A stretch of DNA of 51,959 bases from a virus (Duplodnaviria > Caudoviricetes), in the IMG/VR virus record IMGVR_UViG_3300035670_000293, positions 1-51,959 of that record; one strand, given 5' to 3'. The notes beneath the pieces were generated by a model, which saw nothing but the letters and a program-made list of their open reading frames with translations, ran no database searches and was not told the origin of the DNA. Position numbers and translations under genes: made by a program. Every line of letters begins with the position of its first letter. Position 1 is the first letter of the stretch. This document shows positions 1 to 51,959 of this stretch, piece after piece.

Positions 1-260
1 ATCGTCATGGCTAGAAGCACCGGCTCACTCAGCTTGTACCGCCGCTCGAATTCGCGTGTTCCCAGCCCGTGGATGCCGTCCTGGCCTTGGTGATGTTCCG
101 GGCAGAGCGGGATAGCCAGGTAGTCGCTTGCGCGCTGCCCAATGCCCTCCGAAAATCGCGGGTGATGGATTTGCGCAGGCGTGTGCCCGTAACCCAAGTG
201 GCGGCATAGGATGCAACCCACGCTTGCCACCCGCCCGAGGTAATCAGACTTCTTGCTCAT
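1..260 (-). CDS. Ref-family (HNH-like) recombination enhancement nuclease, 3' end runs off the window
   Basis: Manual translation from ATG at 260: MSKKSDYLGRVASVGCILCRHLGYGHTPAQIHHPR...LAIPLCPEHHQGQDGIHG. CxxC...HH...PLCPEHH pattern; adjacent to ninB. Not in the ORF track because it is truncated. Confidence 0.75.
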   Translation of the reverse strand, partial: MSKKSDYLGRVASVGCILCRHLGYGHTPAQIHHPRFSEGIGQRASDYLAIPLCPEHHQGQDGIHGLGTREFERRYKLSEPVLLAMT

Positions 261-624
261 TGAACGCCACCCCGTTTTCTGCGCCGAACGCAAAGATCAA
301 CTCCATCAGGTCTGACATCTCGCGCTTGCTCATCCGGCTGGTTGATTTACCCAGCACCACAAATCCGCCGTCCAGCCCTGGCACCACGTCCTGCCTGCTC
401 AAGCTGGCCGTGAAGACGTGCTTCCAATCCTCCTGCTTCAACTTTCTGCCGTACCACTCAACCTGCCTGGATACATCGGTCAGCGCCGCCCAAAGCAGGG
501 CGTTCTGCTCAAGCGTCCTGGTCGGTTCTTTGATCTCCACAATCCAGCCTTCAGGCGCATCCGCAATTGCACGCGCCGCACCCTTTCTGGCCTGGTCATG
601 CACCAATCTGAATACTTGCTTCAT
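244..624 (-). CDS. ninB: NinB-family recombination protein
   Basis: RTLEQNALLWAALTDVSRQVEWYG...STSRMSKREMSDLMELIFAFGAE. Start chosen at MKQVF (ATGA overlap with the upstream gene). Confidence 0.85.
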   Translation of the reverse strand: MKQVFRLVHDQARKGAARAIADAPEGWIVEIKEPTRTLEQNALLWAALTDVSRQVEWYGRKLKQEDWKHVFTASLSRQDVVPGLDGGFVVLGKSTSRMSKREMSDLMELIFAFGAENGVAFNEQEV

Positions 625-806
625 CGCTCGCCGTACCTGTCTCGGCAGGGCGCGCACATGCCCTTGATCAGTCGCCCACTCCACTCCCCGCAGGTATCGC
701 ACTCACCCGGAATGCCGGGATCAATGCGTGCCGCCTCCCTGATTTTTGCAATCGCTTCAGCCTCTTCGGCCTCAATCCGCTCAGCGGTTTTATCAGCGTC
801 ATCCAT
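621..806 (-). CDS. TraR/DksA-like C4 zinc-finger protein
   Basis: MDDAD...GECDTCGE...GMCAPCRD. Confidence 0.65.
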   Translation of the reverse strand: MDDADKTAERIEAEEAEAIAKIREAARIDPGIPGECDTCGEWSGRLIKGMCAPCRDRYGER

Positions 807-939
807 TCGCATCCGTCCCTGGTTCGTACTCAAACATCACACAAATCCGCGATGGGCACGCCCTGCCGCCGATCTGGCACCAGAGCAATCCATCCGTGGC
901 TTGAAAGGCATAGCGGCAGCTTCGGCATGTGAATTTCAC
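799..939 (-). CDS. small Cys-rich hypothetical protein (46 aa)
   Basis: Manual: VKFTCRSCRYAF...WCQ...CPSRICVMFEYEPGTD. Overlaps the stop of dnaB and the start of the next gene, suggesting translational coupling. Confidence 0.5.
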   Translation of the reverse strand: MKFTCRSCRYAFQATDGLLWCQIGGRACPSRICVMFEYEPGTDANG

Positions 940-3425
940 AAGTCCCCCCGCGTCATGCGCCGGCCAGAATTTCGTTGGTTTTGTTCTGTATACTGACCAA
1001 AAAAGTCAGAAAATCGCACGTTTTCACCACAAAACGTGGTCAACACCGTACCTGTCTCCCCGTGCCTGTTTTTCCGGATCAGCACTTCGCAGATGCCCTT
1101 GTTCGGGCTGTCCGGGTTGTAGACTTCATCGCGGTACAGCATCAGGATTTGATCAGAGTCCTGTTCCACCGAACCTGAGTTGTGAACGACCAACCCGTTC
1201 GTCAGGAAATTGTGCGTACCCGGCACATGCAGATCGCACACCCGCACATCGCCATCCTGTTTCTCGACTGAATACACGCTGGCCCAGCCCATGTCCTGCA
1301 TGGTCATGAACGGTGATTCCTCAATCGTGGCGACTGGGCACTCCACCAGCATCGACGCCATGCGTGCCTTCGGAATCTGCTTTACCCCGCCCCGGACTCG
1401 CCGCTGAATGCGCTGCCGTCCGCGATAGAGTTCTTCCATCAACTCAACAAAGATGGCAGGGGAGGGGTCAACACGCCGACCGCTTGCCGATTCAAGCTCG
1501 CCAAACCGTCCACGATCAGAGCAAATCCCTACCAGATTCGCGTTATCAGCGGTCGAGCACGAAACATCCCACATCCCGGAGTGTCCATTTTCGTAAAACA
1601 GCAAGGTCGAGCGAACGCCAACCGTGTGCAGCAACCACTTCACCTGGCGCGCCAGCCGTTCACTGCATGTCGCATACTTCGCACGCCCATGCGTCACCGT
1701 CCCGTCAGACTCGAACAGGCCACGCAGCAAGGCGCGGTGCGTCTCGTCACTCGTCCCGAGGAATGCGTCCGGAATAAACTTCTCGCACGCCTTCACGCCA
1801 CCCAGTCCAAGGCCACGAATCCAGGCCATCAGCGGGTTTAACAGCGATCCAGACTCAACGCCATTCGACAGGTATGCTTCTGTGACATTCGGGCTGCGCT
1901 GAACCTTGCGCTTACGCACAGTCACCCCAAACGCCTCAACGGCCACGCACACGTCGTCATGCAATTCATTGCGGTACACCAGACTGGGTGTGCTCGACAG
2001 GTTCCCGTTACCAATCAGCCAGCCCAACAAACGACCATGCCGTTCATGACCTCGATTTGCATGCGGAATGCGTGTCGGGCACGCAATCACATCCCGGCCA
2101 GGCACAATGTCGCGCACCTCTTTCCACCCAGTACCCGTAAGCACCTGATGCCGCGCCGTGGCAGAGAACGCGCCAAACTGCGTGGAAACGCGATAAACCG
2201 TGTTGTAACGCTTCTCAATGAAGGAACAGTCGGCAACAAACGAACCCTCGTCATTCACCGTAATGATCGAATCCGGTCGCGTATTGAGTTGCACAGGGCC
2301 AGCCGGCGTATCCACCCACTCATCAACCGGCAAACACTCCCGCAAATCCGCCATCTGCGGCCTTCTGTCCGTCCTGTCCTCCAGCTTCCTATTCAACTGC
2401 GACAACGCAAGAATCGGACACTCAAGCTGCTTCGCAGCAAGCTTCAGGCTGCGCGTGATCTTCGCCACTTCCTGTTCGCGGCTATCCGCCTCTGTGGTCA
2501 CCAACCCGATGTAGTCAACCACGACAACACCAAGCCCGTGCCGGCGCCTGAACTGCCGGGCGGTAGAGAGGATTTGCCCAAGGGTATGGCTATGGTCATC
2601 CAGGTAAACAGGCATCTCCTGCATGCGGCCAAGCGCGACCGTCAGCCCGTCCCAATCCTGCTCTTCGAGCGCACCCGTCCTGAACTTCTTCAGGTTCACC
2701 CGTCCCGCGCTGGACATCAACCTGTCAACGAGTTGCGCTGAACTCATCTCCAGGCTAAAAATCAACGCAGGGCTTTCCGGTGTCGCCATGTGTGCGGCAA
2801 CCTGAATCGCGAAGGCCGATTTGCCCATTGCGGGTCTGCCGGCAATCACAACAAGGTCACCCGCCCGAATGTTGCCAAGCTTCGCATCCAGGTCCGTAAG
2901 ACCGGTGCTCCATGCCTTGTCTTTGCCGTCGAGAATGTCTTCAAGCGCCGTAATCCGGTCCCGTGCCACATCAAGCACGCTTACAGGCTGGCGCGTCTCC
3001 GCACGCTCACCGATAGCCATGATCTGTGCCTGAGCACGATCCAGCACCGCCGCGATGTCCCCATCCGTATGCAGGCTCTCGCCGATTGTCCGCAGCGCAG
3101 CCAGCAAGCCACGCCGCACACCACGCTCACGGATTTGCTCGGCATGCGACTTGATGCCCGCCGGCGAGTAAACCGACTGCGCCATGGCGCTCAGGTACTC
3201 AAGCCCACCCACATCATCCAGATGACCGTCTCGCTCAAGCTGATCCGCCACAGTCAGGGCGTCAATTGCCTCGCCACGCACCAGCAGTTTCTGGATGGCG
3301 CGCCAAATCAATCCATTCGCCTGAGATTGAAAATCGGATTCAGCCAGGCTGATGTCATCGAGCGCATCAGGCCAGAGCATGGCCGCGCCGAGAAGGCTCT
3401 GTTCGGCAGGAAGTGAATCAAGCAT
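936..3425 (-). CDS. dnaB: replicative DNA helicase DnaB (intein-containing)
   Basis: N-terminal AEQSLLG, Walker A AGRPAMGKS, VVDYIGL, LSQLNR, DLRE-[intein]-SGSVEQDSD, KNRHGETG. Confidence 0.97.
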   Translation of the reverse strand: MLDSLPAEQSLLGAAMLWPDALDDISLAESDFQSQANGLIWRAIQKLLVRGEAIDALTVADQLERDGHLDDVGGLEYLSAMAQSVYSPAGIKSHAEQIRERGVRRGLLAALRTIGESLHTDGDIAAVLDRAQAQIMAIGERAETRQPVSVLDVARDRITALEDILDGKDKAWSTGLTDLDAKLGNIRAGDLVVIAGRPAMGKSAFAIQVAAHMATPESPALIFSLEMSSAQLVDRLMSSAGRVNLKKFRTGALEEQDWDGLTVALGRMQEMPVYLDDHSHTLGQILSTARQFRRRHGLGVVVVDYIGLVTTEADSREQEVAKITRSLKLAAKQLECPILALSQLNRKLEDRTDRRPQMADLRECLPVDEWVDTPAGPVQLNTRPDSIITVNDEGSFVADCSFIEKRYNTVYRVSTQFGAFSATARHQVLTGTGWKEVRDIVPGRDVIACPTRIPHANRGHERHGRLLGWLIGNGNLSSTPSLVYRNELHDDVCVAVEAFGVTVRKRKVQRSPNVTEAYLSNGVESGSLLNPLMAWIRGLGLGGVKACEKFIPDAFLGTSDETHRALLRGLFESDGTVTHGRAKYATCSERLARQVKWLLHTVGVRSTLLFYENGHSGMWDVSCSTADNANLVGICSDRGRFGELESASGRRVDPSPAIFVELMEELYRGRQRIQRRVRGGVKQIPKARMASMLVECPVATIEESPFMTMQDMGWASVYSVEKQDGDVRVCDLHVPGTHNFLTNGLVVHNSGSVEQDSDQILMLYRDEVYNPDSPNKGICEVLIRKNRHGETGTVLTTFCGENVRFSDFFGQYTEQNQRNSGRRMTRGDL
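1179..2336 (-). mobile_element. intein (386 aa) with LAGLIDADG homing endonuclease
   Basis: Starts CLPVDEWV and ends NFLTNGLVVHN, with Ser at +1. Block B ATARHQVLT; endonuclease motifs LLGWLIGNG and LLRGLFESDG. Confidence 0.95.
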
Positions 3426-4263
3426 CGGCGTTCACCTTGTCAGCAATGCGGCCACGGCTTGTCACCATCACCCGCCCCTGCTCGTCCAGGGTCCACAAAC
3501 CGAACCAGTTACCCTCTACGCATTTCCTGAAGGCCTTGCGCCAGTCTCGGTATCGTTTCGTCTCGTCCGTACCGCCCTTGCCATACCGGCGAACGAATTC
3601 TTGCCAGCAGAGAACAACCAAATCCTCCGGCAGCCCGATCTTGTCCGCAAAAGTCCAGACCGGCTGATACTCGCTGATTGGTTTTTCGCCGGCAGTCTTG
3701 CAGCGGTCCAGGAATGTGGCGAACGCAATCGCGTGCCCGTTCACAGGGGGTTTGTGCGCAACATCCTGTGTCACACTGTCCGTGACATCATTCGTGACAT
3801 CGCGTGACTCTTCGTGACTCTGCGTGACATCGCGTGACATTTCGTGACATTTCGTGACACCCTCAACTGTCACACACTCATTGTTCGAGTCACGATTTTC
3901 ACCAGAGTCTCTAAGTCTTTGTCTTTGCTCTCTTTTTCGTTCTGCTGCGGTTTTGGCAGAAGAAGATTCCTCACGCGCAGGTTGGCGCTTCTTCCATCCA
4001 GTTAGGGATTTACCATCAAGCACGCGCCCCTGCATGGCGTTCATGATCGACTGAATTTGTGCTTCGTCCGCATCAAGCGCAGACGCCAAGTCTTCAGTCG
4101 TGACATCTGCGTGACCTCGCGTGACATTGCGTGACGCATCAACAAGAAGATGCAGATACACGGCCAGCACCATTGAAATGGGCTGCGCAGACACGCGGGC
4201 CACGGTTCGCCACTTCGGGTCGTTCGGCATATCATGCCAAAGCCTGAGCCATTCACTAGACAC
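3418..4263 (-). CDS. phage replication initiator (lambda O-like)
   Basis: WLRLWHDMPNDPKW N-terminus, WKKRQ...AAERKREQR, internal iteron-encoded repeat, C-terminal DWRKAFRKCV. Directly upstream of dnaB. Confidence 0.8.
   Translation of the reverse strand: MSSEWLRLWHDMPNDPKWRTVARVSAQPISMVLAVYLHLLVDASRNVTRGHADVTTEDLASALDADEAQIQSIMNAMQGRVLDGKSLTGWKKRQPAREESSSAKTAAERKREQRQRLRDSGENRDSNNECVTVEGVTKCHEMSRDVTQSHEESRDVTNDVTDSVTQDVAHKPPVNGHAIAFATFLDRCKTAGEKPISEYQPVWTFADKIGLPEDLVVLCWQEFVRRYGKGGTDETKRYRDWRKAFRKCVEGNWFGLWTLDEQGRVMVTSRGRIADKVNADA
3770..3874. repeat. iteron array, probable replication origin
   Basis: CGTGAC at 3781, 3793, 3803, 3813, 3823, 3833, 3843 and 3853 (10-bp period), flanked by inverted GTCACA at 3770 and 3869, inside the initiator gene. 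Confidence 0.8.
4099..4135. repeat. second iteron cluster
   Basis: CGTGAC at 4099, 4110, 4120, 4130. Confidence 0.65.
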
Positions 4264-4426
4264 GCCACACCCCGCTTGCGCGCTCCATGCGCTCGATCTG
4301 CCTTGGCGAACGTGTTCTGCAAAGCTCCGCAAAGGCCTTGTAATTCGCTTCGCACGGGTGGCGCAAAAAGCGTTTGCGGGCACGCTTCAGGCGCAGTTCA
4401 TGCAGAAGGTCGCGCAGGGTGTTCAT
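4256..4426 (-). CDS. hypothetical basic protein (56 aa)
   Basis: Manual: MNTLRDLLHELRLKRARKRFLRHP...RSPRQIERMERASG. ATGA coupling to the antirepressor gene. Confidence 0.55.
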   Translation of the reverse strand: MNTLRDLLHELRLKRARKRFLRHPCEANYKAFAELCRTRSPRQIERMERASGVWRV

Positions 4427-5157
4427 GCGGCCTTCCCTTCTTCGATCATCTCAGCCAGCTTGGCCAATCCCTTAGCCGTCACTCGCGGCTGCGTGTCAGT
4501 CCATTCGCTGCCATCAGGGCGCATTCCTGTGGTGGTTTTATGCTCCATCAAGCCTTGGCGAATTCTGTTCTGATGCGCCAGCCAACCAGCACCCATTGGG
4601 CGGCGGTACGTCCATCCAGACTCATGCAGATAGCCAAACAGCCACTTCGGGCCGACCTGAAGCGTCTTGGCTGCGTCTGTGATGCACAGTGAACCATCGC
4701 TGGCCGTGGCAATACGGTCCAGTGCAGCAACCTTGGGCTGCATCGCCTCGTTTGCGGCCTGCAAGGCAATGACTTTTTCAGAGTATGTAAGCAAGGCCTG
4801 ACGCAGCGCATTCGGGTCAGAGAGCATCTGCATTGGGTCTTTTGCACGACGCTCGCACTCCAGAAAATACTGACGCGCTTCCTTGCCCTTATCGTTGCGC
4901 TCGACCATGGACAGTTCTTTCGCCATGTCTAGGCTGATGTAGTAGTCGATCTTCTGCTTTGCGCCAGACGGAAGCTGCTCCATAAATTTATGGACAAGGT
5001 AATCCACGCCCTCGACAAAGCCATACTGCTCGATCCGGCCTTTGATCCAGGTCGAAAAGTCCTGCTTACTCTCCAGAAACGCATGCAGATCGCGTGCATT
5101 GACCGTCTGAACAGTCACACCATTGAAGGTGTTGCTTGAAACTGAAATGATGTCCAT
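4423..5157 (-). CDS. antirepressor (AntA/AntB N-terminal domain + KilAC domain)
   Basis: VNARDLHAFLESKQDFSTWIKGRIEQYGF...SLDMAKELSMVERNDKGKEARQYF; C-terminal PKVAALDRIA...ITDAAK...VTAKGLAKL. Confidence 0.92.
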   Translation of the reverse strand: MDIISVSSNTFNGVTVQTVNARDLHAFLESKQDFSTWIKGRIEQYGFVEGVDYLVHKFMEQLPSGAKQKIDYYISLDMAKELSMVERNDKGKEARQYFLECERRAKDPMQMLSDPNALRQALLTYSEKVIALQAANEAMQPKVAALDRIATASDGSLCITDAAKTLQVGPKWLFGYLHESGWTYRRPMGAGWLAHQNRIRQGLMEHKTTTGMRPDGSEWTDTQPRVTAKGLAKLAEMIEEGKAA

Positions 5158-5222
5158 AATCTACCCAATTCAAGTTGAACCCCGCCGAGGCCTGCCAGCC
5201 TATGACGCGGGGTTTTCTTTTG
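5132..5222 (+). ncRNA. putative sar-like antisense sRNA unit opposite the antirepressor leader
   Basis: TTGCTT(5132)-17bp-CATAAT(5155) promoter, then AACCCCGC...GCGGGGTT followed by TTCTTTT. Confidence 0.5.
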
Positions 5223-5535
5223 CGCGCCACACAACCGGCTCGCACCCTTGCCGCTGAACCAGCCAGCAGCTTGTTCCTGCAATCTTGTTAAGCAGCATCC
5301 ACGGCATTCGGCGTTTCTCTGCCTGCATGCGCGCCTGCTTCTTGTGCACTACGCTGATCGTCACCGTGTTCTTCACTTCCACGCACCAGGCCTTCCCGTC
5401 CGGGTCAGTCGCAATCAAGTCCTCAGTCGCCAGGCCAGCAGTCAGGTCAGCCACCGACCAGTCACGATCCGTCAGCAAGTGCTTTGCCTCCGTCTCGCCG
5501 CGCCGGCCCTTGGCGCGAGTCGCACGCCCGCTCAC
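5200..5535 (-). CDS. PD-(D/E)xK nuclease, Holliday junction resolvase-like
   Basis: RAKGRRGETEAKHLL...DLIA...VEVKN. Confidence 0.7.
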   Translation of the reverse strand: MSGRATRAKGRRGETEAKHLLTDRDWSVADLTAGLATEDLIATDPDGKAWCVEVKNTVTISVVHKKQARMQAEKRRMPWMLLNKIAGTSCWLVQRQGCEPVVWRAKENPAS

Positions 5536-5885
5536 TTCAACGCCTTCCTGGCCAGCACAGTCAGCGCCGCAAGTTCTTCCTCCGGCACAATGCACGCGCC
5601 AGCCTCTGCCTCAACAACGTGCAGGCCGCGCCGCTGCATGGCTGCGAACAACATCGCAACATCGCTCAAGCTCAAGCCGCCATCGCCCGTAATGGCGCGG
5701 CTCATCTTCGATTCCGAGATACCGATGTCGAGGGCGATTTCTTTCTGATGACCGCCCGACAACCGCTGGCGCAGCGCCGTTTCAATGACTCGCGCAACCT
5801 CCCGCAACTCGGCAAACGTCGCCCTGTCCTCTGCGTGCGTGGCATTGCGTCGGATGTCGTCTAAGTTGTAAGTGTCGGCAGCCAT
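5532..5885 (-). CDS. CII-like HTH transcriptional regulator
   Basis: QKEIALDIGISESKMSR helix-turn-helix; positioned downstream of cro. Confidence 0.6.
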   Translation of the reverse strand: MAADTYNLDDIRRNATHAEDRATFAELREVARVIETALRQRLSGGHQKEIALDIGISESKMSRAITGDGGLSLSDVAMLFAAMQRRGLHVVEAEAGACIVPEEELAALTVLARKALK

Positions 5886-6047
5886 CAGGAGATACCCATG
5901 AATTCAAAAAAAATCCCCCAGACCCAAACGGGTCCGAGGGCAAACCCCTGCGAAGGGGAGGAGGGAGTCAGCAGACAAGCCGGTCTGCCAGCGGGAAAAA
6001 AGACCCGCCTGGGTGCGCGTGCAGGCAGAGGCGTGGCGGGCATCCAT

Positions 6048-6692
6048 CTAGGCGTTACCCAAGAACAATTCAGGATTAGTAGTCTGGAAGTACATCCTCC
6101 AGTTTTTAGGCATTCCGTTATTACGCCACTGAGAAACAGCGCCAGTGGTCAAGCCGCACATTTCAGCGACCTTGCCGGTTCCTCCAAGTGCATCAATTAC
6201 TCGAACGTCATTGGCAACACACTTTTTTGCGACAATCGTTTCGCGCAAGCGCGAAACAGGAATATTGAGATGCTTCGCAACGAACTCCGAAACATCGTCA
6301 GTGCTACCTCTGCGCAGATTGCACCCCCTACAAACAGGGACAACATCCAACGGCTTTGTGTAATTCCTGTGATCGTAGTCAGTGGCTGGCTTCCCGCAGT
6401 CAACACATACAAATTCTTTGGCTGGCTTCAATTTCCCTTTTCGCCTCGCCTCAGCAACAGCAGAAGCGACCTTGACCCTTGCATCACCAACAGCACGCGC
6501 GCACTCATTGGAGCAGTAGCATGTGATCTTGATGCGACTCCTTGGTATCTGTGCGCCGCAAAGCGCGCATCCTTTGCTTTCTCCAAGAAGAGCCTCATAT
6601 TCGTTTTTCCTCTGACAATGAAGACAAATATCGCCTTTTGCGCGATGAATGCGGCCACATTGCGTACATTCATGCTTTTTATACGTCGGCAT
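6048..6692 (-). CDS. Zn-finger/HNH-like domain fused to a C-terminal Cro-like HTH
   Basis: CVDCGKPATDYDHRNYTKPLDVVPVCRGCN, then VIDALGGTGKVAEMCGLTTGAVSQWRNNGMP. Confidence 0.75.
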   Translation of the reverse strand: MPTYKKHECTQCGRIHRAKGDICLHCQRKNEYEALLGESKGCALCGAQIPRSRIKITCYCSNECARAVGDARVKVASAVAEARRKGKLKPAKEFVCVDCGKPATDYDHRNYTKPLDVVPVCRGCNLRRGSTDDVSEFVAKHLNIPVSRLRETIVAKKCVANDVRVIDALGGTGKVAEMCGLTTGAVSQWRNNGMPKNWRMYFQTTNPELFLGNA

Positions 6693-6903
6693 TGTTACGG
6701 CCCTCCCTCAGCACACCCCAATCAATGTCTGGCCTCAGTTCTTCGCAACGAACAGCGCCAGCCGTCATCCTTTCGATTGACGGACATCTCTCAGCAGGAA
6801 CTCCACGGGCACGCCAATTCACGACGTGCTGCGGAGTTACTCCAAGCGCCTTGGCAAGCAATGTGATGCCGCCAACATGTTTGATTGCAGCTTCTATGGT
6901 CAT
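6679..6903 (-). CDS. cro: Cro/YdaS-family repressor
   Basis: AIKHVGGITLLAKALGVTPQHVVNW...VPAERCPSIE...VRCEELRPDIDW; divergent from cI. Confidence 0.88.
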   Translation of the reverse strand: MTIEAAIKHVGGITLLAKALGVTPQHVVNWRARGVPAERCPSIERMTAGAVRCEELRPDIDWGVLREGRNNADV

Positions 6904-6911
6904 GGCGGAAG

Positions 6912-6940
6912 ATACTACACGCCATGTTTAGTCATGTCAA
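6912..6940 (-). promoter_or_regulatory. PR-like sigma70 promoter
   Basis: TTGACA-17bp-TAGTAT on the minus strand, 8 nt before the cro ATG (near-leaderless). Confidence 0.8.
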
Positions 6941-6986
6941 CATGGCGTTTCTTGCGTCACAAGCTCTCTGGGTAAACAATATGTGT
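6917..6986. promoter_or_regulatory. three OR-like operators
   Basis: ACACGCCATGTTT (6917), CAACATGGCGTTT (6938), AAACAATATGTGT (6974); same pseudo-palindrome as the OL sites. Confidence 0.7.
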
Positions 6987-7628
6987 ATGAATGAGACGCC
7001 GCTTACACGCTTACATGAATGGCTGACAACGAACGGCAAATCATGGGCCGACCTTGCCAGGTTGCTTGGCTACTCTGAGCAGCGGCTAACAAACTGGAAA
7101 AAAAGAGGCGAAATACCTAAAGGCGAGCATCAAGCGATAGCAAACGCAATCGGCGAGTCGATAGACTGGCTGGCCAACGGTAAAGGCAAGTCAGCAAGCG
7201 AAGCAAAAGAACCAGGGGATGAATTTGTGGCCGTGCAACGTGTGAATTTACGGGTGTCAGCCGGTGTCACTGGCTATCGTGTTGAGCACCTGGAAGGCAA
7301 TGGCCAGCCAGTGTTTTTCAGGGCCGACTGGATCGCCAGCAAAGGGTACAAAGCCGAGAAACTTTATGCGCTGAAAGTGAGCGGCGAGAGCATGGAGCCA
7401 GGCCTGTGGGACGGCGACTTGATCGTGATGGACAGCGCGCAGACCGCTCCGATGGACGGAGAAGTGTATGTCGCCAACTATGAGGGTGAGGTTGTAATCA
7501 AACGCTTGGAGCGCAACGCAGGCGAATGGTGGCTAACAAGCGACAATCCGCGATTCAAACCCAAGAAGTGCGATGAACACGCTGAGTTGTTGGGCAGGGT
7601 GATCTACAAGCAGAGCGAGCGGATATGA
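6981..7628 (+). CDS. cI: CI-like repressor (HTH + S24 peptidase)
   Basis: SWADLARLLGYSEQRLTNWKKRG HTH; VSAG cleavage site, GESMEP, VIKRL. Start is 6981 or 6987. Confidence 0.93.
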   Translation: MCMNETPLTRLHEWLTTNGKSWADLARLLGYSEQRLTNWKKRGEIPKGEHQAIANAIGESIDWLANGKGKSASEAKEPGDEFVAVQRVNLRVSAGVTGYRVEHLEGNGQPVFFRADWIASKGYKAEKLYALKVSGESMEPGLWDGDLIVMDSAQTAPMDGEVYVANYEGEVVIKRLERNAGEWWLTSDNPRFKPKKCDEHAELLGRVIYKQSERI

Positions 7629-7852
7629 CAAACAAAACGATCATCATCATCAGCGTTTGGCTTTCCATCCTGCTTGCGTGGGCGACATGGCAAAACAGGT
7701 ACATCACAATCGAGTCCGGCAAGCATGGCGCCGTGCTGTACGACACCTGGGGTAAGCGCGTGCTGATTGTTCATGACGGCATAAGAGGCGGTATTGAGGC
7801 TGCGGCATGGGGCGATGTGGATAGCTATTCACTGGATAGCCTAAGAAAATAA
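7625..7852 (+). CDS. small membrane-anchored protein co-transcribed with cI
   Basis: N-terminal hydrophobic helix IIIISVWLSILLAWA; ATGA overlap with cI. Confidence 0.55.
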   Translation: MTNKTIIIISVWLSILLAWATWQNRYITIESGKHGAVLYDTWGKRVLIVHDGIRGGIEAAAWGDVDSYSLDSLRK

Positions 7853-7882
7853 TGCAGTGACTCTGACTGAGACCATGCGCCG

Positions 7883-8335
7883 CTAACCGACCACCTTAAG
7901 CCGGCCAATTTCTGCAAGCCTGTCAGCCGCTTCATTGCCTGGCGTTCCAATGTGGCCGCGCCACCATTCAAACATCACATTCCTGCCGTCAGAGAGTCGA
8001 GCATACTCAGACCAAAGATCGAGGTTCGACTTGCGTTTCCAACGGCCAACCGCACAAAGCAACACAAGCTGCGAGTCGGTGCGGATGATGATGTCGCCCG
8101 TCGTGTTCTCCAAGGCTTTCAACACGGCGGTCATTTCCATCCGGTTGTTTGTAGTGCTTCGTTCACCACCCATGTGTTCGGCCAACTTGGCGCCGTCCTT
8201 CTCTACCAGCACACCCCATCCACCCGCGCCTGGGTTGGGTTCGCAGGCACCGTCTGTCCAAGCTACTACCACACCCTCTGTTTCGTACCGCCTTGTCACC
8301 AGTTGTTGAACACTGACTTTCTTCTTACCCATCAC
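7883..8335 (-). CDS. rnhA: ribonuclease HI
   Basis: WTDGACEPNPGAGGWG, TTNNRMEMTA, TDSQ, WWRGHIGTPGNEAADRLA (all catalytic D/E/D/D residues present). Confidence 0.95.
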   Translation of the reverse strand: MMGKKKVSVQQLVTRRYETEGVVVAWTDGACEPNPGAGGWGVLVEKDGAKLAEHMGGERSTTNNRMEMTAVLKALENTTGDIIIRTDSQLVLLCAVGRWKRKSNLDLWSEYARLSDGRNVMFEWWRGHIGTPGNEAADRLAEIGRLKVVG

Positions 8336-8388
8336 TCACTCCGAACAAAGTAAAGAAACCGAGAAACAAGGAAACGGACGGAGTTCAG

Positions 8389-8432
8389 ACAAAAACCTCC
8401 CAAACGCGCTATCAAAAGCACGTTCAGGAGAA
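8389..8432 (-). terminator. intrinsic terminator-like hairpin upstream of rnhA
   Basis: CTCCTGAACGTGC-loop-GCGCGTTTGGGAG followed by GTTTTTG on the minus strand. Confidence 0.55.
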
Positions 8433-9001
8433 TTCTGTTCATCCGATATAACTGAGGTATCCGGCACGTGAACAGGTTGCGCCCATCTGGAAATGTTCCG
8501 TCGCAACTGAGCAGACTATTACCCCCATTGACAGAGGCCAGTTTGCCGCTCTACCCGAGCTTGACACCATGCAGTGCAGGAACGCCGGAGCTTTCGCCAT
8601 ACCCCACGATCAATATCGCTGGTGCCGTCTTTCCTTGCTTACAACTCCACATGGCCGCTATCAACCTCCACGGCTGGCGCTTAACGCTTAGTTCGCCACT
8701 CTCACGCTGACAGGTGCCCAACGCGGTTCACCCTGAAAACACATCCCATCTGCGGCCTGCCTGACAGGCTTGATCCGTGAGTCCTGACCGTCTCATTTCG
8801 ACTGGCTAGTTCGGTCCAGTCCGGGTCAGATGGATCAGCCAAAAGAAAAACCCCGTGCGTTCTGGTGGGGCTTGGCCCTGGCTTGGGCAACTACACGCTG
8901 ACGATGGAATCCGAAAGTGTCTCGCATGTAACTACGCAAGCCCCACCACAAAACACGGGGTCTTCGAATTCCATTGTCATCCGGTAGCCATCCATCTGAC
9001 G
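8389..9001 (-). ncRNA. putative ~610-nt structured non-coding RNA / leader
   Basis: Extended -10 TGcTATAGT (9008-9016); no credible ORF; three long complementary pairs within 8825-9000; terminator at the end. Confidence 0.5.
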
Positions 9002-9023
9002 GAACGAACTATAGCACAAAACA

Positions 9024-9062
9024 AAACATGGTGTTGACTTCTAACTAAACATGGTGTGTAAT
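9024..9062 (+). promoter_or_regulatory. PL-like promoter with two OL operators
   Basis: TTGACT(9034)-17bp-TGTAAT(9057); AAACATGGTGTTG (9024) and AAACATGGTGTGT (9047). Confidence 0.8.
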
Positions 9063-9324
9063 TCATTCCAACGCACTCACTTGCAGAGTGCAGCAGAAAG
9101 CACCACGAAGCCGCACCGCACGATTTACGCGGAACCCCATTAAGCGGCAGGCGTAGCCACACGAACTGGCAGGTGTACGGGGTGAAGGTTGTTGGTTTTT
9201 CATGAAGGCCCGGCACTCGTTTGCCTCCGCTCGTTCAGCAGGGTGGGCCAAAAGCTGAGAACGGCGCGCTGCCAGGCCATACCGGCTAAGTCCGATGGCG
9301 GCGATCTACAAAAAGGAGTCAGTG

Positions 9325-9633
9325 ATGCACATCAGCTTTGAAGCAATCGGCCTGACGTTCGACGCACAGGTTGAAATCACGGAAGAGAAGGCCTGTCTGA
9401 CTGGACACCCCGACTACTGGAAACCAGGCCATCCACCAGAGATGGAGTTCATCAAGCTCACGCACGAAGGAAAGGACGTTTCATTCCTCTTGTGCAGCGA
9501 CGTGGAAAGCGAGATTTCCTACGCCGCCTGGGCAGCGGTGGACGAATGGGTCGAAGAAGCAAAGGCCGAATCCGCCATCGCCAGGTACGAAAGCCGCATG
9601 GACGCCTACGCATCTTTTGAAAGGGCTTTCTGA
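9325..9633 (+). CDS. hypothetical protein, first gene of the PL operon
   Basis: AAGGAG RBS before MHISFE. Confidence 0.6.
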   Translation: MHISFEAIGLTFDAQVEITEEKACLTGHPDYWKPGHPPEMEFIKLTHEGKDVSFLLCSDVESEISYAAWAAVDEWVEEAKAESAIARYESRMDAYASFERAF

Positions 9634-9800
9634 TGAACAGCAACTACACATTGCGCTTTCCGCGCACATCCCGCGAAGCCTTCGGGTACTCGGTCAAGCG
9701 GTCTGAGTTTGAAGGCGACCGTGGCGACCGGTTTGTGGCCATCGTCTGCGCCATCGGTATCGCATTCGTTCTCGGCATGGCCGTTGGGAGCGGGATGTGA
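9633..9800 (+). CDS. small membrane protein (55 aa)
   Basis: Manual: MNSNYTLRFPRTSREAFG...FVAIVCAIGIAFVLGMAVG; coupled to the upstream stop. Confidence 0.55.
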   Translation: MNSNYTLRFPRTSREAFGYSVKRSEFEGDRGDRFVAIVCAIGIAFVLGMAVGSGM

Positions 9801-9921
9801 TCAAGCGAATCAAGACCACGCTGGAGATGTACTTCATCTACGGCTGGAGCCTCCGCACGGCATGGCGCGTCAGCAAGCGCCAGCCCATTGACGACAAGAT
9901 TTTAGATTTTTGGGGTGTCAA

Positions 9922-10617
9922 ATGAACAAAAGCGAATCAATCAAAGAACTGGCCGCAGCACTGGCCAAGGCGCAGGCAGAGATCGGCAACGCAGTGAAGA
10001 ACTCAGACAACTCGCATTTTCGCAGTCGCTACGCCGACCTGGCTGAAGTATTGAACACGGTGCGCCCTGTGTTCGCGCAGCACGGGCTGTCCTTCATGCA
10101 GTTCCCCGGCTTTGAGAGCGGCATTGTGTCCGTGGAAACGGTTATCGCGCACAGTTCAGGCGAGTGGATCAGCAGCACCTTGCACGCACCAGTCAGCAAG
10201 CACGATGCACAAGGGGTTGGCTCTGCGCTTACGTATGCACGCCGGTACTCACTGGCGGCGTGCGCAGGCATCGCCCAAGAAGACGACGACGGTGAGGCCG
10301 CAGTTGGCCGTCCGGTGACAAATAGACCTATCAGAGCAGATCAGCATGACGGTGGTCGTCAAGTGGCCGATAAGAAACCGGTCAAGGTAGAACAGCGAGA
10401 CGGTGGCCACCAAGTAGGCGATGAGCCTATCGAGGCACAGATGACAGCCAAGGAATACGAAGACGAGCATCTCCAAAAACTGCGCGACGCTGCCATGGCA
10501 GGCAAGGAATCGCTACAGCTTGTCTTCGAGTCTTTGCCGGCCAGCGACAACAAAAAGAAACTGTGGGCAAAGCATGGCGATGCACTCAAGGCTGCCGCAA
10601 AACAGGTGGAAGCATGA
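9922..10617 (+). CDS. erf: ERF-family ssDNA-annealing protein
   Basis: LAAALAKAQ...NSHFRSRYADL...HSSGEWI...QGVGSALTYARRYSL...EDDDG. Confidence 0.93.
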   Translation: MNKSESIKELAAALAKAQAEIGNAVKNSDNSHFRSRYADLAEVLNTVRPVFAQHGLSFMQFPGFESGIVSVETVIAHSSGEWISSTLHAPVSKHDAQGVGSALTYARRYSLAACAGIAQEDDDGEAAVGRPVTNRPIRADQHDGGRQVADKKPVKVEQRDGGHQVGDEPIEAQMTAKEYEDEHLQKLRDAAMAGKESLQLVFESLPASDNKKKLWAKHGDALKAAAKQVEA

Positions 10618-11459
10618 TCGCCATCACCCTTGAGCAAGGTAGTCCAGAGTGGCTGGACTACCGCCGCACCAAACGCTCGGCCAGCGAAACGCCGACTGTC
10701 ACGCGCCGTTCGCCTTACCAAACGTGGGAACAACTGCGCGACATCAAGCGTGGCGCCAACACGTTCACGACCAAGGCCATGCAGCACGGCCACGCCAACG
10801 AGAATCGCGCCCGCTTATGGGCTGAAGCCGAAACGGGCTTGTTCCTGCCGCCCATCGTGGTGGAAGAGGGCGACTATGCCGCCAGCCTGGATGGCGTGTC
10901 TGACGCTCACATCCTGGAAATCAAGTGTCCGTTCCAAGGCCGCGCATCCGATACCTGGAAGCTCGCCGCCGAAGGTGTCATCCGTGCTGACTACGCCCAG
11001 CAAGTGCAGCATCAACTCATGGTATCCGGCAAGTCCGGCGCATTCTTTGTCGTGTTCGATGCCGCAACCGACCACGGGCTGATGCTCGAAATCAAACCAG
11101 ACCCCGAGCAATGGGAGCCACTGCGTGCCGCATGGGATGAGTTCTGGGAGTGGAGCCTTACTGACGACCCCGATCCGATCAAGGACATTCGCACCGATGC
11201 GGAATGGATCGAGGCTGCGCTCGAATACGCAAGCCTGGATGCGCGCATCAAGCAGCTTGAGGCCATGAAAGCCGCAGGCCGGCAGAAGCTCATCGACCTG
11301 GCTGGCGAATCCACCAAAGCACAGGGCGGTGGCATCACCGTCAGCAAGATCGAAAAACAGGGGAATGTGGACTGGAAGAAGATCGCCAGTCAGCACCCGG
11401 AAATCGACCCTGAGCCGTTCAGGGGCAAATCTCGCGTCGAATGGCGCATCAATCTGTAA
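10614..11459 (+). CDS. YqaJ / lambda-exonuclease family protein
   Basis: QGSPEWLDYR...SASE...GHANE...ASLDG...LEIKCP...QVQHQL. Confidence 0.92.
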   Translation: MIAITLEQGSPEWLDYRRTKRSASETPTVTRRSPYQTWEQLRDIKRGANTFTTKAMQHGHANENRARLWAEAETGLFLPPIVVEEGDYAASLDGVSDAHILEIKCPFQGRASDTWKLAAEGVIRADYAQQVQHQLMVSGKSGAFFVVFDAATDHGLMLEIKPDPEQWEPLRAAWDEFWEWSLTDDPDPIKDIRTDAEWIEAALEYASLDARIKQLEAMKAAGRQKLIDLAGESTKAQGGGITVSKIEKQGNVDWKKIASQHPEIDPEPFRGKSRVEWRINL

Positions 11460-11469
11460 AGGGTAAGAA

Positions 11470-11895
11470 ATGGCTAACTACAACCGTATCACTATCGTCG
11501 GCCACGTCGGCAAAGAGCCGGAGATTCGCTACACGGCCAACAATGAGCCGGTCGCAAACTTCTCGGTTGCGTACACCCGCAAGCGCCGCGATGAAGAGAA
11601 CACGACATGGTTCCGCTGCACGGCATTCGGCAAGACCGCCGAGATCGTTGAGAAGTACGTTCAGCGCGGCGGCGCCGTTATGGTCGAGGGCGAAATGAAC
11701 TGCCGCAAGTATCAAGACAAGCAGGGCATGGAGCGCGAATCGTGGGAGGTCAGTGTGAACAACCTCGTCCTGCTTGGCGGCAAGGCGTCTGAAGAATCCG
11801 CGCCGCCGCCTCGCCAGTCAAGGCCTGCCGCACCCAAGCCCAAGCAGGCCGCATTGCCTGATGCTGACCTGGATGACGACATACCTTTTAACTAG
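11470..11895 (+). CDS. ssb: single-stranded DNA-binding protein
   Basis: NRITIVGHVGKEPEIRYT...C-terminal DDDIPF. Confidence 0.95.
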   Translation: MANYNRITIVGHVGKEPEIRYTANNEPVANFSVAYTRKRRDEENTTWFRCTAFGKTAEIVEKYVQRGGAVMVEGEMNCRKYQDKQGMERESWEVSVNNLVLLGGKASEESAPPPRQSRPAAPKPKQAALPDADLDDDIPFN

Positions 11896-11902
11896 GTGGC
11901 GC

Positions 11903-12406
11903 ATGAGAACCACCGAAAAAACATGCTTCAAGTGCAGCATCAGCAAGCCGCTGACCGAGTTTTATGCTCATAAGAAAATGGCAGACGGTCATCTCAACAA
12001 GTGCAAGTGCTGCACAAAGTCTGATGAAAAAAACCTCCGATTCGGCGCTGGCCGCAGCAGGATTCTCGCGTACGACCGCGCCCGTGGAATGCGGCAGGAT
12101 CGTGTTCAAGCGCGGACGGAATACAGAAAAACGCCAAATGGAAAAACCGCTGCTAAGAAAGCGCGCCTGTCATACAACTTGCGACACCAGGACAGAAGGA
12201 GTGCGCATGTAGCGTTAAGCAATGCAGTAAAGGCTGGCACTGTTACTCCGCTTCCTTGTTTGGTTTGTGGTGAAAAAGCAGACGCGCATCATCCAGATTA
12301 CTCGGACCCACTTTTCCCTGTTTGGCTCTGTAGAAAACACCATCTAGATGTGCACAGAATGGCAAGAGAATTGATTAGGAATGAAAACAATCATGCAAAC
12401 AATTGA
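11903..12406 (+). CDS. Zn-finger + HNH-like protein
   Basis: KTCFKCSISKPLTEFY...NKCKCC; CLVCGEKADAHHPDYSDPLFPVWLCRKHH. Confidence 0.7.
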   Translation: MRTTEKTCFKCSISKPLTEFYAHKKMADGHLNKCKCCTKSDEKNLRFGAGRSRILAYDRARGMRQDRVQARTEYRKTPNGKTAAKKARLSYNLRHQDRRSAHVALSNAVKAGTVTPLPCLVCGEKADAHHPDYSDPLFPVWLCRKHHLDVHRMARELIRNENNHANN

Positions 12407-13091
12407 CAGCGTACTGCGCGAAACCGACGGTTGGTTGACCGCGCTGCAAATCTCAAACCAGACCGGCATGGAAGTCGGCCAGGTTGCACGCCAAATCTAC
12501 GACATGCACAAAGCCGGCGACGTAGAGCGAAAGAAAGTGCCGAACACCACCCGCAAGTCAGGCGCACCCACTACGGTTTACGCCTACCGCATGTCTCAGG
12601 CCGGAAGCACGGAATGCAACTCTGCCGATAAGGCCGCGCCGATACAGGCCATCAACCTGGATGACGACCGACTGGAACGTGTAGCCCATGTGCTGCGCGG
12701 GTGCGGATTGGACTCTCTCAAGGACTGCACGGCGAGTGATGATCTGCAAACCGCAGTCGCCGCCCTGGCAGGCGCGTATCAGATGGCGCTAGAACGAATC
12801 AAAGAGGTTCGTGAACTGAATGCCAGCCTGACAGAAAGCCTTGGTGAATCAACCAGGGTGTCAAACGAGATGCGCCAGATCAACGAAAAAATCATCGGCA
12901 AGAAGAAGACCGACTCGTATCAAATGGGATGGCTCTGCGCGGTCCATGGCCAGGTATTCGAGTCTCAAGCCGAAGCGCGGCAGGCGGCAGAAGAATACTG
13001 CACCCAGCATCCAGACCCTGAACAGTGTTTTGTTGCCGCCATCGTGGCCGAAGCCACCCCGATTACCGCTGTGAAATGGGTGGAAGCATGA
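12381..13091 (+). CDS. hypothetical protein with N-terminal winged-HTH
   Basis: WLTALQISNQTGMEVGQVARQIYDMHKAGDVER; AGGA upstream. Confidence 0.6.
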   Translation: MKTIMQTIDSVLRETDGWLTALQISNQTGMEVGQVARQIYDMHKAGDVERKKVPNTTRKSGAPTTVYAYRMSQAGSTECNSADKAAPIQAINLDDDRLERVAHVLRGCGLDSLKDCTASDDLQTAVAALAGAYQMALERIKEVRELNASLTESLGESTRVSNEMRQINEKIIGKKKTDSYQMGWLCAVHGQVFESQAEARQAAEEYCTQHPDPEQCFVAAIVAEATPITAVKWVEA

Positions 13092-13450
13092 ACGAGCCAA
13101 CCGAATTGCAGCAGCGCGTACTGGATGCGCTGAAACACACCGAAATGCCATCAAGCCAGTTGCGTAAGTGGCTTGGTTATAAGACTGACGGCGGCAGTTT
13201 CAACCATCTTCTCATGCGCATGCTGGACGCCGGAATGATCCACAAAGGCCCGAACAACAAGTGGCGAATCGGCAAGTCGCCTACCTACATCCCGAAGGTC
13301 GATCTTGATGACGAGCCTGACTCCGCCGTGCTCGTTGTTGAAAAGGCGCCAGGCCACAAGGTCGTCAAGTTTGGCCAAGGCTGGCGCGCAGGCAAAGGTC
13401 AGACCGCACGCATCGGCGTATCGCAATCCCCCATCGCAGGAATTTTCTGA
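13088..13450 (+). CDS. hypothetical protein (wHTH-like)
   Basis: ATGA-coupled; LQQRVLDALK...LMRMLDAGMI. Confidence 0.55.
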   Translation: MNEPTELQQRVLDALKHTEMPSSQLRKWLGYKTDGGSFNHLLMRMLDAGMIHKGPNNKWRIGKSPTYIPKVDLDDEPDSAVLVVEKAPGHKVVKFGQGWRAGKGQTARIGVSQSPIAGIF

Positions 13451-13453
13451 GGA

Positions 13454-13756
13454 ATGAACATGCAAATTTTTGAAGCCATCGAACAATGGGCAGACGACCG
13501 CAACATCATCAAGGGGTCAGACCCAAAAAGCCAATTCATCAAGCTCATGGAAGAAGTCGGTGAGTTGGCCGAAGGCATCCGGCGTGGTGACTTGGCCGAA
13601 GTGCAAGACGGCATCGGCGATGTTGTTGTCGTCCTGACCATTCTCGCCGCCCAGCACAACCTGTTCATCGGCAACTGCATCGAGTCCGCATACACGGAAA
13701 TCAAAGACCGCAAAGGCGTAATGCGAAACGGCGTTTTTTGTAAAAACGAAACATGA
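13454..13756 (+). CDS. MazG-like nucleotide pyrophosphohydrolase
   Basis: KLMEEVGELAE...DGIGDVVVVL...AYTEIKDRKG. Confidence 0.9.
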   Translation: MNMQIFEAIEQWADDRNIIKGSDPKSQFIKLMEEVGELAEGIRRGDLAEVQDGIGDVVVVLTILAAQHNLFIGNCIESAYTEIKDRKGVMRNGVFCKNET

Positions 13757-14292
13757 TGAAAACTAAGCTTCGCCAACTCTTTGATTACGACGACGGTAAG
13801 TTGATCTGGAAGGTGAAACCCTTTCGCGGCTTTACCAATTCTGGGAAAAGAGCTGGCACAGTCAACAAAGGGTATATGTGGGTAATAACCACTCAGATTT
13901 CTGGCGAACGAAAGGTCTATGGCTTGCACAGGTTGATTTGGATTTGGCATCACGGCGCGATACCAAACGACCGTGTGGTTGACCACATCAATCGAAACCC
14001 ACTTGATAACCGTATAGAAAATCTTCGGTTAGTGACGCGTAGTGAAAACTCTCTAAACGCTTGTGGAAAATCTTCCCGTAGGTCGGCACTCCCTAAAAAT
14101 GTGTACGTTGATTTTAGTTATAAAGACGTACTGAAATACAGGGCACAAGTCACTCTGAAAGGGAATGTGTTCCGAGAGGGAGGTTTCGACAGTGCTGAGG
14201 CAGCTTCTGCGGCAGCTAAGCGTTTGCGAGAAACGCACCATAAGGAGTTTGCCTTTGGCGGCAACCATTCAAGAGTGGAGAACAGAAAATGA
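13753..14292 (+). CDS. HNH-AP2 type free-standing homing endonuclease
   Basis: LHRLIW...VDHINRNPLDNRIENLRLVTRSEN; C-terminal YRAQV...GGFDSAEAASAA; more AT-rich than its neighbours. Confidence 0.9.
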   Translation: MMKTKLRQLFDYDDGKLIWKVKPFRGFTNSGKRAGTVNKGYMWVITTQISGERKVYGLHRLIWIWHHGAIPNDRVVDHINRNPLDNRIENLRLVTRSENSLNACGKSSRRSALPKNVYVDFSYKDVLKYRAQVTLKGNVFREGGFDSAEAASAAAKRLRETHHKEFAFGGNHSRVENRK

Positions 14293-14329
14293 GAATATGG
14301 GCCGGAAATGCTGGTGATGCGATTGATCA

Positions 14330-14536
14330 GTGTGGGTTGCGGTAGTGGCCATCACAAAACATCAACAGCAAAAGCGTGAGTTGATCCGACTGCGCGCAGA
14401 AAACGCAGAACTGCGCGCATGGATCAACCAGCACCTGGAAGGCGAGGGCCGCATGCTGAACGATCTTGTCACCCTCAAAGGCCAGATGGCACTTGTAAAA
14501 GCCGCGATTGAAGAGGATCCCTATGCCGACGAATAA
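14330..14536 (+). CDS. hypothetical protein
   Basis: ORF in operon, coiled-coil like; start uncertain. Confidence 0.4.
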   Translation: MWVAVVAITKHQQQKRELIRLRAENAELRAWINQHLEGEGRMLNDLVTLKGQMALVKAAIEEDPYADE

Positions 14537-14996
14537 GCGCCCAAGAAAGCCCTACCGGCAATCGGGAGCCGGCCACATCGTCCTGCCTGAACAGCACCGC
14601 GACATGTTGCTGCCCTTGCTCGGCGCTCTAACCGCTTTCCAGCACGGACACGGTACAGACGGGCACCGTCACACACTCGCATACGGAATCAACATTGCCG
14701 GGTCGGTTGCGGTCAACGTCCACGGTGGAGACAAAATCCTACCATTTATCGAGAAGGCCAAAGACTCCTTGATCAGCATGGATTGTCGCTTTGTTCGCGT
14801 CGGCAAGTGGGGTATGAGCGCCGCTGAGTTATCAGCCATCCGCAAGGCGGTACTGATGTGTTCACAACTTCTGCGACGAAGCAATACATCAACGGTGGCG
14901 CAGGCAATCGCCCACATCTACGCAATCAATGCAAACAGAGAGCAAGGGCTAGGCAGTGTCGAATGCCCGATAGAGATGCCAAATGAACATAGCTGA
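14523..14996 (+). CDS. hypothetical protein
   Basis: GAGGA RBS; MPTNKRPRKPYR N-terminus. Confidence 0.6.
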   Translation: MPTNKRPRKPYRQSGAGHIVLPEQHRDMLLPLLGALTAFQHGHGTDGHRHTLAYGINIAGSVAVNVHGGDKILPFIEKAKDSLISMDCRFVRVGKWGMSAAELSAIRKAVLMCSQLLRRSNTSTVAQAIAHIYAINANREQGLGSVECPIEMPNEHS

Positions 14997-15195
14997 ACAC
15001 ACACTTTGGGACAAGACCGACATCGCCGACTACCTGCGCATGAGTGCAAGCCACGTCAGCCAGCGGTTGCTATGCCAGCCAGGTTTCCCGCAAGCGATTC
15101 GCGTGCCCTACCAGGATCGGTACACGCAGCCACGCTGGAAGGCCGTCGAGGTCATCGCCTGGGTTGAAAAATTCCAAGAGGACCGCGTGGCATGA
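14983..15195 (+). CDS. AlpA/excisionase-like DNA-binding protein
   Basis: LWDKTDIADYL...PGFPQAIR...PRWKAVEVIAW. Confidence 0.75.
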   Translation: MNIAEHTLWDKTDIADYLRMSASHVSQRLLCQPGFPQAIRVPYQDRYTQPRWKAVEVIAWVEKFQEDRVA

Positions 15196-15461
15196 ATCGC
15201 CGATTTCCATGGATCGCCAGGCAATACGGCATCGAGCGAGAGCAAAGCGAAGCCAGTGATCTACTGGACGAAATCCTTGATTCGATAGACCAGTGCGTGC
15301 CCATGGCGCATTCGCTCGGCGAACTCTGTTCGGATGCGTTCATCACCGAAGAAGACATTTACTGCAACCTGCAAGCACACAAGGAAGGGAACAAGATATG
15401 CCAGGAGAAATGGACACAAGACCGGATTGCCATGCGGACTATGCGCACTGGGAAACCATGA
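15192..15461 (+). CDS. hypothetical protein
   Basis: ATGA-coupled ORF. Confidence 0.45.
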   Translation: MNRRFPWIARQYGIEREQSEASDLLDEILDSIDQCVPMAHSLGELCSDAFITEEDIYCNLQAHKEGNKICQEKWTQDRIAMRTMRTGKP

Positions 15462-15598
15462 TCTACCCACTCGCACGAAAGCTGTACGAAGAAATGGTTC
15501 GTCGCGAATGGAACGACGCCTTTGAAACGTCAACCCAACTGAGCGATGTGGTCTATGAAATTCGGCGCATCGCACTCGCAAACAAGACGGACTGAACG

Positions 15599-15982
15599 AT
15601 GCGGCTACTCGCGCCAAAGGACATCCACGGGCGAATCCCGTATGCCCAGTTCTGCCACCTGATGGAATTCAGCCCAGACCGTGCCCGGTATATCGCCGAC
15701 GTACTCCGCTTGCGGAAAGGCACGCAGACCACCATGTCGCGTGGACACGCCCAGTGGCGCAAGCTGTTGGCCCAACTGCCGGAAAGGTTCACCAAGCGGG
15801 ATGTTGTTGCTGTCGGCGGGACGTGGAATCAGGTCGAGTCCATGCGACGTAGGGGCTGGATACGCAAGGCCGGGCACGTTACCTCCCACGCCAAGGGTGG
15901 GCAGATGAGCGTATTCGAGCGGACAGGATTCGTGGAGGCAGAGCGCGAGCTTGAGTGGAGTGAATGGAAGGAACTGCTGTGA
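15599..15982 (+). CDS. hypothetical protein
   Basis: ORF in operon orientation. Confidence 0.5.
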   Translation: MRLLAPKDIHGRIPYAQFCHLMEFSPDRARYIADVLRLRKGTQTTMSRGHAQWRKLLAQLPERFTKRDVVAVGGTWNQVESMRRRGWIRKAGHVTSHAKGGQMSVFERTGFVEAERELEWSEWKELL

Positions 15983-16147
15983 TCGGAGTTGAAGAATTGA
16001 TCGACGCATTCCACGCCAAGCTGGAACGCACGAAGTCATTAGACGCCGCACTGGTCAAGAGTCTTTGGCTTGCATACAAGCGAGGCTATGCAGAGGGTGT
16101 GGCCGCTGCGCGGGAAGGCAATGTAGAGACGCTTCAGGAGACTGAGA

Positions 16148-16381
16148 ATGGGTGACATCAAAGAAGTGAACTTCAGACCGTTGAATGAAAACATCCCCCG
16201 GATGTTGCGGGCAAGAGCAGATGCACTGGAGGATGAGGGCTTACCGATGACCGTGGTGCTGGTTGAGTACTACGGCAACGGGGTTACCGAGGTGTTTGGT
16301 TTTGGTGGTGACCTCACCGCCGGTCAAGCGTACATGACTCTCGACCAAGGTAAACGGAAACTACTGGATATGGGGGTTTGA
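16148..16381 (+). CDS. hypothetical protein
   Basis: AGGAG RBS upstream. Confidence 0.55.
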   Translation: MGDIKEVNFRPLNENIPRMLRARADALEDEGLPMTVVLVEYYGNGVTEVFGFGGDLTAGQAYMTLDQGKRKLLDMGV

Positions 16382-16382
16382 T

Positions 16383-16604
16383 ATGAAAGTTGGCGAATTG
16401 ATACGGGAGCTTTCCAAGTTAGACCCGGAATTGACGGTGAACCTTGCTGGTTACGAAGGTGGGTATTACGAACCGGAGTGCGTGGTTGAGATGTGTCTGG
16501 CCAAGGACGTGCATGACGAGTGGTATTACGGGCCGAACGACGAGGTTTCTGACCTCTACCCATACCCGAACCATGAACACGGCCAGTTTGTGGTTATTGA
16601 CTGA
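16383..16604 (+). CDS. hypothetical protein
   Basis: MKVGELIRELSKLDPEL...GYEGGY, a common small phage protein pattern. Confidence 0.6.
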   Translation: MKVGELIRELSKLDPELTVNLAGYEGGYYEPECVVEMCLAKDVHDEWYYGPNDEVSDLYPYPNHEHGQFVVID

Positions 16605-16758
16605 GGTTTGATATGGACAAATCTGACTACTTGCAACTCGTGCGGTTATTGACTGCGCTTGAGAGCGCGATCCTGGCTAACCGGCCAGCGCATGTCCCGG
16701 ATTACATCTGGGAGTGGATGTCTGATGCCGTCTCAAAACTTGAGAAGGAGATTTTGAA

Positions 16759-17022
16759 ATGAAGCTGGAAATTGAAATCACCGAGGAGGAAATCCGTTCC
16801 GCGATGGAGCGCAAGGTTCGGACTGCCATTGCAGACCAGACAAACCAGTGGAACGTGGACCGCTACATCAAAGATCAGGTTGCCGAGCACTGGAAGTTAG
16901 CGGTCGATGCGATGGTGCGTGAAGAGTTGGCGGATAGCGAAAGGCTGCGAGAGAAGATCATTGCAGCTATCGAAGCCAAGCTCAAGGGTCAGTTGACCGC
17001 CATGATGAAGGTGAAGAAATGA
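16759..17022 (+). CDS. hypothetical protein
   Basis: AAGGAG RBS. Confidence 0.6.
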   Translation: MKLEIEITEEEIRSAMERKVRTAIADQTNQWNVDRYIKDQVAEHWKLAVDAMVREELADSERLREKIIAAIEAKLKGQLTAMMKVKK

Positions 17023-17621
17023 TTGAATACGAATTTGAAATAGACGGGCAAAAGTATTTTGGCAACCCTGTTCTTGAAGTAGGGCGATTACAGAAAGCAC
17101 TGGCGGAAAGCCAAGCCAGAGAGGCGAAGTTGCGGGATGCGCTTCAGACCTTCATCGACGAGCATGAGGATTGCGAGGACTCTGATGGTTGGGCGGCGTA
17201 TATGTGCAGCATTGATGCGGCACATGAGGCCGAAAACGCACTCGCCATGCTTTCAGATGACACCGCTTTGAAGGAAGAAGTGACAGACTCTGTACTGGTA
17301 AAAGTAGCTATCCAAGGTGATGCCGTAGGAAGCCAAGGGTACATGGCTGTAAGAGGCGAGAACGTATGCGCCTTCTATATAGACGGGTGGGGTAAGACCG
17401 GTCGTATTTACCCTGTCTGTTCTTCACAGAGCACCACATTCTTTGAAGATGGGAAATACAAGTCTTCGGAAGACTACCCAAGCTTGACGCTTGAAGACGG
17501 TGAAGAAGGCTCTTCCATTACCGAAATCTACTTCCCTGAGTTTAAGGGGTGGCAGGCACATAGTGTTTCCGGTGGCAAGACCATGGGCATCTGCCTTGTT
17601 AATAGGAAGGGTTGGGAATGA
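17019..17621 (+). CDS. hypothetical mosaic protein
   Basis: Coupled ORF; shares peptide modules with 17618..18346. Confidence 0.6.
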   Translation: MIEYEFEIDGQKYFGNPVLEVGRLQKALAESQAREAKLRDALQTFIDEHEDCEDSDGWAAYMCSIDAAHEAENALAMLSDDTALKEEVTDSVLVKVAIQGDAVGSQGYMAVRGENVCAFYIDGWGKTGRIYPVCSSQSTTFFEDGKYKSSEDYPSLTLEDGEEGSSITEIYFPEFKGWQAHSVSGGKTMGICLVNRKGWE

Positions 17622-18346
17622 TGGATGACATCGGGGAACGTATTAAGCAGGAAATGTCCGAAAACAAACAGTTAATGGATGCATTAACGGCATGCCATGA
17701 AAAACTTGACGGATTGTATCTTGCTCAAGATGTTTACCTTGAACGTATTAGAAATGACAAGGTTGAAATCGAACGACTGCGTGAGGAAGTTGACGCCATC
17801 AAGAAAGAGCGTGACGAAGCAAAGGAATATGTCGCTAAGCTTCAGCTCACATTCAAAGGACATGTATATATAAAAAATGAGGAGTGGGCAGAAGTACACC
17901 GCAAAATTGCGAAGCGTGACCGAGAGATTGAACGACTGCATGCAGAGCTACAAACATTTGAGCATGGCTATGTGGCCAAGCTCGGTGAGATAGGACGGCT
18001 AAAGGCTGAGCTAGACGATGCCAAGTTAGAACAGGCGTGGGCGGAACGGAATGCAGCAGTGGCCGAACTGCATAACTACAAGGAAGTCAGCCAAGCCCGT
18101 GAGGCTAAGTTGCGTGAGGCACTGGAAAAAATAGCGACGAATACGATTCACTGGTATGCGTCTATTCAAGACGCGAAAGCAGCACTCGCCCTGCCAGCCG
18201 ACGACACTGCACTTCAGGAAGCCATCCGACAGGCTAAACAAGAGGTGCTACTCGAAGCGGCTGAAGCTGTTTCTCATCAGAATTTCCGTAATGGTAATCC
18301 TTGGGCAAGTGAAACTATCAGACGACTGGCAGAGGAATTGAAATGA
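17618..18346 (+). CDS. coiled-coil hypothetical protein
   Basis: Repeated EIERL heptads; coupled ORF. Confidence 0.6.
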   Translation: MMDDIGERIKQEMSENKQLMDALTACHEKLDGLYLAQDVYLERIRNDKVEIERLREEVDAIKKERDEAKEYVAKLQLTFKGHVYIKNEEWAEVHRKIAKRDREIERLHAELQTFEHGYVAKLGEIGRLKAELDDAKLEQAWAERNAAVAELHNYKEVSQAREAKLREALEKIATNTIHWYASIQDAKAALALPADDTALQEAIRQAKQEVLLEAAEAVSHQNFRNGNPWASETIRRLAEELK

Positions 18347-18543
18347 AACTACCACAAGGCTACACAAAGATTCCATCCGACTACACCGGAGAGGTGTGGT
18401 TGGAAAGCCAGATGCGAGCAGTTATCGCAAACGCCAAAAAAGAAGCGTTACTTGAGGCGGCTGAGTGGTTTGATAACAATCCATATCACCATTTTACAAA
18501 CGATAGTGCTGGTAAACTTCGCAGAATGGCAGGGGAACTCTGA
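18343..18543 (+). CDS. hypothetical protein
   Basis: ATGA-coupled; C-terminus resembles that of the upstream ORF. Confidence 0.5.
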   Translation: MKLPQGYTKIPSDYTGEVWLESQMRAVIANAKKEALLEAAEWFDNNPYHHFTNDSAGKLRRMAGEL

Positions 18544-18726
18544 TGTACTTCGACACCATAGAAATCAAGCCTAAGGCTTTTGGCAAGAAAGGCTGGGAAG
18601 TACGTCATTACCAGCTTCGGTATGACAGAGTCCCAAGCAAAGGAAGTATGTCAGGTCTTGGGTTTTACCACTACCCAAGACGTAAGGGTAAGAAAAAAAG
18701 CCTTTGAAGATTGGGAAGGGGTTGAA

Positions 18727-19020
18727 ATGATTGAAGCCATGAAGCAAGCATTGGAAGCGTTGGAAGCGCACGCAGATATTGGCATCAAGTCTGACAAGGC
18801 CATCGACTCACTGCGCCAAGCCATCGAGCAGGTCGAGAAGCAAGAACCTGTGAAACCTGAATGGGTGGGCCTAACAGGTGAGGAATTGGAAATAATAGCA
18901 TTCCACTATCTAGCCTCAGTCGGTGATTACTGGGTTAATGAATTCACAATCAGTGAGCGTAATGTCGAGGGTTTTGCCGAAGCGATTTCAGCCAAACTCA
19001 AGGAGAAGAATCATGGGTAG
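18727..19020 (+). CDS. hypothetical protein
   Basis: MIEAMKQALEALE...WVGLTGEE...AISAKLKEKN. Confidence 0.6.
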   Translation: MIEAMKQALEALEAHADIGIKSDKAIDSLRQAIEQVEKQEPVKPEWVGLTGEELEIIAFHYLASVGDYWVNEFTISERNVEGFAEAISAKLKEKNHG

Positions 19021-19213
19021 ACTAAGCGGTTTTGCCCTTAAATACCCAGGCATAGCTTTCTTTATTACTACATTCTTATTTCTTCTACTTCCTTTGTGGA
19101 TCGTATTGTCCAATGTGAGATATATGGTACGAAAATCAGTATGGGAAATTAAAGAGGAATACAAAACATTTATTCCAGCCTACAGGGATTTTCTGAACTG
19201 GTTTTGGCGATAA
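19013..19213 (+). CDS. small membrane protein
   Basis: AAGGAG RBS; hydrophobic segment. Confidence 0.5.
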   Translation: MGRLSGFALKYPGIAFFITTFLFLLLPLWIVLSNVRYMVRKSVWEIKEEYKTFIPAYRDFLNWFWR

Positions 19214-19224
19214 GGAGAAGAATC

Positions 19225-19449
19225 ATGGATAGAGAAGACATTATCAAGATGGCGAAAGAAGCTGGCGTGAAGATACATGATCAAGACCAGCCGTATATGG
19301 AAATGCTTGAACGCTTCGCTGCGCTCGTTGCTGCACATGAGACTGAAAGGCTGCGCAAGATCGAAGCCGCCGCCAGAAACTTGATCGCAGTCAAAGGCCG
19401 GCATCCTTCCGAGCAGGCGTACAAAAGACTCGAAGAGATTCTGAAGTGA
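19225..19449 (+). CDS. hypothetical protein
   Basis: AAGGAG RBS; MDREDIIKMAKEAG...LERFAALVAAHE. Confidence 0.6.
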   Translation: MDREDIIKMAKEAGVKIHDQDQPYMEMLERFAALVAAHETERLRKIEAAARNLIAVKGRHPSEQAYKRLEEILK

Positions 19450-19602
19450 ACAAAATCCTCATCATCCTAGCACTGGTCGCGGATGTGGCGCTGGTCGCCA
19501 ATGTCGTACATCACTGGGATAACCGGCCTGAAATCAACATTGGTGTGGAGTGCTTTCACACCAGCACCAAGCAACTCAACTGCACTATCAAGGAAGATGG
19601 CG

Positions 19603-19938
19603 ATGGCTAACACCTGCGCATGCAATGCCTTCCAGTTTGCCAGGCCTCACGCAGATTGGTGCCCCTGCTACAAAGCAGCCTCGACAAGCGTGTTGGATGA
19701 GGCCAAGGAAATCATCTACGGCGACCGCGAACAGACATACGGTGAGCCAGGCATCAACCTGAAGCGCATTGCCAGGCTGTGGAACGCTTACCTCAGCAAC
19801 AGAGACGGCGATCTATCCGCAGAAGACGTGGCCTGGATGATGGTCTTACTCAAGACCGCAAGGCAGCAACACGCCAGCAAGCGAGACAATCTTGTGGATG
19901 CCTGTGGCTATATCGCTTTGATCGAACGTCTTGACTGA
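19603..19938 (+). CDS. DUF6378-like nucleotide pyrophosphohydrolase-domain protein
   Basis: SVLDEAKEIIYGDREQTYGEP...IARLW...MVLLKTAR...DNLVDACGY. Confidence 0.75.
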   Translation: MANTCACNAFQFARPHADWCPCYKAASTSVLDEAKEIIYGDREQTYGEPGINLKRIARLWNAYLSNRDGDLSAEDVAWMMVLLKTARQQHASKRDNLVDACGYIALIERLD

Positions 19939-19939
19939 G

Positions 19940-20165
19940 TATGGCAAGAATATGTCATTGCAACATAAGTCGTTGATGCTTCAAGGATACTGATTCCTCT
20001 TCTGGGCACCATTCAGTTTTTTTGCAGTAAGCAGCAAAACCCCGCAAACGCCCGCAGAATCTAGGTTCGCGGGCGTTTTGCATTCTGTCAACGACTTACA
20101 AAAGTGTGCAGAAACTCCCATACTTGTTTCAGAAGGTATGTCAAAAGTATGGCTAGGAGTATGTC
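19940..20165 (+). other. attP: tRNA-Leu-like 3' core with arm-type repeats and IHF-like sites
   Basis: Core GATTCCTCTTCTGGGCACCA at 19992-20011; TATG(G/T)C repeats at 19940, 19951, 20137, 20148, 20160; inverted (A/G)TCAACGACTTA at 19966-19977 and 20087-20098. Confidence 0.8.
20045..20080 (+). terminator. hairpin terminator after the att core
   Basis: CAAACGCCCGC...GCGGGCGTTTTG. Confidence 0.6.
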
Positions 20166-21146
20166 GTGGCAACATTTCGGAAGCGGGGAACGTCGTGGTC
20201 GGCGCAGGTTGTGCGGGTGGTGGACGGCAAGCGTACCACGAAGAGCGCGTCATTCAGCACAAAAGCCGAGGCGCAGGCCTGGGCCGCAGGCATTGAGTCT
20301 GACATTGCAAAAGGCAAGTCTGGCAAGACACCAGACAAGACGTTCGGCGATCTGCTATCGCGCTATGGCGATGAGGTTAGCCGCACCAAGCGAGGCGAGA
20401 AGTGGGAGCGCGCCAGGATCGGTCTTGCGCTGCGGGACGCCATTGCATCGGTAAAGCTGGCAGACGTGTCTGCACGCCATGTCGCCGAGTGGCGCGACCG
20501 CAGGCTAAAGGAAGTCAGCCCGGCATCGGTCAGGCGCGAATGGAACCTGCTGTCTGCCGCCTGCACCGTAGCCGTCAACGAATGGCACTGGCTACCGGCA
20601 CACCCAATGAAGACGGTACGCAGGCCAGCGCCACCCAAACCAAGGGACAGACGGCCCACACAGGATGAAATCGACCGGCTGCTACTGGCGTGTGGCGATG
20701 ATCTGACCACGCAGCAGGGCAGGGTAGGGGTTGCCATACTTTTTGCCATAGAAACAGCCATGCGGGCCGGCGAGATTTGCGGGCTGGCCTGGACAGACAT
20801 TCGGCTGGACAAGCGCCATCTTGTCATCAGAGACGGCAAGACCGCCGCCGCCGCCCGCAGTGTGCCGCTCTCTCAAGAGGCTATCGACTTGATCAACAGG
20901 CTGCCAAAAGACTCTGATCACGCATTCGCGCTTACATCGTCCAGCCTGGATGCGCTGTTTCGCAAGGCCAAGGGCAGGGCCATGATCGAGGATTTGCACT
21001 TCCACGACCTGCGACATGAGGCCATCACGCGATTGGCCAGCAAGCTGAACGTGCTTGAACTGGCCCGTATGGTGGGCCACCGCGATCTGCGTATGCTTCA
21101 GGTCTACTACAACGAGTCCGCTGAAGCACTCGCAGCCAAGCTCTAG
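20166..21146 (+). CDS. int: tyrosine recombinase / integrase
   Basis: ETAMRAGEI, K, HFHDLRH, GHRDLRMLQVYY catalytic set. Confidence 0.96.
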   Translation: MATFRKRGTSWSAQVVRVVDGKRTTKSASFSTKAEAQAWAAGIESDIAKGKSGKTPDKTFGDLLSRYGDEVSRTKRGEKWERARIGLALRDAIASVKLADVSARHVAEWRDRRLKEVSPASVRREWNLLSAACTVAVNEWHWLPAHPMKTVRRPAPPKPRDRRPTQDEIDRLLLACGDDLTTQQGRVGVAILFAIETAMRAGEICGLAWTDIRLDKRHLVIRDGKTAAAARSVPLSQEAIDLINRLPKDSDHAFALTSSSLDALFRKAKGRAMIEDLHFHDLRHEAITRLASKLNVLELARMVGHRDLRMLQVYYNESAEALAAKL

Positions 21147-24100
21147 TTTTGTTGCAACGCTTTCAGCGCCTCAACCATCTGCTTGCGATGCTCGCGGTAT
21201 GCGGGCATGCCATCAAGCTCTTGCTGGCGAATGCCGTTCAGACGCTCGGTGAAGTTATCTACCGAATAGAACGCTTCGAGCGCATCGTTGTGAGCACGGT
21301 TGAATGCCTGATATTCCTTCAGCAGTTCCTTCGCGCTATCCACATTGGCTTCAGTCAGTGTGAACTTGTTCAATCCCGCCTCGTCCTGATACTTCTTGGC
21401 GCGCTCGTAGTCGTCCACAAAGGCGTTCAGGTTGGCATAGGCTTCATGTGCCGCGTTCTTTGCATTGCGAGGCATGTGCCGTTCACGGATAAAGTTGCGC
21501 ACAACCGGAATCTCGCTCAACTCTGGCGAAGTGCCTTGCATGGACTTATAAGCGGCAGAACCCGTTCCAGAAATGAACGTGCCAACGCCGCCAGTCAGAT
21601 TGCCAAACATCCACTTGATTACGTCCGGATGGATGTCAATGCCGCCGCGCTGCGTAGCCGTGCCGCCCGTGGCCTCGTTCAGATAGGTTGAAATATCCTC
21701 GTAGACCGTGCCGCGAGTGCTGCGCCACATCTGGGCGCTATCCGGCTTGCCTTCATCAAACTTGTCGTCAGGGTAAATCTTGCGGTCGCCAAATCCAGTA
21801 TTGTTCAGGCCGATCCCGACTGCCCACTTGATTGGCTCGAACGGCATCAATTCAACCATGGCCGTGTTGTAGTCTGGCTCATCGCCAAGCGGGTTGAACG
21901 GCAGGAAGTTGGCCATGAACGAACTGGCCAGCTTGTAAGCCACATCATCAGCCGATGCCCCGTCCTGCATTTCCTTCGCGTAGCGGCCAATGTCAGAGAA
22001 GAATCCATAGCCATACGGTATCGCCACTTTCGCCACAAGGTCATTCATCTTGATCAGGAAGTTGCGCTGCTTCTCGTATTCCTGAACCTCTTCCTTGTCC
22101 TCGTCATCGCCGCCCCACTGGCTGGCGGCAAGATAGCCAAGCATGGCAAGCCCAAAGGCCGCAGACCATGCCTGGTACTTGTGCCTGCCGCCAAACAAAA
22201 CTTGGCCCGTTGTGGTGGCGCCCTGAATGGCCGGGTTGGCAAACAGATAAGCCGCCTTGATGTTTTGCCCCTGCTCGCCCTGCTTGTTGAAGTTGACGGT
22301 GATTCGCTTGGCCCAGTTGATAGCCTCGTTCTCAGAGTAGCCTTCTTCTATCAGCGTGGTGAAGGCGGCAATCCGCATGGCATTCTCAGCGCCTGCATTC
22401 ACCCAGCGAACAATCGCAAACGCAGCAGACACCCCTTTCTCAAGCATCACCTTCGACATCTTGGCTGGATTGCCTTTGAACAACCTGAAACCAATGGCAT
22501 GATCGTAAGCAGATTGGGCGTCTTTGCGCAGGCGCTCCATGTCAGACAGCATGCCGACACCGGTAGAGCCGCCGTTCCTGCGATACCTATCCATGATCGG
22601 CGATGAATGACCAGCCACCTCAAAAGCCATCGCACGGTAGAAGCTGACCGGGTACTTTGTAAGCATCTTGGCAGCAATGACCGTTCCGTATTCACCCATC
22701 GTATTGATCAACCCGGTTGACAGGTCGCGCTCGATGTTCACGATGATGAAGGCCGGGTTCAGGCCCGTGTACATCAACGAGAGCGTATTGTTCAGATCAC
22801 GGAACTGCCGCATCACAAACCCAAGCTCGGCCATCTCCAGATTGTTGTACGCCTGGGCAAGCAGCGGATCATTCAACTGAATCCGCACACGCTCACCGTT
22901 GATGTAGCCAATCGCCTCATAAGGCTGCGCAATGCTGGACGGAATGTAGCTTACAAAGTCATCACCGTAAGAAGGGTGAATCGTGTAGTCGCTCTTGTTG
23001 TGCTTGTGTAGCGAATGAGCAAGCGACTTGTACGTTTCAGCCTCAGACTGCGTTGCAAACGACTTGATCGGCGCGCCCTTGTAATACACCACATGCGTCG
23101 TCGCACCCTTGCGCAGCACGGCCATCTTCTCAGGCTGATCAACCGTCCATAACTCTTCAAACGGTTGCGCGCCAGCCAGGCGGTAGAGGTGCTGGAAGAT
23201 TTCATTCTTCTCGCTCAGGATGACGGCACGCTCGTACTGGCCGAAGATGTTCTCGATGATCCACTCATCCCGGTAGCCATGGCCCAGCGTGCGCTTAAGC
23301 TCAGGCTTCGCGTTCACGCTCTTACCCTTGCCTGTACCGCGCCAGACGTTGTTATCCGGGCCTCCGCGCAGGGGAACATATTTCTGGAACGCCTTGCTCC
23401 AAGCGTTTACACGGTCAGTCGAAACGATCCCGGCAGCGTGCAGCATCTCCTTGGCCTGGCTCGATATGTCGCGGAATTCGCCGGCCAGCTTCACCATCTC
23501 GCCATAGTTTGGCGCCGCCTTGAATGCAGCAATGATCTGCGCAGCCTCATCATCCGTCATGCCGCCCGCACCATTGGGCCTGCCCTGCGAATCCACCAAG
23601 GCCGGGTTGATCTTGAACAAATGAGCATTGCGCTCTGGCGCGTGTTCCGCATGCAAGAACGCCGCCACATCTTCCATGGTAAAGCCAGCCTTATGCACGC
23701 GCTCAACCAGCGGCGTCATGACAAAACGGCGGAAGTCGCTTATGCGAGCCGCCATTCGGCCATGCGAACGAAGCTCTGCTTCATACACATTCCGGTCGTC
23801 AAAGCGAATATCCGCACCAACGGTCTTGTTCAGATAGTCCTGAACAACCTGGAAGCGCAGGAAACTATCCTGCACCACGCGCCGGCTGGCTTGCACGGCA
23901 GTCTCTTCCGGGATGTCCAGGGTAGGAACATGGCGCCCCCTAGAAGCAGAAACCCCGCCGGGTGGCGGGGTCTGTTTGCTGAAGAGTGGCATACCAGATT
24001 GTCGTATCTTCTCCCGCATGGAGTCTGGGATGGTAAAGCCGGGTTGCGGCTCGCTGATGTCAGCCACGGTCAGGTCAGTCTCGACCTCAAGGAACTTGGT

Positions 24101-27100
24101 CGGATTCTTGACGTTGTGGATCTGCTTCGATTCAACCTTCGTCCCAGGCGACAGCTTACGCAGCACCTCGTTGGCCACGCTCGGCACGATGGAATCGTAG
24201 AACTTACGCATCCCTTCGCCGCCAACGCGAAGATCAAGGCCGGAGTAGTCCCCGCCATTCTCTGAAATGGCGCGTTCTGCCAAGTCTTTGCCGACGATTT
24301 CCGCGAGTTCAGATTCGTTGCGAGCATCTTTCGACAGAACGCTCGCCCCGTCTTTCCATGCAGTGACGACCCACACCCCACCCGTCGGGGTGACGGCCAC
24401 TCGGTCAACCTGCTTACTAAGGTCGTACAGATCAGCATTCTGCTGCCCGGTGCCGAACACGATGCCATCCGCGCCCACGTCGATGGCGTGCAGGATGGCC
24501 CGCTTGATGCCCAGGGCAACCCATGCGCGGGTGTCGGTGACGAAGGGGGCGGCAGACGTTGCTGCGCCAAGGAACTCGCCTTTGTCATTTTTGCCGATGC
24601 GGAAAACATGCGCCTTTGCGATAGCATCCTCTTTCGTAACGGCCTCAACCAACTTCCCGATGTACGGTGCCGCATCCTCGCTGCGCGATTTCGGGTAAAC
24701 GTACCACTTGCTGACGATTCCTTTTCCAGCATATACGGCATCAAGTTTGCTTGGCGTTGCTTTCTCGCCAAACCCCTTATCCCGCCCCTCCTGACCCCAG
24801 TCACTCTGAATCTCACCGACCCGCACATACCGCTTGCCGTCCGCGCCAGTAACTTCATCGAGGCGAACGTGAACGAGACGGTTCACGTCATCCGCACGGC
24901 TACCATATCGGTGGGCGCTGGGCACGGTGTAGTCCGAGACTCCCTTCTGCTTCGCCACGGCATCAGGCAACGTCACCAGAATCTCGCGGTAGGTGCCCTC
25001 GATGCCGCCTTTGAATGATTGGTCCCAGTAGCCGGAGAACTTGGTGTCATCCGCGTCACGCTTCGCAACTCGGTTGTTTTCACGAATATGCGAATTGAAG
25101 TACCGCGCACCAAATTCCTTTGCCTCTTGCTCAGATGCAATTCTTTCCGCACTAACGTATGTGTTTCTACCTTCTGGCGACTCCAAATACCACTGCGCCC
25201 CGGCTCTCTCTACAAGAACGTCATCCGCCGAAATCTCTTCTTGCATCTCCGCAGTGCCAGCACCCTTCACCACATCCTGAACCGTCACCCCGTTGCCGTT
25301 CAGGTAGTCCAGCACCTCGGCCTTGGTGACCTTCTCTTTTCCGCGCAGGTTGAGGTAGTCGGTGATGCCACTCCACTGAATCTCATCGTCCTTCAGGCCA
25401 AGCTTGGCTTTGTTCGATTGCAGCCAGAGCAAGACCTGTTTTGCAGGCTGGCCAAAGATTCTATCCGGCGCAGACTGAAAGGCCTTGATAAGCGGTGAGA
25501 AGAAGCGGTCGCGGTCAGACATGAAATCACCGTCCCGCTTCGCCTGCCCCATCCTGTCCGGCGCCGTCTTCAACGCCTGTCCAGCCATCCACGCCACGTC
25601 TTCCGGCGTCAGGTTGTTTGCCCACTTCACCAACTTCAAGCGTTCAGCGCCCTTCAGCTTGCCAGCCATGTTGCGGATAGCGTTCTTCAGCCAGGCCTGG
25701 AACCGCTGCACAATGCTCAGTTCAGGGTGATGCTCAACAAGGTAGCCAAGCGTCTCTTCGCTGATCAAGTGTGCCGGCGTGTCATCCGGTACAGCCTTGC
25801 GGGCGGCAACCGCTGCCGTGTCGCCACGCGCCACCATGCGATCCACTTCGCCCAGAATTGCCTTGAACTCGCTATCAGAACGGTTCAGTTGCAGTGCATG
25901 CACACCAATCTCATGCCGCAGCAGGCCGGGCACGCTATCGGCGTTCTGGTCGATGTTGTCAGCCACCAGATAGACCTTGCCGTTCTTCACAAAGGCGAGG
26001 ATGCGGCTTCCGTCTGCGGAGTAGCGGATGTCCGGGTTGGTCGGCGAGAACGTGCCCTGGTTGCCGGTGGCGCCTTCGATTGGTCTTGTTCGGCCAAGCC
26101 CCATGTGACTAAGATCAACTCTGGAATTCAACACTCCATCAACAGCTGATTTTGCCTGTGTCGGGTCAAACCAAGCGTAGACGGTGGTTGCTTTCCCGCG
26201 CCCTTTTGGCGGGTTGTTGTAGTAATCAACGCTGTTCCTGATGATGATTCCGTCATATTGCCCGATCTGCGCAGCTTCAACATGGTGTTCCGTGTCACGC
26301 CAATGAGCGCCTTTTGCATCAATAATCATTGGATTTGATGCGCGGATGTACAAAGGGATAGTTTGCGGTTCTGCGTTCTGATAATCGGAAGCTCTGTAGT
26401 CTAGCGCGTAGCTATCAGCAACAGAGCGATCAGCGGCGGCGAACCAGACATTGCCACGGCTCCTGGCCTTAAACCCCTCTGCAAATATGCCGCGAACATC
26501 AGGCGCACCGTGATACACCACCAGCGGCCTACCTTCTGCATCCACAACGCGACTATCACCAAACCACCGCCAGAAGTTGCGGATGCCTTCCTCAGTCGGG
26601 TGGATAGGCTGACCGTTGCTGTTGGTCGTGGGGCGGTCGATGCCGTCTACGTTGATGGTGTCTGGCAGGGCGGCCTTGCTGAACGCCTCGCCACCAGTAA
26701 GAATTCCATCCACCTGACCGCTGGTGATGATCTCAAAGTTCCCCGTGCCAATCAGCCGGTCGGCAAATCCATTGCCTTCAGCCTGGTCAATCGCGGATTT
26801 CAGTGTGGAAACGGTGTGTGGTGTGGTGGATGACGCTGCTGACCTAAGCGATAGTGCAACATCAGGAAGGCCGCGAATGTGAGATTTTGTTACAACCGTT
26901 CTGCCCTTGCCTTCTGCTACTTGAACGGCCATACTTACATCGACCACCGTGTTCAGCGTAGCGAATTGACCGTTACGGGCCTGCTCGGTGGTTTTTTCGT
27001 TGGTGTCGTCATAGTAGTGCAGCAATCCGTTTTCTGACCATCGCTTTACAGATGTTTCGTTCAACGGATGAACGGTCATTACATATCCCTGCTTGCCTTT

Positions 27101-30100
27101 TGGTTCGATAGCAACAACAGCACCAGGAACTACAATCCGATAGCTACCTGAATTCATACCTCCTTCGCTGGAGAAGATAGCAATAGGATCGGCAAGCAGG
27201 TTAGGAAGATTGATAACAACATCGTTAGACACAGTTTCACCGTGATACGAGGCTGCGTGGGTGTCTGTCGCCTTTGATGCGATACTGCTTCCAGAACCCC
27301 AAATACCATCGTCAAGCCTCTTGAATGGCTTGCTTCCATCCTTTGCTATGACATTTCTAATGACGGCAGGAACATCCATTACCTTGAAGGATGACGATCC
27401 TGCAATTGACCGGATACGATTAACATCCGATGTCATACCAACCAAAGCTTTTTTAATGGAAGACAAATATCCGTGATGCCCAGACGGAGAGAATCTATTG
27501 TCACTCCCTGATCGGCTATACATCACACCTTCATCTTCACGCATCGCGTTCAGCTTCTCGCCGTTGCGTTCAAGCAGGGCGACACGATCAAGCGTGGGTT
27601 GGTCCCAGATCACAAAATTCGAGGTTCCACCTTCCATCTTCTCAGATACGTTCGCACCCGACGACGCCCACTCCTTAACCTTTCCAAGCACATACTCCCT
27701 GTCAGCCTTCTTTACGCTTCCGTCTGCTCGCAACTCAATTTCAATACGCGAAATACGGTCTCCCCACAGTTTCAGGTAGTGTGCTGCAACCGCGTCTTTG
27801 CCGGAGACTATCTCACCATTTACGGCCAACTTTGTTGCTCGGCTATTTCCGTCCAGGTAGCGGTTGCCGACGATGCCGATACTGGCTAGGTATTCGCTGG
27901 CGGCTTTGTCGCTACCGAGTTCCGCAGATAAAGCGAAATACATGTCTTTTGCTGTTGCGTTCTGTCCCAAACCGCGTAAAATTGGGACATGCTTAATAGA
28001 TATATTTGCCCTGTTTGCGGGGTCGAGTTCTTCCGTGACTATCGCGGGTCCAGAGCCAGCGCTATCCACCATTGCAGCCGAGCCTGTCAATTCATCGGCC
28101 AGCGAAAAGATAGCACCCTTGATGCTGCTGGCTACAAAATCATTTTCCTTAACGGCAAGAAGGTTAGAGAGCATCGCTTTGTCATGGAACAGCATCTCGG
28201 GCGTAATCTTGCGCCTGGAGAGGAAGTCCATCACATCAACGGGGATAAGGCCGACAATAGAATCGAGAATCTTGTTGTTCTTACTCGCGTTGCTCACGCT
28301 GTCCACCACCGCAGATCGTGTATTGACATCGAGCGAGCCAAATCCCTTCGATATAACGGATTCAGTTTTCAGCGTATCGCGGACGAACTCAATGTCTCGC
28401 GCAACGCTCTCTGGCACGCCTTTAAGGTCCGTGGTTTGCTTGATACCAAGCGCGGCAAGTACAGCGGGTGACTGCTTCTTGATTGGCGCGTCAAAATCAA
28501 GCAGGTAGGGCAGAACGTCGTCGGGGATGTCGAGTTGGTAGAGGGAGCCTTTTTGAATCATGGATTCTGCTTGCTTCTTGGTGCTAAACGGGCCGCCCGC
28601 AAGCGCATTATTCGCATCAATCAAGAACCAATTTGATGTGTTGTTGCCATAACCCTTCTTGACCGTAACTCCCGCACGGTTTGTGAGTGTTTTTTGATAA
28701 CCTGCACCAACACCCTGTGCCTGGGCGCTATAAAACCCCCACCCGTAAGCCTGCGCACCTTCCCCCGTGCCAATCATGTCCAGCCGTGGCCGACCATTCG
28801 GGAAGCCTGGCTCGGGTGCCCAGACGTGCGGCGTACCGTGCCATACCGGCTGCGCCACATACGACGCCCCACGACGCTCTGATTTGGTCTCCGGTAATTC
28901 ACCGCGCTTGAGTAGGCCGCTATCAAAAGCCGATGCACCATCGTCCATCGAAACCACGTCCAGGAACAGGCCGGAAGCAATCAGGCTGGGGTGTGCGTCC
29001 AGGCTACCCGGCACAGCGGCCAGCAGGTCGGTTGAGCCCGTCTCGCGGGCCATCCGGCGCAGGTTGGCCAGCATGCGTAGTTTCTCGCGCCCGGTCATGT
29101 CCGCAGCCGGCACGGGCATGTCCATGATGAACGATACCGTGCCATCGGCATTGCGGCCCACAATGGCCATGTAACCCTTCTCGTTCTGAAGCTGCTTGGC
29201 AATGCGGGCGGTTTCGTCCGACTTCACCATGTACTCGCCCAGCAGTTTGTGCGGCACCTCGCTGTTGTCGCGCAGGTTGATGCTGTTCAGCCACTCCGCC
29301 TCAATCGTCTCCGGGTCCATCGTGCCGTCACCGTTGGGCAGCAACTGCGTGAACTCGTTGTGGTCGATGATGACGTGGCCCTTGAATCCTGGCACGGCAT
29401 TCATCAGGGATTGCGTCAGGTCAATATCCGCCACCGACTCCCGCGAACTACCCGACGGGTGGTTGTGCATGATCCAGTAGCCAGACGCACCGTGCTGGCG
29501 CAAGCCCGTCTCAATCTGCGAAGGCAGATCGTTCGGCACATACACCGTGGCCGGCAGGCGGGACGAGAACCCGGATTGCGCCATGATCCTGCCATCGTCA
29601 CCCACATAGAAGACGCGGAACGTCTCAAAGCGCGGATCACGGTAAACCTGGCCCAGAATCGCCAGGTCAGAAGATGACTCTACTTTTTGTCCGACGATGG
29701 AGAATCCGCCAGCATCGCGGAATTCGCTGGAGATACGACTCCCAAGTAGGGAGCCGTCCGTTCCCGCAGCACGAATGCGCCCGAAGATGCGTCTCTCGGC
29801 AGCGGCGAGTGCGACACGACCGACTTCCGTTTGCCCTTCGGTGGTGTCGGGACGAGTTTCAAGTGTGGCGTAGGGGTCTTGGTTTCCATGTGTGTAGTCT
29901 GCCACAGGCTCTTGCACGGATGAAGCGGCGCCGCGATCTTCCTCGTACTTCGGAAGCCCGTTCTCGTCATTCACGTCCAGATACGGCACGTCACGCACAC
30001 CGTTTTCATCGGATACCGTAACAAACATGCCTTCCTTGGTATTGCGGTGACCTTCAACAATGACAGGCTTGCCACCAACAAACACCTCTGTATTGATTGG

Positions 30101-33100
30101 CGCGCCATTACGCAGCCAGGCCGGCGCAGGAATCGGGTTCACCTGAATGTCCTGCTCAAGATCAGCCAGCATCTTGCGCTTCTTCGCAAGGTCAGCTTCG
30201 CGTGCAAACGGGGCGTTTGAAGCCTCTTCCATGCGCGGAATGCTTCCTTCCTTATCGGCAATGCCCGCCGTCAGATCGTCAATGCGCTTCTTGAGTCCGT
30301 ACAGCGTGGCACGGGCACTGGCAACAGATGGGCTGCCCATGCCATAGTCCAGTTCGCCATCAATGTAATACTCCATGTCGCGCCATGCGACTGACTTGAC
30401 CGCCTTGATGCTGAAGCCCCAGATGTTGGCAATCTCTTTGGGGTCTGCGCCAACTTCAATGCCATTCACCTCGCGCTGCATCTGCGCGTTGGCCGCATCA
30501 ATATCGGTGAAGGACTTCTTGCCGATCTTCACGACCAGATCATTTTTGGCCACTGCGCGGAACTTGTCGTTATCCCGTGCAATGCGCTCGATCATCGTGC
30601 GGTCGCTTTCGATCTGGCGCTTCAGGCTGCCAATGCGCTGCACTGCGTCGTAAATGCCCTGCGCGTGCATGCGCTCCTTGTTTTCCAGCTTATCAACATC
30701 TGCCTTCAGCTTGTTGATCATCAACAGGCGCGGATCGCCTGCGGCATCCGACAGCGTAGAACCAAAATCGCCTTCTTCATCCAGGCTGACTGCATCCCCT
30801 TCAATCACACGCACAGAGTCGTCCGCCTGCATGAAGGCCTTGATAAAGCGAGACTTGATTGAAAGCACCTGCCAGCGGCGTCCATCAATGCGTTCCGTGA
30901 TGTAGCGGTACTCAAGCACGGTATTCCACTTGTTGCCCTGCCGGTGGCCGCGACCATTCCGCTGTTCAAGCTCACCCGGCATCCAGGGGGCGTCCATGTG
31001 GTGCATGGCGCGCAGGTTCTCCTGCATGTTGACGCCCACGCCAAGCGTGTCGGTCTGACCAATCACCACACGAATCTTGGACGCATTCATGGCGTCGGCA
31101 ATGTCCTTGCGCTTATCCTTGCTGACGCCGCCATCCACAATGGCAATCTCATGTGCCGGAATGCCTTGCGCCTCCAGCTTGGCCATGATGTCCTTGACCA
31201 GATTGAAGCGCGGCTTCTTGGTGACAACATCCTTGCCGGTATGGTGATCTTTCTTGCGGCTCACCGACTCATCGGTATAGCCCTTGTCTACAAAAATGAC
31301 CTGGGTAGACTGCGGATGCTCGTTGTAATGCTGCATCACATTCTTCACCACGCGGTTCACCTTGTTATTCGGTGTGTCGCTGGCTTCAATGTCAAAGAGT
31401 CGAATATCAAGACCCGCGTTCGAGGCGGCAGTTTCAACCAATACCGGGCTACGGTTGTCGCCCATAAGCATGATTTCCCTGCGCTCTTTCTTGCTTGCGG
31501 CCTTGAATGATGCGGCCCGCCGTTTCAGTTCCTCAAACACAGAAGACTGCTCCGGCGCCATTTCAGACACATCGTTGATGACCTTCTTGTATGGCCTGCC
31601 CATCGGGGCTTCTGTGCGACCATTGACCAGTTCGCTCTTTTCAGTGTCAGTCAGATCATCGCTGGCCAGCGTCTTGCCGGTTGCCGTTTCGCGTGGTTTG
31701 AATTCAGGCATGTCATCGGCAAACACAATGTCCATGTACTGACCAACCATGTGGCGAAGCTCTGGCACATTCACGAAAGCAGCCAGGCGTGTCACCGGCT
31801 CGTATTCGCCTGCCGCCGTCAGTTCAACATCGCTGGTTGAGTCGGCAAAGGTATTGAACCAGGCATCCCATTCACGCACACCGTCACGCGCCATCTGGTC
31901 ATCCATGACATACCGCATCATGTTGTAGATTTCATTGATGGTGTTGGTAATCGGCGTGCCTGTGAACAAATGAACACCCGTGCCACCATTCAGGCGCTTG
32001 ACGTAATCCGTCAGGAACATGAGGCTGATGGATTGGTTGCTGGGCTGCTTGTTCAAGCCCTTCATGCTCATGCGTGTAGCCAAGGGTGGCTTCTTGAATT
32101 CATGGGCCTCATCGACAATGATCATGTCAACGCCCATGTCCTCAAACGACACCGCACCCTCTTTCGAGGACTTCAACGCCATTTCCTTGATCTTCTTGAT
32201 GATCTGATTGCGCTGATGAACAAGCTGCTTGGCAGTCACGCTACGCAATTTCTTGATTGCGTCCTCGTTGTCCATGTCCTCAATGCTCAGGCCAACACCG
32301 TCTTCATTCGCGGCCTCAAGCGCCTCCTGCTCAAGCGCGTGAATCTGGTCGCGTGAGATTTCCATCAAGGTTTCTTCCTTGAGGGTTAGCCGGTTGATAA
32401 GCGAGTGCGGCATGACAATCAAATCCCAGTCGTCATGCGCAACCTGTCGCAGCGTCACGGCAATGCGCGCAGGCGCCAGATTGTCGATATAAAGCACTTT
32501 CGCGCCCGGATATTGCTCGTTGATCTCACGGGCTACACTGGCACTGTTGGCGTTGTGTGCGAGCAAGAGCGGTTTCTTGGCAATGCCATAACGGCGCGAC
32601 TCAATCGCCAGCGCGCCCATGGTGTACGTCTTGCCGGTGCCAACCTCATGCGCATTGATGCCACGGCGATTCACAAGGCCGCGATAGACGGCATTGGCCT
32701 GATGGCTGCGCATGCTGAAAGGCGTGTCGCCACGCTGCAATGCCATCCCTTCAAAACCAAGGAACGATCCATCAAACTTTGCATCTGCAATGGCGTTCAT
32801 GATCTCGTTGTAGGTGCGCTCAAGTTCTATCTTGCGCACTGGGTCTTGCCACACCCAGTCAGAAAACGCCTCACGAATCTTGTTGGCCTTCTCGTTGGCC
32901 TCTGCGCTGGCAGTTTCATCGACCTGCCTGTTGCCGTCTGCGTCCCGGTACCAAATCTTTACAGCCACGTTGCCAATGGCATGCGTCAAGAGGCTGTCAA
33001 AACGGATGGACGGATGCCCCCATGATGTCGTGGCTTCAGGCCGGCGATTCAGCGTGGGGTCATAGAACCGCACCTTCCAGCGGTTGACGATGAAACGAAC

Positions 33101-36100
33101 GTCAATGTCATTGCTTTCCTTGCCAAGCAAATACCCCACGAACTGGCGGTAATACGACGGCTGAATCCAGGTCGCACCCATCTTGGCTTCGATGTTGTAG
33201 TACGGCGTATCCTTCGGAACCACCCCTTTCAGCGCCTCAATGTTGCGCGCCATGTCCACGCCTTCTTCTGCGGCAGCCTCGGCTTCGCGCAGTTTGCGCC
33301 GGACATTGCCTGATAGGTACACGTCCGATACCTCAAACGTGCCCTCCGGCGTCATAAATAGCGCGCCTGCCTCAACCAGTTCCTTCGCGGCTTGGTTTTC
33401 GGTTACGCCTGCAAGCTCGGCAATGCGTGCCATATCAATTCGCGTAGACTCATTGCGCGCCAGCACCAGCGCATCCCGCACGCTCGGGTTTTCCAGCTTC
33501 TTCTTGGCACGAATAGTAGGCCGGCGCAAAATGGCCGCAGGGTTGCCGTTGTTGTCCTCAAGTGCCGCCAAAGAAGCATAGAACGGGTCTTCAACCTTCT
33601 TGATAATGGACAGGCCAAAACTCTCACGAACCGGCCCGTACTTGCCAACAAAGTCATCGTAGGCCGATTTCAGCGCCTTGCGCTTATCCTCAAGTCCTTC
33701 ACTGCCATCGCGCTCGGCGTCAATCAGGTCTCCATACTTGCGGCGCATCTCTACCAAACGGCGAATCTGGTCTTCGCGTTCGGCTGTCTTGTTGGCGTCC
33801 TTGATCTTGTATTTCGTAACCTCATTCAGCGGAGCAAGATACTCGCCCTGAACCTGGAACAACTCGCCGTCGCGATCAATGATGGACTGCTGGCGGTCGC
33901 TGGTGTTGTTGGTGACATACTGAATTGTCTTGGCGCCAGTCGTTGCCGGCATGAAGATGCCAGATGGCAACAGGCCTGGCAGGGCCGCCATGCGCGCTTC
34001 CAGATCGGCTGGGCGCTGCACAATCATGGAGGGTCGCCCATAGGTTGAGCCATGCCCAAAATCAAGCGTGCCAAGCACATACCCAGGCAGCTTGGCAAAG
34101 TATTCATTGACCTTGACCTTCTGACCTGAAGGCGTACCCACATCCGTTGTGTTCAGCCACCCGGAATTGCGCAAATCAGCATTCGGCGTGTCGCGCTTCT
34201 TCAAGATGATGATGTCCGTTACAACAGACGTGCCTGCGTATTTCTCGAACGCACCAGACGGCAAGCGGAATGCGGCCACCAGATCAGCCTTCTCCGCCAA
34301 TGCGGCGCGTGTAAGCGTGCCTTGCTTATCCATGGTGCCGGCAGATGTAATGCCCACAACCAAGCCGCCCGGTCGGGTTTGATCCAACGCCTTCAGGAAG
34401 AAGAAGTCATGCAAGGATGGCGAGAGCTTCAGGTAACGGCGGTCTGCCGGCCCATCCTTCGCAAACGGCCAGTTGCCAATAACAAGATCGTAAAACCCGT
34501 CTGCCGTTCTGCTGTCCTGATACGGTTTGATCTGGATGTTTGCCTCGGGGTACAGCAATTTCGCCATGCCGCCCGTGGTTGTTTCCATCTCGATACCGGT
34601 CAACTGGCTACTTGCCATCAGGTCACGCGGCATCAAGCCAAAGAAGTTGCCCACCCCCATTGAAGGCTCAAGCACGCGCCCACCGGTAAAGCCAAGTTGG
34701 CGCACCATGTCCCACATGGTGGATACGGTAATCGGGTCTGTATAGTGGGCATTGATGATAGAGGCCTGCGCGCTCTCCCAGCCTTCCTTTCCAAGATGCT
34801 CACGCAGCCAGGCCGATTCATTCTGCCAGCCGTCCTTCGGGCGTGGCGCGTCATACGTTCCCTGGAACAACTCCTGACCAAACGAACCCCAGCCAATGTA
34901 ACCGGCCATGGCATCCAGTTCGTCTTGTGTCGGCTGCCGCCCTTCTGACGTGATGGATTGGTACGCCTCAATTGCTTTTTTGTTGCGAGCAAAACGCACC
35001 TTTGGCGTTCCGCCAATCAACTGCTCCGGGTCTTTGATGTGATAGTTGGCCCGAAGCGGGTTTACATCGGGTACTTGGTCTCCCACGGGTACGGACGCTC
35101 TATCGGCTGTTCCGTCTCGTCCTCCGGCTCCAGCATCAGCCATTCCATCTCGGCCTGCTCCCTGGCGTCCGTCGGCGGCATCCCCGCCCGCTCGTACCTG
35201 TCCATCGCCTCCCACATTGCCGCCTGTACCACCAGCGCCAAGTCGTCCTGAATCCCCTGCGCCGTCAGCCTCGCCCACATCTTGGGCCGAAGCAGGCGCC
35301 ACGCCGTCTTGATCCGCTTGTCCAGAACGAGGTTGATTATCACGTCCTCGTTGTCCCGGATCGCCTGCGCCTTGCTCTTGATCTGACTCGGGTTGTCTTG
35401 CATTTGATTCTCCTGTTTCTTTCAGAATAGCATCCACATCCGCCGCTTCAACCTCTGCCGCAGCCGACAGGCCATCAAAATCTGCGGCCCGTGGGTCGTA
35501 TTTCACGCCCATATACCACGACTTCAAATAGGGCTTCACTACGTCGCCAAGGTCTTCAATCATCGCCTTGGCGTAGGCGGCAAACGTGCGAGCGCCGGCT
35601 TCTATATGGTAGCCCGCCAGGGTAATGCCGGCCTGCATGATCTCCGGGTCAATGCCGGCGTTCAACTGGCCCAGCTTCTTCTTCAGCAGGGCGCGTGCAG
35701 CCGCAGCGGCGTCTTCGGTAAATACCTTGTTGGCAGAAGGCTTGGGCGCCTCTATCAGTTCCTGCTGTCCGTTCGCTATCGCCTGGTCAACTGGCCGGTT
35801 ACTACCCACCAGATTGAAGTCATCCAGCATGGCATCTGCCGCTTCCTTGTTGCGGGCGTCGCGTTCACGCTTCGCACGCGCATCGGCCTCGGCGCGAATC
35901 TGCTCAGGCGTTTGTCCCTCTAGCGCGAAGCCTTGATCTTGCGCTCCAGGCTGGCCATCTGCTGCTTCAGCTTGACCAATTCCATTACCTTGGCCCTGCG
36001 CTCCGGGGGCAGCTTGTCTAGCTCCGCCTTCAGCGCCTTCAGCCTGTCCATCTGCTCCGTCTTCAGCGACATCAAAATCCCCTTTGTCATAACCCATCAC

Positions 36101-36898
36101 CATCGCCGCTTCATCCAGCGACAATCCATTGTAATCCTGCCGCTCATATACCGCGTCCAGTTCGGCATTGATCTTGTTGGCAAGCTCAACATCGGCGCGT
36201 TCAGCCTCGGCTTCGCGGGCTTCAACCTCTCCACGCAGTTTGTCGCGCTGCGCCTCAAGTTGCTTGATTCCTGCACGCTTGCCAGGCGTTCCGCCCATTG
36301 CCTCAATTTCTTCCCGCAGAGCGTCTTTCTGCCTGTCCGCTTCCTCGCGCATCATGGTGGCTTGCTGACCAGCCAGGTTCAGCACCGGGCGACCGGTAAT
36401 GGCTTCCTGGATCATTTCAACGAGATGGGAGGCGCCGTCGTCCGTTTCATCGTTATTGATCAAAAACCCATCATCCCGTAGCTCGTTTGCCAGATCGTCC
36501 AGCCCCTTGCCATTGCTGGAAAACAAACCGGGAATCGGCGAAACAGATTCGCCCGTCACGTCACGGATGTACTTTGTATTGATGCCGCCCAGTTGCTTGA
36601 TGCGCTGAATCAGGTTGTTCGATGCTTTTTTCTTGGGGCCAGAAGCAACAACGCCGGCAGGAGCCGGCGTCTGTTCGGGTGTTTGCGCAGGTCGTAGCTT
36701 CCCGCCTGCCTTCTCAATCTGCGACACAATATCGTTGCGTTCACCCGTCAGGCGCTCAAGGTAATCCGAAACCGCACGGGTGGCCGCTGTGCGCGCATCG
36801 TCACCGTCGTTCTTGTTCTCTTCGGTCGATCCGCGAAGGATGGCGGCTTCATGTTCGGAAATACCCAGTTTCTTCAAGCAGCTTGAAAGCGTACCCAT
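21143..36898 (-). CDS. giant (5251 aa) DarB-like polyvalent virion protein: N6-adenine MTase, SNF2 helicase, JAB/RadC, ART-like domains, MuF-C-like, zincin-like motif, LPD38-like C-terminus
   Basis: [10 protein letters not shown] and IGNWPF (~34.5 kb); [23 protein letters not shown] (32.6-30.9 kb); HNHPSG..S..D (~29.45 kb); [17 protein letters not shown] (~28.8 kb); [24 protein letters not shown] (~26.5 kb); HEIGVH (~25.9 kb). Confidence 0.9.
26907..27000 (+). ncRNA. putative embedded antisense sRNA unit
   Basis: TTGCCT-17bp-CATACT, then ACCACCG...CGGTGGT hairpin followed by a T-run. Confidence 0.5.
27955..27989 (+). promoter_or_regulatory. promoter/operator of the nested HNH gene
   Basis: TTGCGT-16bp-TAAAAT, 6 nt before the ATG; perfect inverted repeat TGTCCCAA/TTGGGACA flanking the -10. 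Confidence 0.6.
27989..28471 (+). CDS. HNH endonuclease with N-terminal Zn finger and C-terminal HTH, nested antisense in the giant ORF
   Basis: CPVCG..CSRAC; GYK...[35 protein letters not shown]...HAVHH; [20 protein letters not shown]. Confidence 0.9.
35062..35403 (-). CDS. nested out-of-frame hypothetical protein (113 aa)
   Basis: AGGAG-7nt-ATG; upstream TTGAAG-16bp-(TGc)TATTCT; globular composition while the host frame is G/A/D/R low-complexity. Confidence 0.7.
   Translation of the reverse strand: MQDNPSQIKSKAQAIRDNEDVIINLVLDKRIKTAWRLLRPKMWARLTAQGIQDDLALVVQAAMWEAMDRYERAGMPPTDAREQAEMEWLMLEPEDETEQPIERPYPWETKYPM
35920..36072 (-). CDS. nested out-of-frame helical peptide (50 aa)
   Basis: AAGGGG RBS; [50 protein letters not shown]. 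Confidence 0.5.
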   Translation of the reverse strand: MSLKTEQMDRLKALKAELDKLPPERRAKVMELVKLKQQMASLERKIKASR

Positions 36899-37116
36899 TA
36901 GAGGCTCCTGAAAAGCGTAAATACGGTGATGAACTCGATGAAGTCTTCATCAAGATCGTCAATTTTGCGTTTGCGTGTCTTCGACCTGAAGCCCATACCC
37001 TCTTCGGCCAGGGTAATCACTTCTGTCGTGGGCGGCATTTCCCAAAGGCCAAGGCGCGCAGAGATTGAGGGGATGTAACCGATGCCCAGCGTTGCAATTG
37101 CACGCGGGTTAAGCAC
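36898..37116 (-). CDS. hypothetical protein
   Basis: Coupled between neighbouring genes. Confidence 0.55.
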   Translation of the reverse strand: MLNPRAIATLGIGYIPSISARLGLWEMPPTTEVITLAEEGMGFRSKTRKRKIDDLDEDFIEFITVFTLFRSL

Positions 37117-37789
37117 GGGTAACCGTCACCACGCCATTGGATTCCGCCAGCGCCATCACAATGTCGCCAAAGGTGATGGTCGATTGCCCGGTAACCAGCG
37201 GCTTGGTTGGATCAAGGCCAAGGCGCCCCCAGACTTCGGCCAGTCGATTGATGTCGTCCGACAGGCTTGACCGCACTGCCGTCGCGTTCTCTGCGGCGGT
37301 TGGGATAGATTGTGTCAATGTCCGCGCTGCCGCCTCCCATACCGCTGCGGCGGTCTGCTCCGGCGTCAAGGCCGTGCCCGTCACCACGTTCTGGTAAGAA
37401 ACTGCGCTGTTGACCAGCGACGACACGGTGGCGGGATAGATGGGCGTCTGCGCATCGGTCGACCAGTACGCCGTGGGGTAGTCCTCTGAGAACAGCACGC
37501 CGGCCACGGCGACGGCGTTGGCGTCGTAGCAGAGTTTCCAGCCGTTCATCAGGAAGAACGAGACGCCGGTTTCACCACTCGGGATCGGGTCCGCCCCAGA
37601 AAAACGCATTGCCTGGTGCGCCCATGGCTCCAGCTCAGTCCAGCGCACCCAGGCGGAGTACACGTCCTGTCGCAGATCAAGGCTGGTCACATCCGCGTTG
37701 ACGTTGATAGTACGGGCCTGCCCATTGAACGTGACTTTCCCGTCTTCTGCCCAGATGTCTCCAAACGCCGCCCAGGTTGTCAGCGACAT
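37109..37789 (-). CDS. hypothetical virion-associated protein
   Basis: GAGGT RBS; N-terminal LDLRQDVYSAW loosely resembles the N-terminus of 39175..40542. Confidence 0.65.
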   Translation of the reverse strand: MSLTTWAAFGDIWAEDGKVTFNGQARTINVNADVTSLDLRQDVYSAWVRWTELEPWAHQAMRFSGADPIPSGETGVSFFLMNGWKLCYDANAVAVAGVLFSEDYPTAYWSTDAQTPIYPATVSSLVNSAVSYQNVVTGTALTPEQTAAAVWEAAARTLTQSIPTAAENATAVRSSLSDDINRLAEVWGRLGLDPTKPLVTGQSTITFGDIVMALAESNGVVTVTRA

Positions 37790-37793
37790 GCGC

Positions 37794-39164
37794 TTACCTC
37801 AGTTCAGCGTACTGCAAACCGCCCACAATGGTCGGGGTGCCACTGACCAGGCTGGCTACCAGCGTGACATAAATCGCCTCCGAGCCATCTGCGTCAATGT
37901 CGATGCCGAAGTCGTGCTTGTCGAAGATTTCGCACAAATCAAGGCTGTGGCTACCGGCGTCCAGGTACCACGTCTTGGGGCGATACATCCCGCTCGGGTC
38001 TGTCAACGTGCCCGTAGTGCTGGCGACAACCGAAGTGCCGTTATCGCCCCAGGTCGGGCTGGTTAGCGTCAGGTAATCCCAGTAGATTTCCAGCTTAACG
38101 GTGCCGCCAGACACAAAGCAGTCGATATGCTCAGGGTAGCTGGTCACGGCGTTATGCTTGCCGTTGAACAAGTCAGGTGCCTTCAGGCTTATCAGGTGGT
38201 GGTTGTTGCCGGTAATGGTGGCCTGGGGGAACTCATGCACGGCCCGCCAGTAGGTGTAGTTGATTTCACCTTCTGAATGCACGGACACGCACGTCAGGCG
38301 CATGGACGCGGCATTGCCTGTAGCCGCCACGTTCTCAATCTCGGCTCGCACGGTCAGGCTACCCATCTGCATGTAGGGGTAGTTGTTGTGGTTGGCGTTC
38401 AGCATGGTGTGGCAGACGATACGATTGCCAAACTCGTCAATCACGCCGAAACGAACCCGGCCAGCGCCAAGCCACTGGAAGTCGATCCAGTAGATATTCA
38501 TCTTGGACGGGTCAAGCACAAAGCCGGATAAGCCAGTACCGTCTACCTTGTCACCATTCCAGTTTGCCTGTGCCACCCAGTTGGTAACAGGGCTACCGCT
38601 GACGGAACTACGCTGCCCAACCACCAGCACGTTGTCCTCACGCAGCTTGAAGAAGAGGCCGTTGTGGTCGTCAATAGCACCCCATCGGCGGCGGCAACCC
38701 GTTGTGCTGGAGTCAGACAGCGCCACGGTGAACATGTACAGGTTGCTGGTGCCAGGGTAGTAGTAGTGGTGATGGTTGGTGGTCATCACCGCCTTGTCAC
38801 CGGATGCAGTGCCTACCGCAAGCTGCATTGTGGAGGCATCCGACAAGTAGGTAATGCTGCCGCCACCGGTCTCCTGGTAGCTCCAGTAGTCAGATTCGTC
38901 GTCGGAAACGAAGTCGTAGGTGCCGATGCACTTGCGGTTACTGACCTTCAGGTTACCGAAGGCGTCCGATAACGGCGAGCCTTCCGAGAAGCGCACGCTG
39001 GCCGCGCCGCGCTCGTCCACGCGCTGGATGTACTCCGGGAAATCGGGGTCGGAGGCGTGCATGACCTGGACCTGAACATCCGCGCCAGCGACACTGTGCT
39101 GTACGGTGTAATACCGCTTGCCCGTGGAGTCCGGGGGAACCCGGACGAAGCTGTTGGTTCCCAT
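37794..39164 (-). CDS. beta-rich putative virion structural protein
   Basis: AAGGAG RBS; RRWG...GLFF...IDFQWLGAGRVRFG. Confidence 0.7.
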   Translation of the reverse strand: MGTNSFVRVPPDSTGKRYYTVQHSVAGADVQVQVMHASDPDFPEYIQRVDERGAASVRFSEGSPLSDAFGNLKVSNRKCIGTYDFVSDDESDYWSYQETGGGSITYLSDASTMQLAVGTASGDKAVMTTNHHHYYYPGTSNLYMFTVALSDSSTTGCRRRWGAIDDHNGLFFKLREDNVLVVGQRSSVSGSPVTNWVAQANWNGDKVDGTGLSGFVLDPSKMNIYWIDFQWLGAGRVRFGVIDEFGNRIVCHTMLNANHNNYPYMQMGSLTVRAEIENVAATGNAASMRLTCVSVHSEGEINYTYWRAVHEFPQATITGNNHHLISLKAPDLFNGKHNAVTSYPEHIDCFVSGGTVKLEIYWDYLTLTSPTWGDNGTSVVASTTGTLTDPSGMYRPKTWYLDAGSHSLDLCEIFDKHDFGIDIDADGSEAIYVTLVASLVSGTPTIVGGLQYAELR

Positions 39165-39174
39165 GTGCTACTCC

Positions 39175-40542
39175 TTAAGCGACGTAAGCGCGGTCCTGTT
39201 CGGCAGACAGCGAGATCGGGTTGGATTTGCTGCGGCCAATCACACCCGTTTGAACCACGGGTTTGGCGATACCCTTGTTACCGGCTACCACCGTCACCGC
39301 AACGTCACCGCCTGGGCTGGTAAACACCGAGCGACCGCCCTGCGTGTTGGTATCGTAGGCAAAGGTGTAGTTGATCTCTGCGCCGGTGATCGTGCCCGCA
39401 ATCGGGTTGCCGTCCTTGTCGTTCAAGGTGATCGCCGTGGCCGTGCCGTAGTCGTCCGTACCCGTCACCGAGTCGGTGATGTACATCCGGTAGTAACCCG
39501 TACCACCTTGCGTCAGGTAGGAGTTGAACTGGAGCTTACCGGCAGCGGCGTAGTTGTACGAACGCGGCACACCGTTCTGGTCGATGAAGTAGACGTTGTT
39601 GATGTAGGCCGGGTCGATGTTCTCGATGAACACAGACTGCTTGCAATACAAGTCAGGACCAACGAAGTACATCAGGTCGTCTGCGGTCGCACCCGTCACC
39701 GATCCCGCGTCGCCGGCGGTATTGATGTTGCTGTTCTGGCGAAGCAGATACTGGACCTTGGTGTAAATCTCTTGCAGCGTGCCGTTGTTACCCTCAACGA
39801 TGATTCGGAACGGAAAGTCGTCACCCACCGTATTGAGGTCTTTCAACTGGTTGGTGCTGTAGTAGCTGACGTTGATCCCGGTGTAGGGGGCAACACCGAT
39901 GCCCGCATCCGCAACGAGTACGTCCAAGTCATCTTCATTGGAAAGCAGCACGTTAACCGTGTAAGCACCCGTAGCCGTTTGACCGGTATCCGCAAGCGTT
40001 GATGCCTTGTACTTCTTCTGCTCTTCACGCACGAAGGCTTTGAAGAAGGTGCGCTTATCAATACCGCCGTCTTCAAATACCAAGATACCTTCGTTGACTT
40101 CGTCATCAAAAGTGAAGTCCGTAGGAGCATCAATAGCTGCACGTTGGTAGTAGAGCTGTGCGCCGGTATTCACATCACCCAGTGAGACGATGCCCACGTA
40201 GGTACGGTCAAGCGTGCCGTTGGCGAGGTACTCGTTCCAGCCACCGTCACGGAGCATCTGGCGCGTGGTGTCGTCCAACGGAACCCAACCGTTGTAGGAG
40301 CCGCCGTCGAAGCCGAAGTTGAACTGACCGGACTTCGCGTCAATGACATACATTGGGAACGGGTACTTGTTGTACGCTGAGGTTTCCCACAGTTTGATGA
40401 ACTTGGAGTACAACGCTTGCAGCGTCACGCCATCCTTGGCGATGAGGTTGCCTGTTGCAACAAGCTGAATAGTCTTGTTCGCGGTATCGAGAACAAGCTC
40501 CGTGCCTACGTTAAGGTCGTCACCGTCGATGATCTTAGCCAT
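39175..40542 (-). CDS. putative virion structural protein
   Basis: GGAG RBS; DGVTLQALYSKFIKLW...YPFPM. Confidence 0.7.
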   Translation of the reverse strand: MAKIIDGDDLNVGTELVLDTANKTIQLVATGNLIAKDGVTLQALYSKFIKLWETSAYNKYPFPMYVIDAKSGQFNFGFDGGSYNGWVPLDDTTRQMLRDGGWNEYLANGTLDRTYVGIVSLGDVNTGAQLYYQRAAIDAPTDFTFDDEVNEGILVFEDGGIDKRTFFKAFVREEQKKYKASTLADTGQTATGAYTVNVLLSNEDDLDVLVADAGIGVAPYTGINVSYYSTNQLKDLNTVGDDFPFRIIVEGNNGTLQEIYTKVQYLLRQNSNINTAGDAGSVTGATADDLMYFVGPDLYCKQSVFIENIDPAYINNVYFIDQNGVPRSYNYAAAGKLQFNSYLTQGGTGYYRMYITDSVTGTDDYGTATAITLNDKDGNPIAGTITGAEINYTFAYDTNTQGGRSVFTSPGGDVAVTVVAGNKGIAKPVVQTGVIGRSKSNPISLSAEQDRAYVA

Positions 40543-40547
40543 ACGAA

Positions 40548-40712
40548 TTACTCCAGAATGATGATGTAGTTACTGTTCGCAATAACGCGGTCGCCATGCA
40601 GGCGAACAGCGACCTGCATCTTCTCGCCATTGGCGAAAATGATAGGGTTAGTGGTTTCGTCAACCTCTTCCCCAATGTGCTTCTTGTCCGTACTGTCGAT
40701 AATCTTTTTCAT
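40548..40712 (-). CDS. hypothetical protein (54 aa)
   Basis: Manual: MKKIIDSTDKKHIGEEVDE...ANSNYIIILE; ATGA coupling. Confidence 0.55.
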   Translation of the reverse strand: MKKIIDSTDKKHIGEEVDETTNPIIFANGEKMQVAVRLHGDRVIANSNYIIILE

Positions 40713-42256
40713 GGGATGAAATTCCTATCTGGTGTTTGGGATACCTTGAACGGCGCGTCGCTGTCGGTGAGCAGAACATTCCGCGACGTGAAAGGGACGT
40801 ACCCGGCCTTATAGACGCACACATCGACGTAGGTGCCTGCCGAATAGGTGTAGCTGTAGGCGTAGGTTGAGCCACTGTTCGCGTCGATGTTGGCCAGTTC
40901 GGTCGTGGTGCCGGCGGCAAGGATTACGATGTCTGAACCCGACACAATGTCGGTCAGGGTGAGCGTGCGCTGGCCGCTGATGATGTTCACCGTCGCGCCC
41001 GCGGAGTGGTACGTCGTGCCGCCTGGGGCGTTGATGTTGACCGTGCCCGTGGTAGCCAGGACTCGCAGGGCGGCGTTGGCGGTGCCCGTGGAACCGTAGC
41101 CGGTGAAGGTGTTGGTCGCCACGGTGTAGTCGCCCGCCGTGCTAAACCCCTGAATGGCGTAGCCTGTGCCGGAGCTGATGAAGTCGCAGCCCGTTACCGC
41201 GCCGACGTTGCTGGCCACCAAGGCGGCGGCTGCATGGCTGTTGGTAATCAGGCTATCCGTAATACTGATACCGTTTTGCGTGATCTGCCCGCAGCGTCGG
41301 AACGTGCTGGCGTCAACCGTGCTACCAGTCTGGAATACAAACGTACCCATGTCGGTGAACGTGCAGCCGTTGATGGAGACCGTCGCGCCCGATGTCACCA
41401 CCTCGAAGTCACCCCGGCTGACCGGTGCCGAACCCGTGATGGACGTTTGCACACCCGAGATGGAAATCGAGTTCCAGGTCACCGAACTGGACGCATGGAC
41501 GATCTCGATCTTGTTGAACCCTGCGGAAACGCGAGGCGTGTCTTCGATCAGGATGGCTTTGTTGCTATCCGAGAAGGTGACGCTGTTGCCGGTGTCGCCC
41601 AGCGAGAGCAACCCCTTCCACTTGTACACACCCCCTGCGTTGGAGAACAGACCCCAACGGGCGGTAGTCGCGTCATTGGCCGATGCCAGGCCCGTGAAGG
41701 TAGAATCCGCGCCGATGGCTTTGATCTGCCCGCGCCCGTAGCGGAAGGCGTCAATGCCGTGCGGACTACCCTTGGTGATCTTGGCCAGCATGTTGCACAT
41801 GGAACCGAAGTACCGGTAGCTTCCGCCGTTACCCCCGCCCGTGGTCTGGTCCGCCGTCAGGGTAGGGTCGATGGCCGTAGACTGCCAGCCGCCATAGGGG
41901 TACGAGCCGAAGTTATTGCCCACGGCGTTGTAGAAGCTGACGGCACCCAGCGCAGACCCAATGCCGATGCGCATCCCACCGGAGGCCCATGTCTCGATGT
42001 TGGTCGGCGCGGCGAAGTACTGCCAGCCCATCACTACCCATCCGGTTGTCCAGGAGATATTGCTGCCGAAGTCGAACGCGATACTGGCCTGCTGCCCGAC
42101 AGCCTGACCAGTAGCCTGGTCAACCGACGATCCGTTGTGGATGTAGTTCTCGGTTGAAAGCGCCGGCGTGCCGCCCGTGGTGAAGCCTGTGAACTCCGTG
42201 AACGTACCCGAATCACAGAGCGTGATCGTGTTGAGGTCGGTAGAGTACGTTGCCAT
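40709..42256 (-). CDS. G/S/T-rich putative tail spike / beta-helix protein
   Basis: Beta-helix-like repeats (SINGCTFTD, VDASTFRRC, ITDSLITN, VTGCDF). Confidence 0.65.
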   Translation of the reverse strand: MATYSTDLNTITLCDSGTFTEFTGFTTGGTPALSTENYIHNGSSVDQATGQAVGQQASIAFDFGSNISWTTGWVVMGWQYFAAPTNIETWASGGMRIGIGSALGAVSFYNAVGNNFGSYPYGGWQSTAIDPTLTADQTTGGGNGGSYRYFGSMCNMLAKITKGSPHGIDAFRYGRGQIKAIGADSTFTGLASANDATTARWGLFSNAGGVYKWKGLLSLGDTGNSVTFSDSNKAILIEDTPRVSAGFNKIEIVHASSSVTWNSISISGVQTSITGSAPVSRGDFEVVTSGATVSINGCTFTDMGTFVFQTGSTVDASTFRRCGQITQNGISITDSLITNSHAAAALVASNVGAVTGCDFISSGTGYAIQGFSTAGDYTVATNTFTGYGSTGTANAALRVLATTGTVNINAPGGTTYHSAGATVNIISGQRTLTLTDIVSGSDIVILAAGTTTELANIDANSGSTYAYSYTYSAGTYVDVCVYKAGYVPFTSRNVLLTDSDAPFKVSQTPDRNFIP

Positions 42257-42552
42257 TATTTACCCTCGCTTCGAGCCTTGACGGTCTGTATCCGCCCAAA
42301 CTGGTCGCGTTCAATGGTGAATTCCCAGGATTCAGGCCTGGGCGCAGGTTCAATGACAACAGACGGCTTCATGGCTTTGATGGCACGATGCTGCTCGCCC
42401 ATGGCCTTCACAACCGCCAGCCCAAACTGAGTGATGGATTCGGCAATGGGCGTGGTATCCACCGCAGGCGCAGCCGGTTCCGGTAGTGGCTCAGGCTGTT
42501 TTCGCGCAACGCCAAGGCGTTCAAGCTCGGTGTCGTCTAGGTATTTAGGCAA
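42256..42552 (-). CDS. hypothetical protein
   Basis: C-terminal WEFTIERDQFGRIQTV; coupled to its neighbours. Confidence 0.55.
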   Translation of the reverse strand: MPKYLDDTELERLGVARKQPEPLPEPAAPAVDTTPIAESITQFGLAVVKAMGEQHRAIKAMKPSVVIEPAPRPESWEFTIERDQFGRIQTVKARSEGK

Positions 42553-45500
42553 TCGAGCAACCTCTTGATCAGGTCAATCTGCGAATCCACTTCGGCCAGC
42601 GCCACGTCGGCCTGCTCATCAGCCATCAACTGAATGCCGTCTTTCATGACGGGCTTGCCATCGCGGGCATAGACCGGGCGCTTCACCATGATCTTGTCCA
42701 ACGGCACACCCGCTTCTGCGCGTCGATCCAGTTCGGCGCGGGCCTTGTTGGCCGCAGGTGCGTCCGAGTTGGCAATGCGCTCCAGGGCGTCGGCAGACAT
42801 ATCCGCCACCTTCACACCCGCAATGGCGTCTGGCGTGCTGACGGGCTTGATGTCTACCGGTGCAGGCTCCACCATGGCCGGCGATTCGGCCTTGACTGCG
42901 TTGTCCGCTGCCTCGACTTCAGCCTCTTCACGCTTGGGGTTGAGTGCCGCGTCGATTACGTCCAGGTAATCCTTGTTGACCGGCGCTTTCTGCTCGGGCG
43001 CTTTCTCTTCCGGTGCCGCGTTATTGACGATGTTGGTGGTGTTGTTCACCACGTTATCGGCTTCGCGGTCGCCAATGCTGATGCTGACACCGCCCGGCGT
43101 CGTGGTCGTCGTCCTGATTACATTACCGCCCTCGGTGTCCTCGATTCCAGCAGGTTCAGCTTGCTCGCCAAATCGTTCATTTCCTTCGGCAAGGGGATCT
43201 CGTTCATTTCCGGGTTGAGCCGCATCGTCTCTTTGATCATCCACGCCTGGTTGAACGTCAGCACCTGCATTTTCATCGCTCTCCGCAACCACTTCGGCAT
43301 CTCGAACGTCGGCAGGTCTTGCTTCATCGGCGGGTGCATTCTCGTCCTCAGCTTGTGGTTGCTCGGCAGGCTGTTCAGCTTGGGGCTGTTCTGCGGGCTG
43401 TTCTGCGGGTTGTTCTGCGGGTTGTTCGGCCTGGGGTTGCTCATACGCAGCAATCACTTCAGCCGGCACGCGCTTGCCATCCAGAATGGCCTGCTCAACC
43501 GCCGCACGGTGCGCCTCGATGATGTCGGCTTCAGTTACGTCCTTCTGCTTGGCGTACTCCGCAGGCGTCAATGACCAGATTGGCGCTTCAGGTTTCACCG
43601 CCTCGGCCTGGCCTGGCTCGCTCGGTTGCGTCTGTGAAGGCTTGGCTGGCTGTTCAGGCACCGGGTTAAAGGCATTGTTGAACGCCTCTTCAAACGGCAC
43701 GTCATCACGTCCCTGCGCTTTCGCATCCTCTTCGACCTGCGCACCTTCGGCGGGCGTGTCCTTGGCCTCTGCATTGGGCGCTTGCTCAGAAAGCTCAGGT
43801 GCTGCCGCTTCCGGCGCCTTCGCCTCGGCGTCGTCATCCTGTGCTGGCTGCGCACCACGGGCAGCGACTTGCATCAACTCGTCGTTATTGAACGCCTCAG
43901 AGAAAGAGGGTTCAGGCGCATCCGCTTGCGCTGCCTGTGCTGCCGGTGTCTCAGGAACAATCCCCGCCTGGCCGGGTTGCTGCGCTTCCGGGGTAACTTC
44001 GGCTTGCTCAACCTGTGCCGGCACTTCAGTCGGTGCCGCAGGCATGGCTTCAGGCGGAATCGCACTCAGGGCCGCGCCAATGGGGCCGGTGGGTGCGGCA
44101 GGCTCAGGCGTAGCCGCCTCAAGCTCAGGCAGCATGGCCGCTGGGTTCGCCTGTGAACCCGGTACTTCACTCGGCATGCGTCCGCGCACATGGTCAATGA
44201 CAAGTCCTGGGTCAGCACGCACCGCCATCGCCAGCCCGTCAATATCGTTCGGCGCCAGCACATCGCCAAAGCGTTCTTCCAGACGGTTGCGCACCACATC
44301 AAGAGGCTGACCACCCAGCCGGTCCACAAAGACCGCAAAGCCTTCACGCGCCTCTGCGCCTTCCAGCAAGGGCAGCACCGCATCCACCTGGGCGCGAATC
44401 GCCATCTCGTCAGGCGAAGAAAGTTCAGCCCCAGAAGCAGAAACGCCGGCATCAGCCGGCGTCATGGAAGGAGTGGCGCTCGCCATGTCTGGCGGGGGAG
44501 GGCTAACACCCGCTTGCCGCGCCTCATGCCAATCGGCAATCTTGCGCGCCTCGTCCGCAACCAGCGGGCCATTCATTGAAATGGCCGCTGCTGCACCTTC
44601 CAGTTTCCCGGCAGGCCAGACATCGCCAAACGTCTCGATCATCTGCTGTCGAACCACTTCAGCGGGTTGTCCGCCCATGCGCTCAGCAAAGTCAGCAAAG
44701 GCCCGCTTGGCCTCCACTGTTTCAAGCGCAGACGTGCCAAAAGCCGCACGCTCACGCAGGGCTTTTTCCGTCTCTTTCTGTGCGGGCGAAAGCTCAGTCG
44801 TGGCCGGCGTGTCAGGCGCTACCGCTTCAGGCGCCATCGAATCCAGGTCAGCCGTAACCGGCGAATCCGCGCCTTCAGCCAACGGTGTTTCAGACTCTTC
44901 GCCACCCACGGCAGGGGGAATCGCATCGACCGCATCCGGTTGCGCAGGTTCAAGTCCAGGGTCTTGCTGGTTGGTCTGAGCCGGCGCAGTCATGGCGTCG
45001 AACTCAGCCGCCATGGTTGTTGCGTCCTGCTGCTTTGCCTCTACCTCAGACTGCGCCTTTTGCTGGCCAAAGGCCTTTTCAACGGCGTCTTGATATTGCG
45101 CAGTACCCGGCCCTTCTTGTCCAAGGCTTTCAGGCTTGGCGTACTGGGCACCCTCTACCATGTCACGGAAGGCGGTAGAAAACTGACGCTGCGGAGAATT
45201 GACAGCCACATCCAGGCCAATGGCGCCACCAATGGGCGAACCACCAATAGCGCCCTGAATGAACGCATCGCCCGTGCCGCTCAAAACCGGCGTGTTCGCC
45301 AGGCGTTCAGCCGTTTCCTGATTGCCGCGATTGAATGCCTTGTCGATAGCGCCCGTGACAATATCAACCACATTGCCACCAGCTTGGTTCAAGGCCTCTT
45401 CGCCGCCTTCCTGTACGGTCATGGCCGTACCGACAGCCGCGCCGCCAAGGATGCGATTGGCAACCTTCTGCTTGTCCGCGTAGGGCAAGGCATTCCACTT

Positions 45501-47165
45501 GTTACGCAAGAATGAGCCAAACTCGATACCCGTGCGCTCAGTCAATCCTTCCAGCGAACCCTTGAGCAACGCATTGATGTGCGCCTCGGGCTGCGGCATG
45601 CCAGACTCAACATTCCTGGCGTACTCATTCGCCATTGTTGCAACAGACATGCCGGCAATGTAGCCCTTCGCAACAGCAGGACCGCCAAAGATGGAAGCAA
45701 CCGTGCCCAGCGTCGTCGGCACTGCCGCGCCAAGGTAGTAACTGATTTTGTCTACAGCGTTATCACCAGACCAGTCCGCATCCGCATAGGATGGCGTCAT
45801 CTTGCTGGCCATGAACTCCATCCGCTTGGCGATCTTGTCAGCGCCTTCGCTCTTATCAAGGCCCGCCACATTCAGAATCTGGTTATACAGATTGAATGGC
45901 GAGGCAAGGCCAAAAGACAAGACCATGCCAGACATGCCAGCGGTGGCAGGGTTGTTATCCGCCCATTGCTGCACGCGCTTGGCTACATCCTGATTGGTAT
46001 CGAAGAAGTCGCGCATCTCCGTGTCGCCCTTGGCGCGCTCTTCAAGCCACTTCTTGTCCTCTTGTTCTTTCCTGGCCTGCGCCACGGGGTCAGGGTCATA
46101 CCCAAGCAAATCGTCCGACTTTTTCGCCATCTTCTGCGATAGCGATTGATCGAACAAAGCATTGCCTGCGTCCGATCCGCTGATAACAGCCTTCTCATCC
46201 TTGTCGCCAATCTTGCGCGCATCGGCATACGACTGTGCGCGCCGATGCAAATCCTGCGCAGGCGTCATGGGCTTGCCGGCTGCAATCTTCCTCAGCGCAT
46301 TGCTCTCAGCCGTTTCGTTCAGCCAGGCCACCTGTGCGCGGTCATTGGTGTCGATCTTGTTCATCGACAGCAACTTCTCACGTTCCTTGCGAATCAACTC
46401 GGCATTTTTGCCAAGTTCGGTCATCAAGTAACTGTGCTGCCAAGCGGCAATGGGCGATGTCTTTGCAAGTGCGTGACGATCAGACGGGGAGGCGGCAAGA
46501 TACTGCCCAAGCAGTTTCTGATACTCGTCCTTTTTGGTGACGGCAAACTGCTTACCTGTTTTCTTGGTTTGTGCAGAGTCAGAAAGAAACCCGCCCTCAT
46601 AGGTACTCAAGAAATCATTGAAGCCGAATGGGTCTGGCCGGCTTGGGTCCATGCCAAGCGTAGCATTGGTAGCCGATGCAGCAGTTGGCTTGCCTGGCTT
46701 CTCAACAGGCTTTGTCTGCGCAGGCTTTGCCGCCTTTTGTTCTGCCGTCTGCGTGCTGTATTGCTTGCCGTTCCACTCGAAAACACTGGTTCCGGGCGTC
46801 TTGCCGGCTGCGCGCTCGTCTTGTGTGGCTTGCTTGAACGCATCGGCAAACGATTTGCGCTGCTCTACAGGCTTGGCATCGGGCTTTGCTTCGGGAGGGG
46901 AGGGGGGTGCAGCTTCAACCTTGACAGGCTCAGCTTCGGTGATGGGCGCCTCAACGGCGGCAGTCACTTCGGGGGTGACTTCGGGGGTAACTTCTGGGGT
47001 GGCAGGCTCAACAGGCTTGGGCGCATCAACCGATTCGCCTTCAGGAAACAGTTCGCGCCAAGCGTCCTGGATCGTCGAGTATTCGTCAGGCGTTACAAGG
47101 TTCTCTTCCTCATAGGCCTGCCGCTTCCAGTCCTCAACGTCTTTTTCAGGATCGAACTGCGTCAT
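42537..47165 (-). CDS. large internal virion / DNA ejection protein (Ala/Pro/Glu-rich)
   Basis: EGGEEALNQAGGN..GAIGGSPIGG motifs; position in the ejection-gene cluster. Confidence 0.7.
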   Translation of the reverse strand: MTQFDPEKDVEDWKRQAYEEENLVTPDEYSTIQDAWRELFPEGESVDAPKPVEPATPEVTPEVTPEVTAAVEAPITEAEPVKVEAAPPSPPEAKPDAKPVEQRKSFADAFKQATQDERAAGKTPGTSVFEWNGKQYSTQTAEQKAAKPAQTKPVEKPGKPTAASATNATLGMDPSRPDPFGFNDFLSTYEGGFLSDSAQTKKTGKQFAVTKKDEYQKLLGQYLAASPSDRHALAKTSPIAAWQHSYLMTELGKNAELIRKEREKLLSMNKIDTNDRAQVAWLNETAESNALRKIAAGKPMTPAQDLHRRAQSYADARKIGDKDEKAVISGSDAGNALFDQSLSQKMAKKSDDLLGYDPDPVAQARKEQEDKKWLEERAKGDTEMRDFFDTNQDVAKRVQQWADNNPATAGMSGMVLSFGLASPFNLYNQILNVAGLDKSEGADKIAKRMEFMASKMTPSYADADWSGDNAVDKISYYLGAAVPTTLGTVASIFGGPAVAKGYIAGMSVATMANEYARNVESGMPQPEAHINALLKGSLEGLTERTGIEFGSFLRNKWNALPYADKQKVANRILGGAAVGTAMTVQEGGEEALNQAGGNVVDIVTGAIDKAFNRGNQETAERLANTPVLSGTGDAFIQGAIGGSPIGGAIGLDVAVNSPQRQFSTAFRDMVEGAQYAKPESLGQEGPGTAQYQDAVEKAFGQQKAQSEVEAKQQDATTMAAEFDAMTAPAQTNQQDPGLEPAQPDAVDAIPPAVGGEESETPLAEGADSPVTADLDSMAPEAVAPDTPATTELSPAQKETEKALRERAAFGTSALETVEAKRAFADFAERMGGQPAEVVRQQMIETFGDVWPAGKLEGAAAAISMNGPLVADEARKIADWHEARQAGVSPPPPDMASATPSMTPADAGVSASGAELSSPDEMAIRAQVDAVLPLLEGAEAREGFAVFVDRLGGQPLDVVRNRLEERFGDVLAPNDIDGLAMAVRADPGLVIDHVRGRMPSEVPGSQANPAAMLPELEAATPEPAAPTGPIGAALSAIPPEAMPAAPTEVPAQVEQAEVTPEAQQPGQAGIVPETPAAQAAQADAPEPSFSEAFNNDELMQVAARGAQPAQDDDAEAKAPEAAAPELSEQAPNAEAKDTPAEGAQVEEDAKAQGRDDVPFEEAFNNAFNPVPEQPAKPSQTQPSEPGQAEAVKPEAPIWSLTPAEYAKQKDVTEADIIEAHRAAVEQAILDGKRVPAEVIAAYEQPQAEQPAEQPAEQPAEQPQAEQPAEQPQAEDENAPADEARPADVRDAEVVAESDENAGADVQPGVDDQRDDAAQPGNERDPLAEGNERFGEQAEPAGIEDTEGGNVIRTTTTTPGGVSISIGDREADNVVNNTTNIVNNAAPEEKAPEQKAPVNKDYLDVIDAALNPKREEAEVEAADNAVKAESPAMVEPAPVDIKPVSTPDAIAGVKVADMSADALERIANSDAPAANKARAELDRRAEAGVPLDKIMVKRPVYARDGKPVMKDGIQLMADEQADVALAEVDSQIDLIKRLLDCLNT
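43118..43339 (-). CDS. nested out-of-frame hypothetical protein (73 aa)
   Basis: GAGGA RBS; MHPPMKQDLPTFEMPKWLRRAMKMQVLTFNQAWMIKE... Confidence 0.55.
   Translation of the reverse strand: MHPPMKQDLPTFEMPKWLRRAMKMQVLTFNQAWMIKETMRLNPEMNEIPLPKEMNDLASKLNLLESRTPRAVM
43355..43442. repeat. 12/15-bp coding tandem repeat (EQPA/EQPQA)
   Basis: GGG(C/T)TGTTCTGC units. Confidence 0.7.
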
Positions 47166-47181
47166 CAAAACCTCGCGCACA

Positions 47182-47213
47182 TAAAAAAAGCCACCGCAGA
47201 GGTGGCTTATTTT
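47182..47213 (-). terminator. intrinsic terminator (possibly bidirectional)
   Basis: AAGCCACC-TCTGC-GGTGGCTTTTTTT. Confidence 0.8.
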
Positions 47214-47266
47214 GGGGGCAACTTGCCCGTCAAGGCGATTCTACATAAACCAACGTGGTTTGCAAG

Positions 47267-49258
47267 TTACTTCGCGGTGCGGAAGACTATGCCTTGCTCT
47301 AAGAACTGCTTAAACAAGTTGTCTCTGCGCGTCTTCTCTGCTTCGGTTTTATATGGCAGGCTATTGATGTATTTAGCAGCAATATCCCCCATCGCCACTT
47401 TGTGTTCTTCAATATGAAGCATTGGATCAGCCGCGATATTCGTTGGCATGTGCTCGCTCGCCCTTTTAAGCAGCGCAAGTCTAAGTGCCTGCCGGTTAGC
47501 TCCTACAAACTTCTGGTCAAAGTATTTTAGATAAGCATCTACAGTAGGCCCAAATTTTTCAAACTGTCTGTTTATAAGGTCTGCATCAACTATCCGTGAA
47601 CTTTCATTTCCTTTCGGCCCGGTGGTATTTTTTTGTGTCGCGGCTGTTTTTGGGTCGTATGTAACATTCTCAGTTTTGCTGCCTTGGTAAACATGGACAT
47701 TTGTTCCTCTGTTGGAACTCATATCGCTCTTCCATGCTTCTTCATAGTCATTGACGATGCTCTGCCATCTTGCGATCTCGGCCTTGTCGCCACTGGCCTT
47801 TGCTAGTTCAAGCTGGCGCTTCGCATCCTGACGTTCAGCAATCAACTTTCCTTTTGGCGATGTACTACTGGTTTGCGCGGCTGGATTCGTATAAACAACC
47901 TGGCCGTCGCGGACAAGGTTGTGTCCAGGCGCCACGTCATGCGTCTTCATCTTGGCCTCTTGCTCGGCCTTGAACTTGGCGTAGGGGTCCATCTTGGCCA
48001 TGGCAAAGCCCAATATCTGGTCCGCCGTGGCGCGTGTGCTATGCAGGCGCTTGCCGGTCTTTTCGTCGCGCACCTGAATGTCAAACATCCCATCGTCCGC
48101 AACCGATACTTCCGACATCTGGCCATCAGGAATCAGCCGGTTGTACATGTTCGAGACGTACTGAACCGCGCCCTTCTTGTCACCCATCGCAATCATCATG
48201 CCAGCCGTCGAGTACGCCTCACCAAACTGAGCGTTATCGCGCTGCTTGGCCCACTCGCCAAACGCCTCAGCCTCCTTGAAGCGGTTTTGCTTGAACAGCA
48301 CTTGCTGAATCTTGGGTACATACCGCTTGGCGTACACGTCCATCGCGTCAATCTTCGGCTTGGTAAACCGGCGTAATCCGGAAGCGCGTGAATCGGCGGG
48401 GGATTGTTGAGCGGGGGCTTGCTGAGTCGGCACTTGCTGTGTGGCAGCTTGTTGAGTCGGCGCTTGTTGCTCAGTAGGTTGTGCAGTGGTTTGCACAGGT
48501 GATGACTCTCCAACTGGCGGAACATTGGGTGGCAATGATGGATCGACAACCTTGCGTGCCCAGTCCTTTGCCGCCTTGGCGTCTGTCAACGCGGCCCATT
48601 TATCAAGACCCGCCATGCCGCCAGACGACTTACGCAGTGCCGTCGCCTCGCGCAGTTTGCCAGCCGCCACAAGCTCGTTGTACGCATTAACAACGTCGCC
48701 AGGCGTAGGTACATTGGCTTGCTGTTCAAGAGGGATGATTTCTTCGCGATCAAGCAATGGCGTCGTAACGATCTTTCCGTCCGTCGCAGCATTTTGTGGC
48801 GCGCCAGCCGGTTTGGCCGGTACAGCTTGAGTATCGCGCTTGCTCGGCTCCGTTAAACTCCTGAACGCCTCCGCATACGCCGCATCCGCCTCTGCTTTTG
48901 TCGCGTAAGTACGCGTTTCCTGGCCGTTGCTGACATCAAACTGACCGTCATCCCGTGGCTTTACCGAACCCGCCGATCTGGCCGGCACCTCGTTTTGCAG
49001 GCTCTCTATGTCCTGCGCAGTATGGTAAGCCGCATCCGCGTCACTTGCGTTCTTGAAGCCCATCAACCCGCCGCCAAGACCAATGTCGTTCCGGTTGATC
49101 TCACCCGTCGAAACCATCTCGGGCGCCAGGTTGCTCTCGTTCGCAATGCGCTCGGATTCTTTAATTGACTCTTCCTGAAGATCATAAAGCTCGCGCTGCT
49201 TGATAGCATCACCCCATGCGGCAATGCCCTTGCCAATGTTGTCCCATTTAAGCCGCAT
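47267..49258 (-). CDS. putative internal virion / DNA ejection protein
   Basis: Long ORF with QQAPT repeats, located in the ejection cluster. Confidence 0.65.
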   Translation of the reverse strand: MRLKWDNIGKGIAAWGDAIKQRELYDLQEESIKESERIANESNLAPEMVSTGEINRNDIGLGGGLMGFKNASDADAAYHTAQDIESLQNEVPARSAGSVKPRDDGQFDVSNGQETRTYATKAEADAAYAEAFRSLTEPSKRDTQAVPAKPAGAPQNAATDGKIVTTPLLDREEIIPLEQQANVPTPGDVVNAYNELVAAGKLREATALRKSSGGMAGLDKWAALTDAKAAKDWARKVVDPSLPPNVPPVGESSPVQTTAQPTEQQAPTQQAATQQVPTQQAPAQQSPADSRASGLRRFTKPKIDAMDVYAKRYVPKIQQVLFKQNRFKEAEAFGEWAKQRDNAQFGEAYSTAGMMIAMGDKKGAVQYVSNMYNRLIPDGQMSEVSVADDGMFDIQVRDEKTGKRLHSTRATADQILGFAMAKMDPYAKFKAEQEAKMKTHDVAPGHNLVRDGQVVYTNPAAQTSSTSPKGKLIAERQDAKRQLELAKASGDKAEIARWQSIVNDYEEAWKSDMSSNRGTNVHVYQGSKTENVTYDPKTAATQKNTTGPKGNESSRIVDADLINRQFEKFGPTVDAYLKYFDQKFVGANRQALRLALLKRASEHMPTNIAADPMLHIEEHKVAMGDIAAKYINSLPYKTEAEKTRRDNLFKQFLEQGIVFRTAK

Positions 49259-50279
49259 CGCGAACCTCCACCATTTCAATCCCGAGTAGATCGTAATTCA
49301 CCATAAGATAGCCGGAGTCATCCGTCATCACGGCATCTGGGCAAACCCCTTGCACCTCGTCGGCCATCACGCCACGGTAACGTCTGTCTGGCTGATCAAG
49401 GTAGTTGAACTCGTAGATCGTCAGGCCGGTTTCCTCGTCACGACCAACAGGCTCGACATTTTCTTTCAGTCTTGGGTCTGAAAAGGCAGTGTACACGTTG
49501 GCCACCCCGGACAGTACTCCACCCACATCCAACCCGCTCTGGCTGTCGGCTTTGTACACGCTCGTCTGCGAGTCAAGTACACCAGTCAACCCGTTCTGCA
49601 ACATATTGCGCCCAGACGCCATTACGTTTGCTCCCTGCGCCATGGTGTTCAGATACCGTGTTCCTGGCGCCATGGTGTTGTTTACCAGGCTATTTCCAGC
49701 GTTGAGCGACAAGGCGTAAGCCCCTTGCGATGCGCCCGTAAGGTTACGGCCCAGACCAGCTGCGTCGAGCTTGCGGGCGTAGCCGATGTTCTCTGCCTGC
49801 TGGCGTGTGCCAGTCATCGCGTTGGCGCGCATTGCTGCCAAGCTGAGTGCGTTTTGATTCTGCATTGCACGGGCTTTACCGCTGTTTGGGTTGACGCCCA
49901 TACTGGCCATGGCGCGGCCTGTTGCATTCTGCGTATTGCCAAAAGCGCGACCTACATCGGCTGCGGCCTGCGCAGCGAGTTCTTCGCGCTTCGCATCCGT
50001 GTGGTACGCCCGAGCGTCCGCGACAAGACCGCGCTCTAGCGGTCTGAATACCTCAATGTTGTACGCCCTATCCTCCCTGCCTTGCGCAGCAGTCTCTGCA
50101 GCGATTGAACCTTGCTGCTGCAATACAGGCATAATAGCCTGCATAGTCTGGTCATATTGACGAGCGTTTTCCGCATTAATTTCGCGCTGAAGATCGGCCA
50201 TGATCTCGGCGGATTCTTTGCTGGCATCTGCCAGTGGCGTGTAGTCTGGCGCTTTTGGTGTGCTTCCATAAAATCCCAT
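49248..50279 (-). CDS. DNA transfer (pilot)-like protein with C-terminal intramolecular chaperone (peptidase S74) domain
   Basis: A/Q/N/G-rich body (ASMGVNPNSG); SDPRLKENVEPVG...YEFNY...GVMADEV...VNYDLL. Confidence 0.75.
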   Translation of the reverse strand: MGFYGSTPKAPDYTPLADASKESAEIMADLQREINAENARQYDQTMQAIMPVLQQQGSIAAETAAQGREDRAYNIEVFRPLERGLVADARAYHTDAKREELAAQAAADVGRAFGNTQNATGRAMASMGVNPNSGKARAMQNQNALSLAAMRANAMTGTRQQAENIGYARKLDAAGLGRNLTGASQGAYALSLNAGNSLVNNTMAPGTRYLNTMAQGANVMASGRNMLQNGLTGVLDSQTSVYKADSQSGLDVGGVLSGVANVYTAFSDPRLKENVEPVGRDEETGLTIYEFNYLDQPDRRYRGVMADEVQGVCPDAVMTDDSGYLMVNYDLLGIEMVEVRDAA

Positions 50280-50281
50280 GA

Positions 50282-50737
50282 TCAAGCCTCCTTATTCGTG
50301 TCGTAAGACCTTGCGCCTTTCGTGGCGCGCATGTTTTCCCAACCGCCAGTTAAAAACGCAACTACATGGTATAGATCGACATCGCCACAACGTATTACCG
50401 TAGATGCCTGACGCATTGATGGGTCTGCGCTTTGCTCCCATTCATCGCCGTCTACCCACCTGTTAAACATGGATACAATCAACGGGTATAGAGTGTCTTT
50501 GTTTGCCACAAAAAACGGGTTATACAGAAATGAAGTTAGCATCTCTATGAACTGACCCGCAGCTTGGTCCGCGCTAACCGGCTTATCATTGTCAACCAAG
50601 TCGTCGTACAGGTGCGTGAACGACCAAAATGTACGCATAAAAGCCAATGCTGCGATATTGCCATTTGCGATGCGTTCAAACCAAAAGAACGCATCTGGAT
50701 TGGCCGCATGTTCATTAGGTGTATTGCAGTATTCCAT
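50282..50737 (-). CDS. hypothetical protein with DDxxD motif (isoprenoid-synthase-like)
   Basis: FTHLYDDLVDNDKPV...NPFF. Confidence 0.6.
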   Translation of the reverse strand: MEYCNTPNEHAANPDAFFWFERIANGNIAALAFMRTFWSFTHLYDDLVDNDKPVSADQAAGQFIEMLTSFLYNPFFVANKDTLYPLIVSMFNRWVDGDEWEQSADPSMRQASTVIRCGDVDLYHVVAFLTGGWENMRATKGARSYDTNKEA

Positions 50738-50738
50738 T

Positions 50739-50822
50739 TCAGCTCCATTCTTTCGTCACAACATGGATTGAGCGCAACGCGCCTATACGCGCTTTCTGGT
50801 CAAAAATCAAGGTGGTCGTCAT
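50739..50822 (-). pseudogene. 27-codon remnant-like ORF
   Basis: MTTTLIFDQKARIGALRSIHVVTKEWS*. Confidence 0.3.
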
Positions 50823-50841
50823 GTGGTGCTTATACCATAGG

Positions 50842-51276
50842 TTAGGGTGCGGGGCTAGGTGGTTCAGGCCACACCACGTCCAGCGGGAAACCAGGTTGAT
50901 CGGTGATGTCACGCAAGGCTTGACGGTAGGTTGCCCAAACCTCCTTGGTAGCCTGTGGCACGTCAGGCAGTTGGGTCCAGTCTGACTCTACTAAACGCAG
51001 ATTTCTTTGTTGGCGAACATCGGCTTCAGCTAAATGGGTATCCTGCTCCCATCTTTTTGACTGATAGTTAAATGAGTGATAATTAGACGGTCTTGGTGGC
51101 GCCTTACGAACAGAGCCTGAGTCTACATAAATCGTGCCCGTTGTGTCCGTATCTTCTGGAATGACGAGTACCGCAGCATCCTCCGTTTCATACATTGGAA
51201 CTACTGACTCTTCGCAATACCCGGTTAGTACAACCCTGCCATTAGATTGGTCGTAAGTTACAAAGTGTTTAATCAT
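50842..51276 (-). CDS. tail fibre assembly chaperone
   Basis: RQQRNLRLVESDWTQLPDVP...WATYRQALRDITDQPGFP..VWP. Confidence 0.88.
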   Translation of the reverse strand: MIKHFVTYDQSNGRVVLTGYCEESVVPMYETEDAAVLVIPEDTDTTGTIYVDSGSVRKAPPRPSNYHSFNYQSKRWEQDTHLAEADVRQQRNLRLVESDWTQLPDVPQATKEVWATYRQALRDITDQPGFPLDVVWPEPPSPAP

Positions 51277-51959
51277 CTTTTTGTAGCCAGTGCGTAAATA
51301 GAAGTTCCGTTGATGTTTCTAGCGTCCGTGCTCCACAAGCGGATCGCATGAGAAACACCAGCCGTGAGGCTTACGGAAAAACCCTTTGTGTATAAAGTTC
51401 CACCCAAAGGAGTTTCACTGCTTAAATGACCGCCGTTAATAGTTACATAAATCCCGGAGTAGAAGGATTGAACTAAAGAGGTAAGTATGAACACAGTGTA
51501 TGTCCCAGACCCAGGTATCAGGAAGTTGAGCGTTATGTCCGCGACAGAGCCGGATACTGCGCTAGGGAACGTCACGGCATTGCCAGCGATGTTGATGGTG
51601 TTGACGGCGTTGATCGCACTCGCAGTCAAGCTTCCAGAAAATGTTCCATCAGCGCCAGATAGCGTACCAGCAAATACGGCATTACCGTTTGCATCCACTG
51701 AGAACGCAGTAGATCCGTTCGGCTTTCCAAACCTAATGGCATTTCCTACGCCGGTTAGCCGGAAGTAACTGCCGTTGACGGTATTGAACTCAAAGCCGCC
51801 CGTCTTATCAATTTTCCAACCGTTGCTGCCTGCCGCAAAATTGTCCGATTGAATTGCGCCGCCGATGTAGGCGTTCGTAATCGCAGCACCCGCGATATAC
51901 GTCGAGATGTTGCTCGTATCTATCTTGGCTGCGCGTCCGACTTTGCCGATGATTACCCA
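51273..51959 (-). CDS. tail fibre / host-specificity protein C-terminus (5' end outside the window)
   Basis: AAITNAYIG..IQSDNF...GWKIDK; NAVNTINIAGNAVT; upstream of the chaperone gene. Confidence 0.75.
   Translation of the reverse strand, partial: WVIIGKVGRAAKIDTSNISTYIAGAAITNAYIGGAIQSDNFAAGSNGWKIDKTGGFEFNTVNGSYFRLTGVGNAIRFGKPNGSTAFSVDANGNAVFAGTLSGADGTFSGSLTASAINAVNTINIAGNAVTFPSAVSGSVADITLNFLIPGSGTYTVFILTSLVQSFYSGIYVTINGGHLSSETPLGGTLYTKGFSVSLTAGVSHAIRLWSTDARNINGTSIYALATKR

What the first reader, a model, noticed from the sequence alone, without database searches (positions are those of the whole stretch)
27955..28471. Complete HNH endonuclease gene nested antisense inside the 15.7-kb polyvalent gene: a possible 'frame-transparent' mobile endonuclease
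Seen: a 160-aa ORF on the + strand has the full HNH signature ([33 protein letters not shown]), an N-terminal Zn finger and a C-terminal HTH. It has its own promoter (TTGCGT-16-TAAAAT, leaderless ATG) inside a perfect TGTCCCAA/TTGGGACA palindrome. On the - strand the 5251-aa frame reads through the same DNA with no stop. The overlap coincides with a ~165-aa stretch between two halves of an ART-like domain (…[15 protein letters not shown] | … | [20 protein letters not shown]…). There are no intein ends (C/S…HN) and no frame break that would need splicing. Established: homing endonucleases normally avoid harming host genes by sitting in introns, inteins or intergenic DNA. Inference: this may be another strategy, in which the element inserts in-frame and antisense into a tolerant loop and the host protein carries the reverse-complement as a passenger peptide. 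The HTH may autorepress at the palindrome.
Basis: partly seen in the sequence, partly recalled or inferred. Interest (0 to 1): 0.92.

Follow-up and report, generated by a model that had tools for sequence, protein, structure and literature searches.

The report
Backward nuclease genes inside giant proteins
A complete DNA-cutting (HNH) gene lies backwards, codon for codon, inside a giant phage protein gene; related copies sit at many different sites of such genes with both strands under selection, so it is likely a mobile gene that spreads without splicing because the host protein would simply carry its mirror image as an extra, predicted helical, insert.

Summary
Confirmed and widespread. The 160-aa zinc-finger/HNH/HTH ORF (27989-28471, +) lies codon-aligned antisense inside the unbroken 5251-aa polyvalent ORF. 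Its host-frame peptide matches 244 protein clusters, mostly giant proteins. Of 45 full-length relatives with DNA, 44 keep the host frame open, against 7 of 215 more distant HNHs. The HNH keeps its catalytic residues, and 29 of 34 starts carry a ribosome-binding site or leaderless -10 box (control 9%). The host frame is selected too: codons that read Cys backwards are 0 of 165 versus 34 of 196. Empty alleles exist; filled ones usually lose an adjacent conserved Trp (7 of 8 versus 6 of 87), and inserts group by site while their flanks do not: a homing pattern. The no-splicing strategy is already published for same-strand HNHs in methylases (ShiLan, PMC11855218), so this is a new antisense, multi-site variant. 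Palindrome autorepression is unsupported. Expression, cleavage and read-through are untested.

The parts
27989..28471 (+). HNH endonuclease gene, 160 aa: zinc finger, HNH core, C-terminal helix-turn-helix
   Evidence: model; best solved match I-HmuI 1u3e, E 7e-3
28007..28087 (+). Four-Cys zinc-finger (C7, C10, C29, C33)
   Evidence: each Cys invariant in 43 of 43 nested members that have the column
28172..28300 (+). HNH core (H62 R63, H81 H82, N90, N94, H103)
   Evidence: Pfam HNH_3 residues 62-104; 46 of 46 nested members (H62, R63, H81, H82 were imposed by the DNA pattern for loci, N90, N94, H103 were not)
28241..28243 (+). Gly85 codon GGG, read as Pro in the host frame; the most constrained dual-coding position
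   Evidence: NGG in 11 of 11 nested loci found by HNH-frame protein queries, two of them Arg in the HNH; third base G in 19 of 95 free-standing HNHs; Pro in 152 of 159 host-frame domains (host-frame ascertained)
28349..28417 (+). Helix-turn-helix region, inferred DNA-binding domain
   Evidence: Pfam HTH_11 E 0.003, below cut-off; three helices 114-147 in the model
27977..27982 (+). -10-like box 6 nt before the ATG (inferred leaderless promoter)
   Evidence: sequence; same arrangement in 10 of 34 members against 3.8% of control ATGs
27955..27960 (+). Weak -35-like hexamer (3 of 6)
   Evidence: sequence; not accepted by the scan
27963..27989 (.). 8-bp inverted repeat around the -10 box, ending in the A of the ATG; not a family trait
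   Evidence: (RNA fold z -1.5)
21143..36898 (-). 5251-aa polyvalent protein gene (helicase, RadC/JAB, MuF_C, ART-PolyVal, LPD38), beside virion structural genes
   Evidence: 1 Cys in 5251 residues
27956..28471 (-). Element read in the host frame (about codons 2810-2981): the antisense peptide plus promoter codons; ends uncertain by about 9 codons on the HNH-stop side
28472..28504 (-). Host motif next to the HNH stop; Phe at 28493-28495 where empty alleles have Trp; candidate cleavage-resistant target site (inferred)
28472..28845 (-). N-terminal half of the interrupted host domain (family unassigned)
   Evidence: aligns with empty alleles L052-L061; no Pfam family
27540..27955 (-). C-terminal half of the interrupted host domain, in the same frame

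Best explanation
This is an intact HNH nuclease gene lying codon-aligned on the opposite strand of a giant phage polyvalent-protein gene whose frame stays open across it, and it is likely a homing endonuclease that would be expressed from its own antisense promoter while the host protein is likely translated straight through, unspliced. Shown: the overlap, the clade-wide open host frame, conserved catalytic residues, enriched start signals, host-frame codon selection, empty alleles, many insertion sites. Inferred mechanism: in a mixed infection (or prophage plus incoming phage) the nuclease nicks or cuts a conserved motif of the empty allele next to a variable segment; repair copies the element in place of that segment and alters the target (Trp codon lost), which protects the filled allele. 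Because it has no splicing part, an element survives only if it avoids the three codons that read as stops backwards and if its mirror peptide is tolerated; selection then tunes the HNH's synonymous positions so that the peptide is Cys-free like its host, poor in Trp, His and Tyr, and probably a compact helical insert. Lineages are mostly site-specific, with occasional jumps to new motifs.
For: Nesting: 11 of the 14 best HNH-frame hits nested, 0 of the other 86; 44 of 45 full-length members host-open; 244 clusters hit by the host-frame peptide, 119 of the 150 listed at least 1000 aa; 23 of 38 host frames carry polyvalent-type Pfam domains. HNH selection: N90, N94, H103 46 of 46; HNH third positions change more than first in 7 of 7 pairs; 4 of 5 listed differences in a related strain are HNH-synonymous. 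Expression signals 29 of 34 versus 8.8%. Host-frame selection: Cys 0/165 vs 34/196, His 7/166 vs 63/215, Trp 1/41 vs 22/90, Tyr 13/329 vs 36/324; control codons not depleted. Homing pattern: Trp lost in 7 of 8 filled, kept in 81 of 87 empty; site labels need 13 changes on the insert tree (shuffled 28.5), filled alleles rejected as one clade on the flank tree, p-AU 0.004. No Rfam intron. Precedent: PMC11855218.
Against: No transcript, protein or cleavage was observed. No close empty allele of this very phage was found, so ends are approximate. The filled alleles at this junction are one insert lineage, so the Trp statistic is not 8 independent events. The flank tree has 129 columns of joined motif pieces for 79 rows, and polyvalent genes recombine anyway, which could scatter flanks without homing. 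Monophyly of nested HNHs is unresolved (17 changes, one origin not excluded). The -35 is weak. Many loci came from a DNA pattern that enriches nested members.
Confidence: 0.75

Rival explanations
1. The nuclease is real and expressed but is domesticated rather than homing: it serves the phage (cutting competing phage DNA, or regulation through its HTH) and travels by ordinary domain shuffling of polyvalent genes.
For: Strong purifying selection with no decayed HNH frame among the nested loci examined, whereas homing genes often decay once fixed (general knowledge); polyvalent genes are mosaic; up to two copies per gene.
Against: Site-specific lineages and loss of the adjacent Trp; patchy presence, 8 filled to 87 empty at one junction; decayed copies would be under-sampled by HNH-based searches.
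Confidence: 0.12
2. The host-frame peptide has itself become a functional domain, and its benefit to the virion protein helps keep the element.
For: Column-specific constraints (Pro 152 of 159; Gly 29 in the host column under HNH residue 119); AlphaFold model pLDDT 80-88 over residues 21-100, pTM 0.58.
Against: Only one column was invariant in 17 sequences; the HNH frame is the more conserved one in all 7 pairs; most hosts lack the insert; the model may borrow covariation from the HNH frame and I had no control fold; only generic helical-bundle matches, best Z 6.4.
Confidence: 0.07
3. The segment is removed after all, as an unrecognised intron, ribosomal bypass or protein-splicing element.
For: Antisense endonuclease ORFs are known inside inteins (10.1101/2025.01.02.630785, passages); some inserts fall inside folded domains (InPase split in L211).
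Against: No Rfam match in the window or 9 loci; no room outside the HNH ORF for a ribozyme or splicing domain; no conserved Cys/Ser/Thr or His-Asn ends; model all-helical; the insert obeys the host's Cys exclusion, 0.02% vs 0.03% in flanks and 1.99% behind free HNHs, which an RNA-level excision would not need.
Confidence: 0.05
4. A chance shadow ORF or an assembly artefact.
For: Long antisense ORFs are common in this gene.
Against: Pfam E 2.7e-13 with 0 of 22 other shadows matching; dozens of divergent relatives; the same DNA in one 799-base contig of a second sample and a variant in another study.
Confidence: 0.01

Closest known systems
ShiLan domain / hidden out-of-frame HNH in actinobacteriophage DNA methylases (Arsenault, Gosselin, Gogarten 2025, PMC11855218; parts 1-4 of 6 read)
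   Same: HNH with zinc finger hidden in another frame of an insertion that adds no stop to the host gene, no intron or intein detected, patchy homing-like distribution, host predicted to keep the extra peptide; untested at the bench.
   Different: ShiLan is on the same strand (frame 3; checked on JN020143.1, where the codon-aligned antisense frame has a stop), in methylases, two zinc fingers and no HTH, no RBS, host peptide poorly predicted. Here: opposite strand, own promoter/RBS signals, ZnF-HNH-HTH, giant polyvalent virion genes, at least 8 motif-defined sites, measurable selection on the host peptide.
Inteins with an anti-sense homing endonuclease ORF (LAGLIDADG, VSR-like; 10.1101/2025.01.02.630785, passages read)
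   Same: Endonuclease on the antisense strand under an open host frame.
   Different: There the mirror peptide lies within a self-splicing domain and is excised; here no splicing domain is present, and the nuclease is HNH.
Free-standing and gene-splitting HNH genes of T4-type phages: mobE in Aeh1 nrdA, mobA in gene 39/60 (PMC2988022 and 10.1101/2022.08.31.505936, passages read)
   Same: Intronless HNH genes, insertion into coding DNA, target protected in the carrier.
   Different: They split the host gene into two polypeptides or need ribosomal bypass; here one unbroken ORF reads through.
I-HmuI (PDB 1u3e)
   Same: Best solved fold match of the model (E 7e-3, probability 0.98); HNH followed by a helical DNA-binding part (recalled).
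   Different: Intron-encoded (recalled); TM-score only 0.35, 20% identity.
Polyvalent proteins (Iyer et al. 2017, PMC5512222, passages read)
   Same: The host gene: multi-domain, next to virion genes, predicted to be packaged and injected.
   Different: The main text has no occurrence of 'antisense', 'homing' or 'intein' and one unrelated 'HNH'; the mirror peptide matches no Pfam or PHROG family. Its supplements were not seen.

Membership tests
HNH endonucleases (Pfam HNH_3) | Profile match above cut-off with intact His/Asn residues | tested here: met
   49.7 bits vs 24.8; residues invariant in 46 of 46
Homing endonuclease genes | Empty alleles of the same site exist | tested here: met
   87 empty, 8 filled
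Homing endonuclease genes | Element phylogeny follows site, not host allele | tested here: met
   (short alignments, quick trees)
Homing endonuclease genes | Target altered in the carrier allele | tested here: inconclusive
   adjacent Trp lost in 7 of 8 filled vs 6 of 87 empty, but the cut site is unknown and the rows are related
Homing endonuclease genes | Cleaves the empty allele and is over-inherited | not testable with these tools
   needs biochemistry and crosses
ShiLan-type hidden HNH | No stop in host frame, HNH in another frame, no splicing element found | tested here: met
ShiLan-type hidden HNH | Same strand as the host, in a DNA methylase | tested here: not met
   opposite strand, polyvalent hosts
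Inteins | Splicing domain with nucleophile start and His-Asn end | tested here: not met
   no Pfam intein hit on the segment while the window's DnaB intein was detected; ends not conserved; all-helical model
Group I/II introns | Ribozyme core | tested here: inconclusive
   no Rfam match; divergent phage introns can be missed, but almost no DNA lies outside the HNH ORF
Polyvalent proteins | Giant multi-domain protein with ART-PolyVal/LPD/InPase-type domains near virion genes | tested here: met
ADP-ribosyltransferase fold (interrupted domain) | Profile similarity to ART-PolyVal | tested here: inconclusive
   no Pfam hit on four empty alleles; hhalign probability 1.8; weak hit E 3e-4 on the like region of P0007

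The most novel reading that the evidence does not exclude
The mirror image of a selfish nuclease gene has become a folded helical protein domain of its own, born from the antisense strand and now built into hundreds of giant virion proteins; these two-faced cassettes act as a splicing-free class of homing elements that retarget from motif to motif and drive the domain shuffling of polyvalent proteins.
Probability: 0.3. Interest if true: 0.88.

Novelty: new variant of a known kind. Interest (0 to 1): 0.72.

Why it matters
It extends the recently described unspliced 'hidden HNH' strategy to the opposite strand, to a large class of phage cargo proteins and to many independent sites. It offers a rare natural series (46 divergent sequences with DNA here, 244 protein clusters) of fully overlapping codon-aligned genes in which the older frame is known, so one can measure how a new peptide is shaped from an antisense strand. 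It also shows a blind spot: gene callers keep the giant ORF and drop the nuclease, and the mirror peptide would pass as an unknown conserved domain.

Tried and rejected
Promoter scan found nothing. Palindrome as operator: 2 of 34 members, no enrichment; RNA hairpin z -1.5. Target-site duplication: no informative direct repeat at the ends. ART label not confirmed. Fold searches of the mirror peptide gave only generic helical bundles; the Atlas gave no hit of 0.9 or more. No full-length member among 50,697 phage records and no mirror-peptide match in phages or plasmids. No RNA holder listed. A tree of the 69-column HNH core could not settle whether nested genes have one origin. General avoidance of A-ending codons was rejected as the cause of the codon bias (GGA, CAA, CGA/AGA not depleted; GTG depleted). 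L232 was dropped as a GC-rich shadow. Literature searches listed no report of antisense HNH genes in polyvalent proteins, but they also failed to list the ShiLan paper, found only, so absence from print is weakly tested.

Full report
Observation. The + strand ORF 27989-28471 encodes 160 aa with a Pfam HNH_3 match (E 2.7e-13) and a sub-threshold HTH. It covers codons 2810-2970 of the stop-free 5251-aa ORF on the - strand, codon to codon. That ORF carries helicase, RadC/JAB, MuF_C, ART-PolyVal and LPD38 matches and lies beside virion genes of a phage with integrase and repressor. An open antisense frame of this length is common in the gene (55 stops in 5252 codons), so openness alone means little; the HNH match does, since 0 of 22 other + strand shadow ORFs hit Pfam. 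The palindrome and -10 box are there; the -35 matches 3 of 6 and the scan called no promoter.

Recurrence. Searches with the HNH frame alone plus the loci gave 100 distinct relatives; 11 lie in antisense ORFs of 869 aa or more, and these are 11 of the 14 best hits, against 0 of the other 86. The host-frame peptide as query hit 244 clusters at 50% identity; of the 150 listed, 119 are at least 1000 aa and 12 under 400 aa. With host-frame scans and a DNA pattern that enriches nested members I held 260 distinct HNH genes. Of 45 full-length members, 37 have a host frame of 400 aa or more, 7 are open across their whole 675-base locus and 1 (L005) is closed; of 215 others, 5 and 2. Of 38 host frames scanned, 23 carry ART-PolyVal, LPD, InPase, RadC, PBECR or ddrB-ParB domains. 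Some genes hold two copies.

The HNH frame is a gene under selection. In 46 dereplicated nested members N90, N94 and H103 are invariant, as are H62, R63, H81 and H82 (the last four were imposed by the pattern for part of the set); the four Cys are invariant in the 43 that have them. Of 40 nested loci, 34 allowed a start to be assigned from the first CxxC; 19 have a Shine-Dalgarno core and 10 others a -10 box 5-8 nt upstream, 29 of 34 against 8.8% of 2306 control ATGs on the same strand. In 7 of 7 related pairs HNH third positions differ more than first positions. One low-depth contig of a run from another study differs at 6 places in the core; 4 of the 5 listed are HNH-synonymous, while 21 of 26 flank differences that I classified are host-synonymous (9 clustered rows left out, 38 not shown).

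The host frame is selected too. Leaving out the pattern columns, codons whose reverse reads Cys occur 0 of 165 times in nested cores against 34 of 196 in 59 GC-matched free HNHs; His 7/166 vs 63/215, Trp 1/41 vs 22/90, Tyr 13/329 vs 36/324; control codons GGA, CAA and CGA/AGA are not depleted. Cys is 0.02% of inserts, 0.03% of host flanks and 1.99% behind free HNHs. The window's HNH uses none of the nine codons that read stop, Cys, Trp, Tyr or (from Val) His backwards. Gly85 is NGG, Pro in the host frame, in all 11 loci found by HNH-frame queries, twice at the cost of the Gly. Fourfold third positions are 39-44% identical in nested pairs against 27-28% in free pairs (pairs not independent). 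AlphaFold on 17 host-frame peptides gave an all-helical model, pLDDT 80-88 over residues 21-100, pTM 0.58, with only generic matches; there was no control fold, and covariation from the HNH frame may leak in. This argues that the peptide is translated as part of the host protein; it does not show a function.

Mobility. At this junction 87 empty alleles have a spacer of 39-129 aa (median 66) and 8 filled ones 179-241 aa; 3 long unexplained rows were set aside. The element therefore replaced a variable segment; its ends are about 27956 and 28471, uncertain by some codons. The Trp just upstream is kept in 81 of 87 empty alleles and lost in 7 of 8 filled ones (Phe here), but those seven are probably one insert lineage. 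Elsewhere inserts abut other conserved motifs, fall in linkers, replace an ART-PolyVal core (L062) or split an InPase (L211). On a tree of 159 mirror peptides the 44 that I could assign to 8 motif classes need 13 changes (shuffled mean 28.5, 0 of 200 as low; 103 unassigned and 12 short rows not counted), while six same-junction filled alleles are rejected as a clade on a 129-column flank tree (p-AU 0.004). Site-faithful inserts on scattered flanks fit homing, though general recombination in these mosaic genes is not excluded.

Mechanism. Inferred: antisense promoter, nuclease that nicks or cuts a conserved motif in the empty allele, repair that copies the cassette and alters the target, and read-through in place of splicing. 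No Rfam family matches the window or nine loci, the ends lack intein residues, and little DNA lies outside the HNH ORF. The HTH more likely serves target binding, as recalled for I-HmuI, the best solved match; a palindrome of 7 bp or more lies near only 2 of 34 starts. 'ART-like' for the interrupted domain is unconfirmed.

Known systems. Earlier scan notes (unchecked AI notes) pointed me to the ShiLan domain. PMC11855218 (parts 1-4 of 6 read) describes an unspliced, stop-free insertion in phage methylases with an HNH in frame 3 of the same strand; 'antisense', 'reverse' and 'polyvalent' do not occur in its main text, and I confirmed the same-strand frame. Anti-sense LAGLIDADG and VSR genes inside inteins are described in 10.1101/2025.01.02.630785 (passages). 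T4-type mobE and mobA split their host genes (PMC2988022 and 10.1101/2022.08.31.505936, passages). Iyer et al. (PMC5512222, passages) define the hosts without mention of this. Searches listed no report of the arrangement, but they also missed ShiLan; no supplements were read, and domain tables there could hold the mirror peptide under another name.

Verdict. Real, widespread, a new variant of a known kind: the principle is published, while the antisense geometry without splicing, the polyvalent hosts, the many sites and the selection on the mirror peptide were not found in print. Interest 0.72.

Noticed in passing
window 936-3425 (-): DnaB helicase with an intein carrying a LAGLIDADG domain.
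   Followed up: no
window 13753-14292 (+): A second, ordinary free-standing HNH_3 gene.
   Followed up: no
window 20166-21146 (+), 6885-7628 (+), 4423-5157 (-): Integrase, CI-type repressor and antirepressor: a temperate phage; the integrase stop overlaps the stop of the giant gene.
   Followed up: no
L005 4809-5513 (-): The one full-length relative that is not nested sits between separate InPase and RadC genes; its mirror frame persists as a 234-aa ORF starting right after the InPase stop, with the Pro lost and Cys and Trp present: a bridge ORF or a released copy.
   Followed up: partly
L181, L250, L312: Two nested HNH genes in one host ORF, at different sites; five stored proteins also have two mirror domains.
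   Followed up: partly
L062 4920-5411; P0065: The element stands where the ART-PolyVal core normally lies, so it appears to have replaced a whole domain.
   Followed up: partly
L065, L155, L156, L181, L237, L310 upstream of the HNH start: A shared ribosome-binding and spacer motif at unrelated host sites, suggesting a sub-lineage that carries its own leader.
   Followed up: no
window 21143-36898 (-) and host flanks: These giant proteins are almost Cys-free (1 in 5251; 0.03% in flanks).
   Followed up: partly
P0272: Close HNH-frame relative named from an Acinetobacter record on a 297-kb contig; whether it is nested was not checked.
   Followed up: no
window 27877-28500: A low-depth contig of run X1 joins the two host halves without the element, probably an empty allele in another phage of the same sample.
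   Followed up: no
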